Shown here: positions 1 through 64,000 of the stretch, one piece after another
Layout of the letters: every line of letters begins with the position of its first letter
Position numbering within the stretch: the stretch's first letter is position 1
Source of the DNA: Octopus vulgaris
Taxonomy: Eukaryota
NCBI GenBank assembly: GCA_951406725.2
Contig: OX597816.1
Span: 178,312,001-178,376,000 of the forward strand
DNA length: 64,000 nt
Reading direction: 5' to 3'
Program-made: the position numbers and the translations under genes
The notes under the pieces: model-generated
Databases searched by the model: none
Told to the model about the DNA's origin: nothing
What the model saw: only the letters and a program-made list of their open reading frames with translations

Positions 1-818
1 TATTGTTCTAGTGATAATATTTAATTAGTATGTTTGATCACTTACACAGCATAGTATTTTTTATAAAACATTAACTTCAGCATTTCTGCAGAAAAACCAA
101 TAGTTTATTGATTTAGGTAACTAACCTGAAATGTCAGTCATGCATAATGCACTAATTGTGTTTAATTACTTAATATTTTTAGTTAACTTAATGATTTCAA
201 AGACAGAGTATTTCAAAATGATATTATTATCTTAAATACTAACATATGAGGTCTGTCCAAAACAAAACTGAACTTTTTGCAAAACATTTTACTATCTCAC
301 TTATAAGTTAATCAAACTTGTTTCATTCATTGTTAATACATAGCTTTCCATTTTTGAAGAGAGTCCTGAAATATATTCTCGGGTGTAATACACAGCTTTC
401 AAAGTGAATTTTCTTCAATCTCTTCTTTTGTCTGATGACCATCTTTCAGGGTGGAATTCAACTTAGGGAACAAGGAAAGTTTGCTGCAGCCAAATAGGAA
501 AGATGAACGATAAAGCTTTCTTGTGCTTTGCCAAAAAGTTACAGATTAGGAGTGATGCGTTAGCAGGTATGTTATCATGTTGCAGCATCCAAGTTATGTT
601 TGCCCATGCCTTCCTTTGCACCACTTCTCTCAAATGCCTCAGAACATCCAAGTAAAACTCATTATTGATCATCTGACATCATGGAACACATAAGAAGTGA
701 AATACTTCTAATCAAAAAAGACAATCGACATCACTGTCGTATTTGAGAAATGCTAAGTTTTGGTCATAGAGGCAATGATTCAGCCCACTGCAAAAACTGT
801 TTTTGTGTTTCAACATCC

Positions 819-2034
819 GGATCTTTTCCTTTTGATAGCCAGATTTCAACACAATTTCTAGTTAACTAAACACTTTTAAACTTCGTATACTGGTAGAATG
901 TGTCAAAAGAAAACATTATTTTCACTTAGCTTTTTTGATAAATTTGTAATTCGTTTGTTTAACGTAGTTTAATTTTTCGAATTTTAACCAATCCTATGCT
1001 CTCTTTTGAGCTGAAATCATTTGCTGCGTCTAAAAACCGAGACAACATCTGTTTTGTTCGTAATGTAGCGTTCGTGAGTTCGATATCAGGCTAACCTACC
1101 GGCCCCACGGTGGGATTTTTTTTCATTACAATTATTAGTAAATTTATTTATCAATATCGATAACAAATTACTGCCGTTGTTTAGACTGGCCCCAGTACGT
1201 AACTGGTACTTAATTTATCCCTAACTCTAACCCTAACCCTAAACCTAACCCCTAACCTAACCAAAGCTAGCGACTGATGCCGGAAGGCTGTCACGAGATA
1301 GGGTTAGGGTTAGGGGTTAGGGTTAGGATTAGGGATAAATTAAGTACCAGTTATGCACGCACGCACTGGTGTCGATAGAGCCCCTTGCTGGAACAAATTT
1401 ACACAAAAGGTAAATAAACCTGAAATGGGGAATCAATGTTTCATCGTTTCGGGGTCGATAAATTAAGTACCAATTACACACTGGTGTCAAGGATTTTTTT
1501 CCCAATTCATATCACAGCCTCCGACAAGCTGGGGCATCGTTTTATGAAAAAATATTTCACAAATTTTTACAATACAACCCACACTCCACACACCCTCATA
1601 TCCCACTCTAGACCGATTTAGGCATATTATTATTTTGTTTTTGTTGTTTTTGGCCCTTCAAACCCATGGGAGAAGCCTTTTTGGTAAAAAAAAAATAAAG
1701 AAAATATTAAAAAAATATTGTTAATATTTTTATTGGGCGACGAAATTCATCGATTTAAGAGATATGGATGTATTTCTAGCACATGCCAACACAACCCTCC
1801 TCGTTTGTTTATCAATATTGATAACACAGCAAATGATTTCAGCTCAAAAGAGAGCATAGGATTGGTTAAAATTCGAAAAATTAAACTACGTTAAACAAAC
1901 AAATTACAAATTTATCAAAAAAGCCAAGTGAAAATAATGTTTTCTTTTGACACATTCTACCAGTATACGAAGTTTTAAAGTGTTTAGTTAACTAGAAATT
2001 GTGTTGAAATCTGGCTATCAAAAGGAAAAGATCC
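819..2034. mobile_element. Long-TIR MITE (GGATC termini, ~200-bp TIRs, 8-bp TSD) with internal telomere-like repeats
   Basis: 819-1023 is the reverse complement of about 1829-2034. TSD caacatcc / caacattc. (CCCTAA)n at about 1218-1262 and (TTAGGG)n at about 1298-1335. Confidence 0.9.
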
Positions 2035-2509
2035 CAACATTCTAACTGGTCACCTTATTTCACCATATGCTAAAACACTTTTCAGAAAGTTTTTAGCAGC
2101 ATTCAAATGATCAAACAACTCCTGGTTGACTATGATTCATCTGTCATAGCATAAATTTTGCAGCAACACAATGCATCTTTCATTTTCTTTTTAAAATCAT
2201 GTAGTGTGGACTTTTACTGATGACTACTGTTTTGGAAGCTTTACAGGTAGTCAAACAACACATTTTACAGGTCACAGCATGCACCTTCACAAGGTGACCA
2301 TTGTCTGTTGTGGAAAGTCATCCAAATTTGGGATCACCATTGGTAGAAGTTCATTGTAATATGAGATGCTGGTATCACTCATGGTATTGCAGATGGCTCA
2401 AACAATCCTCTCTAAAAGCCTGTTGCAACATTAGAAAAATTTCCATAAAAGCCTCTTCGTTTTTTTTTCGTATTTTTTTTTAGTTGACAGAAATTACAAA
2501 ATAAAAATC

Positions 2510-2870
2510 AAAATAAAAATTCAAATGGAAACTGTAGTTAAGACACCTGTGCCAGTGACACGTAAAAAGCACCGTCCGAACATGGCAGATACTAGCATCG
2601 CCTGATTGGCGTCCGTGTCAGTGACACGTAAAAGCACCAACCGATCGTGGTCGTTTGCCAGCCTGCTCTGGCTCCTGTGCCGGTGGCATGTAAAAAACAC
2701 CCACTACACTCATGGAGTGGTTGGCATTAGGAAGGGCATCCAGCTGTAGAAACATTGCCAAATCAGACTGGAGCTTGGTGCAGTCTCCATGACTTACCAG
2801 ACCCCAGTCGGACCGTCCAACCCATGCTAGCATGGAAAATGGACGGTAAATGATGATAATGATGATGATG
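2510..2870 (+). mobile_element. RTE 3'-UTR-only insertion nested in the mariner
   Basis: Matches the 3' UTR of the 53170-54780 LINE; (GAT)n tail. Confidence 0.85.
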
Positions 2871-3191
2871 AAATTACAAAGTGACTAAAGGACTGAGTTT
2901 CATGCATTTTGAAACATAATTTCACAAAACACATTCCACTTCCAACTCCTTCATTGTTAAATGTAACAAATTGCCAAGTGCACAAAAAAAAAATGTTCAT
3001 TATGATCTGTGTGGATCAATGATTAACTAAGAGGGAATGATGTGCTATTATAATTAAACTACAAGTCCAGATCCCCTGTACACAGCACTGCAGTCACAAG
3101 CGTGCTGGGTCAGCTAGCTGGTATGCTCTTTCAAGAGTTTCGTCTTCTTTTTTATTTGATAAACCTCATAGAATTTTAATAGTGATTCTAT

Positions 3192-3560
3192 TGTGGTGTG
3201 TGCGCGATTTGAATATAAAGGCACCTACCTTCTCTTCCTCGTGATGGAGACCCTCTAGTGGTAACTAGTCCTTCGACACAGCCCCGACCCAAACACTAAC
3301 GATAGCAGCTGCTAGCTCAAATCCTTAGCGACGTCCTCACACGTCTTGTCACCTGGACGACCCACGTTGGAAAGGCCCAATTCACCGCTGCCTGCGCACG
3401 CCTCACAGCTGCCTCTTCCGGTTGCCCCAGCTTCCGGTCAACGCACCCAGCTGCTGACGTCATCCCACATCTATCTGATTCAAAGTGCTAAGAAAGCCAA
3501 ATTACAAAGTAACAGAATACTTTCATCTTACTATTTGACTAGATTATCGTAACTGCCACA
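3192..3560. mobile_element. Possible solo LTR
   Basis: GC-richer island bounded by TGTGG...CCACA; no clear TSD. Confidence 0.35.
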
Positions 3561-3589
3561 TTGGTATGTAAGTGCCAAAGGGCACTTAC

Positions 3590-3654
3590 CATGGATTTGA
3601 TTCAGTTGCTTGAAAATACTTAGAAACACTTCATAATAGAATTACCTGAACAAT
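3590..3654 (-). CDS. CCDC60: Candidate CCDC60 exon 10 with an in-frame stop (YCSGNSIMKCF*)
   Basis: ttttag acceptor 75 nt after the exon 9 donor and a strong G|gtaagt donor at 3589, but TAA in the expected phase. Confidence 0.4.
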
Positions 3655-3729
3655 CTAAAATATTTAAAGAATAAAACATTTCAACACCAAAAATAAAGAA
3701 GCATCAAATGAAAATTACAAATGACTTAC

Positions 3730-3940
3730 ATGATACCGAGCTATTATCTTCATTTAACATTTCAAGACAATCTTCAGTAAGACTAGATTCCGTTCGATAA
3801 GATGGACTAGCAACTTCTTGAGATTGATGAATTGGTGTTGTACTTACACTTAACCCTGTAGTATATGAACTCCGCCGACTACTTGAGCGACGTGTCATGT
3901 AGCCATATTGCTTCCGGCCAGATGCCAATTTATAACAGGC
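3730..3940 (-). CDS. CCDC60: CCDC60 coding exon 9 (ACYKLASGRKQYGYMTRRSSSRRSS...DNSSVS)
   Basis: tttatag acceptor, gtaagt donor, 211 nt, phase 0-1. Ser/Arg-rich like the CCDC60 RKPSRRGS region. Confidence 0.8.
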
Positions 3941-4277
3941 CTATAAAATAATTTACATTAAAGGTGTTATTCTTCAAGCTCAATGGTAAAGTTTTAAAGA
4001 ATTTAAATTGGTGTTATGAAAGGAATTATACTCATCAGAACATTAAGTTTATAGTTTATGACTAAAAATTTAAATGCAAGACTCTTTCTACTCATACTCA
4101 GACAATGTTTTCTATTACTCCACACTATAAACTATTCAAGGTAAACACTGTGTCGGTCTCACTGGTATTTGAGGGTCTGCAGAAACTATATGTACAGCTC
4201 TTTCCTCAAGAACAAGTCAATGAAAGAAAATCAAAAATCAAAAAAACCCAGATTTGATGATAACTCATTACATAGAC

Positions 4278-4670
4278 ACAGGAGTGGCTGTGTGGTAATT
4301 AGCTTGCTAACCAACCACATGGTTCCGGGTTCAGTTCCACTGCGTGGCATCTTGGGCAAGTGTCTTCTGCTATAGCCTCAGACCGACCAATGCCTTGTGA
4401 GTGGATTTGGTAGACGGAAACTGAAAGAAGCCCATCGTATATATGTATATATATGTGTGTGTTTGTGTGTCTCTGTGTGTCCCCCTAGCATTGCTTGACA
4501 ACCGATGCTGGTGTGTTTATGTCTCCGTTACTTAGCGGTTCGGCAAAAGAGACCGATAGAATAAGTACTGGGCTTACAAAAGAATAAGTCCCGGGGTCAA
4601 GTTGCTCGATTAAAGGCGGTGCTTCAGCATGGCCACAGTCGAATGACTGAAACAAGTAAAAGAGTAAGAA
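4278..4670 (+). mobile_element. tRNA-derived SINE family A
   Basis: A box (GTGGCTGTGTGG) and B box (GGTTCAGTTCC), internal (TA)/(TG) tract, tail GACTGAAACAAGTAAAAGAGTA. Confidence 0.9.
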
Positions 4671-4997
4671 GAGAGAAAGTATGTTCAACAGCTAAGTGAT
4701 TGAAAATTTAAACAAAAACTCCTTAAAATTAATTTTAAAACTCCAACCAAAGTCCTTTCTGGAATAAACAAAAGGAAAAAAAGAGTGAGGAGAAGGTACA
4801 AATTCAAAATAGTAATTCATGATGAAATAAAAACCTGTGAACAAAGACAACAGAGGCCAATTGAAGAGAAACATTTACAAAACTGCAACAAAATGGAGTC
4901 TTAAGAGAAGACATTTCACACAAATATTGGTAAATAACATACTTCAAGAGAAAGATCTTTAAATTATCTGACTGGTTGCAAAAGAGAGGTGTTAGAT

Positions 4998-5252
4998 CAG
5001 TGTTTCTCAACCATTTTTTACTTACGGACCCCTTTGATTCCTATTTTACTTATATCTGCCTTCCTACCTATTCTATGTTTTAAAAATCCTATCATATTTT
5101 TATAATTAAATATAATTAAAAATTATATATAAAAAAATTGTTAAAATATTCTGTGTATAGAAGAAATATAATCTATTCATTGCACGTAAATTTTAATAAC
5201 AAAATCTTATGTGGACTCCAAGGGCCATACAGACCCCAGTTGAGAAACACTG
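4998..5252. mobile_element. hAT-type MITE
   Basis: TIR CAGTGTTTCTCAAC / GTTGAGAAACACTG; 8-bp TSD tgttagat / ggttagat. Confidence 0.85.
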
Positions 5253-5640
5253 GGTTAGATTGAATGTCGATTGATAAAAGTAATCAGATATTTAGAAGTT
5301 TTAAACTAGGATTTTTTTCTTTACCATTTTGTCAGGAAGGGAAGTACAGCATTAAGGGCACTTTACTTTTTCAAGGCTTCCAAGACTGATGGGAAGAATA
5401 GAGGAAGTTATCCTTAAACCAGAGATCGATCTGAATGCTTGCATTTTCAATAGAGTGAGCTCTTGCAAAAAATAGGAGCAGATAGTGGTGTGAAAGGAGG
5501 TAACAGACTAAGTCTACCAGCTAAACTGAAACGATATAAAAGTTTCAATTAAAATACATTTGTTCTAAAATCATACAGAAGAGTAGCTAATGTATTATTT
5601 CACAGCAAAACAGATAATGGCACTCATGCTTAATACAGCA

Positions 5641-6037
5641 TGTAGTGATGCTGCTGTGTAAGGTTCAGCACGCATGTAGCCACCGGAAGTCTTCCCCATG
5701 CGCATGTGCGGGAAACTGACCCCTAAAACACCGTCCACTCACTCACTCTCTCTGGCCCCAAAAGCCCTCGTGAACAGACGTGCATTAGCAGTCTCTGAGA
5801 ACTACGCACCGACTTAGCAGCAGACCACATCGAATCACTTCGACAAACCAACAAGAAGCAGTACAACAGATTTGGCTGTCGGTTCCCCTCAGAAATACGT
5901 ACACCATCACGAGTAATAAACAACATTTGCTGTCTTTCCCAGATAACCTGACTTCGTCTGTTATATCTAACTAAATTGAATGTGACGGGATCGGATCGGA
6001 CACCCCTCCAGCGATACCGATTCCAGATCCTGTTACA
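5641..6037 (+). mobile_element. Solo LTR (Gypsy-type)
   Basis: TGTAG...TTACA termini, 4-bp TSD AGCA (5637-5640 and 6038-6041), internal AATAAA near 5914, CpG-rich relative to flanks. Confidence 0.8.
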
Positions 6038-7144
6038 AGCATAAATATTGGTTAAAAAATCAAACAATATATATTGAAATTCCTTGTTAAACTTATTCTG
6101 TATCAATTCAATATGTGACATAATTTGTATTTTACTTCTAAAAATAATAATTACACTATATAAAAGTCTAACCATTATTTGCAAGCGAGTTTGTACAATG
6201 CTTTTGCTAATTATTTTAGGTGGCTGTGTAGTTATGAACAGACATAGACACCCTCTCAGTCTCTCACTTTAACCGAATGGAATATTGAAGATGTGTCAGC
6301 TGTAGGACAGTGAAGGCAGCACCAGTTCTTGGCTGTTATTCATTTTTCAGTCGAATAAACCGAAGCAACGTGAGAACAATTTGCCTTGCTCTGGGAGACA
6401 ATTCATCACCCAACCCTGGAGTCAAACCTACAACATTATGTTCACAAACTCAACACCTTCACCATTAAACTATGTGCCTTCACACCCACTATGTACTTCA
6501 ACAAAAATAAAAGAGTATACATATATATGTGGTAAAACATAGTACTGCATCAGTTTCACCTGGCAACTCATGCAAAGACTGCAAAGACATGGAAACCAGA
6601 AAGAAACTGGGAGAAGTGCTAGACTAAGAACATCTGGCACCAGACATTCAAAGAGAACCTCAAATGTATTGGGTCTAGTTAGGCAGAAGTAGGAACACTG
6701 TAAGAGATTGACTATGCATGAAGAAGCTTGAAGCCTTGTGCATTGCACAGTAAGGGTGGACCTCAAGTTTAAGTAACATGTATTCTAGAAAAAAAAGAAG
6801 ATATTTACAATTATTATCATCAACACATACATCTTACTTTAAACCCTTTCATGTGTTCATCATTCATATATATGTGCACGCATGTACACACACACACACA
6901 CACACAAGATTACTTTCACCAACAAAATTTTTAAATGTATATATATTTCAAATTATTTGACATATCTATGATGTAAAAGAATGAGTTTCTTAGATTTGAA
7001 AATTTTCTCACTTTGTTTTACTGAAAGCAATTATCCTTTTTTCTAAAAAACAATCAAGGCAATTTTGTTTGTCTAATATAAACAACATAAATATAATAAG
7101 CAACAATCAATAAAAATTTAAGAGAGAACAAGTTTTTAACCAAC

Positions 7145-7229
7145 GTTTCCAATGATTCCAGAAGTGTTGAAGTAATCTAATCTTTGTTTCTGAAATTTCT
7201 TTAAGAATATCTTTGATCCACCAATATCC
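7145..7229 (-). CDS. CCDC60: CCDC60 coding exon 8 (DIGGSKIFLKKFQKQRLDYFNTSGIIGN)
   Basis: tttcag acceptor, gttggt donor, 85 nt, phase 2-0. DIGGSK corresponds to human DPGGSK. Confidence 0.85.
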
Positions 7230-7318
7230 CTGAAATATATAGGGTGATATAAGCAATGAATTCTTTATTAATATATTTCTATTTTCTTAACCAGAAATAA
7301 TTATGGCTATTTACTTAC

Positions 7319-7423
7319 TCTATATTCCAAGAAGAATGGATATGATTCATAGAATGATTTGAATCATTGCTGGAAGCTTCCAATAGCCAATGGAGAGCAC
7401 ATAGCTGTCGGAATAAAGAGTCC
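7319..7423 (-). CDS. CCDC60: CCDC60 coding exon 7 (DSLFRQLCALHWLLEASSND...WNIE)
   Basis: ttgcag acceptor, gtaagt donor, 105 nt, phase 2-2. LFRQLCALHWLLEA matches the CCDC60 (DUF4698) signature as recalled from the human protein. Confidence 0.92.
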
Positions 7424-7449
7424 CTGCAATAAAAAGACAATAATGTAAA

Positions 7450-8250
7450 TGGCTATAGAGTGAAAGATGAATGCTTCACTAACAATATGATAATAAGTCT
7501 TTATCTAAGAGTAAAGCTACAACTATATTCTTCAGATATACATGAATGAGTGTTGTATGCATTTGGATGGAGGTTGTACAAGATCAACTAGCAGCAAGGT
7601 GCAAAGGCTTAGTTATAGTAGAAAAAGCAGAGTGAGGAGACAGCTCTTCTATAAGCCAGAGGTTGGAGCGTGGTAGTGAGTAATTCCATGATAATCAATC
7701 ACATGACCTTTTCTGGATGCCAACTAAGATGCTCATGTATGCAGCAATAGTACCATTCCAGATATAGGAAGTATATTCCATTAAAGGACTTTCTTGATTT
7801 TCATATAGAGCTAACTGCTGAAGCATGTTCTAGCTCAAAAGAGCAAATCTTTGGACCCTGGTTTTTATTATGCTGTGGATGTGAGATAGTCAGGAATAAA
7901 CACTAGTGACTGTGAGGTTTAGCATTTTTAATTTTAAAGCATTTTAAAAGTTTCAGTTGCATGTTATCATGATTTGAGAAAGTGTGACGCAAGTATATTT
8001 TCTTGAAGAGGACATAATTAATACAAACCAATGGAGAATATTTTTTGAGATATCTGTTCATGAAGGTGATGTATGTCTAATGTGAGATGTCTAGGTTGCA
8101 AGTGAATGTTGCCTGTATGCAGAAAGTCAAGGATCAGTAAAGAGTGGTATCATTTGCATAGGAGGAAATTGTTCTTAGCGGTAACAGTAGATAGGTCTTT
8201 GATATACAGGAGGAATTTCAGGTCCCACTACAGTTAATAGTGTGGTTCAG
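7450..8250 (-). mobile_element. Highly decayed LINE (CR1-like) remnant
   Basis: Composition and fragmentary minus-strand peptides resemble a CR1-type ORF2 C-terminus; no intact motif. Confidence 0.3.
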
Positions 8251-8379
8251 AAACCCTCATCAACATACAAATGCAGTGGTGAGATCTGACAAGAAACTTT
8301 TGTTCTAAGAGATGAGAGATGGATGAAACCCAAGTCACAAATTAAAATATTAAATTGTAATAATGCAACAGATACAAAC

Positions 8380-8556
8380 CCATTTATATTGCTAACACAA
8401 TGAGCTATATTGTTATGTTGTGGTGTATATGGTCTAGCATGAATTGATTTTTTCCTGTTTGAAGGGTACTCAGTAATTGTGGGTTTCTTATCACTGGAGC
8501 TATTGTTCATTGATGAGGAACTTTCAGACACTATTGATTTGGTTCCATCTAAGTCA
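8380..8556 (-). CDS. CCDC60: CCDC60 coding exon 6 (DLDGTKSIV...ARPYTPQHNNIAHCVSNING)
   Basis: Poly-T cag acceptor, GG|gtttgt donor, 177 nt, phase 2-2. RPYTPQH matches the CCDC60 RPFTPIH motif. Confidence 0.85.
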
Positions 8557-8765
8557 CTGAAAAAAAAAACAATAATAAAATGATATATGTTGTTTCACAC
8601 ATATTTACTTACAAAATCCAAAAGCATTGAAGTCAGGACCAATTGTAATGAGGGCAATATACTTGAGAAGAAACTTTGCAGGGAATTTGAATTAAATTGC
8701 CATAAAAAAAACCCATTGAATTAAAAGTATTAAACATACTGAATAAGGATTTTAGACAAATAAAT

Positions 8766-8938
8766 AGGCACCGGAGTGGCTGTGTGGTAAGTAGCTTGCT
8801 AACCAACCACATGGTTCTGGGTTCAGTCCCACTGCGTGGCATCTTGGGCAAGTGTCTTCCACTATAGAACTCGGGCCGACCAATGCCTTGTGAGTGGATT
8901 TGGTAGACGGAAACTGAAAGAAGCCTGTCGTATATATG

Positions 8939-8969
<31 letters not shown>

Positions 8970-9180
8970 TTGTGTGTCTGTGTTTGTCCCCCTAGCATTG
9001 CTTGACAACCGATGCTGGTGTGTTTACATCCCCGTCACTTAGCGGTTCGGCAAAAGAGACCGATAGAATAAGTACTGGGCTTACAAAGAATAAGTCCCGG
9101 GGTCGATTTGCTCGACTAAAGGCGGTGCTCCAGCATGGCCGCAGTCAAATGACTGAAACAAGTAAAAGAGTAAAAGAGTA
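8766..9180 (+). mobile_element. SINE family A
   Basis: Near-identical to other copies in the window. Confidence 0.9.
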
Positions 9181-9301
9181 ACTACATGCATTATACACTT
9201 GTTCTTCATCTCAGCTTTGAAGCTGAAGTGAAGAACATGCATATAGTGCAAGAGGTTAACTGGCAAAAAAAATAGGACCATCCACAAATATAACATTTTC
9301 A

Positions 9302-9595
9302 TATCCGAGCGTGGCCGTCGGCCAGCCTCGTCTGGCACCTGTGTCGGTGGCACATAAAAAACACCATCCGAGCGTGGCCGTCTGCCAGCCTCGTCTGGCA
9401 CCTGTGTTGGTGGCACATAAAATCACCCACTACACTCTCGGAGTGGTTGGCGTTAGGAAGGGCATCCAGCTGTAGAAACACTGCCAGATCTGACTGGCCT
9501 GGTGCAGCCTTCGGGCTTGCCAGACCCCAGTTGAACCGTCCAACCCATGCTAGCATGGAAAGCGGACGTTAAACGATGATGATGATGATGATGAT
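9302..9595 (+). mobile_element. RTE 3'-UTR-only insertion
   Basis: Same terminal motif AACCCATGCTAGCATGGAAAGCGGACGTTAAACGATGATG. Confidence 0.85.
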
Positions 9596-10483
9596 TTTTA
9601 ATTAGAAAAAATGAGAATATTTTTAGAAATAAATTACATTGGAATAACCAAAAACAGTAGTCATATTAATCAAAGACAGTCAATAACATTAATTAGGCAC
9701 AAAATTCAAATTGAAAATTGTTATCAAAACATCCATTCTAAGCCTATATTTCTCCCTCTTTGTATTTAAATCTATCTCTATAGACAGTAATTCGTAGAGT
9801 TGCTAAAGTGTAGGACAAAATGCCAGACAGTATTTGTTCTGGTTGTGTGTGCTATAAATTCAAATCCCAAACAAGATCAACTTGTCTTTCATCATTTCAG
9901 GGTGTTCAAAAAAGTGGATTAATGACATTTTTAGAATGTTAGGCGAGGTGCTTTGCAGTATTTGTTCAGCTCTTTTTATTCTGAATTCTTGGGTCATAGA
10001 CTTAATCCATTGCTCAGTTTTGCACTACCACCTGGTTCTTGGGTGCATTTAGCAGAGTTCACTCAGTTGCAAGCATTTCCAGTTCATGGATAACTACCTT
10101 CCCACCCTCTTTAGCCTCAGAGACTAACAAAAATGGGATTAAAGGCACAACTTTTTCTTCCCTGACTAAACAGTAGAAAGAAAAAAATTAGGTTACCTAA
10201 ACAGTAGCATTTAGAACTAAATGTTTGTAAATTTAAATGAAATATAGTGTAACAGATTGTTCTTACTGGAGAAATCAGCCTTAGAGCTGGATGCTCTTCC
10301 TGTTGCTAAACACTCAGCTATGAAGCAAGAAGGGTTATGCACTTTCGTCATGTTTGGAAATTGCAATTAACTGAAAATGCTGATGTAGTAAGTCAGTCCC
10401 TTACTCCTTAACATGATTACATAAATTCATGCTATTGGCTCACTTGAAGTTTTTTCTTTAGTTCATTTTATTATTAACATTTA

Positions 10484-10858
10484 CTCTTTACTCTTTTACT
10501 TGTTTCAGTCATTTGACTGCGGCCATGCTGGAGCACCGCCTTTAGTCGAGTAAATTGACCCCGGGACTTATTCTTTGTAAGCCCAGTACTTATTCTATTG
10601 GTCTCTTTTGCCGAACCGCTAAGTGATGGGGACGTAAACACATCAGCATCGGTTGTCAAGCAATGCTAGGGACACACACACACACACATATATACGACAG
10701 GTTTCTTTCAGTTTCCGTCTACCAAATCCACTCACAAGGCATTGGTCGGCCCAGGGCTATAGCAGAAGACACTTGCCCAAGATGCCAAGCAGTGGGACTG
10801 AACCCAGAACCATGTGGTTGGTTAGCAAGCTACTTACCACACAGCCACTCCTGCGCCT
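10484..10858 (-). mobile_element. SINE family A
   Basis: Reverse-complement copy. Confidence 0.9.
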
Positions 10859-11321
10859 ATGTTTGTTAGCCTAGAAAGGCATTTCACATCATCTCACACT
10901 TAAATGCCTTTTATATTTTTATTTTTGTTTCTTCAGTCAGATAAAGATGGAACAAATTGTGTTCAAAACCAAATAAGATTTGGATTCATTTGTTGTTGAT
11001 GTTGCTTAGAATCAGGTCAGTTGATCGAGCAACTGTATATAATCAAATGCATTCTTTCAATGACCAATTCATTTCTTTTGTATATCAAGGATTACATAGT
11101 TGAGTGTATCCTTCATTATTTTTTTTCTCTGTTTATTGAGATAATTTGTACTTTTACATTACAATGATCTTCTTTCAACAGTTATCTCCTTGAGAAAAAA
11201 AGCAAAAAAAAAAATAAATAAATAAATCCAATAAACAAGTTATGATTAAAAGTTGTCAGTTTATTGATTACATGACAGATAAAGAACAGACAAAGTAATT
11301 AAAAATGAAATTGTTTCTTAC

Positions 11322-11449
11322 TTCTGTGAGTCGTTAGATTCATTATCAGATTCTATGCCGCTCTCATCACTGCTGTCAGACATAGGATTTCTCCATTGTA
11401 ATCGAACCTTCTCTTTTCTCTTTCTCTCTTCATCTTCAACTGCCTTTTT
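11322..11449 (-). CDS. CCDC60: CCDC60 coding exon 5 (KKAVEDEERKRKEKVRLQWRNP...DSQ)
   Basis: gacag acceptor, gtaag donor, 128 nt, phase 0-2; charged coiled-coil-like stretch. Confidence 0.8.
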
Positions 11450-11833
11450 CTGTCAAAACCAGAACATTCTTTATATCACACAAGTGGTACTTAATGATTC
11501 ATTCATTCGTTTTGTGAATCAGTAAACACACAGCTAGGGAGAGGATTACAAAAGAAGTGGTAGAGTCAAGCAAGATCTTACACAAGTTTTATGTATGATG
11601 CTTGAAAGTTATTCAACAAAGTATGAGTTAATCCCTCAAACCAGCAATCTCTCTCTCTCTCTTCCTGCTGGATAAAACCCTTCTTATTTCTCCCTATTGA
11701 CTTTGGGTGACTGATCTCCAATTTTTTGTAAAACTTTCAGTTCTTGAGTATATGCAGATGTTGAGGTACATATTTAGCAGGTGACTAACAGGCATTGCAG
11801 TATAGCTTACCTCTGATCCTAAAGGGTTGCAGT

Positions 11834-12112
11834 CAGTGGCGGACTGGTCAAGTTGCCAGCTGATGACAAGTGGGCCCCTACGCCATTAGAATCCATATAT
11901 GGGGACTCATGTTAATATCTAAGGAGCCCATCCCCTCAAGTTTGAGAAATTTTTTATTCACTTCTGGAAGAATGCATTAATTATTTCAGCCTGGCTGTGT
12001 TTGTAGAAAGAATACTTTTAACAAAGAAAAAAATTAAATGATAGTATTGTAGTTGTGGCTGGGCCCCCTTAGTCTCCTGGCAACCAATATTTTTAGTCCC
12101 AGTCCGCCAATG
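11834..12112. mobile_element. hAT-type MITE
   Basis: TIR CAGTGGCGGACTGG / CCAGTCCGCCAATG; perfect 8-bp TSD gttgcagt. Confidence 0.9.
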
Positions 12113-12297
12113 GTTGCAGTTAAACCTTGGTTTTAATTCCACTGATTCAGTAACAATGATCACAAAAGTTATTAAAAGTCATATGAGGAGTTTGGGACAC
12201 AACAGTACTATACAAGCCCCTTGCACGTTGGGTTACACATCAGCAGTTGGTAAAAATCAACTCCAATACTTTAAAGTATCAATATTTAATTTTATTA

Positions 12298-12512
12298 AGG
12301 CAACAAGCTGGCAGAAACGTTAGCACGCCAAGCAAAATGCTTAGCGGTATTTCATCTGTCTTTACGTTCTGAGTTCAAATTCTACCAAGGTCAGCTTTGC
12401 CTTTCATCCTTTTGGGGTTGATAAATTAAGTACCAGTTGCATACTGGGAGTCGATCTAATCGACTGGCTTCCTCCCTACAAAATTTCAGGCCTTGTGCCT
12501 AGAGTAGAAAAG
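12298..12512 (+). mobile_element. SINE family C (tRNA head plus Nin/Deu-like domain)
   Basis: GCTGGCAGAAACGTTAG...GAGTTCAAATTC...GCCTTTCATCCTTT..GGGTTGATAAATTAAGTACCAG. Confidence 0.8.
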
Positions 12513-13094
12513 AATATTTAATTTTATTGACTTTGGAAGAATAAATGGGAAAGTTAATTTTGACAAGATCTGAATTAGAAAAGTAAGAGCTAATAGAAAT
12601 ACCACAAGACATTGTGGTATTTGTCCAACGCTTTAATAAATATGCATTGGTTCTTGAATGGAAGTATATAAGTGCACTGCACATTGTTAAAAATATAATT
12701 TCAGACTTTAGAAAATGCACACTCATGCTCTGAGGGTCTTGAAAAACAAGTTATTCATAATTTTGTTAGGCACAAATATGATTAATGAAACAAGATATGC
12801 ATTAGTTATTCTATATTTTTACTAAATCTTTAACTTTAAAATAGTTTTTTTTTTTTTTGAATTTCCATGAAATGTGTGCCAATAATTTTTTTAATTTTAT
12901 TTTCAGTGCACCATGGAATCAAGAAAAGATTGAAAATTACTGCTCTAACAACTTTTCCGAACCTGTGTGAGGAAATGAATTAAACACTGCAAACTAGTAA
13001 AATATTATTCACTAATTTGCAAATGTAAATGATGAAAATAAACAACACTAAATGTCACATTTATCAAATTATTTTTTATTAATTTATTAAATTA

Positions 13095-13490
13095 GGCGCA
13101 GGAGTGGCTGTGTGGTAAGTAGCTTGTCTACCAACCACATGGTTCCGGGTTCAGTCCCACTGCGTGGCACCTTGGGCAAGTGTCTTCTACTATAGCCTCG
13201 GGCCGACCAAAGCCTTGTGAGTGGATTTGGTAGACGGAAACTGAAAGAAGCCTGTCGTATATATGTATATATATATGCGTGTTTGTGTCTGTGTTTGTCC
13301 CCTAGCATTGCTTGACAACCGATGCTGGTGTATTTACGTCCCCGTTACTTAGCGGTTCGGCAAAAGAGACCGATAGAATAAGTACTGGGCTTACAAAAGA
13401 ATAAGTCCCGGGGTCGATTTGCTCGACTAAAGGCGGTGCTTCAGCATGGCCGCAGTCAAATGACTGAAACAAGTAAAAGAGTAAAGAGTA
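13095..13490 (+). mobile_element. SINE family A
   Basis: Full-length copy. Confidence 0.9.
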
Positions 13491-13957
13491 AGAGACCTTC
13501 AACATAAGAATTATTCTACCATCATTGTTCATAGCCTTTCAAGAAGGTGCATTTCAAATAATATTGACTAGCTGCTAATAACAATAGCTTATTCACTTAT
13601 GTAAAGTATTGTTAATTTAGACCATACAGTAAAACTCGGAATCAGCAGGCTTCACTTCTAACTTGTTTAACATATCTAAGTAATTATAGATTAATCCATA
13701 AATTAATCATGTAGTATAAAGAAATATTACAAATTTTTTATGTAAACTTTTATAGCATTGAGTAACTATATTAGTTTACATGAAAAATGTTAATCACTCT
13801 TCCTTTCTTTATAAAAACAGATTAAATTAAATCAATGAAATTTTATAATTTGTCAGCTTTAAATTAGTGCTACTATGTTAAGAAATAGAATTTTAAAAAA
13901 TAGAAAAAGCTCAGGAAATTTCATTTCTAAAGCACAGTCAGTTGATACAATACATAC

Positions 13958-14027
13958 CTTTTTGTGTTCTGTTTCTTTTATCATAACAAAAAGATCTCTT
14001 CCAAGACTTACATTACGCACCAGAACC
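13958..14027 (-). CDS. CCDC60: CCDC60 coding exon 4 (VLVRNVSLGRDLFVMIKETEHKK)
   Basis: tttcag acceptor, AAG|gtatgt donor, 70 nt, phase 2-0. Resembles human CCDC60 RFLIQSVKIGRGYFAILREE (recalled, not searched). Confidence 0.85.
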
Positions 14028-15006
14028 CTGAAAACAGCAATATATGCAATTGACCTACTCATTCATTTTACAACTGCTTTTTCACATTGTTTCTTGTTGG
14101 TGTTTAGCCCTAGGGCACCCTTGACCAAATAGACCTATAATCAAAGGTAATCCAAAAGTAGTCCGAATATGACAATCCATCATTTTATATATCAAAACTA
14201 ACATTTATTTAAGGTGGCAGGAGTGTGATTTGATAGAGATTTTGCTGCTGTTTCTAGCAAGTCAAGTGACTGCTTAAAGGTTTCTTCACTGGCTTGTTTT
14301 CATGATAGTACAAGTCAGATGAGAGCAGAAGAGGGCCAAGTGGGATACTAGCTAAAAAGAAAGCTACCTATTACTATTCATTCCCACATTATGATCATAA
14401 AATATTGTTGCCTTCCCATTCATTTTACTGTAATATTTCTATTCGGAGATATGTTGAGTGGAGTGTTGGAAGCAACAGGTTGTATTGTGTCATCAGCACC
14501 ATGAGGTAGCCATGGCCACGGCACTAAACTCTCAATGGCTACTACACTAGAAATAAGTAGTTATCACTTGTGGTAGCACTGTTAAAGTAGCCAATGTTTT
14601 GTTAATCTACAGGGTTGTTCAACTTTTCTTATGGTTATAACTTGAAAAGGGATAAGACAATAAGAGTACCTCTGCTAGAAACAACAGTTAAATCTCAAAT
14701 ATCTATCAAATCACCCTTCTTTCAATGAAGGACCTATAGGGTGATGTGGTCTGAGATAAAACTGTCTGAAAATGGAAGAGGATCATGCATGGAAAGTGTA
14801 TGATCATAGGTCTGTTCAATCAGAGTTGACATGGAATCAACAACAAAAATTGAAGGTTCTATTAACCCTAGATATACAACATAACGGTGGTACATCAGCA
14901 TGGCCGCAGCTCTGAGCTGAAACTAGAGAAAAAAAGAAAAAAAACATAAAGGTGAAATGTTCAGAGATAGCCCTATTAAGCCATGGTCAGATAATAGATA
15001 AATAGT

Positions 15007-15300
15007 GGAGGCGTGTGGCTTAGTGGTAAGGGTGTTGGACTCACAATTGTAAGATTGTGGTTTTGATTCCTGGATCAGATGATGCATTATTTTCTTGAGC
15101 AAAAACACTTCACATTGGTCCAGTCCACTCAAATGTAGAAATGAATACCACTAGTGGAAGCACATCACTTAGTGATTATAGTGTTGGATTCATGATCGTA
15201 AGATTGTGGCTTCAATCCCTGGACCAATCCATTGTATTCTTGAGCAAAACACTTCGTTTCACATTGCTCCAGTTCACTCAGCTGTAGAAATGAGTTTAGC
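15007..15300 (+). mobile_element. Two tandem heads of tRNA/CORE-like SINE family D
   Basis: GGAGGCGTGTGGCTTAGTGGTAAGGGTG...TTCTTGAGCAAAA(A)CACTT occurs twice; related copies at about 6330-6485 and 61775-61895 (minus). Confidence 0.65.
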
Positions 15301-16005
15301 CTGGAGAGGGATGGGCCCCACCAGCCTTTCTTATCCTAGATATGCTGCAAGGCTGCAGCACCCCAACAACCTTCAAGGTGTTAAGGAACTTCCCAATTGT
15401 CAATTACCAGATAAATACTCACAACCTGGTGTTTCTAGTTTGGGCTGTGAGTAGGTAAACCTAGGTGTCATATCCAGCTACAAACAGCTGTTGACCTTTG
15501 TACAAGATACCGTAGTAGTGTACTGCTTTCATATTTGGGCTGCATTCAACAGAGTCATATGCCAAACAGGAAAACATTTACTCACTAACACTCCACCAAC
15601 ATCTTATCTGTTGTCAAGCTGCGTATTTGTTATAGCAACATTACAATAGTCTATGTTTCCCCCAGGACTCGCTGACTCTATACCACCTTTAGCTTGTCAT
15701 ATATTTCACCACCCACTCTTTTACACACAAACACATGCACACACCTGCTATATATCTCTCTCTATAGACTCTACTCCTAAAGTGTTGCTTAACAACAAGA
15801 ATAAATGAAATCAAAATATATTACATTGAACTCTTCTTCTGCAAGTTTTCTTTAAGTGTACAAATAAATAAATCTTTCAATGAGATTTATATTCAATTTT
15901 CAAAGTGTCAAACTGCTTTTGTTCACACAGAGAAAATATCAAAAACTAGGGTTACATTTTGAAATCAAAAGAAGTGCAAACATGGCCAAGTGGTTAAGAA
16001 GATTA

Positions 16006-16681
16006 GGCGATGTTTCGTTTGTCGTAGCACACGTTTCCGTCGATTTCCTCCGTCGATTGTCGATTTCCTCCGTCGATTTCCATAAAAAATGTAAACACTG
16101 AATCGGCCATACATACATACATACATATATACATATATACATACATACATACACACATACATACACACACACATACATAGATACATACACACACACACAT
16201 ACATGCAGACATACATATACACATACACCGAGTAAAAAATTACGATGAATCGGCCATACATACATACATACACACACACACATACTTACACACACACACA
16301 TACATAGATACATGCATACATACATATACACATACATGCATACATACATATACACATACATGCATACATACATATACACATACACCGAGTAAAAAATCAG
16401 TTATCTCTCTCTTTCACACATTACTCTCTCTGTCTCTTCGCACACACTAACAGAAACACTTCACTTACACAACATACTGTCTGTCTCCCACACCCCATCA
16501 AACATACACACGGGGACTTCAAAAAGAAATTCCCTCGTCATAAAATCGCTTCCTCTTAGTCTCTTTCGCTCTCATTACTTCAAATATTCCCGCAAAGCCA
16601 TATGTAAAAAATTAAAAGTTTTTTACGGAAATCAACGGAAACATGTGCTACGATGTGTGCTACGACAACCGAAACTTCGCC
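16006..16681. mobile_element. Merlin-like MITE inserted into a SINE head
   Basis: TIR GGCGA(T/A)GTTTCG(T/G)TTGTCGTAGCACAC fits the Merlin GGNRM start; perfect 8-bp TSD gaagatta; internal (CATA)n. Removing it rejoins a tRNA-like SINE head (about 15973-16005 plus 16690-16830). Confidence 0.8.
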
Positions 16682-17600
16682 GAAGATTACTTTGCAACCA
16701 TGTAGTTTCGAGTTCAGTCTCAATATGAGGCATCTTGAGCAAGTGTCTTCTACCATAGCCCAGGGCCAACTAATGCCAACTAAGTAAATTCAATATATGG
16801 AAACTATGTTGAAGCCCAGTGTGCATGCATGTATAAATGAGTGTAAGTAAACAGATATACATATGTACAATGCAGAAATACCCTTGGTTGGTGTCAGGGA
16901 ATGACAACAAAACCATCAGGAGTAAGGGACCCCTAACTGTTGTCACAACATTCTTCTAGGAGAGGGACACTCTGATGTAACACTTGCAGTTTCCCCATGA
17001 TTACTGGTCATCTCATTTCAGCCTGTCACTTGGAACTAATCATGGAGACTCAGAGTGGCACTTGTATTGTACAAGCGTTTATCACTCTAATCCAATGACG
17101 TACACATCTCTTTAATGTCACTTTTTCTTCATCATTCCATCTACTGAAAGTCCTACAGCAATGGAAAACTGGCAACACGTGCAGGCTTAGCTAGTTAGAA
17201 GCACACAGTAAGTTACAACATTCATCATCTGTCACCTCTGCTCCAAACCATGAAAATCTGCACCAGGACTGAATAATCATCTGGGAGGTCATGGATGGAA
17301 AGTCAGAAATATTCTTGACAATAAGGAAGCACAAGGAGACAGCAATCATTTGTCAAGATGGAGTAATCACTATGTCTGTGTGTATCTTTGTGTTTGTGTT
17401 TCTCTCATCACCTCACAACTGGGATTGTTTTGTTTACATCCTTGTTACTTAGCAGCTCAGCAAAAGAAAAGACAACAATACAATAAATCTCAAGTTTTAA
17501 AACAAATATTGAAGCTTATTTGATATGACAAGGTGGTGCCCCAGTATGGCCACAGTCCAATGACTGAAAAAAGTAGAAGAGTAACAGATTATGGAATTAC

Positions 17601-17674
17601 CTGCCATTAGATATTGCTTTGTTAAGTGTATTGAGCTGTTTCTTACTTCTCAGATTTATCATTTTAGTAACAGC
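17601..17674 (-). CDS. CCDC60: CCDC60 coding exon 3 (AVTKMINLRSKKQLNTLNKAISNGR)
   Basis: Polypyrimidine tract with atgcag acceptor, AG|gtaatt donor, 74 nt, phase 0-2. Confidence 0.8.
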
Positions 17675-18437
17675 CTGCATAAAAAAAAAGCATTACAATA
17701 TAAAATAACAGTTGCTTTTGGAAAGATACAAGGCTTCACATTTTAGGGAAAGAATATACAAGATCTTGTAACATTCATGTCTTTCACAAGGGTATTACTT
17801 ACAAGAGTGAAGTGAAATGGTTTGATTAGAAAACCAAAGCCAAGTAACACTGTGCTTACATCTTGCTCAGTTATATAAAATACTGAATTCTGTTGACTGA
17901 CCACAACTCCTTACAGTTATGATATAAATAAGATAACTTAATGTTCATAACTTTTTTGAAGAGTTATCTGAAGAGGTCAGGTGATATGGTTTCAAAAGGA
18001 AAACCATAACCATATTGATGACTTAGCTCTCCAGTAAGTGTAAGTCTTGTAGAGTGTCAATAACTATTGGATGCTGAAGAAGTTTCTGGCCCTGAAGAAG
18101 GGCCAATCATTGGGATGCAGTCCTAGTGATGTGCTTGTTAGGAGAAATCCTCAAAGGTAGAGAAGCCCAACATGTGGAATGGTTGTGAAGTTTCTCGTTG
18201 CATGCGGCCCATGACTAAGCAGGGTGGAGTACAATGAGCTTTTCCTGTCATTGAAATGGATTCTTAAAGTTAAAATATTGAATAATTTTTTTCTTGCCAA
18301 TCATTAATTAATGGGGGAATTTTATTGTTTCCTATTTATATACTGAAAAATTCATGCTTCAAGCAAATTTAAGATCTTACTGAGATTAAAGGGTTATTTG
18401 TATAAACTCATAGTTTCTCATCAGAAACCACCAAAAA

Positions 18438-18804
18438 TCTTTATATATAAAAGAGAAGTTGTGTGTCTGTCTCCTACGATTTAGATTCCTAATTACTCCC
18501 ACATTTTGCGGTGCAGTTTAACCAAAACCGGGTATCTTATAGTCGTGATTCATATCGAGCCCTTCTGGGTATTAGCACGCGTCTATGATGAGTCTACGAT
18601 TTAAAAAAAAATTTACCATAATTTTTTCCTATTATATAAGGGAAGTAACTCTCTAAAAATGTCTACAATGAGTCAACGATTTAAAAAAAAATTTACCATA
18701 ATTTTTTTTTCCATTTTTAATGCATTTTTTTGCTATAACTCTCTAAAAATGCTTATATAGTTATTTCCCTTACAAACCCGAGCAACGCCGGGCGATACTG
18801 CTAG
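18438..18804 (+). mobile_element. Non-autonomous Helitron
   Basis: A|TC start, subterminal hairpin CCCGAGCAACGCCGGG, CTAG|T end. Confidence 0.9.
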
Positions 18805-19156
18805 TATATAATAAAGCAAATACATAAAAATCAATAGCAGTTATGTGTTGATTCTAAAAAGACAATCAATCGCCATTTCTGCCGATCCAGTCTTAGCTAA
18901 AAAAAACCAAAAGGGACTTCTATAAACTGACATTGATACTTTATTCATTGGTAACTAGCTTTGAAAAAAAGGGGACAGAGATTTTGAAAAGGAGAAAGTG
19001 ATCATTGTCAGAAACATCAAAATAAAAGCAAAAAAGTGATTCAATAAAAAAACAATACTTCAATTTTAAAAAATGCATTAATTACTCCTCAATAAAATAA
19101 CTGTTATTGAAAAGTAGTTGAACCTTCTTACTCAAGTGATCAGTTTCCCTACTTAC

Positions 19157-19249
19157 ATAAGAACGGGATGGAGGCCGCTCATACTGGAGCTGCTGTTTGT
19201 TGTCTTTTTTCTCATTGTCAGTTTGGTTAGTATTCTTCTTGTTAACATC
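19157..19249 (-). CDS. CCDC60: CCDC60 coding exon 2 (DVNKKNTNQ...ERPPSRSY)
   Basis: ttttag acceptor, gtaagt donor, 93 nt, open in phase 0-0. Confidence 0.75.
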
Positions 19250-19538
19250 CTAAAAGCAATTTAATTCACTTTTTAAAATATTTTCTACAAAATCATTACT
19301 ATCAAAATAAAAATGAATGATAAACATTTAGCTTATACTAAAATTGTTCTCTAGCACTTTGAATGGAAAAAAAAACAAATTCTGCTTCTCTAGTAATAAT
19401 TTTTTCAAAAGATCATAATGTTCCTGCTTGTTAAATTGCGGGTTTAGGTCAAAACCTGACACTTTAACTCTCTAACTGAGTATAAATCAATATTTTAATT
19501 AATAGACTTAACAGACTTAATATCAAAATGTAAAGTAT

Positions 19539-19699
19539 AGGCGCAGGAGTGGCTGTGTGGTAAGTAGCTTGTCTACCAACCGCATGGTTCCGGGTTCAGT
19601 CCCACTGCGTGGCACCTTGGGTAAGTGTCTTCTACTATGGCCTCGGGCCGACCAAAGCCTTGTGAGTGGATTTGGTAGACGGAAACTGAAAGAAGCCCG

Positions 19700-19736
<37 letters not shown>

Positions 19737-19960
19737 TGTGTGTGTTTGTGTGTCTGTGTTTGTCCCCTAGCATTGCTTAACAACCGATGCTGGTGTGTTT
19801 ATGTCACCGTCACTTAGCGGTTTGGCAAAAGAGACCGATAGAATAAGTACTGGGCTTACAAAAGAATAAGTCCCGGGGTCAAGTTGATCGATTAAAGGCG
19901 GTGCTCCAGCATGGCCGCAGTCAAATGACTGAAACAAGTAAAATAGTAAAATAGTAAAGA
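19539..19960 (+). mobile_element. SINE family A
   Basis: Full-length copy. Confidence 0.9.
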
Positions 19961-20232
19961 GAGTATTGTAATTTAGAATATTCTGTGGTGTGATGGACAG
20001 ATTGATGAAATGTCAGCTTTATAGTCCATCCCTGATAAATAAGTCATACAGTGCAGCATTATTTGACAAGTAAGAAAGCGAGTTAAAAAACGAACATATG
20101 AAAGAAAACAACGTAGTGCTAGATTAATTGTAAACTGTGTAGGTAGCTTTTTGAAAGTAGATATTGGATTATCTCAGAACAGAATAAACGAATGACTGAC
20201 ACTTTAACTATTTGTAAGATCAAATAAATACA

Positions 20233-20870
20233 ATCATCATCATCATCATTGTTTAACGTCCGTTTTCCGCGCTAACATGGGTTGGACGGTTCGACCGGGG
20301 TCTTGGAAGCCAGGGGCTGCACCAGGCTCCAGTCTGATCTGGCAGTGTTTCTACAGCTGGATGCCCTTCCTAACACCAACCACTCCGCGAGTGTAGTGGG
20401 TGCTTTTTACGTGCCACCTGCACAGGTGCCAGGGGGGGTCCGGCATTGGCCACGATCGGTTGGAGCTTTTAACGTGCCACCGGCACGGAAGCCAGCCAAG
20501 GCGGCGCTGGCAACGGCCACGTTCGGATGGTGCTTTTTATGTGCCACCAGCACAGGAGCCAGTCGGGGCGGTGCTGGCATCGGCCACGTTTGGATGGTGC
20601 TTTTTATGTGCCACTGGCACAGAAGCCAGTCAAGTCGGCGCTGGCTACGGCCACGTTCGGATAGTGCTTTTTATGTGCCACCGGCACAGGTATCACAACT
20701 ACTATTTCCATTTGATATTTATTTCGATGTTCATGTTCTTGTACTTGACTCAACAGGTCTCCTCAAGCACAGTGGGACGTTCTGGGATCCAGGGTACTTT
20801 GAATGGGCAGGGGCTATGCGGAACTGGTGCAGGAAGCAGCCTGGGTCTTTGCAGTCACAGCATACAGCAA
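20233..20870 (-). mobile_element. RTE 3'-UTR insertion with five hairpin repeat units
   Basis: (CAT)n tail at 20233; repeated GGTGCTTTTTAYGTGCCACYRGCAC. Confidence 0.85.
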
Positions 20871-21152
20871 AAAAAAAATATTAAAAAATAACAAAATATT
20901 TCATAGAAAAAACTGTGATAGAAAAAGAAACTGTACACTGTATTGTCTGGCCAAACTGTTGGAACATCAGCCCAACATTTGAAAGATCAACAGTTAACAT
21001 CCCACTTCTAGTGATAGTTAACCAGTATCTTTGAAACACAATATAGCATCAGTAATGATATGTGTAGAGAACTTTTAATAATCTGACAATAAATGGCTGT
21101 TAATAACCTAATGGAATTGTTAATAACCTAGCTATAAATGGCCCAAACTGCT

Positions 21153-21353
21153 TACTCTCTTTTACTTGTTTCAGTCATTTGACTGCGGCCATGCAGGAGC
21201 ACCGCCTTTAGTCGAGTAAATCGACCCCAGGACTTATTCTTTGTAAGCCCAGTACTTATTCTATCGGTCTCTTTTGCCGAACCGCTAAGTAACGGGGACG
21301 TAAACACACCAGCATCGGTTGTCAAGCAAAGCTAGGGGGACAAACACAGACAC

Positions 21354-21384
<31 letters not shown>

Positions 21385-21551
21385 CATATATACGACAGGC
21401 TTCTTTCAGTTTCCGTCTACCAAATCCACTCACAAGGCATTGGTCGGCCCGGGGCTATAGCAGAAGACACTTGCCCAAGATGCCACGCAGTGGGACTGAA
21501 CCCGGAACCATGTGGTTGGTTAGCAAGCTACTTACCACACAGCCACTCCTG
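21153..21551 (-). mobile_element. SINE family A
   Basis: Reverse-complement copy. Confidence 0.9.
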
Positions 21552-22784
21552 CTTGTTGTAAATAACTAACATGGTAAGATATACAGTCAAGAAGGCTACA
21601 TGCATTGAAGGCTACATGTATTGAAGGCTACATGCATTGAAGAAATACTTCAACAAAATCCAATTCTTCTTGACTTATAAAAGAGCAAATGTTTTTATTT
21701 TAAACTTTCAATCTTTCTGATTTTGAAATTTGGTTTGCAAGATTCTATTCTGTATCTTGGGAGGATCATTACACTAATAATAAACACATGCATTGGTTCT
21801 TTTTCACTTCTTTATTATTTGTTAATTTGTTTACTATTTAACTAACTAATTGATTGTTTCATTAATCATTCAGTAAATCAATCAATGAGTTATGTTTGTC
21901 AATGCCCTTTCATTGACATTTGTGACCTCTTAAATGACCTGCACTCTCTTCACCAGGTCAATTTCAAGTCTGTCTCTTTCAGTCTTTTCAAATATAAAGC
22001 CCTATAATTTTAATGGCATCAAGTATCCCTTTACTATATAAAGTAGTAGTTTAACCCTGGACATTTATAGGCCTTCTATAAGGCACAAGTGCTAACCTGC
22101 TACAGAATCAAATACTAAATGTAAATTTGAAATAGTTTAACTGCTACAAACATTCTCATCTGCATCTACAAAGGATATTCAACAGACTAGCAAACTTTTA
22201 CTCACCCATTAGTCCACAAACCAACTAGGTAGCCTCTATGTCACCATTTCACCTACTAGAAACATCAACTAAATCTCCCTCAAACCACAACCTATCATCT
22301 TAATAAAAGACACATTTGGGAATATATTATGGGATACATATTCCTGAAAAAAAGACAGAATCATCATCTCTTGAATGCCTTTGAGTATATATCCACTTAA
22401 ATAGAGCCAACTTGAGGGCTAAATCATAATCATCACCACCACTAAGCTTACCAATGCGTTGTACAAACCCTTTGTCTCTTCTACCACTACTAAAATGGTT
22501 CCTGTTCCCCTCAACAAGAAACATCTTACAACTACTATTCGAATTTTAATGTACCTGCCTCTTATAATTTCTGCTGTGTCTCACCTAACTGAACCATATG
22601 TTAAATAATTTTCCCAATCCCTTAATCTTCTGATGCCATTTTTAAAATTTCCTTATAGTCATCATCCTGCAGAAGAAGCTAACCATTAGCAGCATTAACC
22701 TTACCCATCTAGAGAAAACCTTCAAAGGCCATAGGCACTGCTATCTTCTTTGGACTGAATAATAAAAAATAATAATGCTTCCTA

Positions 22785-22981
22785 CAACAAGGGGGGGGGG
22801 TTGCTGAAAAGTATCTGGCCAAACCTTCCAAGTTCTTTTAGAGGGCCTAGAAAAACTGAAGGACTGCAGCAATAAGTGTGTGAATCTGAGACGGGAATAT
22901 GTTGAATAAAATCATAATTAACTGATCCTGCGGTATTTTCTTTTACCCAAAGCCAGGAACTTTTCAGCCTCACCCCCTCAT
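22785..22981. mobile_element. Small mariner-type MITE remnant
   Basis: G-run followed by GCTGAAAAGT at the left; inverted ACTTTTCAGC...CCCCCTCATA at the right. Confidence 0.55.
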
Positions 22982-23086
22982 ACATGAAGTAAGAGAACAA
23001 TGGTAGAATAAATGAGAACTTCAGAGTGCTTAGGTAAAACTTGTCACTGACTGTCTTTTAGGAAAGAAGAGACATCTTTCAAGCAC

Positions 23087-23316
23087 TTAATCCTTTGGTG
23101 ACCATATTTCTGTTGAGATGCTCTGTGTTTCTTTCAATTAATTTCAAATATAACAAAGAATTTAGTAAAATAACTTAGTTATCATTTAGCTAGTGTTAGG
23201 AACATAAATTGTGACTAAAGTTTGGTGAAAGATTTTAATACTGAACTTTTGAAAACAAGACATTTGTATTATAGAGCCAGAGGCTATTTCAGGTGGGTTG
23301 CTATCAAAAGGGTTAT
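23087..23316. mobile_element. piggyBac-like MITE (second copy at about 33914-34135, opposite orientation)
   Basis: TTAATCCTTT...AAAGGGTTAT ends; internal sequence recurs reverse-complemented at 33914-34135. Confidence 0.6.
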
Positions 23317-23904
23317 AATGAGACATGTTAGCACTATTTTGTTGTGGCAGCATAGCACAATCATGTTAAGCCTATTTTATCCAATTACTGCTGGTTGCAG
23401 AAGGATACATGTGATAATTTCTGCCCAGTGGTGAAGCACACCAGTTCTGAAAGGCAAAAAGTCAGTTGCCAATAGAATGTTGAGATGTAAACATCAGTTG
23501 TTGATTGCTCATCCGGATGACAAGACACATTGCTGATTTAACGCCAATTAGAAAACATCATCTTTTACTGCTATGGAAACTGCTACCTCACATCATAACT
23601 AAACTACGCAACTCATTGGATATTTTGCATCAATCACATCTTGCAGCTCTCAAGTATCAAATCTAAATACTTTGGATGTCACACATTACACCCTGTTTCA
23701 CTTGAATGCTTAATTACTTCTACAACCACATGGGTGATCAAGGAATAAATTGCTACTTTTATTAATGAGAGAATATTGCCTTCTGATATTTGTCTTTACA
23801 TTTACAGAAAACACATTTGTAAATTACTGGAAGCCTTCTCCCACGCACACAATTTATAGACTTCCTAAAGTGGTGACCCGACATTGGAATATTTCTATTC
23901 TTTT

Positions 23905-24297
23905 CTTTTATTCTTTTACTTGTTTCAGTCATTTGACTGTGGCCATGCTGGAGCACCGCCTTTAATCGAGCAACTCGACCCCAGGACTTATTCTTTTGTA
24001 AGCCCAGTACTTATTCTATCGGTCTCTTTTGCCGAACCGCTAAGTAACGGGGACATAAACACACCAGCATCGGTTGTCAAGTAATGCTAGGAGGACAAAC
24101 ACAGACACAAACACACACACGCATATATATATATATACATATATACGACGGGCTTCTTTCAGTTTCCATCTACCAAATCCACTCACAAGGCTTTGGTCGG
24201 CCCGAGGCTATAGTAGAAGACACTTGCCCAAGGTGTCATGCAGTGGGACTGAACCCGGAACCATGTGGTTGGTAAACAAGCTACCTACCACACAGCC
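23905..24297 (-). mobile_element. SINE family A nested just after the Gypsy PBS
   Basis: Reverse-complement copy. Confidence 0.9.
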
Positions 24298-24659
24298 GGA
24301 AATATTCCCTAAAAAACAAACAGGAAAGGAAAAATTTTAACATAAATTCTTAGTGTTCGATTTGTGAAGATACTTACTTGATTTTCAATATGGATTCCAG
24401 CTCTTTTTTATTTCCTTCTTCAAGCGTAACCAGCTGGTGTTTCACACACACGTACTGGTGCCATAAGCACATGTCCTATCTCACTTTGGCCTGAATTTTA
24501 CCACTTACCACCATTGATAAAAAAAAATGTCTTTATCCTGTTTCATTTGGAATTTGTTTTACACAAATCGGGATGGAAAATAAAACCCATCGCTGAGGAT
24601 CAATATTCTTTTTATTGCCATGCTGGTGATTTCTTTTCACTGAGGACTGTTTTGACCAA

Positions 24660-25106
24660 TTCGGCACGTAAAATACACCAATCCGACCGTACGACAGGTA
24701 CCCATGCCAACCCCCTTTGCTTGCGAAGACATGTTGGGGCGAGCGAAATCGAAATCGAATTGAACCAGCCAGGATCCCTGGTCTGGTGGTACGTAAAAAG
24801 CACTATCCGACTCGTGGCCAATGCCAGCACCGCCTCAACTGGCTTCCGTGCCGGTGGCACATAAAATACACCAATCCGACCGTGGCCATTGCCAGCCTCG
24901 CCTGGCACCTGTGCAGGTGGCACGTAAAAAGCACCCACTACACTCACGGAGTGGTTGGCGTTAGGAAGGGCATCCAGCTGTAGAAACATTGCCAGATCAG
25001 ACTGGAGCCTGGTGCAGCCTTCTGGCTTCCCAGATCCCCGGTCGAACCATCCAACCCATGCTAGCATGGAGAACGGACGTTAAACGATGATGATGATGAT
25101 GATGAT
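24660..25106 (+). mobile_element. RTE 3'-UTR insertion nested in the Gypsy element
   Basis: Family motifs and (GAT)n tail. Confidence 0.85.
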
Positions 25107-25461
25107 GTACAGGCTATACTTCTCAGTCACTATGAATCACTCTTCATTGCCAGTGTTTAGCAGCAACATTTGAGTTTGGTTCACACAGATGGAGTCTTAT
25201 TTTGTAACAAGTAATATTACCTCTGAGCAGCAACAGCTACGTATTGAATGCCAATCCTTCTTTTCTGGCGAGTCATCTGAAAGACATTATTACTGACCCA
25301 ATGATAAAGACTAAAGTCCTTTGTAGAACATCTCTTTCAGCCAAGAAGCATTTCCACACTTTGGTGCATGATGAGCATTTGGGCAACAAGATGCCGACCC
25401 AACTCCTTTGTAGAATAAGAGAACTCACCAAGGGTTCTTCAGAAGACAGCTCCATGTTTAA

Positions 25462-25661
25462 CCCTTTAGTGTTCGCATTATTCTGCCAAAATTAATCCTT
25501 TTTTATCCACATTGCCTTGAACTAATCAGGCATTATCTTGGTGCTATGAGATTTTTAAAACAACATTGTAGGGCTGGTGTGAGAGACCAGATCTGGCCAG
25601 TTTGAACATAAAACAGGCAGAATACTTTTGGCTGGATATGTCCGGTTTAAATGCTAAAGGG
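25462..25661. mobile_element. piggyBac-like MITE nested in Gypsy gag
   Basis: TTAA|CCCTTTAG...CTAAAGGG|TTAA. Confidence 0.85.
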
Positions 25662-28600
25662 TTAAACAGCTCTTCTTCTTCCATTTGCCTTCAAATGTAC
25701 AGGGGATTCTTGCCCCTATGATGGAGGTTAGTACAGTCAATCAGCTGGCTTCTTCAGCTGATAAGATACTGGAATACACTGAGATAGAGTTGCTGATGAC
25801 AGAATTGCTGCTGTTTCTTCTTCTCTTGTTACAGTAGCAGCTACTACTTAAGAGCCTAATTCTGCAACTTTACAGGCCATCCTGGATTTAACCAAAGAAG
25901 TGAAGAGATTATGTGCTACTCAAAATTCTTATCAACGTTGACAAAGATCAATCGGTTGTTTGTCGTCCCCTAGGTGACATTCTCCTGCCTTTTCATCAAC
26001 CTTAAGTTGGTATCACCAATATTTTGTTGAAGTTACTTGTAGATGCATAAAACCTGGTGTTTATATGTGTGTCAGGGAAACTCCACTGTGGGATACTGAG
26101 CACAACAGCTGCTCCCAGTGCACATAACCATAACTGTGCGTTTTTTGGAGAGGACCTCTCATCACAAACTTTTCCTTGTGGATTCAGGTGCTGCCTGCAG
26201 TATTTGGCTGGTAAAATTCATTAAGGATAAACCTTCTCTTTCTGCAATTACCCTGCAAGCAGTGACCTATTCACCTATTCAAACATTTAATCAAATCTTG
26301 CTTTCTTTGGATCTGGATTTACAGCATGATTTTAAATGGGTTTTCATCATAGCTGACCTTACCCAATTTTAGGTGCGGTTTTTCTCCACCATTACTCACT
26401 TTTAGTGGATGTTTGTAAGCAGCATCCTTTGGATAGCTCTACGAAGCTTTTTATTCCAGTTGTCGAGTTTCTTTTGGTGAGTACTTTATACAATCTTTCA
26501 CACCCTGGAGTTTTGGCCTCAGTAAAGCTCATAAAGGCTACATTCTTCTGGCCAATTTTATTCTTGGCAGGAATTCAAATACTCCATCAGTTAGCCAAAC
26601 ATTTTTTATCATAGCATCTGGAGACTTATATCAGTCACTTTTGGACTCTTTCCCAGAGCTCATCAACCTGAATTTTTTAGCAAGTAATCCTACTCACTCT
26701 ACAAAACATTTCATTTCTACAACTGGTGCTCCTGTGTTTTCACATCCTCATCATCTGCCTCTGGAAAAACTAAAGGCAGCAAAGGCTGAGTTTGAATGCC
26801 TCAACTTGGAATTATCCACCCTTCAACAAGCACATGGGCCTCATCCCTGTACATGGTCCCTAAGGGCTCTGGTGATTGGAGACCTACAGGAGATTTTAGA
26901 CATCTCAATTCTTTGAAGGTTCCCGCTAAATACCCTATCTGTAATCTCCAGGATTTTGCTTCCTCTCTCCATGGATGTACAGTGTTTTCTAAGCTTGATC
27001 TTGTTTGAGCTTATCACCAGATTCCTGTTAACCAAGTGGACATTCCCAAAACTGCAATAACAACTCTATTCAACTCTTTCAAATTCTTGTCTTTGCCATT
27101 TGGCCTTTGCCATTCTGCCAGCACATTTCAACAGTTCATTGAGAAAGGCATTCGTGGACTGGACTTCATCTATGCTACATCAATGATCTCTTAATTGCCA
27201 GTTCTTCTACTAAAGAACATATTCAACATTTAAAGCTGCTCTTCCAACGTCTTCAGAACTTTCAGGTACAGATTAAGCTTCTTACTTTTTCCCTGCTTTC
27301 CAAGCTGGAAACCAAGACAAACTCAACAACTGGATTTTATATTGCAGTTCACCAACAATATTCAATACATCTCCGGTGCTCAAAACACTGCTGCAGATGC
27401 TTTGTCCTATCTGCCAATCAATTCATTGGTATCCACTCTAAGGATAGACCTGAATGTTTTGTCCTCAGATCAACCTCCTCTGGACTTACTGGACACATTT
27501 TCTCCTGAATTTATAACATGCAAATTCAAGTCGCTGCCTCCACTAAATTCTGACAGGCAGATTTTGTGTGACGTCTCAAACATCTCGATGGATTTGCCTC
27601 ATCCTTTCGTTCCAGGAACCCATCATCAAGCTGTATTTGAAACTTTACACAATCTTTCACACTCTGGAGTTTTGGCCTCAGTAAAGCTTATAAAGGCTAG
27701 ATTCTTCTGGCCAAATATGAAACAAGACATTACTGCATAGACTCGATCTTGCCCCCCCCCCCCACCATTGCCAGAAGTCAAAGCCACACAAGCACATTCG
27801 TGCCCTTCTCAGAACTTTTAGTACTCCAGATGCATGTTTTCACTACATACATATCAATCTCATGGGACCCTGGTCTGTCAGTCAGGGATTTACATACATC
27901 TTGACTTGTACTGACTACTTCTTCTGATGGCCTGAAGTGATTCCATTAAGTGACATTATTGCTGAATCTGTAGTGCGAGCCCTGGTGTCAGGATGGATAT
28001 TGCGCTATGACGTTCCTACCACCATTACCATGGACAGGGTCAGCTATTTGAATCCCATCTCTTTGTGGAACTCTCCAAAGTCATTGGTGATTAACAAATT
28101 CATACAACCAGCTATCATCCAACATCTAACAGAATTGTAAAGCATTTCCTATGCCAGCTGAAAGCTGCATTTTATACTTACCCCGACACTCAGCACTAGA
28201 GCAACTACTTCCCCATAGTACTCCTCGGCATCCAGACTTTGGTTAAGAAAGACCTGGGATACTCCCCAGCTGAACTATTGTACAGTGCTCCTTAGTCAGG
28301 GGAGATGCTTGCCTCAGTCAACCTTGCCACTCAACATCCAGCACTTTATATTAACCACCTGCATGCGTATTTTCAAGAACTACCACCAATGAGTGCTCTA
28401 CATCAAACAGTAAAATCTGTGGTCCTCAGAGACATTGCCTCATGGACCTACATTTTTGTACAAAATAATGCAGTGAGAAACCCTCTCACCCCACCTTATT
28501 CAGGAGCTTATCGCGTGCTGGCATACTCTGATAAACATTTTACCATTGATTTTAATGGTACTAAAGACAGTTTTTGTAGATAGACTTAAAGGGGCTTATA

Positions 28601-30269
28601 CAGATGCTCACACCTCAGAGCCACACACACACCCTACCCACACTGTTCCACACACACCTTACCCACCTCCAAAACATATGTCATGACAACCCACAGTGGT
28701 TGTCATGTCCATTGGCCCAAGAAACAGTGTAAAACTATTTACATATCAATTGGCCCCTACTCTCTGGTATTCTATTGTATTTTTTCCCTGCTCAGTGCAT
28801 TTAGGTTGTTTTCTTTTTCAGGTATTTGCATGTTCGTTAACTTTCCTTTGCCCTTGTCTAGTTTTGCATGTCACTTGTTACCTTTTAATTTTTCAGGACT
28901 TTTTTCTATCTATGTATATATTTTTGTGAACGTTCCATATATTATTTGTAAAAGATTTTTCCACATTCAAACACACATACTTTTTACAATTTTGAACATT
29001 ATTTTTATTTTGTTGGTCTTGAGAGGAATATTTTGCGTTACAGTTGTTATTTTGCACTGATTTTCAATCTGCTAGCACTATGTTGCTGTGGCAGCATAGC
29101 ACAATCGTGCTAGGCCCATTTTATCAAATTACTGCTGGCTGCAGAAGGATACATGTAGCAACTTCCACCCAGTGGTGAAGCACGTCAGTTTTGAAAGACA
29201 AAAAGTCAGTTGCTGATTGCTCATCCAGATGACAAGACACATTGCTGATTTAATGCCAATAAGAAAACATCATTTTCCATTGCTATGGGATTGCTACCTC
29301 ACTTCACAACTAAACTATGCAACTCATTCGATATTTTGCACCAGTTACATCTTGCAGCTCTCAATTACCGAATCTAAATACCTCAAACGTTATGGAGAAA
29401 TTAACTTATGTCACACATTACACCCTGTTTGACTTGAATGCTTAATTACCCTGTGACGTGTTTTCTATTATCACATGTGTGATCAAGGAATCGATTGTTA
29501 TTTTTATTAATGAAAGAATATTGCCTTTTAATATTCGTCTTTACATTCATACATTACTGGAAGTCTTCTTACACACAATCCATATACTTCCCAAAAGGTT
29601 AATGCCATGAAAATTGGGCTAAACACTAATCCACCATAACACTATCATAATCATCATCATTGATTTAATGTCCACTTTTCCATGTTTGCATGGGTCCAGT
29701 GATAATGGGTGATAAAAATGGAAATTTTAAATCAAATAAATATAATAAATCAAATTCTGAATCAGAAGCAGCTCTAATAATGTAAACATTACCGATGTCA
29801 CATATTTAATGTTTGGGTTTTGGTTATGTGCTTATTGACAGCAGGATTTATCCAGGGAGAAGTCCTTTGAAGACAGTTGCTTCTAATGCAAAATTGAATT
29901 TTGTTTCACTTGTGCAACATTTTTGCACATCAGCAGATAAATTTGACACTATCTGCATAGACACCTCAGACCAGCAATTCAAATTCACTTCAAGGTGACT
30001 TGGAGATATGATGCTGACATGCTGAAATAACAGTGAAATATCAATATCCACTGTTCTTGATCAACAACAGGACAATTCATTTCATTTGGTTAGGGATATA
30101 TTTTTAACATTTGACATCTTAAAGGGACTTTTACCTAGACAAATCCCGCAGCCAATAAGCACATGAAGAAAACATGTGTTAAGTATGCAACTTCAGTAAT
30201 ATAATAATTTTAATATTAAAAAGGCTAAAAACATCTCTATTCATTGCAAGAATATTAGTTCATACATGC

Positions 30270-30551
30270 CTCTTGAAGTTGTCCAACAGCATGAAGAATA
30301 AGAGTTTCCTCATCAAGATATATTGGTTCACCAATTTCCTTATATGGCAAATGTACTGGGCAATAAAAGCCTTGACTGGAAAGTTGTTGTTGCCGTCGAG
30401 TGTAATTAGCTTTGCGAATTTCATCACGAGTTGGAATTGTTGCATTATATATAGTAGAACTTCGAGCTTGTATTTTAACACCTTTGTGATTAGCAGTTGG
30501 TATAGGTATGCATTTCACATAGTTTCGAGGATCACCGCTTGCAACAGGCAT
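30270..30551 (-). CDS. CCDC60: CCDC60 homolog, first coding exon (MPVASGDPRNYVK...LHAVGQLQE)
   Basis: Non-repetitive ORF. Acceptor ttttgcag at 30565-30572 is followed by 13 nt of UTR and the ATG. A donor GAG|gcatgt after codon 94 gives phase 0, matching the next exon; the nearby GT donor at 30265 gives phase 1. Confidence 0.75.
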
Positions 30552-32594
30552 TGTACTTGTTTATCTGCAAAATATGAAAAACATTGTCAACATTAACATT
30601 TTAGTGTATCTTTTTTCTTTTCTATTCCAGTCTGTCATGAAATAGACAGATTTCCCATGCAATATATTAGTTTCAAATTTTTGGCATGAGGCCAGTAATT
30701 TTAAATGTTGAGTAAATAAATCGATTGCATTGACCCCGAACTTTAACTGGAATTTATTTTATCAACCCCAAAAGAATGAAAGCAAAGTCAATCTCAACAT
30801 TATTTGAACTCATGACATTAAAATGGACAAAATGCTAAGCATTTTATCTGGCATGCTAACAATTCAACCATCTTAATCATTCATCACTTCTTATAAAACC
30901 CACTGTTTCTACTTTTGCTATGTCTTCTGCCTCCACAGGTACACCTCACTAATAGTATACAGTAATTATTTTTCCCCATACCACTCAACAAACATTTGCA
31001 CCACGTTTATACTGGTGCAGTTGTTTCTCTTACACAGTTTTGTTGCCTTTTTAATGCTCAACTGTGTTCTCAACTCATTTATGTTCTTTTTCTTTTGCAA
31101 ATTCACATTACACAATTCAAATAAATCCTACCATGCTTCTCGTCAGTCTCAGCAGAACTACAACAGTCAATATCCATCTCTAACAACCCAGCAGCATCAC
31201 TCTCATAATTAACATGCTTAGAAGGAAAGTATGCCTCTTGTTAGCAAGGGACAACTGCCAATCAGGTAATAAAAATGTTTAGATAATTTTACAGCTGTGT
31301 GTTCCTAAAGAATAACCTTCTATGAATGACTAACCCAGCTAGTCACAAGCGACATAGAAGAAGAATAGGACTGTGGCTATAGGCTAAGGCTATCACAACT
31401 GAACAAGTTTAGAAGAAGTAAAAGAAAGCAGTTAGTAAGGAGGAATATCAATAACAAAAACACCTGGTGTATCTACCAGGAGAGAAGCTGATAGTAGGGG
31501 AAACGCTAAATGCTGAATTGTGAGGATGCCAGGTGTAGAGTGTTCTGAATGACAAAGAAATGTTATTTGGAAATAAGGGTTTTTAAAAATAAAACTTACA
31601 TACTTGTCCAGAAAGACAGGATGAAAAAAAGAGAGGTATAAAGGTTTTTGAAAGGTTTGACTGAGGAGTATGTATGAGATAGTAAGAGATTATCTGAAGG
31701 TATAATAAACAAAGGGGTAATGAATTCAAGGAAAACAGCAATCCCACCAAGAATAACAACAGAGATGTAGAAGGCTTTGTAGGTGATGTACTAGTTTCTG
31801 GGGCTTGTAACACTCACTTCCAACATCTTCCAACAAGAATTTCTCCAACACATATTCTGGTAACTGAATTTATACTATGGATATAGTTATGCTCCTCAAA
31901 ACATTTGCGTCTGTACATTAATAATCTACTTGCTGTTACTTCTAAATACCCACTCCTATGTAGATGACACCATTCATCACTCTTTCTTAACCTTCCATAC
32001 ATAGATGTTATGTATACACAACTAGACATTTCATTTCAGATTTGCACCATTTCAATGAACCGCAAAAGCATTCACTAAACCAACTTCTCCTTCTTACTTC
32101 TAAACCTCAGATTAAATACTTTCTTCAATCCAAAACCACAACTCTCTAATATCTATCCCTGTACGTTTTTTTTGTTTTTTTCCTCTACAAGTATCAACTT
32201 ATAGAAATCGACTGTCCTCCTCAACCTGGGAGGACCTACAAAGTTCATAAGCAATTTTTCCTTAACTCTTAAGGAAAAAATTAATACAGAGTTGCAAACA
32301 AAGCATCCAGCAAAGCAAACAACACTCAACACATTTTTCATTCAATGACATTGTTTATGTTTTCATTCATGTATTTGCATATGTATGTATTTTAATAAAG
32401 ACATGTTTAAGCAATTGGCAAATTTTGTTCCTTCAGTTAATAAGTCCCTCGTTTAATAAATCCCAAATAAGTGGTCCCAAGATGGATTTATAAAGCAGGG
32501 AGCTCTGTATGACAAAAGTTAGTTTGGCACCTTGTTTGGTAGGAATTTTGTTCATTAGTTCTAAATAAGTTTGTTGTCTGCTAGAAACTTTGTT

Positions 32595-32937
32595 ACCTAT
32601 TTCTTTACTACCCACAAGGGGCTAAACATAGAGGGGACAAACAAGGACAGACATAGGTATTAAGTCGATTACATCGACCCCAGTGCGTAACTGGTACTTA
32701 ATTTATCGACCCCGAAAGGATGAAAGGCAAAGTCGACCTCGGCGGAATTTGAACTCAGAATGTAACGGCAGACGAAATACCTATTTATTTACTACCCTCA
32801 AGGAGGATTAACAAGGACAGACAAACGGATTAAGTAGATTATATCAACCCCAGTGCGTAACTGGTACTTATTTAATCGAGCCCGAAACCACTAAGCAATT
32901 CGCCCGGCGTGCTAACGTTTCTGCCAGTTCACCACCT
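32595..32937 (-). mobile_element. SINE family C with duplicated body
   Basis: Two tandem copies of the Nin-like domain and tail on the minus strand. Confidence 0.8.
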
Positions 32938-33414
32938 TGTTACCATTTATATTTCATCTTGAACACCAATTGCAATATTGAATGTTGCTTACCGTATTAT
33001 CTATTTAGTAATTTAGGTCACATAATTAGATGATTATCTATGTCTTCACTTGAATATGCTTGAAAAATATAGCTTGCTATTTTCTTTTTGGTAATCTCGT
33101 GTATTTACCAACTATCAACACTTAATCCTGTTCACAATACTATTCTATGTACATAAAGAATGACAGCAGTCTCTTGAAATAAAGAATGATTGTCCTTCAG
33201 GTTAAAATTTGTGACCAAGTTCATTAGTGCAGGATCCACAAATCTGGTTTCAGACAGTGATTGTGGTCTCGGGGAAGAACAGACATTTCATGCTGCTTCA
33301 TAAGCTCATGTTTATCGTTGTGATGTTCAACTCATGACGCATCAAAGTACTGGGTTTCATCATAGATGATGTGTCTCCACTTGCATCAGCTATTTGCCAA
33401 TAATTCCTACTTAT

Positions 33415-33818
33415 TCTTTTATTCTTTTACTTGTTTCAGTCATTTGACTGTGGCTATGCTGGAGCACTGCCTCAAAGGGATTTTTAGTTGAACAAATCAG
33501 CCCCAGGACTTCTTTTTAAAGCCTAGTACTTATTCTATTGGTCTCTTTTGCCAAACCACTAAGTTATGGGGATATAAGCACACTAACACCAGTTGTCAAG
33601 CAGTGATGGGGGGGGGGGGCAGACACAACGACATACACACATATATATATATACACGACAGGCTTCTTTCAGCTTCTGTCTACCAAATCCACTCACAAGG
33701 CTTTGGTCAGACTGAGACTACAGTAGAAGACACTTGCCCAAGGTGCTACACAGTGGGACTGAACCCGGTACTATGTGGTTGGGAAGAAAGTTTCTTAGCA
33801 CACAGCCACGCCTGTGCC
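33415..33818 (-). mobile_element. SINE family A, older subfamily
   Basis: Diverged reverse-complement copy. Confidence 0.85.
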
Positions 33819-34449
33819 TACTTGTGTACATTAATAATACAATTTTTCAAATTTACTTTCAAATGTCATTAAAAATGTTTCCTTTCCCCTCCTCAGATGT
33901 ACTTTTCCTTATTCAACCCTTTCATGACCAACCCGGCTGAAACCAGCTCTGGCTCTGAGTAGAAATGTCTTGTTTTCATAAGTTCTGAATTAAAATCTTC
34001 CACTAAGCCTTAGTCACAATTTATGTTCCTAAAACTAGCTGAATGATAACTAAGTTATTTTACTAAATTATTTGTTATATTTAAAGTAATTGAAAGAAAC
34101 ACAGAAAATCTCAAAATAAATACAGTAACAAAATGATCAAGTGGAACGAAAATGTAGGAGATAGAAAATTTCTTGAGCTCACTAATATCTCTTTCTTTCC
34201 TGTCATTGGATACACATGCTTTTCCTCAGACATTCTTGATAGTACATTTCTGGATTATAGAGGTATCATTAGTGTTGCCGACTTAAATTCAGAATTTTAT
34301 GCTAAATTTCAGTAGAAAAAATATTAAAAAATGCTAAAAAAATGCTAAAGACTAATTATATCAAAAAGCTTAATTTTTATTCACATTTTTATTTACTTTC
34401 CTTAATTATATTCAGCATTGAGAAATAATTTCTTGAATTTCACTGATTT

Positions 34450-35100
34450 GATCATGGTCAGCTGCAGTTCCTAGGTTTTGACTTCTGTATACATTCAAGG
34501 TCCCAATCTTGTTAATTATGTGTTTTGGAATATTGAAGTTTTTGCAACGTTTGCCATATCTTCTCAGGCCATAATTTTAAAGACAGTATTGATCTAAGCA
34601 TAGGATTTGTTTTTCAATTTTTATTTGCTTACACCCATACTACTGAACAACCGTTCAACTTCTGCATTTGAGTTTGGCAATGCCAATAGATTAATGGCAA
34701 AATTTGCAACATCTGTAAAAGGATTTCCTCCAGTAGCATCTTTATATTCCAAGACTTCCAACCAGAATGCCTCAGTATTTGTCCATTTAACTAAAGGAAT
34801 AATATTAAACTGAATTTCAGTTGAAGCAATTTTTTCTTCATTTAAATGCATTGCATCTAAGACAGGTAAAATTGGCTCTTTGAAATGCTGCGAAATATTC
34901 TTTACTGAAAAACATTTGATATTCCTCAGTATAAATCCTTAAAAAATGTTTTAGCCCGAAGGCCGCGGCCATGCTGGGGCACCACCGCTGGATACCCAGT
35001 ATATTAATATTTCCTGGCAAACGGTGCTTAAGCTCTTTATAAAGGCAGAGTAAAAATTGTGCTCTTTTGCGAATATTATTTTCTTCAGTGGCTGTCACAG
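34450..35100 (-). pseudogene. hAT transposase C-terminal (dimerization domain) remnant
   Basis: ORF 34621-34851: FWLEVLEYKDATGGNPFTDVANFAINLLALPNSNAEVERLFSSM, a hATC-type motif; upstream frames are broken. Confidence 0.8.
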
Positions 35101-36142
35101 TCTTGAAAAGACATAAAAGGAGAAATAAATATATACATACACATACAAATACACACACACACACACATATTTCATGCATTAGGTAGGGTGTATTCCTGCA
35201 GTGGTTCGTATTGTCCTTGCATAATAAATGTACACATATACATAAATACATGATGTGTCTATAGTTGAGGGCCTGAAATCATGGTTCCCATTAGAGGGTG
35301 AAAGTTTATATTAAGTTATGATACCAGTTGGTACTAAATTAGTAAATGCATTAAATCTCCAGGCAGTTACCAAGATACTGTATTAGCTTCCATTATTTCT
35401 TCCGTTATTTTATAGTTAACAAGTTGCTGAATCCCTATTGATAACAGGGAGGGGGTTGTGGTCCTTCACGTAATCTAATTGGTCAGCTAATTTTTTTGAA
35501 AGGCCATGATGCTGCTATGGTTGGTTAGTGGTTAACAGATAACATAAACAAACTATATAAAAAAATTATATATATGCACGAAAACATAGAAACAAATAAT
35601 TCATAGTTAACAATGGGTAGGCAGGAGAGTAAAAACTGATGCTGAGACTGGATTCGATTAGATTAAATCAAATTAAGAATTATAGAAGTAAAAAGTTGAT
35701 GAGCATACAGGTTAGTGAGTATAATATAATAGGTTAGAGTGATATGACTAAGGGGATGTGGTTTTACTAGATTGTTTATGAGAAATGAGGTATTACAAAG
35801 GTATAAAACCGTACATGATAAATGTGAAATATGTATCCGTCTGATTAGGGGGATTAAATGTGCATTTACTAAATATAGACTTAATATAATGTCTAACAGC
35901 TGATGAATACTACTGCTGGATTGTCTCCATTTTCTTCTTGACATATAAATTAAAACCACTTATTACCTTTGCCTAATTATTATACTCAGTAGTGTAATTG
36001 CCAAGCAATATCCAGCACTTGTGTATTAATTGGGTATTCTACCAGCAGTATATTGGATAGATATTATTCCTTAGTGGGTTGGATTCACAACCTCTCTCTT
36101 TGAATTACACACACTCCGACGCAACGACACTCTCTCTCTTCG

Positions 36143-37062
<920 letters not shown>

Positions 37063-37540
37063 GTTATTATGTTTTTTAAAGCCATATTATATCTTAAAAG
37101 ATAAATACATTTTTCTATCTATTTTTTTACCTTAAAAATTAATATTTAACATAATAAATGGGTTGTATGACATAATCCTAATGTTTTAAGTTTCTAATTT
37201 AGATAATAGAGTTTTTTATAAGAAAAATTATTATTCTATTTATTTCTTAAAAAATATTGTTTAACTCTATTTGATTATTTATTTAACTATTATCATTAAC
37301 CTTAAGATTGACTATAATTATAATTTTAATTCGAATTTATAATTGAATTTAAACTTAATTGTAATTCGAATTGAATTATAGCCATGAAACGTACGTAGTG
37401 TTTTTACTTATATTATATTTAACTTTATACTTTTTGGTTAGTAGAAAAAAACATTTTTTTTACATTTTTTAAATTTAAAAATTTTTTAAAAATATAAAAA
37501 TATAATAATTTATAAATATAAATACAAAAATTTCAGCCCC

Positions 37541-39193
37541 CTCCTATTTATCATAGTCCTCCAGGCAATAACGGAGGAATTCAAGACAGGATGCCCCTGG
37601 GAGCTCCTCTATGCTGATGACCTTGCTCTAATTGCTGAGTCACTATAAGAACTAGAGGAGAAGTTTCAGGTATGGAAACAAGGATTAGAATCAAAGGGAC
37701 TTAGAGTCAACGTAGCTAAAACCAAAGTCCTAATAAGTAGGAAGGCAGGCAAACCACAAATCCCTTCAAGTAGATGGCCCTGCTCAATCTGTAGTAGAGG
37801 TGTAGGTAGAAACTCTATAAGATGCACCAAGTGTAAGCTATGGACACATAAGAGGTGCAGTAATATCAAAGGAAGGCTAACTGGGAAGATAGTTTTTGTC
37901 TGTGGCAGATGCTCGGGAGCGATAAACACTGAAAATGCGCAGAGAACAACTTCCGCCACATTCCTGGGAGAAAAACTAGAGGTAGTCGATAGCTTCCTTT
38001 ACCTAGGTGACCAAGTCAGTAGCAGGGTAGAGTGCTCTGAAAGTGTAGCTGCTAGAATAAGAATAGCTTGGGCAAAGTTCAGAGAGCTCTTACCCCTGTT
38101 GGTGACAAAGGGCCTCTCGCTCAGAGTAAAAGGTAAACTGTATGACACATGTGTACGAACAGCCATGCTACATGGCAGTGAAACATGGGCTGTGACTGCT
38201 GAGGACATGCGTAAGCTCACAAGGAATGAAGCCAGTATGCTCCGATGAATGTGTAATGTCAGTGTGCATACTTGACAAAGTGTAAGTACCTTGAGAGAAA
38301 TGTTGGACCTAAGAAGCATCAGATGTGATGTGCAAGAGAGACGACTGTGCTGGTATGGTCATGTGGTGAGAATGGATGAGGATAGGTGTGTGAAAAAGTA
38401 CCACACCCTAGCGGTTGAGGGAACCTGTGGAAGAGGAAGACCTGAGATGAAGTGGTGAAACACAACCTTCGAACTTTAGGCCTCACCAAGGAAATGACTA
38501 GTGACCAAGACCTTTGGAAATATGCTGTGCTTGAGAAGACCCAACAAGCCAAATGAGACCATAACCTCGTGGCTTGTGCCAGGGGCGTAACCAGCCCACT
38601 TGTGCATACTTTTTCTTTCTTTGGACACTAAACTCTGCTTGCGAAGACCTGTTGAGGCAAGTGAAATCGAAATCAAAATCAAAGTGAAATTCAATGACGG
38701 GCACGAGCACCATACGAGCGTGATCGTTGACAGACAGCTAACCAGTGGCACATAAAAGGCACCATTCGAGTGTGATCGTTGCCAGCTTCGCCTTACTAGT
38801 ACTTGTGCCCCGTGCTAGTAGGGTACTAAGAGCACCGTCCGAGCGTGATCGTCGCCAGAGCAGCTAACTGACTTCCATGCCGGTGGCATGTAGGAGGCAC
38901 CATTCAAGCAGGATCGTTACCAGCAGCGCTTTACTGGCACCTGTGCCATTGGCATGTGTAAAAAAAATTCAAGCAAGGTCGTTGCCAGTACCGTCAGACT
39001 GGCCCCCGTGCCGGCGGCACGTAAAAGCACCCACTACACTCTCGGAGTGGTTGGCATCCAGCTGTAGAAACTCTGCCAGATCAAGACTGGAGCCTGGTGC
39101 AGCCATCTGGTTCGCCAGTCCTCAATCAAATCGTCCAACCCATGCTAGCATGGAAAGCGGACATTAAACGACGATGAAGATGACGATGATGAT
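37541..39193 (+). mobile_element. 5'-truncated RTE-clade LINE (RT C-terminal half, 3' UTR, (GAT)n tail)
   Basis: PWELLYADDL, PHD-like C4HC3 segment, ARIRIAWAKFREL, LRWYGHV-like motif; 3' UTR ends CCCATGCTAGCATGGAAAGCGGACATTAAACGACGATG. Confidence 0.9.
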
Positions 39194-39194
39194 A

Positions 39195-39660
39195 TATATA
39201 TCAGTAATAGGCAGGATGTGTGTGTGTGTACGTGAATGTAATTTATGCACATCCACAAACTGGCACGCATGTCACTCCAGTTTTAGGAGGACATTGGTTA
39301 CAACCATGGCTGTGCTTTTGTCAACTTATTTTTCCCAAGGTACCCGTGGATAGCAGTAAAAATCAATTTTCAACCATAACTTTTACTATTTTTGTGTGTG
39401 TGTGTGGGAAAGAGTAACAGTGTACATTTTTTAAATTCATTTTTCTTTGCATCTTTTTTAAATGAGTGAGTGATTGGCTGAGAGAGAGAGGTGTGTGTTG
39501 TCAGAAAGAAAGATAGAAAGTGTGTGTTACTGTGTGTGGGAGACAGAGAGAGAGAGAGAGAGAGATAGCATAAATTTTATTTATTTACTTTTTCTCGCAT
39601 TTTTTTTAGTGTGTGTTTGACTCAGAGAGAGAGAAAGAGAGACGTTACGCTATCACTCAC

Positions 39661-39699
<39 letters not shown>

Positions 39700-41887
39700 C
39701 AAAAAAAGATGCAAGGAAAAATAAATTTAAAAAATGTACGCTATCACTCTCTCTCACTGTCTCCCTCACACAAACACACACATCAACACACACCTTCTCT
39801 CCTCTCTCTCTCACACATACACTTTCTATCTCACACCCTACCATCAACATACACACATGTCCCTGTCATTTTCTCTCTCTTTCACTTTATGCTGACATCA
39901 AACAAAATGTACATTTCCAGTTCAAAAAAACAAATAAAAATTTTTTATTACCGAACATTGTACCATAACAGCTGATGGATCATTGACAACTCTGTGACTC
40001 AAAACAAAGGATAGCCCTTGCTGAAACTTACCTCCTGCCATAAAATCTTCAATGAGATAATGATACCAGAAATAAATCACTGCTTTAATCCCCACCCCTC
40101 AAAAAAAATCCTACCATCCAATGAGTGGAACACCTCAAACGGCATGTTTTCACTCAAAACAAATGGAATAAAGAGTACACATATCAAAACAACAATAACA
40201 CCAAGTGTGTGTGTGTGTGTGTGTACAGACTTACAATATATTCTATTGTTAAGAAACTTTTACACAATCATTCAATAAAACTCAAATAGGATAAAGAGTA
40301 CACACTTTATCTGCCTAAACAGTGCAATGGGACCTGCTTGGTGGTCAAGTCCCTGATGCCCCACTTTATTGAGGCCACCATTGTTACAGAGTGCGGGAGG
40401 TGGGGATGTTTTCATTTCAAGGATGCACCTTTATCCATCGAGGTCAGACATGCCATTTAACTTCCACAGATCGCAGTTCCAGGTGAGGCCATGCTTCACC
40501 ATGCCCATCAACAAATCCCAAGGCCAAACACTATCAGTAGCAAGCATCCATTTGGGGAAGCCGTGCTTTTCACATGGGCAACTTTATGTGGCCTGCTCCC
40601 ATGTGAGGAGTAGAAATGTTCTTTTTGTGTATGCTCCTCAGAGCAGAACACGCACTGTTGTCTATAGCGGAGTTTTATAGGCGTAGAAAGAAGAACAGGT
40701 CGTCATTGCAGCCTATGTGGTTATAAACAGGCGATTCAGAAGCAATGCCTAGACATATTCTCAAACCATGGCAACATGGCTCATGGACTCTTCCTCTTCT
40801 TTATTGCTGACTTCTCCGACAACAATGCTTATTCGGCCGATATCAGCGCTTGGCCAAGTTGTTCATAGAGTTAGGCTAGAAGGACCAGGCCCTTTATTTT
40901 TTTGTTACAGCTGATGGTAAGTTTTCCTAAGTTACTCCAATCCAGATCTCCAATGCAAACCTTTGAATCAACCTTCTCCAACCTTCTTCACTGCAGATCT
41001 CCAATGCAAACCTTCGAGGCAACCTTCTCCAATGCAGCCTTCACCAATAGTACTCCTAGGAGGGGTTAGGACTAGATCAGGACTAGTCGCTGCCTTTTAG
41101 AGGCTCCCAAGCCCCCTTTTGCTAGTTTAGCTTAAGCTTAGGTTGAGGCTTAGTTGTGATCTGAATATAACCTCTTCTGACACAGAGGATTGGAAGCCTT
41201 TTGGTCATTCTATTTTCCTTGCCAGAAGGGTTCCCAACCCATGGGCCAAGGAGGGTTAGATGATGGGGGGGGGGGTTCGAAAGGGCCAGCATGTGCAGCC
41301 TGATCACCTCTGCTAGTCAAACTTCCAACCCATGCATTCCTGTTGTGACACTGATTCTGCAAAACTGGGTTGGGTGTGAAAACGAACTTTAAAGTATAAA
41401 TATAGAATTTTTGAATCAGCAATGTTGTGTTCAGTTAAGTCCTATTTGGAGTGAAAAATCAATAAACTGATTCTTTATAGAGTTTTCCATTTAATCAGGA
41501 TAAAAGAAAAATTCATAAACTGATTCCTTATAGGATTTCCCACTAAAATTAGCTGCACCCCATTTTCAACTATAACTTTTACCAGTTTTGATGTATTTTG
41601 TTCAAACTTGATACTGGCGTTACTTAGGACTCATGAGATCTTTGAATGCTTTAAGTTCTCCAAAAGTGAAAAAATAAAAATTGATGAGTGGAAAAATCGA
41701 TAAACCAATTTCTTATGGGATTTCCCAATCAAATTGTCTGCAACCCATTTTAAGCCAAATGTTTACCAATATCAACGGATTTCACTCAAATTTTACGTCA
41801 GTATAACTTAGTTTGGTTTGAAACAAAGTGCTTGATTAGCTTAAGAATCCTAACTTAATCCCAGACAACCTCAGGCTATACTGCTAG
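39195..41887 (+). mobile_element. Decayed Helitron with PIF1-helicase C-terminal fragment (about 40310-40680)
   Basis: RSQFQVRPCFTMPINKSQGQTL...CFSHGQLYVACSHV; ends in a degenerate hairpin and ATACTGCTAG|T at 41887. 5' boundary uncertain. Confidence 0.75.
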
Positions 41888-41919
41888 TATATATATATAT
41901 ATACACACACAGTGTGTGC

Positions 41920-41996
<77 letters not shown>

Positions 41997-42116
41997 ATTT
42001 AGATTCAGATGAATACGGTGCTTAAGTTGAGGCACCAGGATTTAGTATGGTATTATCCATACAATTTAAAATAAGGTGATTATAATCAAAATAAGCAACA
42101 AGGATATTCAGAGGTA

Positions 42117-42200
42117 ATGCAGTACAATCGTTTCATGCGACTCCATTTAATTGAACAATGCATACATCAATTTAAAATGTAGAGCAATCTTCAGTTGCAC
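42117..42200 (-). ncRNA. Type-I hammerhead ribozyme, partly degenerate
   Basis: GTGCAA-CTGAAGA-TTGC...GCAT-GAAA-CGATTG-TA-CTGCAT on the minus strand, with a long stem II. Confidence 0.65.
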
Positions 42201-42486
42201 AAAAAACATAGAATTTAATTAAATTTGAAGGACACATGAGTATAATTGTATCCAAAATCTCCAAGAGGATAGACAAAGAACATGTTTTTACCAACAACAT
42301 CACAGTTGGAACTGAAACTTTTTCAAAAAAAAGACACTGCTTTTCACTGATTATTTCTGTTATTTAAATAACAGAAATGTTGATAAAACATGTTCTTTGT
42401 CTATCTCCTTATCCTCTTGGAGTATGTATGATGATGATATATATATATATATATATATACAGTGTATGTATGTGTGTGTATATATT

Positions 42487-42677
42487 TACTCTTTTACTTG
42501 TTTCAGTCATTTGACTGTGGCCATGCTGAAGCACCGCCTTTAATCAAGCAACTCTTTTGTAAGCCCAGTACTTATTCTATCGGTCTCTTTTGCCGAACCG
42601 CTAAGTAACGGGGACATAAACACACCAGCATCGGTTGTCAAGCAATGCTAGGGGGACACACAGAGACACACACACGC

Positions 42678-42734
<57 letters not shown>

Positions 42735-42870
42735 TACGACAGGCTTCTTTCAGTTTCCGTCTACCAAATCCACTCACAAGGCTTTGGTCGGCCCGAGGCT
42801 ATAGTAGAAGACACTTGCCCAAGGTGCCACGCAGTGGGACTGAACCTGGAACCATGTGCTTGGTAAACAA
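42487..42870 (-). mobile_element. SINE family A, 5'-truncated
   Basis: Lacks the A-box end and abuts the LINE C2H2 fragment. Confidence 0.85.
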
Positions 42871-42871
42871 C

Positions 42872-43215
42872 CTAGGCTGCCCCCTTGTTATCGAGTATGG
42901 CCATTGCACGAAGCTTAACTGTTACTGGTGCTGTGATCGAATGTGACTTTTTAGCCCAGCTAAAGATCTACAATGTCTTGTACAGATTTGGCAACTAAAA
43001 CCTTTACCGGACAATAGCCGGCTGGAGTTGTAACTGGGCTTCATGTACCTTTGCATGTCGTTTGAGTCCTCCTGCCGAATCACACTCTCTCTTCCACATG
43101 CCCGACAGATATGATTAGTATGGTGTGTTACACCACCACCAGTGGCCAGGTTGTCACTCATCTGTCTCGCTTTATGACTACGAAGATGACTCTTCGGTCC
43201 AGCTTTACTGAGGCA
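42872..43215 (-). mobile_element. 3' end of a LINE with C-terminal C2H2 fingers (BovB/RTE-like)
   Basis: FSCQICTRHCRSLAGLKSHIRSQHQ* plus two frameshifted upstream C2H2-like motifs (CRACGRE..., LSKAGPKSHLRSH). Confidence 0.6.
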
Positions 43216-43927
43216 GTATATATAGACACATATACTGTATATTTATTTAAAAATTAAGTGAAAACAAACAAAACTAACGAAATTATAGAGATTACAACGT
43301 ACCATTAATAAAAGGCGAGAACCTGGTCTCATTAGTAATATCAAAAAGATAAAGTTATTTCGAAAAATGTATTTGAATAACGATGTTTTCAAACCATGTA
43401 AACACAATTTCTTCAATTACTTCATTTCACTACATATTATTCTAAAAATAGTTCTAGAGAATTGTATTAAAAGATGTGGATCTCACCTTCCGATGTTAAT
43501 CAATATGCATTCGGTCCTCAGAATTTCATTTTGGTTCCTTTTTATTCAGCGAAGACTACAGCAAGGTACTCACACCATAAACCTTAATTGCCAATATCAT
43601 TCAAACGTGACTATTTTCATCGCTTGTCTGTGAGAGAAATGTTTTTCCTTTCTTTATCTGCAAAGTAGACGTTTTAACTGATGTGTATATTAAAGGGTGG
43701 AAAAATAGAAGGAAGGATACAGGACAATTATAACTTCTTTACTCGTGAATTTACTTGCAAAAGTCGAATAGGAAGAGTTTCAGCAATCTAAAGTTGTTGT
43801 TTTTTTTTTCTGTCACTACAAGTTTCTACATGTTAAAAGTCATGTCAAAGGAAAGAAGAAATTAAGAGTAACATTGCTCGACAATGTGAAAAAATTAAAT
43901 CTTCCGAAGATATTAAATTAGATTTAA

Positions 43928-44318
43928 CTAGCAGTATCGCCCGGCGTTGCTCGGGTTTGTAAGGGAAATAACTATATAAGCATTTTTAGAGAGTTATAGC
44001 CAAAAAAATGCATTAACAATGAAAAAAAAATTATGGTAATTTTTTTTTAAATCGTTTTGACTCATCGTAGACATTTTTAGAGAGTTACTTCCCTTATATA
44101 ATAGCGAAAAAATGCATTAAAATGGAAAAAATTATTGTAATTTTTTTTTTAAATCGTAGACTCATCGTAGACGCGCGCTAATACCCAGAAGGGCTCGATA
44201 TGAATCACGACTATAAGATACCCGGTTTTGGTTAAACTGCACCGCAAAATGTGGGAGTAGTTAGGAATCTAAATCGTAGGAGACAGACAGCACACAACTT
44301 CTCTTTTATATATAAAGA
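43928..44318 (-). mobile_element. Non-autonomous Helitron, same family
   Basis: Reverse-complement copy with TC and CTAG ends. Confidence 0.9.
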
Positions 44319-44609
44319 TGTAACTTTCAAACTTCGTTTTTACGACTGGAGGGAATGGATATTAAATGAAATGGTCTAAATTTTCATATCTGACGAGTTT
44401 ACTAAGTGACTATCATCAGTAATCATAATTTCGCATCCTATATTACGTTTTTAAAAATAACAACGAATAAATTACAAAGGTATGCATCTTAATTGTGAAG
44501 CAAATTTTCGATAGATTTAATATCTGTTTTGTAACAAAGAGGCTAATTTCATTTTTTACTTGAATCAAAACACTACATCGTGAGAGCTGGTCAAAAGAGA
44601 TGGCCTTAC

Positions 44610-45000
44610 CTTGTCTTGTCTCAACTCTCTTGTGTGTCAATTCTTTAAAAACCTGTTACAATTGCAAGTTACCTAGAAAATCTCAGAGTTTAGTTACCAA
44701 AAAGAATCCAAAGCAGGATAGTGGATTTTAAAGTTGCCTTTCCCCGTTTTTGGTTCCTCCATCCTGCTGCCAACATTTACCATTGTGCGTCTCACTGATC
44801 CAAACGGCAGAATTCAACTGATTTCTGGGCAGTTTTACAAAAGTATTTCGAGTGCATGACTTGAATCACCTTTTCTGTTTTAATTGATTCCACTGATTTA
44901 CATTAATTAGCCACTGAGACAGAGCAAACTTGGATTTCAAGACAGCGGCAACTGTAATGAGTTACGTTTCAAGGTTACTTACTTATCAAAGTGACTTAAT
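44610..45000 (-). promoter_or_regulatory. Candidate non-coding first exon / promoter of CCDC60
   Basis: The ATG exon has an acceptor, so a 5' UTR exon probably lies upstream. Strong CAAG|gtaagg donor at 44609 in unique sequence, with weak X-box-like GTTACCTAGAAAA near 44668. Other donors (e.g. 43571) are possible. Confidence 0.25.
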
Positions 45001-45642
45001 CAAAGTGATTCTCCAACTGACAAAAGACAGATTACTCCAAAGAATATTAGTCAAATTTTATTAATTCTTTGTTAATGATAAGACAGTCAGTTTACATCCG
45101 TATCGTTCTATTTGTTTCGTGATTACATTCCTTTCTACTAGAGGCACAAGACCTGAAATTTTGGTAAGAGGGGGGGGGGGGCTAGTCGATTACATCGCCA
45201 TTATATTGGACAAATATTAAATGTGGAAGTTTGCTCCCTCACCTCCACATTAATCACTAGTTTAAACGAAGTAGATTGCAAAATAACAGGGATTTTCATT
45301 TACCTATTGTCGACTTGCGTATACTGTTTATGAGGAACAACTGCGATTTGGACAGGGTGCTCATGTCGTCAAGTGAAGAACCCTGGCCATTGCCATCTTC
45401 GAACGCAAAGATATGTGACTGGTGACGCTTATAACGTTGAGCCAGTTCTTTATCGATTCTGAAAGGATGAAAGACGAAGCTGATCACAGTAGGAATTGAA
45501 CTCGGTGCGCAGAGAGCTACAATGAATACTGCAGAACATTCTGTCTGAATGTTTCATTTCTTCGAGGGGATGGAAGGAGGCGCGCGCTTACCAAAATAAC
45601 GTTATTACGTATCGATATATTGCAGAACAATATCGATATATT

Positions 45643-46053
45643 GCGAGCTGGCAGAAACGTTAGCACGCCGGGCGAAATGCTTAGCGGTATTTCGTCTGCC
45701 GTTACGTTGTGAGTTCAAATTCCGCCGAGGTCGACTTTGGCTTTCATCTTTTCGGAATCGATAAATTAAGTACCAGTTACGCACTGTGGTCGATGTAATC
45801 GACTTAATACCTATGTCTGTCCTTGTTTGTCCTCTCTGTATTTAGCCCCTTGTGGGTAATAAAGAAATAGGTATTTTGTCTGCCGCTACGTTCTGAGTTC
45901 AAATTCCGCCGAGGTAGACTTTGCCTTTCATCCTTTCGGGGTCGATAAATTAAGTACCAGTTATGCACTGGGGTCGATATAATCGACTTAATCCGTTTGT
46001 CTGTCCTTGTTTGTCCTCTCTGTGTTTAGCCCTTTGTGGGTAGTAAAGAAATA
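45643..46053 (+). mobile_element. SINE family C dimer with 17-bp flanking duplication
   Basis: Head plus two body/tail units; gatatattgcagaacaa at 45614-45630 and 46054-46070. Confidence 0.85.
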
Positions 46054-46804
46054 GATATATTGCAGAACAACATGATAAACGGTTTGAATTGAGCATGAAG
46101 AAGCTCACAAAATCAGGACTCAAAGTAAACGAAGTCAAATGCGAGAGCAGACAACCAAACCTCAAATTCGTTGACTACCAAGCCAGCAAAGAAGGGGTAT
46201 ATTTAGATAAAGCTATAGTCGAAATATATAGCCGCCAAAGATGTGTCAAGATTACGTACTATTCTGGGGATGATACAATAGCCGGGTTGGTTTGTTTCTG
46301 ATTCACTTGCGCTGTACTCATCACTGTCTGCTGTGCGAAGACAGAACCTAGACCTGGGATGATAAGCAGCAACAAAGCTTTGGTGTAGTGAAAATCAGTT
46401 CCCCAGTTTTTGCGTATCGAAAGAAACTATCGCAAGAACAGATCCGTGTTGCTACTTTATAAATTTTTTTTCATCAACACAAGACAAACCAAATAGAAAT
46501 ATACCGTTTGCGATTGTTAACTTTGATAGAGGGAACAAAAAAACAATAGATATTTTGGTCTCATAATTTTCTTCAATTGAAAAATATTCCTTTCCACATT
46601 TTAAATTACTGAAATTATCGTTCTATAGATACTTCTTTCAACTTATGGTGCTTGGTTTTTTTTTTTTTTTTATGGTGAAAGTTACGATGAAGGGAAGGGG
46701 GTGAGTTTTTTGTTGTTGTTTTTACAAAGATGGCAATTATAAGTGTTTTAGAATATGGAATAGATCTTTTTTATTTGGCTGCGCCCTTAGAAATTATAAA
46801 AATC

Positions 46805-47495
46805 GGATCTTTTCGGTTTGAATGGCAGTTTGTAACATAATTTCTAGGAAACTAAAAAATTTTAAACTTCGTATACTGGTAGAATTTGTTTATAAATCAT
46901 CATTTTCTCTTGGCTTTATTGAGAAAATTCTATAGTTTGTAACAAATTTCGTCTAAAATTTCTTGCATTTCAGCAATTTTAACCAATCGCTGACCGTCTA
47001 TTGAGGTGAAAGCATTCTGTGCCGCATCAATTTGTCCCTCGTTTAAGAAACAGATTGGGTTTATTTACATTTCTGAAGAAAAAAAGATACCCTTCCTTCA
47101 CCCATAACCCTAACCCTAAAATAGATTGAAATGCAATAGATCGATACTAGGATCATAATTGTGGGTGACATTTTCATTTGACACCGCTAGGAAAAACTTA
47201 GGGTTAGAGGTGGGGGAAGGGTATCTTTTTTCATCACAAATGTAAATAAACCCAATCTGTTTCTTAAACGAGGGACATATTGATGCGGCACAGAATGCTT
47301 TCACGGTCAGCGATTGGTTAAAATTGCTGAAATGCAAGAAATTTTAGACGAAATTTGTTACAAACTATAGAATTTTCTCAATAAAGCCCAGAGAAAATGA
47401 TGTTTTATAAACACATTCTACCAGTATACGAAGTTTAAAATTATTTAGTTACCTAGAAATTATGTTACAAACTGCCGTTCAAACCGAAAGGATCC
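46805..47495. mobile_element. Near-palindromic MITE related to the 819-2034 element
   Basis: GGATCTTTTCGGTTTG...CAAACCGAAAGGATCC, perfect 8-bp TSD taaaaatc, shared TTAAACTTCGTATACTGGTAGAAT motif, short ccctaa/ttaggg motifs near the centre. Confidence 0.9.
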
Positions 47496-48635
47496 TAAAA
47501 ATCTTATAGAAAACAATAAAATAACGAAAAATTGGTGTTTGTTATTAGTTCGAAGTGTCGTCTGCTTGTTGTTTTGCATGCACCCACGCACGCGCAAATT
47601 ATACAGATGAGCATATATTTCGAAAAATTGTGGTGGGCGGCCGATTTAAAATTAAAAATTATAAAATACATTTTTTCAGAATCACAATCTAAATGTATAA
47701 GGCATACTTACACAAGTGTGTGTGTGTGTGTGTGTACGTATATATATGTATGTATATATGCATGCTTTATTTATTATTTTGTTATTATATGATGGAACGC
47801 CACGCATCCACTTCCCAGTAAGTTTTATCTTAATAATAATAATGCGCACTCTTAACCTTTCTGTCCCCCTCCCTCTCTCATTCTTCCTTCTTTATGGTTT
47901 TCTCTACCACCCCTTCCTTTTCTTCTAACCTTACTGTCCCTCTCTCTCTCATTCTTCATTCTTTCTGGTTTTCTCTACAACCCTTCCCTTTTTTCTCTCC
48001 CTTTCTCCTCCTCCTCTCTCCCGTCGCTGACACGTGACCAGAGGGCCACTGCCTTTCTGACTACTGCCTCCAAGTGTAGACGGCTTCTTGTCCCTCTCTC
48101 AAGCCTTTCTCAAAGCGGTCAAAATAATTTTTCCTTTCGTCCAGGCTTAACAACCCTTAATGTTTGTGTTACTGTTATTCTCCTTGTTCTATCTTTTACT
48201 CTTTTTATTTGTATTGTCTTTGCTATCCTGTTTTTGTTACCACTTTTACTCCTCTGCAAAAAAATCTCAAATTTTATTTAATTTGCTTTGCGGGAAGGAC
48301 TGTTTCAATGAAGTCGTGTCTCGCCTTTACCTTCGAAACGCGGAGTAGACGAAGCAGAGGCGGCCGAAGAAGGGGAATGTTCCTTGTGTTGTATGTCTTG
48401 TACTCTGTTTTTTCGTTGTTTAAAAAAATGTCCGTTTCCTTGGTTTTGTTTTTGTTTTCATTCCTCATTGTGTTCGACGTTTTTTTGGTGTCCTGTACCC
48501 ATATATGCATGTATATATACATATAGATGTAGGTACGTACATATATGTATGTATATATGCATATGTTTTATTTATTATTTTGTTAGTATATATATATATA
48601 GCCAAGAAAAAAGTAACAACAACAATGGATCAGTA

Positions 48636-48725
48636 ATTCGGTACAATGGTTTCATACTGGGAACATTTTTATTTGAAGCTGCAAATATTACAGCAAATAT
48701 AATGTCAAGTATTCATCAGCCAAAT
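48636..48725 (-). ncRNA. Type-I hammerhead ribozyme (inverted twin)
   Basis: Reverse-complement copy with intact core; stem III reads CCATTG. Confidence 0.75.
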
Positions 48726-48921
48726 CACATATATGTTTTCCAACCATCCTAGAAAGTGTAAATATCCTTATGAAGCTTTTTAAAAAACTTTTTTAAAAAC
48801 TGTGCATTGTTGGAAGACATATAAAGTCTGCTTATTACCTTACTTCTAAGTCATGGAACTCACTCTGAATACTTCATAAGGATATTTACACTTTCTAGGA
48901 TGGTTGGAAAACATATATGTG

Positions 48922-49011
48922 ATTTGGCTGATGAATACTTGACATTATATTTGCTGTAATATTTGCAGCTTCAAATAAAAATGTTCTCAGTATGAAACAA
49001 TTGTACCGAAT
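48922..49011 (+). ncRNA. Type-I hammerhead ribozyme
   Basis: ATTTGG-CTGATGA-ATACT...AGTAT-GAAA-CAATTG-TA-CCGAAT: 6-bp stem I, intact core, stem II, palindromic stem III, GUA cleavage triplet. Confidence 0.85.
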
Positions 49012-49163
49012 TACTGATCCATTGTTGTTGCTACTTTTTTCTTGGCTATAATCACCCCATATATTTTTATGGTTAATACCATAAAGAATTCTGGTGCATC
49101 TAAGTTAAGTACCATATTCACTTGAATTCATTTGAATTCATTTGAATCTTAATTGCTTTGCTG

Positions 49164-49208
<45 letters not shown>

Positions 49209-49305
49209 CGGGAAGCTTTATGAAAATAAACAAAAGACGAAGGCAGGTGGAATACAAACAAACAATTGTATTAGTATGGCGCTCAGGAATATAAATAAAA
49301 CAAGT

Positions 49306-49341
49306 CTTTTACGTTTCGAGCCTACGCTCTTCAACAGAAAG
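49306..49341 (-). ncRNA. Minimal hammerhead with a core substitution (CUGUUGA)
   Basis: CTTT-CTGTTGA-A-GAGC-GTAG-GCTC-GAAA-CG-TA-AAAG; same family as 54881. Confidence 0.55.
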
Positions 49342-49419
49342 ATACACAGAAAAGAAACACAGAAAGAAAAAGGAGAGAAAAAAATGCGTGCAGAGGCTAG
49401 CGAATCAACATGGCGATCA

Positions 49420-49452
<33 letters not shown>

Positions 49453-49478
49453 TGTATGTATGTATATATGTGTATGTA

Positions 49479-49512
<34 letters not shown>

Positions 49513-49572
49513 TGTATATATATATGTATATGTATGTATATATATATGTATGTATGTATGTATATGTGTATG

Positions 49573-49611
<39 letters not shown>

Positions 49612-49632
49612 GTATGTATGTATATGTGTCTG

Positions 49633-49670
<38 letters not shown>
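49420..49670. repeat. Compound (TA)n/(TATG)n microsatellite; similar tracts at 41888-41996, 49170-49206, 51671-51759, 57945-58066, 61461-61521 and 62304-62349
   Basis: Direct reading. Confidence 0.95.
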
Positions 49671-49672
<2 letters not shown>

Positions 49673-49797
49673 TCCCCTCCCCCACTCGTGATGTCCTACG
49701 TTTTATTTCCTGCGAACCTGTACCAACCCTACCTGTCATCGTTCCTCCTTACCCCAACCCTCCCCACTGGTGCTTCCCTATATTACCTGTACCCCCA

Positions 49798-50137
49798 AAA
49801 AGCACCATCCGAACATGGCCGATGCCAGCGCCGCCCCGACTGGCCCCTGTGCCGGTGCCACATAAAAAAAACAAAAAAAAACGCTGGCACATTAAAGGCT
49901 CGAACCGATCGTGACCAATGCCAGACCCCCCCCTGGCACCTGTGCAGGTGGCACGTAAAAAGCACCCACTACACTCTCGGAGTGGTTGGCGTTAGGTAGA
50001 GCATCCAGCCGTAGAAACTCTGCCAGATCAGACTGGAGCCTGGAGCAGCCCCTGGCTTCCCAGACCCCGGTCGAACCGTCCAACCCGTGCTAGCACGGAA
50101 AACGGACGTTAAACGATGATGATGATGATGATGATGA
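49798..50137 (+). mobile_element. RTE 3'-UTR insertion
   Basis: Family motifs and (GAT)n tail. Confidence 0.85.
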
Positions 50138-50216
50138 TATATATATATATATAAAGAATAAGAAGAAAATGGAGAGGTAATTAATAAAATTATTTATTAA
50201 TTATAAAATATTACAT

Positions 50217-50288
50217 CTCTGACAGCTGTTTCGATTCAGAAATCTTTATAAAATTAAAATCATTATAAGATGAATCTCTTCAGAGGTA
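50217..50288 (-). ncRNA. Type-I hammerhead ribozyme with short stem I
   Basis: CCT-CTGAAGA-GATTCA...TGAATC-GAAA-CAGCTG-TC-AGAG on the minus strand. Confidence 0.65.
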
Positions 50289-50698
50289 GTAAGGATATAC
50301 CGATTAGCAATACATGTTGAGATAAAGGCTATGGAACCAATCTAATATAGGGGGAGAAAGTACTATATATTATTATATGTCTTAAAGAAACAAAAGAAGA
50401 GATTAATATAATATCATAGGGTATTGAGAATGAGAAAAGAAAAGAAAAAGAAGGAAAAATGAAAGCAAAAAAACATGGATTTATAAATATAAAATATAAA
50501 ATAATAATTCCACCATCCAACATAGGTTTTTTTTTTTATATCATAGTCTTTTACCTTAAAGGCTTGAAATAAATTTTAAGGGATGAACAGATATAATTTG
50601 TATTATGATATTTTCTCTTTCCATATTATTCTGGATTTGCTGTTTATACATTTATTGAATTAAACTTTATTGCATTTTGATTATAAACATAAACAATA

Positions 50699-50862
50699 GG
50701 CGCAGGAGTGGCTGTGTGGTAAGTAGCTTGCTAACCAACCACATGGTTCCGGGTTCAGTCCCACTGCGTGGCATCTTGGGCAAGTGTCTTCTACTATAGC
50801 CCCGGGCCGACCAATGCCTTGTGAGTGGATTTGGTTGACGGAAACTGAAAGAAGCCTGTCGG

Positions 50863-50896
<34 letters not shown>

Positions 50897-51110
50897 TTGT
50901 GTATCTGTGTTTTGTCCCCCTAGCATTGTTGACAACCGATGCTGGTGTGTTTACGTCCCCGTCACTTAGCGGTTCGGCAAAAGAGACCGATAGAATAAGT
51001 ACTGGGCTTACAAAGAATAAGTCCCGGGGTCGAGTTGCTCGACTGGGGGCGGTGCTCCAGCATGGCCGCAGTCAAATGACTGAAACAAGTAAAAGAGTAA
51101 GAGTAAGAGT
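50699..51110 (+). mobile_element. SINE family A
   Basis: Full-length copy. Confidence 0.9.
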
Positions 51111-51256
51111 ATACAAAAAGAGCCGGCAACAGAAGGATCCATTCTAATATAGGGGAGAAAGTAGTGTATATTATTACTAGCAGTATCGCCCGGCGTTGCT
51201 CGGGTTTGTAAGGGAAATAACTATAAAGCATTTTTAGAGAGTTATAGCCAAAAAAT

Positions 51257-51665
51257 ACTCTTTTACTCTTTTACTTGTTTCAGTCATTTGACTGCAGCCA
51301 TGCTGGAGCACCGCCTTTAGTCGAGCAAATCGACCCCAGGACTTGTTCTTTGTAAGCCCAGTACTTATTCTATCGGTCTCTTTTACGAACCGCTAAGCGA
51401 CGGGAACGTAAACACACCAGCATCGGTTGTCAAGCAATGCTAGGGGGACAAACACAGACACACAAACACACACACACACATACATATATATATATACATA
51501 TATACGACAGGCTTCTTTCAGTTTCTGTCTATCAAATCCACTCACAAGGCATTGGTCGGCCCGGGGCTATAGCAGAAGACACTTGCCCAAGATGCCATGC
51601 AGTGGGACTGAACCCGGAACCATGTGGTTGGTAAGCAAGCTACTTACCACACAGCCACTCCCGCG
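51257..51665 (-). mobile_element. SINE family A, tail-to-tail with the previous copy
   Basis: Reverse-complement copy directly after a Helitron 3'-end fragment (51177-51256). Confidence 0.9.
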
Positions 51666-51667
51666 TA

Positions 51668-51763
<96 letters not shown>

Positions 51764-53169
51764 CCTCGGTTTTGTTTCTTGATAACTAAAATTTTTAATG
51801 AAATTTTTTTACAACTACATTTCAGATGGTGTGGATTATGATTACATTGGAATTTAATGTAATGTTTTTCAATGGTGCTCGTGCACACATCCATATTGAC
51901 ACGTATTACATATTTTTTTTTAAATTTCAAGTTTTATATATATATATATTGTAGATATATATGTAATATGTGTCAATATGAATATGTGCGCACTCACCAT
52001 TCCTACTCCCCCTTCCCACTAAATTTCGATATAATCCTAATTGACACAGTCTGAAAGGTATTTATAGAAATTTTCATCAAAAGATATCCATTTTTCTGAA
52101 AGTTATATGGAAAGAAAGTTGGGTAGTGGGGGCGCACATTGTAGATATACCACATATAACTCCAAACGAATAAAAGAAAAAATCAAAACCCCAAATTTTA
52201 GAGTGTTGTGGTACTTGATATTTTAAAAAGTCTTTATTTTTTGTAGTCCCTTCACCCCGGAATATAATCTCTGTTCTTGAAAATGTAGGGATCAGAATAA
52301 ATATTTGAGAAAATAAAATACTAGGTGAGTCGCAAACACTTCCACCAGCTTTGTCGCGTGACTTTTAGAGGCCCCTGCAACTTTTCGTATCGAGGCCCCA
52401 TCCCGTCAATCAAAATTCATAATCTACGTCCCTTTTATTCATAACTATATTTGACTTTATTCTATCTGAAGTTCAATGTTTCACGTTATCCTAAAGAACA
52501 TCTTTAAAACTACAAGTCAAATTTATTTAGGTCTATTACAAACTTCAATAATTAAAACTTGCTGATATGAATAAAAGAACACTTTTATAATCCAGGCAAC
52601 TCTCAAAGACGAACACTGTGCACTTCACGCTTCACGAAATCATCGATCAGTTCAGAATAATCAAGCTGAGAGCTAAGTTCGTGTTCAATACATACCATAG
52701 ACAATCCACAAAGTCTGGTACACGTTTGTGGTACATTGTAATATTTTTACAAGAACTTTTGCAGGTACAATTTTATTTTTTGAAAATTTCAGTTAACATA
52801 GATAGTTTAATTCTTGTTCAACATCTTAACAGAAGTAAATAGATAACTCATCTATATACTTTGATCTTAACATGGGGCTCCTCAGCCTTGGAGGCCCTCT
52901 GCGACAACAGGGGTTTTCATGAGGCTGATGTTAGGAAGAAGGTTCGGCGCTTTAAGCCTTCACCCTCTACACTTGTTTGTGTGCGGAAAATAGGGGAACA
53001 GCCATTCCCTTGTGACCTCCCCATCATTTCTATCACTGATCTGGATGATAAAATAAAAACAACTATTTCAAAGATATTTTATTTCCCTATTAGATGAAAA
53101 ATCGAGTAGATTGTTAATACGTTTACAATTTGTCGAATTATTAAGCTTTGACAGGGTCTCCTGATCCCT

Positions 53170-54780
53170 TATCTGGTGTGTGATGCGGAAACTGGAGATT
53201 GACGAATGGTTAATAAGGGCTGTACAGGCCCTTTACAGAGAGGCCATAAGTAAGGTTAGGATTGGTAATGAATATAGTGAAGAATTCCAGGTAGAAGTAG
53301 GGGTCCACCAAGGTTCAACCCTCAGTCCCCTTTTATTCATCATAGTCCTCCAGGCAATAGCTGAGGAATTGAAGATGAGTTTCCCCTGGGAGCTCCTCTA
53401 TGCTGATGACCTGGCATTCATAGCAGAATCACTACCGGAACTAGAAAAGAAATTTCGTGTGTGGAAGCTAGGTTTAGAATCAAAAGGTCTTAGAGTCAAT
53501 GTAGCTATGACCAAAGTTCTAGTAAGTAAAAAGACGAACTCACCACACACACCCTTAGGTAGATGACCCTGCGCGATCTGTAGAAAAAGTGTAGGTAGAA
53601 ACTGCATAAGATGTACCCAGTGTAAGCTATGGACACATAAGAGGTGCAGCAACATCAAAGGAAAATTAACTGAGAAGATAGCTTTCGTGTGCGACAGATG
53701 CACAGAGGCAATAAACACCACTGATACTCAGAAAACAGATTTCATCACACTCCAGGGAAAGAAACTAGAAGTAGTTGATAGTTTCTGCAACCTAGGTGAC
53801 CAAGTTAGTAGTGGGGTTGGATGCTCAGAGAGTGTTACCACTAGAATAAGAATAGCCTGGGCAAAGTTTAGGAAGCTTCTTCCCCTACTGGGGACAAAAG
53901 ATCTCTCGCTCAGAGTGAAAGGTAGATTGTACGGCGCATGTGTGCGAACTGCCATGCTTCACAGCAGTGAAACATGGGCCGTGACTGCGGAGGACATGCG
54001 TAGTCTTGAAAGAAATGAAGCTAGCATGATCCGCTGGATGTGTAATGTCAGTGTCCATGCACGACAGAGTGTAAGTGCCCTGAGAAAAATGCTGGACATA
54101 AGAAGCATTGGATGCGGCGTGCAGGAAAGATGTTTGCGTTGGTATGGCCATGTACTATGGATGGATGAGGAGAGCTGTGTGAAGAAGTGCCACTCCCAAA
54201 CTGTTGAGTCTGGGGGTAGAGGTAGACCCAGGAAGACATGGGATGAGGTGGTCAAGCATGACCTTCAAAAGTTGGGCCTCACCTCTGGAGATATGCTGTG
54301 ACTGCAAAGACCCGACAAATGAAGTGAGTTCATGCCTCACAGAACAGCCGGCTGTGCTAACCTTGGATTGTAGGGTGACCTGGTGTGCTTGAGGAGACCT
54401 ATTGAGTCAAGTACATCAACATCAAAATAAAAATCAATGGAAATTGTAGTTGTGATACCCGTGCCGGTAGCAAGTAAAAAGCACCATCCGAACATGACTG
54501 ATGCCAGCGCTGACCTGACTGGTGTCCATGCTGGTGACAGACAAAAAGCATCAACCGATCGTGGCCATTTGCCAGCCTCCTCTGGCTCCTGTGTTGGTGG
54601 AACATAAAATGCACCCACTACACTCACAGAGTGGTTGGCATTAGGAAGGGCATCCAGCTGTAGAAACACTGCCAGATCAGACTGGGCCTGGTGCAGCCTT
54701 CTGGCTTCCCAGACCCTGGTCGAACCATCCAACCCATGCTAGCATGGAAAACGGACGTTAAACAATGATGATGATGATGA
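53170..54780 (+). mobile_element. 5'-truncated RTE-clade LINE, same family
   Basis: ORFs 53180-53566 (VGVHQGSTLSPLLF...WELLYADDL) and 53687-54301 (RIRIAWAKF...LRWYGHV...GRGRPRKTW); the same 3' UTR and (GAT)n tail. Confidence 0.92.
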
Positions 54781-54880
54781 TATATATATATATATATGAT
54801 GATGATGATATATAATCCTATGATTGACTGCTAGTCACTAAAGCTTTTTTTATTCTCTCTCTGCTTATTTTCTCATGTTC

Positions 54881-54916
54881 CTTTCTGATGAAGAGCGTAG
54901 GCTTGAAACGTAAAAG
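54881..54916 (+). ncRNA. Minimal Penelope-type hammerhead ribozyme
   Basis: CTTT-CTGATGA-A-GAGC-GTAG-GCTT-GAAA-CG-TA-AAAG. Confidence 0.75.
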
Positions 54917-55856
54917 ACTTTCTCACCTTCCTGAGCATTAAACTATTACACCTGTTTGTTGTTTACACACCTGTCTTCGTCTTTTGATATTTTTGTAAAT
55001 TCCAACTATATATAATCCTATACATATGTAGAGAGAGAGAAAGAGATACGTTTACAGAGGTGAAGTAACAGTGACTTTGAAGTTTGGTTTTGCTAGCCTT
55101 CAAAGGAGACACTTCTCTTGTTTTGAGTAATCATCCAGTTTAAAATAAAATTGATTTTATTATAACTTGACATAAACAGATACTTTAATGTGTGTGTGTG
55201 TGTGTGTGTATGTTACATAAAATACTTTGTCCCCTGATTATATGTAAATTTTTTATTAATTGATTGAAAAAGATCTTTAGTTGTGAACCGACGCTATTTT
55301 TTTAATGCTGTATGCATGTTAAAATGATTTTGAATGCCAACTTAACAGTTATAAACTTTGTAAATATGTTCCACAGTTAGACAACATAGACTGTTCTCAT
55401 CTGACAACCAAGCTAATAGACTTTACCAATAGTGACAATCATAATCTACATTTATATGTAAGCATGTATTTACACACACACACACGTGCTGACAGTTATT
55501 TCAGGTTTTTTTCCTCTTGCTCTTTTAATAATCCCCTGACAGGTTCTGACATGTCTGAATTAAGAAAAGCTCAAACAAGGGATTATATTTGTTTCCTTCT
55601 AAGTCAATCTATTTCTGAGTGTTCACTTATTTCCCTCTTCTCCCTAAGAATAAGGAATTCTACTTCAATACTTCAAAACACCATGGATTAAGGATTTTGT
55701 GCCTTATCAGGCCTTTAGTTCTTTTGGTATATTATAGGTAAAATATGAACTAGTAGGACAAATGTTCTAGTGAGGAGTTAAAAATTTGAGCCAGAAGAGT
55801 CGGTAACACAGTTTCAATCTCTGTTTAAAGCTATTTTTCATTTCACTTATTTATTT

Positions 55857-56560
55857 ACTAGCTTAAAAGCAGCATTCCATGCAGACTCTTGAGCTAGCTC
55901 CTGCAGGGGGCTAATTGAGCCTAAGGCCCAAAACTAAAGAGAGCAAAAATCATAAAGCATTTATTGGTTCCCAACCATCTCAGATTTAGATCACAGAGTG
56001 TCATATTTGGAGAATTTTGTATCATCATGACATTTGGAGATCACTGTAAAGCAGCAGGATAAATAATATTCTTGGTTTTACCATTTGATGTGAGTATGAA
56101 AATATTGTTGCCATTTCCCACTCTGGAATAACCAAATTAGAGCTGACCATGGTAAAAGCACTGCTGCATGAGGTGAAGTCCAACAATCAGTCTTGTTCCA
56201 TTGCACAGCTTTGGAAGATCCGTTTTTCGCAAAAGCATGGTTGGAACTCCTTTCTTCAATGTCAGTTTGTGAAAAGTTATTTCAGGAGGATCCAAAGAGT
56301 TAAGACACTCAGTAGGATAATTCACAGCTTCATTGGGGTCCACAACACTATCAATTGAGAAATAATTTTTTTCGTCAGTATTGATTGATTGCATAAGTTT
56401 CCAGTTGATAACCTGAACAGTTTCATTCTTTGGTGCAAGTATGGATCTTTACAAAGCCAATCAGGATCTTGAAAATCATGTCCAATGTTTGGGAAAACCT
56501 TGGTAATCAACTCTTCCACAGTTTTGACCAAAGTGCCGCGGCCATTTGGAAAAGTGATGT
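55857..56560 (-). mobile_element. Helitron RepHel/PIF1 helicase remnant
   Basis: VFPNI...DWLCK, NYPTECLNSLDPP...LCNGTRL, CFYHGQL; CTAG near 55858. Confidence 0.8.
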
Positions 56561-56858
56561 CTCCATTACTGTCTTGTGGAATGCTTCCAGTAGCTGAGCT
56601 GCAAATCTTCCAGCATCCAAATCTCTGAATAAACTGACTCTGTCAAAAGTCCAATCAGGCTGGATAGGAAATTTATAGGAAATGGATCCACCATCAGTTT
56701 CAATAACATATATTTGAGTTGTTCAATCAACTGAACTGCCGACTCAATTATGATGTAAGTGGCTGAGTACTCCACAGACACCCATCCTTTTAATTTAGCT
56801 CTCAGGCCTGTGAGTTAAGTTTTACAAGGTGGAACAAGTCTGCATTCAGATGGAGGTG

Positions 56859-56890
<32 letters not shown>

Positions 56891-57294
56891 GTTGGTCATC
56901 GTTGTTGTAGTCGTCATCATTGTGGTGGTGGTGGTGAATGTCCTCTCCACATTCAAGTGTCATCTTTGGGTTCCGTAATGGCTCTACAAGCCTGGACTAG
57001 CTGCATCTTCTCTTATAGATCCTAGTAATCCCCCTCAAGCACAAGCACAATGTATGTTATAAAGGTGGGTTTCAACACAGTTTTTATCTACCCAATTATG
57101 CTAACAAGCATGGAATTAACCAAGGGTTTAAGTAAAAAATGTAATACAGGGAGATTAACTCTAGGTCCTCATGATTGTATTGCAAACTTTTTTTTAAAGA
57201 TTTTTGCTTGTTTTCCTTGTTTAACACTAAATGATGTACCCCTTACAAAGACCTAATGATTTTGTTTTAGACCACAATTTATCACTCAGGTTTA

Positions 57295-57700
57295 TACTCT
57301 TTACTCTTTTACTCTTTTACTTGTTTCAGTCATTTGACTGCGGCCATGCTGGAGTACCGCCTTTAGTCAAGCAAATCGACCCCGGGACTTATTCTTTGTA
57401 AGCCCAGTACTTATTCTATCGGTCTCTTTTGTCGAACTGCTAAGTGACGGGAACGTAAACACACCAGCATCGGTTGTCAAGCAATGCTAGGGAGACAAAC
57501 ACAGTTACACAAACACACACACACATACATATATATATATACATATATATGACAGGCTTCTTTCAGTTTCCGTCTACCAAATCCACTCACAAGGCATTGG
57601 TTGGCCCGGGGCTACAGCAGAAGACACTTGCCCAAGATGCCACGCAGTGGGACTGGAACCATGTGGTTGGTTAGCAAGCTACTTACCACACAGTCACTCC
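57295..57700 (-). mobile_element. SINE family A
   Basis: Reverse-complement copy. Confidence 0.9.
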
Positions 57701-58284
57701 TATGTTACATTTTCAAATTCATGTTCAATTCTGCTGGAATGAATGAAGAATAAATATGCTAGTCGTATGTTTTTAATTGTGCTTTCACTCTGCATATGAG
57801 AATTTATTTTTCCTTATATTTTATTTTTTTTAATACCTTGATTTTACTGATTTTGTAAAATTCAGCACAGACTAAATTTCTGCTTTCTGAGTATTTTTAA
57901 AAGCTAATTTAATAATGTTACTTTCTTGACAATATATTTATATAGATACATACATATATATATATATATACATACATAGGTGTACATACATACATACATA
58001 CATACATACATACATACATACATACATACATACATACATACATACATACATGCATACATGCATACATGTGTGTGTATGGGGGGGTTATTTAGTAGTATAA
58101 TGAATTATATCCCTTTTCACTAAAAAAGGTCAACATGTTATTCAATAAATAGAAACTCATAAAGATAAAAAGCTGACTAAAATAAATACAGGGGCTTTAT
58201 GTTTGAAGGCCTTGTCCCAACATGGCCAAAGTTAAAAAATCTGTTAACATAAAACAATACCAACAATACGGTTTAATACAATAC

Positions 58285-58930
58285 ATGCTCAGCTGGATGG
58301 TGGTGTCAGTGTGCATGCACGACAGAATGTAAATGATTTAAGAGGAAAACTGGGTATAAAAGGCGTCAGATGTTGTGTGCAAGAGAGAAGACTGCGCTGG
58401 TTTGGTCATGTGATGCCGATGGATGAAGACGGCTGCTTAAGGAAGTGCCAATCTCTAACTGTGGAGGGAACCTGTGAAAGGGGTAGACCCAGGAAGAAGT
58501 GGTGAGAAAGGTTCTTCAGATGCTGGGCCACACTGAGGAAATGACCAGGGACTGGGATTGTGGCCATTTGCTGTACTTGAGAAGATGCATCAAGCTAAGA
58601 AAAGTCACAGTCATCCATACATAGAGGCATGGCTTTCCAGGTGTCAATGCCATGTAAAATGCATCGTCCCAGTGCTGCATAGATGCACCCATGCCAGTGC
58701 TGCATATATCCGTTCATGCCGGTGGAAAGTAAAAAGCACCCAGTACACATTGTAAAGTGGCTGGTGTTAGGAAGGGCACCCAGCTGTAGAAACCATTGCA
58801 AAAGAGATAACTGGAGTCTGGACAGCTCTCCAGCTGGCCAACTCCTGTCAAACCATCCAACCCATGCCAGCATGGAAAACAGATGTTAAATTAAGATGCT
58901 GCTGCTGATGATGGTGATGATCATGATGAT
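58285..58930 (+). mobile_element. Older RTE LINE 3' fragment
   Basis: ORF 58311-58505 (ERRLRWFGHV...GRPRKKW) followed by a diverged 3' UTR and GAT-rich tail. Confidence 0.8.
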
Positions 58931-59089
58931 ACACACACACACTTATACTATTTATATTATATATAAATATGCATCTACTTATTCACTCACATACAAATAG
59001 TTTCATGTTGAATAATTTGATAATCACAGCATAAGTAATGGACAAGTATTTTTTGATAATGGTTTTTTTTTATTAATATCTAATAATTA

Positions 59090-59260
59090 GGCGCAGGAGT
59101 GGCTGTGTGGTAAGTAGCTTGCTTACCAACCACATGGTTCCGGGTTCAGTCCCACTGCGTGGCATCTTGGGCAAGTGTCTTCTGCTATAGCCCCGGGCCG
59201 ACCAATGCCTTGTGAGTGGATTTGGTAGACGGAAACTGAAAGAAGCCTGTCGTATATATG

Positions 59261-59291
<31 letters not shown>

Positions 59292-59480
59292 GTCTGTGTT
59301 TGTCTCCCTAGCTTTGCTTGACAACCGATGCTGGTGTGTTTACGTCCCCGTCACTTAGCGGTTCGGCAAAAGAGACCAATAGAATAAGTACTGGGCTTAC
59401 AAAGACTAAGTCCCGGGGTCGATTTTCTCGACTAAAGGCGGTGCTCTAGCATGGCCGCAGTCAAATGACTAAAACAAGTA
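59090..59480 (+). mobile_element. SINE family A
   Basis: Full-length copy. Confidence 0.9.
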
Positions 59481-59541
59481 AAAAAAAAAAATTTTTTTTA
59501 AATTAATTGAAAAGATTAACTGGATATAAAAATATATAAAA

Positions 59542-60054
59542 CTAGCAGTATCGCCCAGCGTTGCTCGGGTTTGTAAGGGAAATAACTATATAAGCATTTT
59601 TAGAGAGTTACTTCCCTTATAGATGCCAATTCGGGCTTTCTTAGCCATTTCTGTTTTGGTATCTTCCAGCCATGAAGTCGTTGTTCTAAAAGAACGCTGG
59701 TCTCCTTGACAACGCTTTACGACGTTGATTTCCTTACACTCCCTTCCCCACAGCTTCACGAGGGAGGGAAGAAGGGGGAGAAGCAAACAGGTGCAGGTGT
59801 GACCATGGACGCCAACTCCGCCGCCATCGGCACACGAAAAATTATGCATTAAAATGGAATAAAAAATGATGTTAAATTATTTTTAAAATCGTAGACTCAT
59901 CGTTGACGCGCGCTAATACCCAGACAGGCTCGATATTAATCACGACTATAAGATACCCGAATTTGGTTAAACTGCACCGCAAAATGTGGGAGTAGTTAGG
60001 AATCTAAATCGAAGGTGACGGACACTCACACAACTACAGTTTTATATATATAGA
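59542..60054 (-). mobile_element. Non-autonomous Helitron, variant with an extra internal segment
   Basis: Same ends; about 59620-59840 is absent from the other copies. Confidence 0.88.
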
Positions 60055-60382
60055 TAATAATATCACCTGTGTAGCAATATTGTTTTCTTCATTGCTATCT
60101 TCACTGTTTGAGAAAAATATTAAGAATGATCTCGTTTGAGATTACAAACATGTATTATGGCTTATATAACAATATATTATATCATGTTATGTTATGTTGG
60201 GATGCGGCTGGACGCTGTTGAACAAGAGGAGAAACATGTCACCGAAATTCCTCATGTACGGTCGTATTCTAACACTTGCATTTAATAACTGAATAATATA
60301 ATGTGTTACTAAATACATCTATAGAACTTTTTGCCAACACTGTATGTATAAACAAATGTAAGCCTCTTGTCTTTATATACAA

Positions 60383-60782
60383 CTAGCAGTATCGCCCGGC
60401 GTTGCTCGGGTTTGTAAGGGAAATAACTATATAAGCATTTTTAGAGAGTTATAGCCAAAAAATAGCAAAAAAAATGCATTAAAAATGGAAAAAAATTATG
60501 GTAAATTTTTTTTAAAATCGTTTTGACTCATCGTAGACATTTTTAGAGAGTTACTTCCCTTATATAATAGCGAAAAAATGCATTAAAATGGAAAAAAATG
60601 ATGGTAAATTTTTTTTTAAATCGTAGACTCATCGTAGACGCGCGCTAATACCCAGAAGGGCTTGATATGAATCACGACTATAAGATACTCGGTTTTGGTT
60701 AAACTGCACCGCAAAATGTGGGAGTAGTTAGGAATCTAAATCATAGGAGACAGACACACAACTTCACTTTTATATATAAAGA
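60383..60782 (-). mobile_element. Non-autonomous Helitron, same family
   Basis: Reverse-complement copy. Confidence 0.9.
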
Positions 60783-61460
60783 TATCTCCTGGCCAGAAAA
60801 AGAAGGTTCAGCTAGACAAGTTTTAGTCCTGTGTTGAGATGTCATCAGTGATATTGGATATTTTGGTATATTCCACTAGGCAACAGCTTAACATATGTAA
60901 ACTTAATAGAACACAGTCAAATCAATAAGCTGTTATGGTGCAAGGTCTGGTACCAGATTGCCTTTAAACTCTGCTTCTAAATCCTCTAAAAACAGCTTTG
61001 CCAATCCCTGAAAATGTTCTATCAGAGCTATTTAGATACTGAATTATTGCTAAAAGCAAAATAACATCCATTCATTAAGGTGGTAGTAAGTCACAGACAA
61101 AAAATTTCAGACCTTTCAAAAGTCCTGGAGTGAATTATATGCAAAAGGGTGATAAACTAGATATCTGGACTAACAGAGACTTTTTAACAGGATTCAGTGT
61201 GGCTTCTTCCATAAAAAAAAGGTAGCTTCTGCAACAACATAACTAAATTAAGAAGTGCTTACTATCAAGAACAAGAATTGAGTCTGCAAAAGTCTTTAAC
61301 AAGGATGATCATGAAATTATATATCACAAGCTAAAAGATGTTGCCATAAAAGTAGGTTGGGCATTCGGATCTCTGAATTCCTATAACGTCTGTGTTTAAT
61401 AAGTGGTGTACCACAAGGCCTCATTTTATGCCTTGTTTTCCCTGTAATTTTCTCAGATAT

Positions 61461-61495
<35 letters not shown>

Positions 61496-61874
61496 TGTAG
61501 TTGTAGTTGTAGTAGTAGTAGTGTAGGGGCATGCACCATAACAGCAGATCACTGCATCCACCATTTCTTGGTGATTCCCTACTTCTGATGGGTGGCACCT
61601 TTGTACCACTCATGCGACGACCCTCCAATGCATGGGTTCATTTGGATAGTCACTGCTGGTGAGGGTTTTATGAGATTGGAGTGCAAATCCTACCTCAATC
61701 TCTTTTAGTTGAATTTTACAACACGCAGAGGAAACATTTGGTCTATTCTTTGACATGCCAGTTCCCACACAGCACTAGAACAATGTGAAATGAAGTGTTT
61801 TGCTCAAGAACATAACACACCACCCAGTCTGAGAATCAAACCAATGATCTGGCGATGGTGAGTGCAACAGCTCA

Positions 61875-62021
61875 ACCACTAGGCCACGCACCTTCACCAC
61901 TAGGCCACGCACCTTCACCACTAGGCCACGCACCTTCACCACTAGGCCACGCACCTTCACCACTAGGCCACGCAACTTCACCACTAGGCCATGCACCTTC
62001 ACCACTAGGCCACGCACCTTC
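61875..62021 (-). repeat. Seven 21-bp tandem repeats of a SINE A-box head
   Basis: Unit ACCACTAGGCCACGCACCTTC, contiguous with a family D SINE body at 61775-61874. Confidence 0.9.
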
Positions 62022-62300
62022 ACACATGGACTAAAAATATATAATTGGTCATACTCAGTAGCTATGGAGACAACACTAAATTGATACTGGAAATCAATAC
62101 AAATAATGGTATCTATGCATTCCAACAAGGCATAAATGCCATATACTACTCGTCAAATGACAACAAGTCTTTCAATAGAACAAAATTCCATGCATTCTAT
62201 TATGGTGAGCAGATGCCTGATAAGTAAAGGATCATAAATTCAAACTAGAGGAGATATATCGACACCAATTTGGTTAGAACAAAACAGTCTTTCAGTCAAA

Positions 62301-62351
<51 letters not shown>

Positions 62352-62651
62352 AATAGTCAATCCAGAATTGTTTTATGACAGAGCTGGAAATACTTATATA
62401 TAATTAATTAATTGACATGCCATTGAGCTGTGGTTATCAAAAGCATATTGCTATAGCCTCCTCATAGATGTTGTTAATTGAAAAAAGCATATTTTCCCAT
62501 TTACAATGTTTATTACTTGCAATTGTATAATACACAAAGTATTAACTGTAGCTTACAAAAATGATTTTTTTTTCACAAGTAAAATAGTGTATTAACAAAC
62601 AAAATTAACAAAAATAGCAAATTCATTGGAGGAGCACAAATTATAAGGAAT

Positions 62652-63935
62652 GCTAAATATTGATTTCAAATTTTGGCACAAGGCCAGCAATTTTGGGAAG
62701 GGATAAGTCAATTATGTCAACTCCAGAGTGAAAATGGTGCTTATTTTCTCAACCCCCGAAAGGATGAAAGGCAAAGTCAACCCCAACAGAATTTGAACAC
62801 AGAATATAAAGATGGATGAAAAGCATTTTGCCTGGCATTCTATTAGCTCACTGTTCTTAGGTGTGCTAAATATTGGTTTCAAATTTTGGCACAAGGCCAG
62901 CAATTTTGGGAAGGGATAAGTCAATTATGTCAACTCCAGAGTGAAAATGGTGCTTATTTTCTCAACCCCGAAAGGATGAAAGGCAAAGTCAACCCCAACA
63001 GAATTTGAACACAGAATATAAAGATGGATGAAAAGCATTTTGCCTGGCATTCTATTAGCTCACTGTTCTTAGGTGTGCTAAATATTGATTTCAAATTTTG
63101 GCACAAGGCCAGCAATTTTGGGAAGGGATAAGTCAATTATGTCAACTCAAGAGTGTAAATGGTGCTTATTTTCTCAACCCCGAAAGGATGAAAGGCAAAG
63201 TCAACCCCAACAGAATTTGAACATAGAATATAAAGATGGATGAAAAGCATTTTGCCTGGCATTCTATTAGCTCACTGTTCTTAGGTGTGCTAAATATTGA
63301 TTTCAAATTTTGGCACAAGGCCAGCAATTTTGGGAAGGGATAAGTCAATTATGTCAACTCCAGAGTGAAAATGGTGCTTATTTTCTCAACCCCGAAAGGA
63401 TGAAAGGCAAAGTCAACCCCAACAGAATTTGAACACAGAATATAAAGATGGATGAAAAGCATTTTGCCTGGCATTCTATTAGCTCACTGTTCTTAGGTGT
63501 GCTAAATATTGGTTTCAAATTTTGGCACAAGGCCAGCAATTTTGGGAAGGGATAAGTCAATTATGTCAACTCCAGAGTGAAAATGGTGCTTATTTTCTCA
63601 ACCCCGAAAGGATGAAAGGCAAAGTCAACCCCAACAGAATTTGAACACAGAATATAAAGATGGATGAAAAGCATTTTGCCTGGCATTCTATTAGCTCACT
63701 GTTCTTAGGTGTGCTAAATATTGGTTTCAAATTTTGGCGCAAGGCCAGCAGTTATGGGGAAGGGGGCAAGTCCATTATATTGACCACAGAGTTCAACTGC
63801 TATTTATTTCATTGACCCCCAAAAGATGACAGGCAAAGTTGACCTTAGCAGTATTTGAATTCAGAATGTAAAGATGAAAGAAATGTCACTAAACATTTTG
63901 CCTGGTATTCTAACAGTTCTGCCAACTCACCACCC
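62652..63935 (-). repeat. Tandem array of ~212-bp SINE-C-derived units (five near-identical plus one diverged)
   Basis: Unit starts at 62652, 62865, 63077, 63289, 63501 and 63713; each contains CCCGAAAGGATGAAAGGCAAAGTC (Nin-like domain, reversed) or a diverged version. Confidence 0.92.
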
Positions 63936-64000
63936 CGAGGAATGTTGGATATTAACTTTCATAATCTTTTATCTTTTACTTGTTTCAATCATTTTGACTA

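Follow-up and report, generated by a model that had tools for sequence, protein, structure and literature searches.

The locus analysed here lies in a window of 64,000 nt (the whole stretch of DNA that was examined) and consists of two outward-facing hammerhead motifs, one on each strand, embedded in the arms of an inverted repeat. We consider it quite probable that it represents a 5′-truncated insertion of a Penelope-like element (PLE) with a layout that is already in print, and the head-to-head pair was likely left by a single, heavily 5′-truncated insertion in a TA microsatellite. The Penelope-like reading is supported by the 5′ truncation, the head-to-head inverted copy, the one-sided tail, the (TA)n target and the presence of a hammerhead near the 3′ end. 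In this respect the analysis agrees with the preliminary description of the DNA, which had proposed a non-coding, non-autonomous element of Penelope-like or retrozyme type.

The features of the locus are collected in Table 1. The two arms, each 179 nt long and separated by a gap of 96 nt, are 98% complementary and differ from each other at only three positions (48987/48660, 48999/48648 and 49031/48616), as expected from the 179-bp inverted repeat described earlier. That repeat had been placed between (TA)n tracts; both tracts are indeed present, but the right arm is not a terminus, as 118 nt of tail precede the TA sequence on that side. Because this segment lies outside the right arm, the insert is asymmetric. 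We also considered a MITE or foldback DNA element and rejected it, since the inverted repeats do not occupy both termini. The left arm terminates at what recurs elsewhere as the short 3′ end of the repeat family. No target-site duplication was discernible at the boundary between the left (TA)n tract and the arm, and no microhomology was seen at the inversion point. The tail contains a 10-nt unit in three near-copies (49118–49147).

Table 1 Features of the inverted-arm locus and its flanks
Feature	Positions	Strand	Remarks
Left (TA)n target tract	48587–48600	.	TATA overlaps arm end (microhomology)
Left arm, inverted copy of element 3′ end, more strongly 5′-truncated	48597–48775	−
Hammerhead motif, type I	48633–48728	−	C3 48719; predicted cut after 48642
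Near-palindrome, 18 nt, AT-rich	48773–48790	.	Spans inversion junction 48775/48776
Central spacer, 96 nt	48776–48871	+	Repeat-family sequence upstream of ribozyme
Right arm, direct copy of 3′ end	48872–49050	+
Hammerhead motif, type I	48919–49014	+	C3 48928; predicted cut after 49005
One-sided 3′ extension (tail), 118 nt	49051–49167	+	Ends at long 3′ end of family
Right (TA)n target tract	49168–49207	.	Common to adjacent minus-strand second-family hammerhead element

The central spacer is likely the 3′ untranslated region of the parent family. It holds no long open frame, and we rejected the idea that a PLE frame breaks off in it, as every plus frame contains stops and substituting the read-majority letters by hand opened none of them. 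Upstream of the ribozyme, a 14-nt motif occurs twice (48810–48823 and 48904–48917) at a spacing of 94 nt. The two copies differ in one letter, at 48816, where most contig depth restores identity to the other copy; the motif could serve as a binding site for a protein or as part of a promoter.

To describe the ribozymes, we used a structure descriptor, which recovered an intact type I core in both arms. In the plus copy, the core CUGAUGA is followed by a stem II region of 59 nt, by GAAA and then by GUA, with H17 at 49005; stem III is ACAAUUGU, a perfect palindrome at 48997–49004. In the minus copy, with H17 at 48642, stem III reads ACCAUUGU and its palindrome is broken by one change. Stem I is 9 bp long and the stem II region is interrupted. 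The hammerhead descriptor gave 0 matches in each of 30 block-shuffled windows, and the two-box core pattern did not appear in any of 100 shuffles. Folding reproduced stems I and II, with a fold energy that was by itself unremarkable (z −1.45 and −2.11). Thus, the earlier claim of a complete type I hammerhead in each arm, on opposite strands, is confirmed, with the core CUGANGA/GAAA/NUH and three helices in place. The palindromic stem III of the plus copy and the cut predicted after 49005 likewise agree with the descriptor. The stem I of 6 bp given earlier extends to 9 bp.

The 59-nt stem II region is the sole unusual trait of the locus. A search with the Rfam hammerhead models, which the preliminary description had proposed as a check, returned no match to either arm up to E 10. 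In the whole window, nothing exceeded the gathering score, and only hairpin-like miRNA and snoRNA noise appeared up to E 10. The Rfam hammerhead models are insensitive here, because the short motif of a second hammerhead family in the window was also missed (no Rfam match to its copy at 54885–54912).

We compared the locus with the traits of known PLEs. A hammerhead lies in the 3′ pseudo-LTR, where the distance from its cut to the two 3′ ends is 45 and 163 nt; 5′ truncation is accompanied by an adjacent head-to-head inverted, 5′-truncated copy; and the optional tail at one end, which creates the two 3′ ends, is present and exceeds the usual 30–40 nt. PLEs in general share the inverted 5′-truncated copy, the one-sided tail and the bias towards (TA)n (PMC8557442). 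The locus also combines (TA)n insertion with a canonical hammerhead, as Hydra-clade elements do, and it resembles that clade in the position of the hammerhead near the 3′ end and in the short palindromic stem III (PMC8557442, accessible text). The (TA)n bias is not Hydra-specific, being common to Naiad and Neptune. The closest likeness in layout that we note is Penelope-13_HM of the Hydra clade, for which the same source describes an inverted 5′-truncated copy in (TA)n and a ribozyme on either strand. At the protein level, the Hydra clade is marked by RWK and DKT motifs and a CxCX5C linker and lacks CCHH. Unlike these elements, the locus is without RT or endonuclease and has a stem II region of 59 nt as opposed to about 12–25 nt in the part of the source consulted. 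The ribozyme listed there for Hydra-1_Obim differs in sequence from that of the locus, as judged by eye.

Cut-to-end distances in the Hydra clade were obtained by hand arithmetic from a table in PMC8557442, taking each listed position as the base at which the 20-nt flank starts and omitting the antisense row as well as one 5′ row. They fall at 30–48 nt (10/24), 63–97 nt (4/24) and 114–153 nt (9/24), with one at 355 nt. At the locus, the longer distance of 163 nt becomes about 143 nt when a local 20-nt duplication is discounted. Judged by the cut distances, the (TA)n target and a stem III that is both short and palindromic, the Hydra clade is the likeliest assignment, with roughly an even chance. 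Naiad elements are characterized by the lack of a canonical hammerhead and by an N-terminal endonuclease; the motif here is complete, but its 59-nt spacer falls outside the core searches of PMC8557442, which, in the sections available, used spacers of 7–17 and 35–50 nt. The 3′ end of Naiad_Obim looks different by eye from the octopus family.

Other systems share aspects of the arrangement. Opposite-strand ribozyme pairs 100–700 bp apart were described in 2014 as probable truncated PLEs (PMC4209133, accessible text). The dual minimal hammerheads of Schistosoma mansoni in that paper also lie on opposite strands with a palindromic stem III, and they cleave weakly and require a dimer. The locus differs from them in having a stem III of 3 bp with a 2-nt loop, a stem I of 9 bp and a very long stem II. 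Poseidon PAc of Anolis has two RT start sites, which define an optional tail, and an AT-rich target (PMC11167929, accessible text); its tail, however, is 30–40 nt long and overlaps the start of the ORF, whereas the locus has no such frame. Non-LTR retrozymes resemble the locus in being non-coding DNA with type I hammerheads and kinship to PLE ends (PMC7229834 and 10.64898/2026.07.22.740005, as far as these are accessible). They are, in contrast, tandem same-strand repeats of 150–450 bp and yield circles, whereas the ribozymes of the locus lie on opposite strands and cannot release a monomer. The retrozyme label of the preliminary description was accordingly dropped: with one motif per strand, the defining tandem same-strand hammerheads are missing, and no direct copy was found within the window.

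We then addressed the repeat family to which the locus belongs, using public sequencing runs. Among the runs listed, 20 of 24 contain part of 48776–49165 (four coded organisms, 11 studies). Contigs from four of the 24 (X1, X3, X5 and X10; the last is RNA by guess only, and its data are contigs) were aligned to the 393 nt of 48776–49168. The alignments comprised 259, 436, 732 and 101 contigs, respectively, with 22, 31, 50 and 5 of them at least 99% alike; this low share indicates that the family is multi-copy and heterogeneous. The spacer is covered by family contig pieces at 48813–48934 and 48778–48929, and an X10 contig over the latter carries 39 additional letters upstream, which suggests that family sequence extends past the spacer in that direction. 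The summed depth in X5, which is not a copy number, climbed from 51 at 48776–48789 through about 3,000–4,000 in the spacer to about 37,000 where the ribozyme starts, and peaked at about 490,000 in the tail. A rise from 5′ to 3′ is expected of copies that are begun at the 3′ end and terminated early. In each of the four runs, the summed depth of the tail segment 49084–49125 was about 6–10 times that over the ribozyme, which could reflect tail-only insertions in very large number or else a motif that also occurs in another family.

The loose ends of the contigs (24 rows listed, with 160 further rows in existence) define two recurring 3′ ends, which match the end of the left arm and the end of the right tail. 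At the short 3′ end, loose ends behind 49029–49032 ran into (TA)n in at least 7 contigs of X1 and at least 14 of X5; behind 49032, those of X3 (at least 7) entered tail-like sequence and those of X10 (at least 7) a CA repeat. At the long 3′ end, loose ends behind 49127 first read a short A/T-rich end and then (TA)n in at least 12 contigs of X1 and at least 22 of X5, and at least 13 contigs of X3 had the same A/T-rich end with no clear TA run. The tail measures 118 nt at the locus versus about 95 nt in the family. Among the joints listed, none of the four runs provided the strand change of the inverted junction; the contigs could be too short to contain it, or the insertion could be absent from those samples.

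These data bear on an alternative in which the family is a dedicated non-coding, non-autonomous derivative of a PLE, SINE-like with a fixed short unit, that borrows RT and endonuclease from an autonomous PLE, the locus being one inverted insertion of it. Such a unit would fit the absence of a coding link among the window frames and the roughly tenfold step in depth near 48888–48930, which could mark its defined 5′ end. PLE-derived non-autonomous units and pLTR sequences able to act in cis have also been reported (accessible parts of 10.64898/2026.07.22.740005 and PMC3846280, respectively). However, cover keeps declining through the spacer, one contig extends 39 nt upstream past 48778, tandem same-strand ribozymes are absent, and truncated fragments are reported to be far commoner than full PLEs (PMC4209133, accessible text). 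We therefore read the locus as a truncated copy, on the grounds of the upstream continuation and of the lack, in four of four runs, of a contig joint reproducing the inverted junction. The dedicated non-autonomous element of the preliminary description thus found no confirmation, and we regard it as unlikely.

The family contigs also allowed us to examine variation in the ribozyme. Nine variants are listed for 48922–49011 (16 rows of the whole table lie beyond those listed), and none of the nine falls in the catalytic core. Four are in bulges (48940, 48972, 48986 and 48988), the one at 48980 is compatible with wobble pairing, and those at 48973 and 48981 disrupt pairs. Partner changes were found in the loose ends of other contigs, unphased, at 48926 with 49007 in stem I and at 48989 with 48939 in stem II. 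The sparing of the core and the apparent compensatory changes suggest that the fold may be under selection in the parent family, to the extent that unphased variants allow. Since no listed row falls at 48999, the palindromic stem III looks like the family state, with the minus copy mutated.

At six sites (48893, 48903, 48926, 48972, 48988 and 49024) both arms carry a minority letter, and 65–99% of the X1, X3 and X5 depth there reads another letter. Because these minority letters are common to both arms, a single donor or homogenisation is the likely explanation, as opposed to two independent insertions that met by chance. In the origin that we propose for the truncated PLE, the GIY-YIG endonuclease of the element would nick both strands of the (TA)n tract, and its RT would prime on each strand with transcripts of the same donor as templates. 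One copy would begin at the long 3′ end and give the right arm and the tail (about 390 nt), and the other would begin at the short internal start and give the 179-nt left arm. Both would end early, and their 5′ ends would be joined head-to-head. We infer dual-strand priming from the long and the short end because, in the accessible text of PMC11167929, a PLE protein cuts AT-rich DNA on both strands and extends both, with two internal RNA start sites for RT that define the tail. The self-priming model of PMC3846280 offers an alternative route to the same product, and junction palindromes are reported there in rotifer PLEs (accessible text). The tandem precursor RNA of the parent element would be cut by the ribozyme, likely acting as a dimer via the palindromic stem III. 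Dimer cleavage in the parent is probable because the self-duplex of the plus stem III is predicted at −6.4 kcal/mol versus +2.4 kcal/mol for its monomer hairpin; the minus stem III self-duplex is predicted at −0.9 kcal/mol.

The shared letters could also arise if a single truncated PLE end underwent a later inverted duplication, by local repair or template switching, or homogenisation by gene conversion, with no second priming. The two arms resemble each other far more closely than family members do, differing at 3 of 179 positions, compared with a family in which 22/259, 31/436 and 50/732 contigs are at least 99% alike, and a near-palindrome sits at the junction. Random repair, however, would not choose the recurrent, (TA)n-adjoining family 3′ end at which the left arm stops, and the layout is common across PLE clades (PMC8557442 and PMC3846280, accessible text), which leaves this explanation very unlikely. 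Some points also count against the truncated-PLE reading that we prefer, namely that no RT or GIY-YIG is linked, that the tail is longer than the usual 30–40 nt both here and in the family, that the depth step could be a true 5′ end as noted above, and that two of the nine listed variants break pairs in a ribozyme whose self-cleavage is a prediction.

Transcripts of the locus had been suggested to be self-cleaving and also to fold into long dsRNA. The dsRNA part is upheld by prediction; the two together are not, as they are predicted alternatives, an RNA with both arms pairing the ribozyme into the hairpin. In such an RNA the ribozyme fold costs about 118–120 kcal/mol over the hairpin, so that read-through RNA is predicted to be long dsRNA and not self-cleaving. 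For RNA starting in the spacer, the predicted cost is about 2–3 kcal/mol and the predicted probability of the open fold is 0.01–0.07. By these models the ribozyme would be mostly silent at the locus, and only spacer-start RNA could fold it. As the two ribozymes lie on opposite strands, there is neither an intramolecular dimer nor release of a circle. PLE ribozymes cleave weakly when alone. That of Poseidon PAc needed protein and was dispensable for insertion in vitro (PMC11167929, accessible text). We give hardly any credence to the head-to-head pair being a functional unit, MITE-like mobilised or host-kept, in which two-way transcription from the spacer yields two self-cleaving RNAs that pair via stem III: both cores are intact, spacer-start RNAs can escape the hairpin to the extent predicted, and rotifer pLTRs are reported with oppositely oriented promoter motifs (PMC3846280, accessible text), but no strand-change joint is among those listed in four of four runs (which short contigs may miss), the minus copy has no stem III palindrome, the right end has no terminal repeat, and the presence of four ribozyme motifs from two families within 64 kb suggests that such debris is common.

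No RT or GIY-YIG frame linked to the family was found within the 64-kb window. None of 192 open frames (at least 65 aa, low-complexity frames dropped) had a GIY-YIG Pfam match, and the Pfam scan of these frames detected RT, integrase, PHD, Pif1 and zinc-finger remnants, all away from the locus. Exact motif scans of metagenomes, prokaryote genomes and viral contigs gave 0 loci, as expected for animal DNA. There were also 0 exact matches in the accessible supplement of PMC13282606 and 0 for five short window motifs in that of PMC8557442, where line breaks or gaps may hide some; the separate TE library of O. vulgaris may nevertheless include the family. In the literature on hammerheads in octopus and cephalopods, we found no report of this family within a scope that excluded most subscription papers and Repbase.

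A single locus of this kind matters little, as its layout is already in print and PLEs make up about 7% of an octopus genome (6.83% in 190 families for O. vulgaris; PMC13282606, accessible text). A long-stem-II hammerhead that Rfam misses nevertheless suggests that cephalopod ribozyme counts are too low. Very short insertions of this type, whose head-to-head copies are almost identical but end at a short and a long 3′ end, respectively, are compact test cases for dual-strand priming by PLEs. That PLEs use two RT start sites to prime on both strands of the target is still unvalidated. A broader proposal would be that the locus stems from an uncatalogued, abundant octopus PLE family with a 59-nt stem II hammerhead missed by Rfam and published searches and a tail of about 100 nt, that this family spreads mainly in the form of a non-coding, non-autonomous unit, and that, where inserted head-to-head, it provides hairpin-gated ribozymes and long dsRNA substrates for RNA editing; taken as a whole, we find this improbable.

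The surrounding window contains further elements. A minimal hammerhead motif of a second family (49337–49310, minus strand; stem III ACGU, core with A6U) belongs to a 210-nt element at 49208–49419 between TA tracts, which lies tail-to-tail with the inverted-arm element in one TA tract; it too is likely the 3′ stub of a PLE. A second copy at about 54813–55009 (plus strand) has its motif at 54885–54912 with an intact core and adjoins (TA)n; 153 of 210 aligned columns are identical between the two copies. With four hammerhead motifs in 64 kb, retroelement debris of this kind is apparently common. At 48290–48350 there is a degenerate, pyrimidine-rich, hammerhead-like stretch with a GAAAC box after a short stem; its core is not intact and the descriptors do not recover it.

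Two further elements, at 46805–47495 and 819–2034, have long inverted arms (193 and 211 nt) with (CCCTAA)-like repeats inside, appear related by eye and carry no hammerhead; they probably form a MITE or foldback family. Opposed pairs of a 400-nt SINE-like repeat with 87–93% identity, at 50701–51665, 8764–10860, 19543–21552 and 57307–59491, are a potential source of further dsRNA in read-through transcripts. The window is octopus-like, since for a nearby RT remnant the named matches include Octopus bimaculoides and O. vulgaris, with 72–84% identity. Mobile-element remnants at 26437–27737, 37649–38245, 53165–54298, 56140–56448 and 42925–43242 include RT with an integrase zinc-binding domain (LTR), RT with a PHD finger (LINE), a piece of Pif1 helicase (Helitron-like) and a C2H2 zinc-finger frame.
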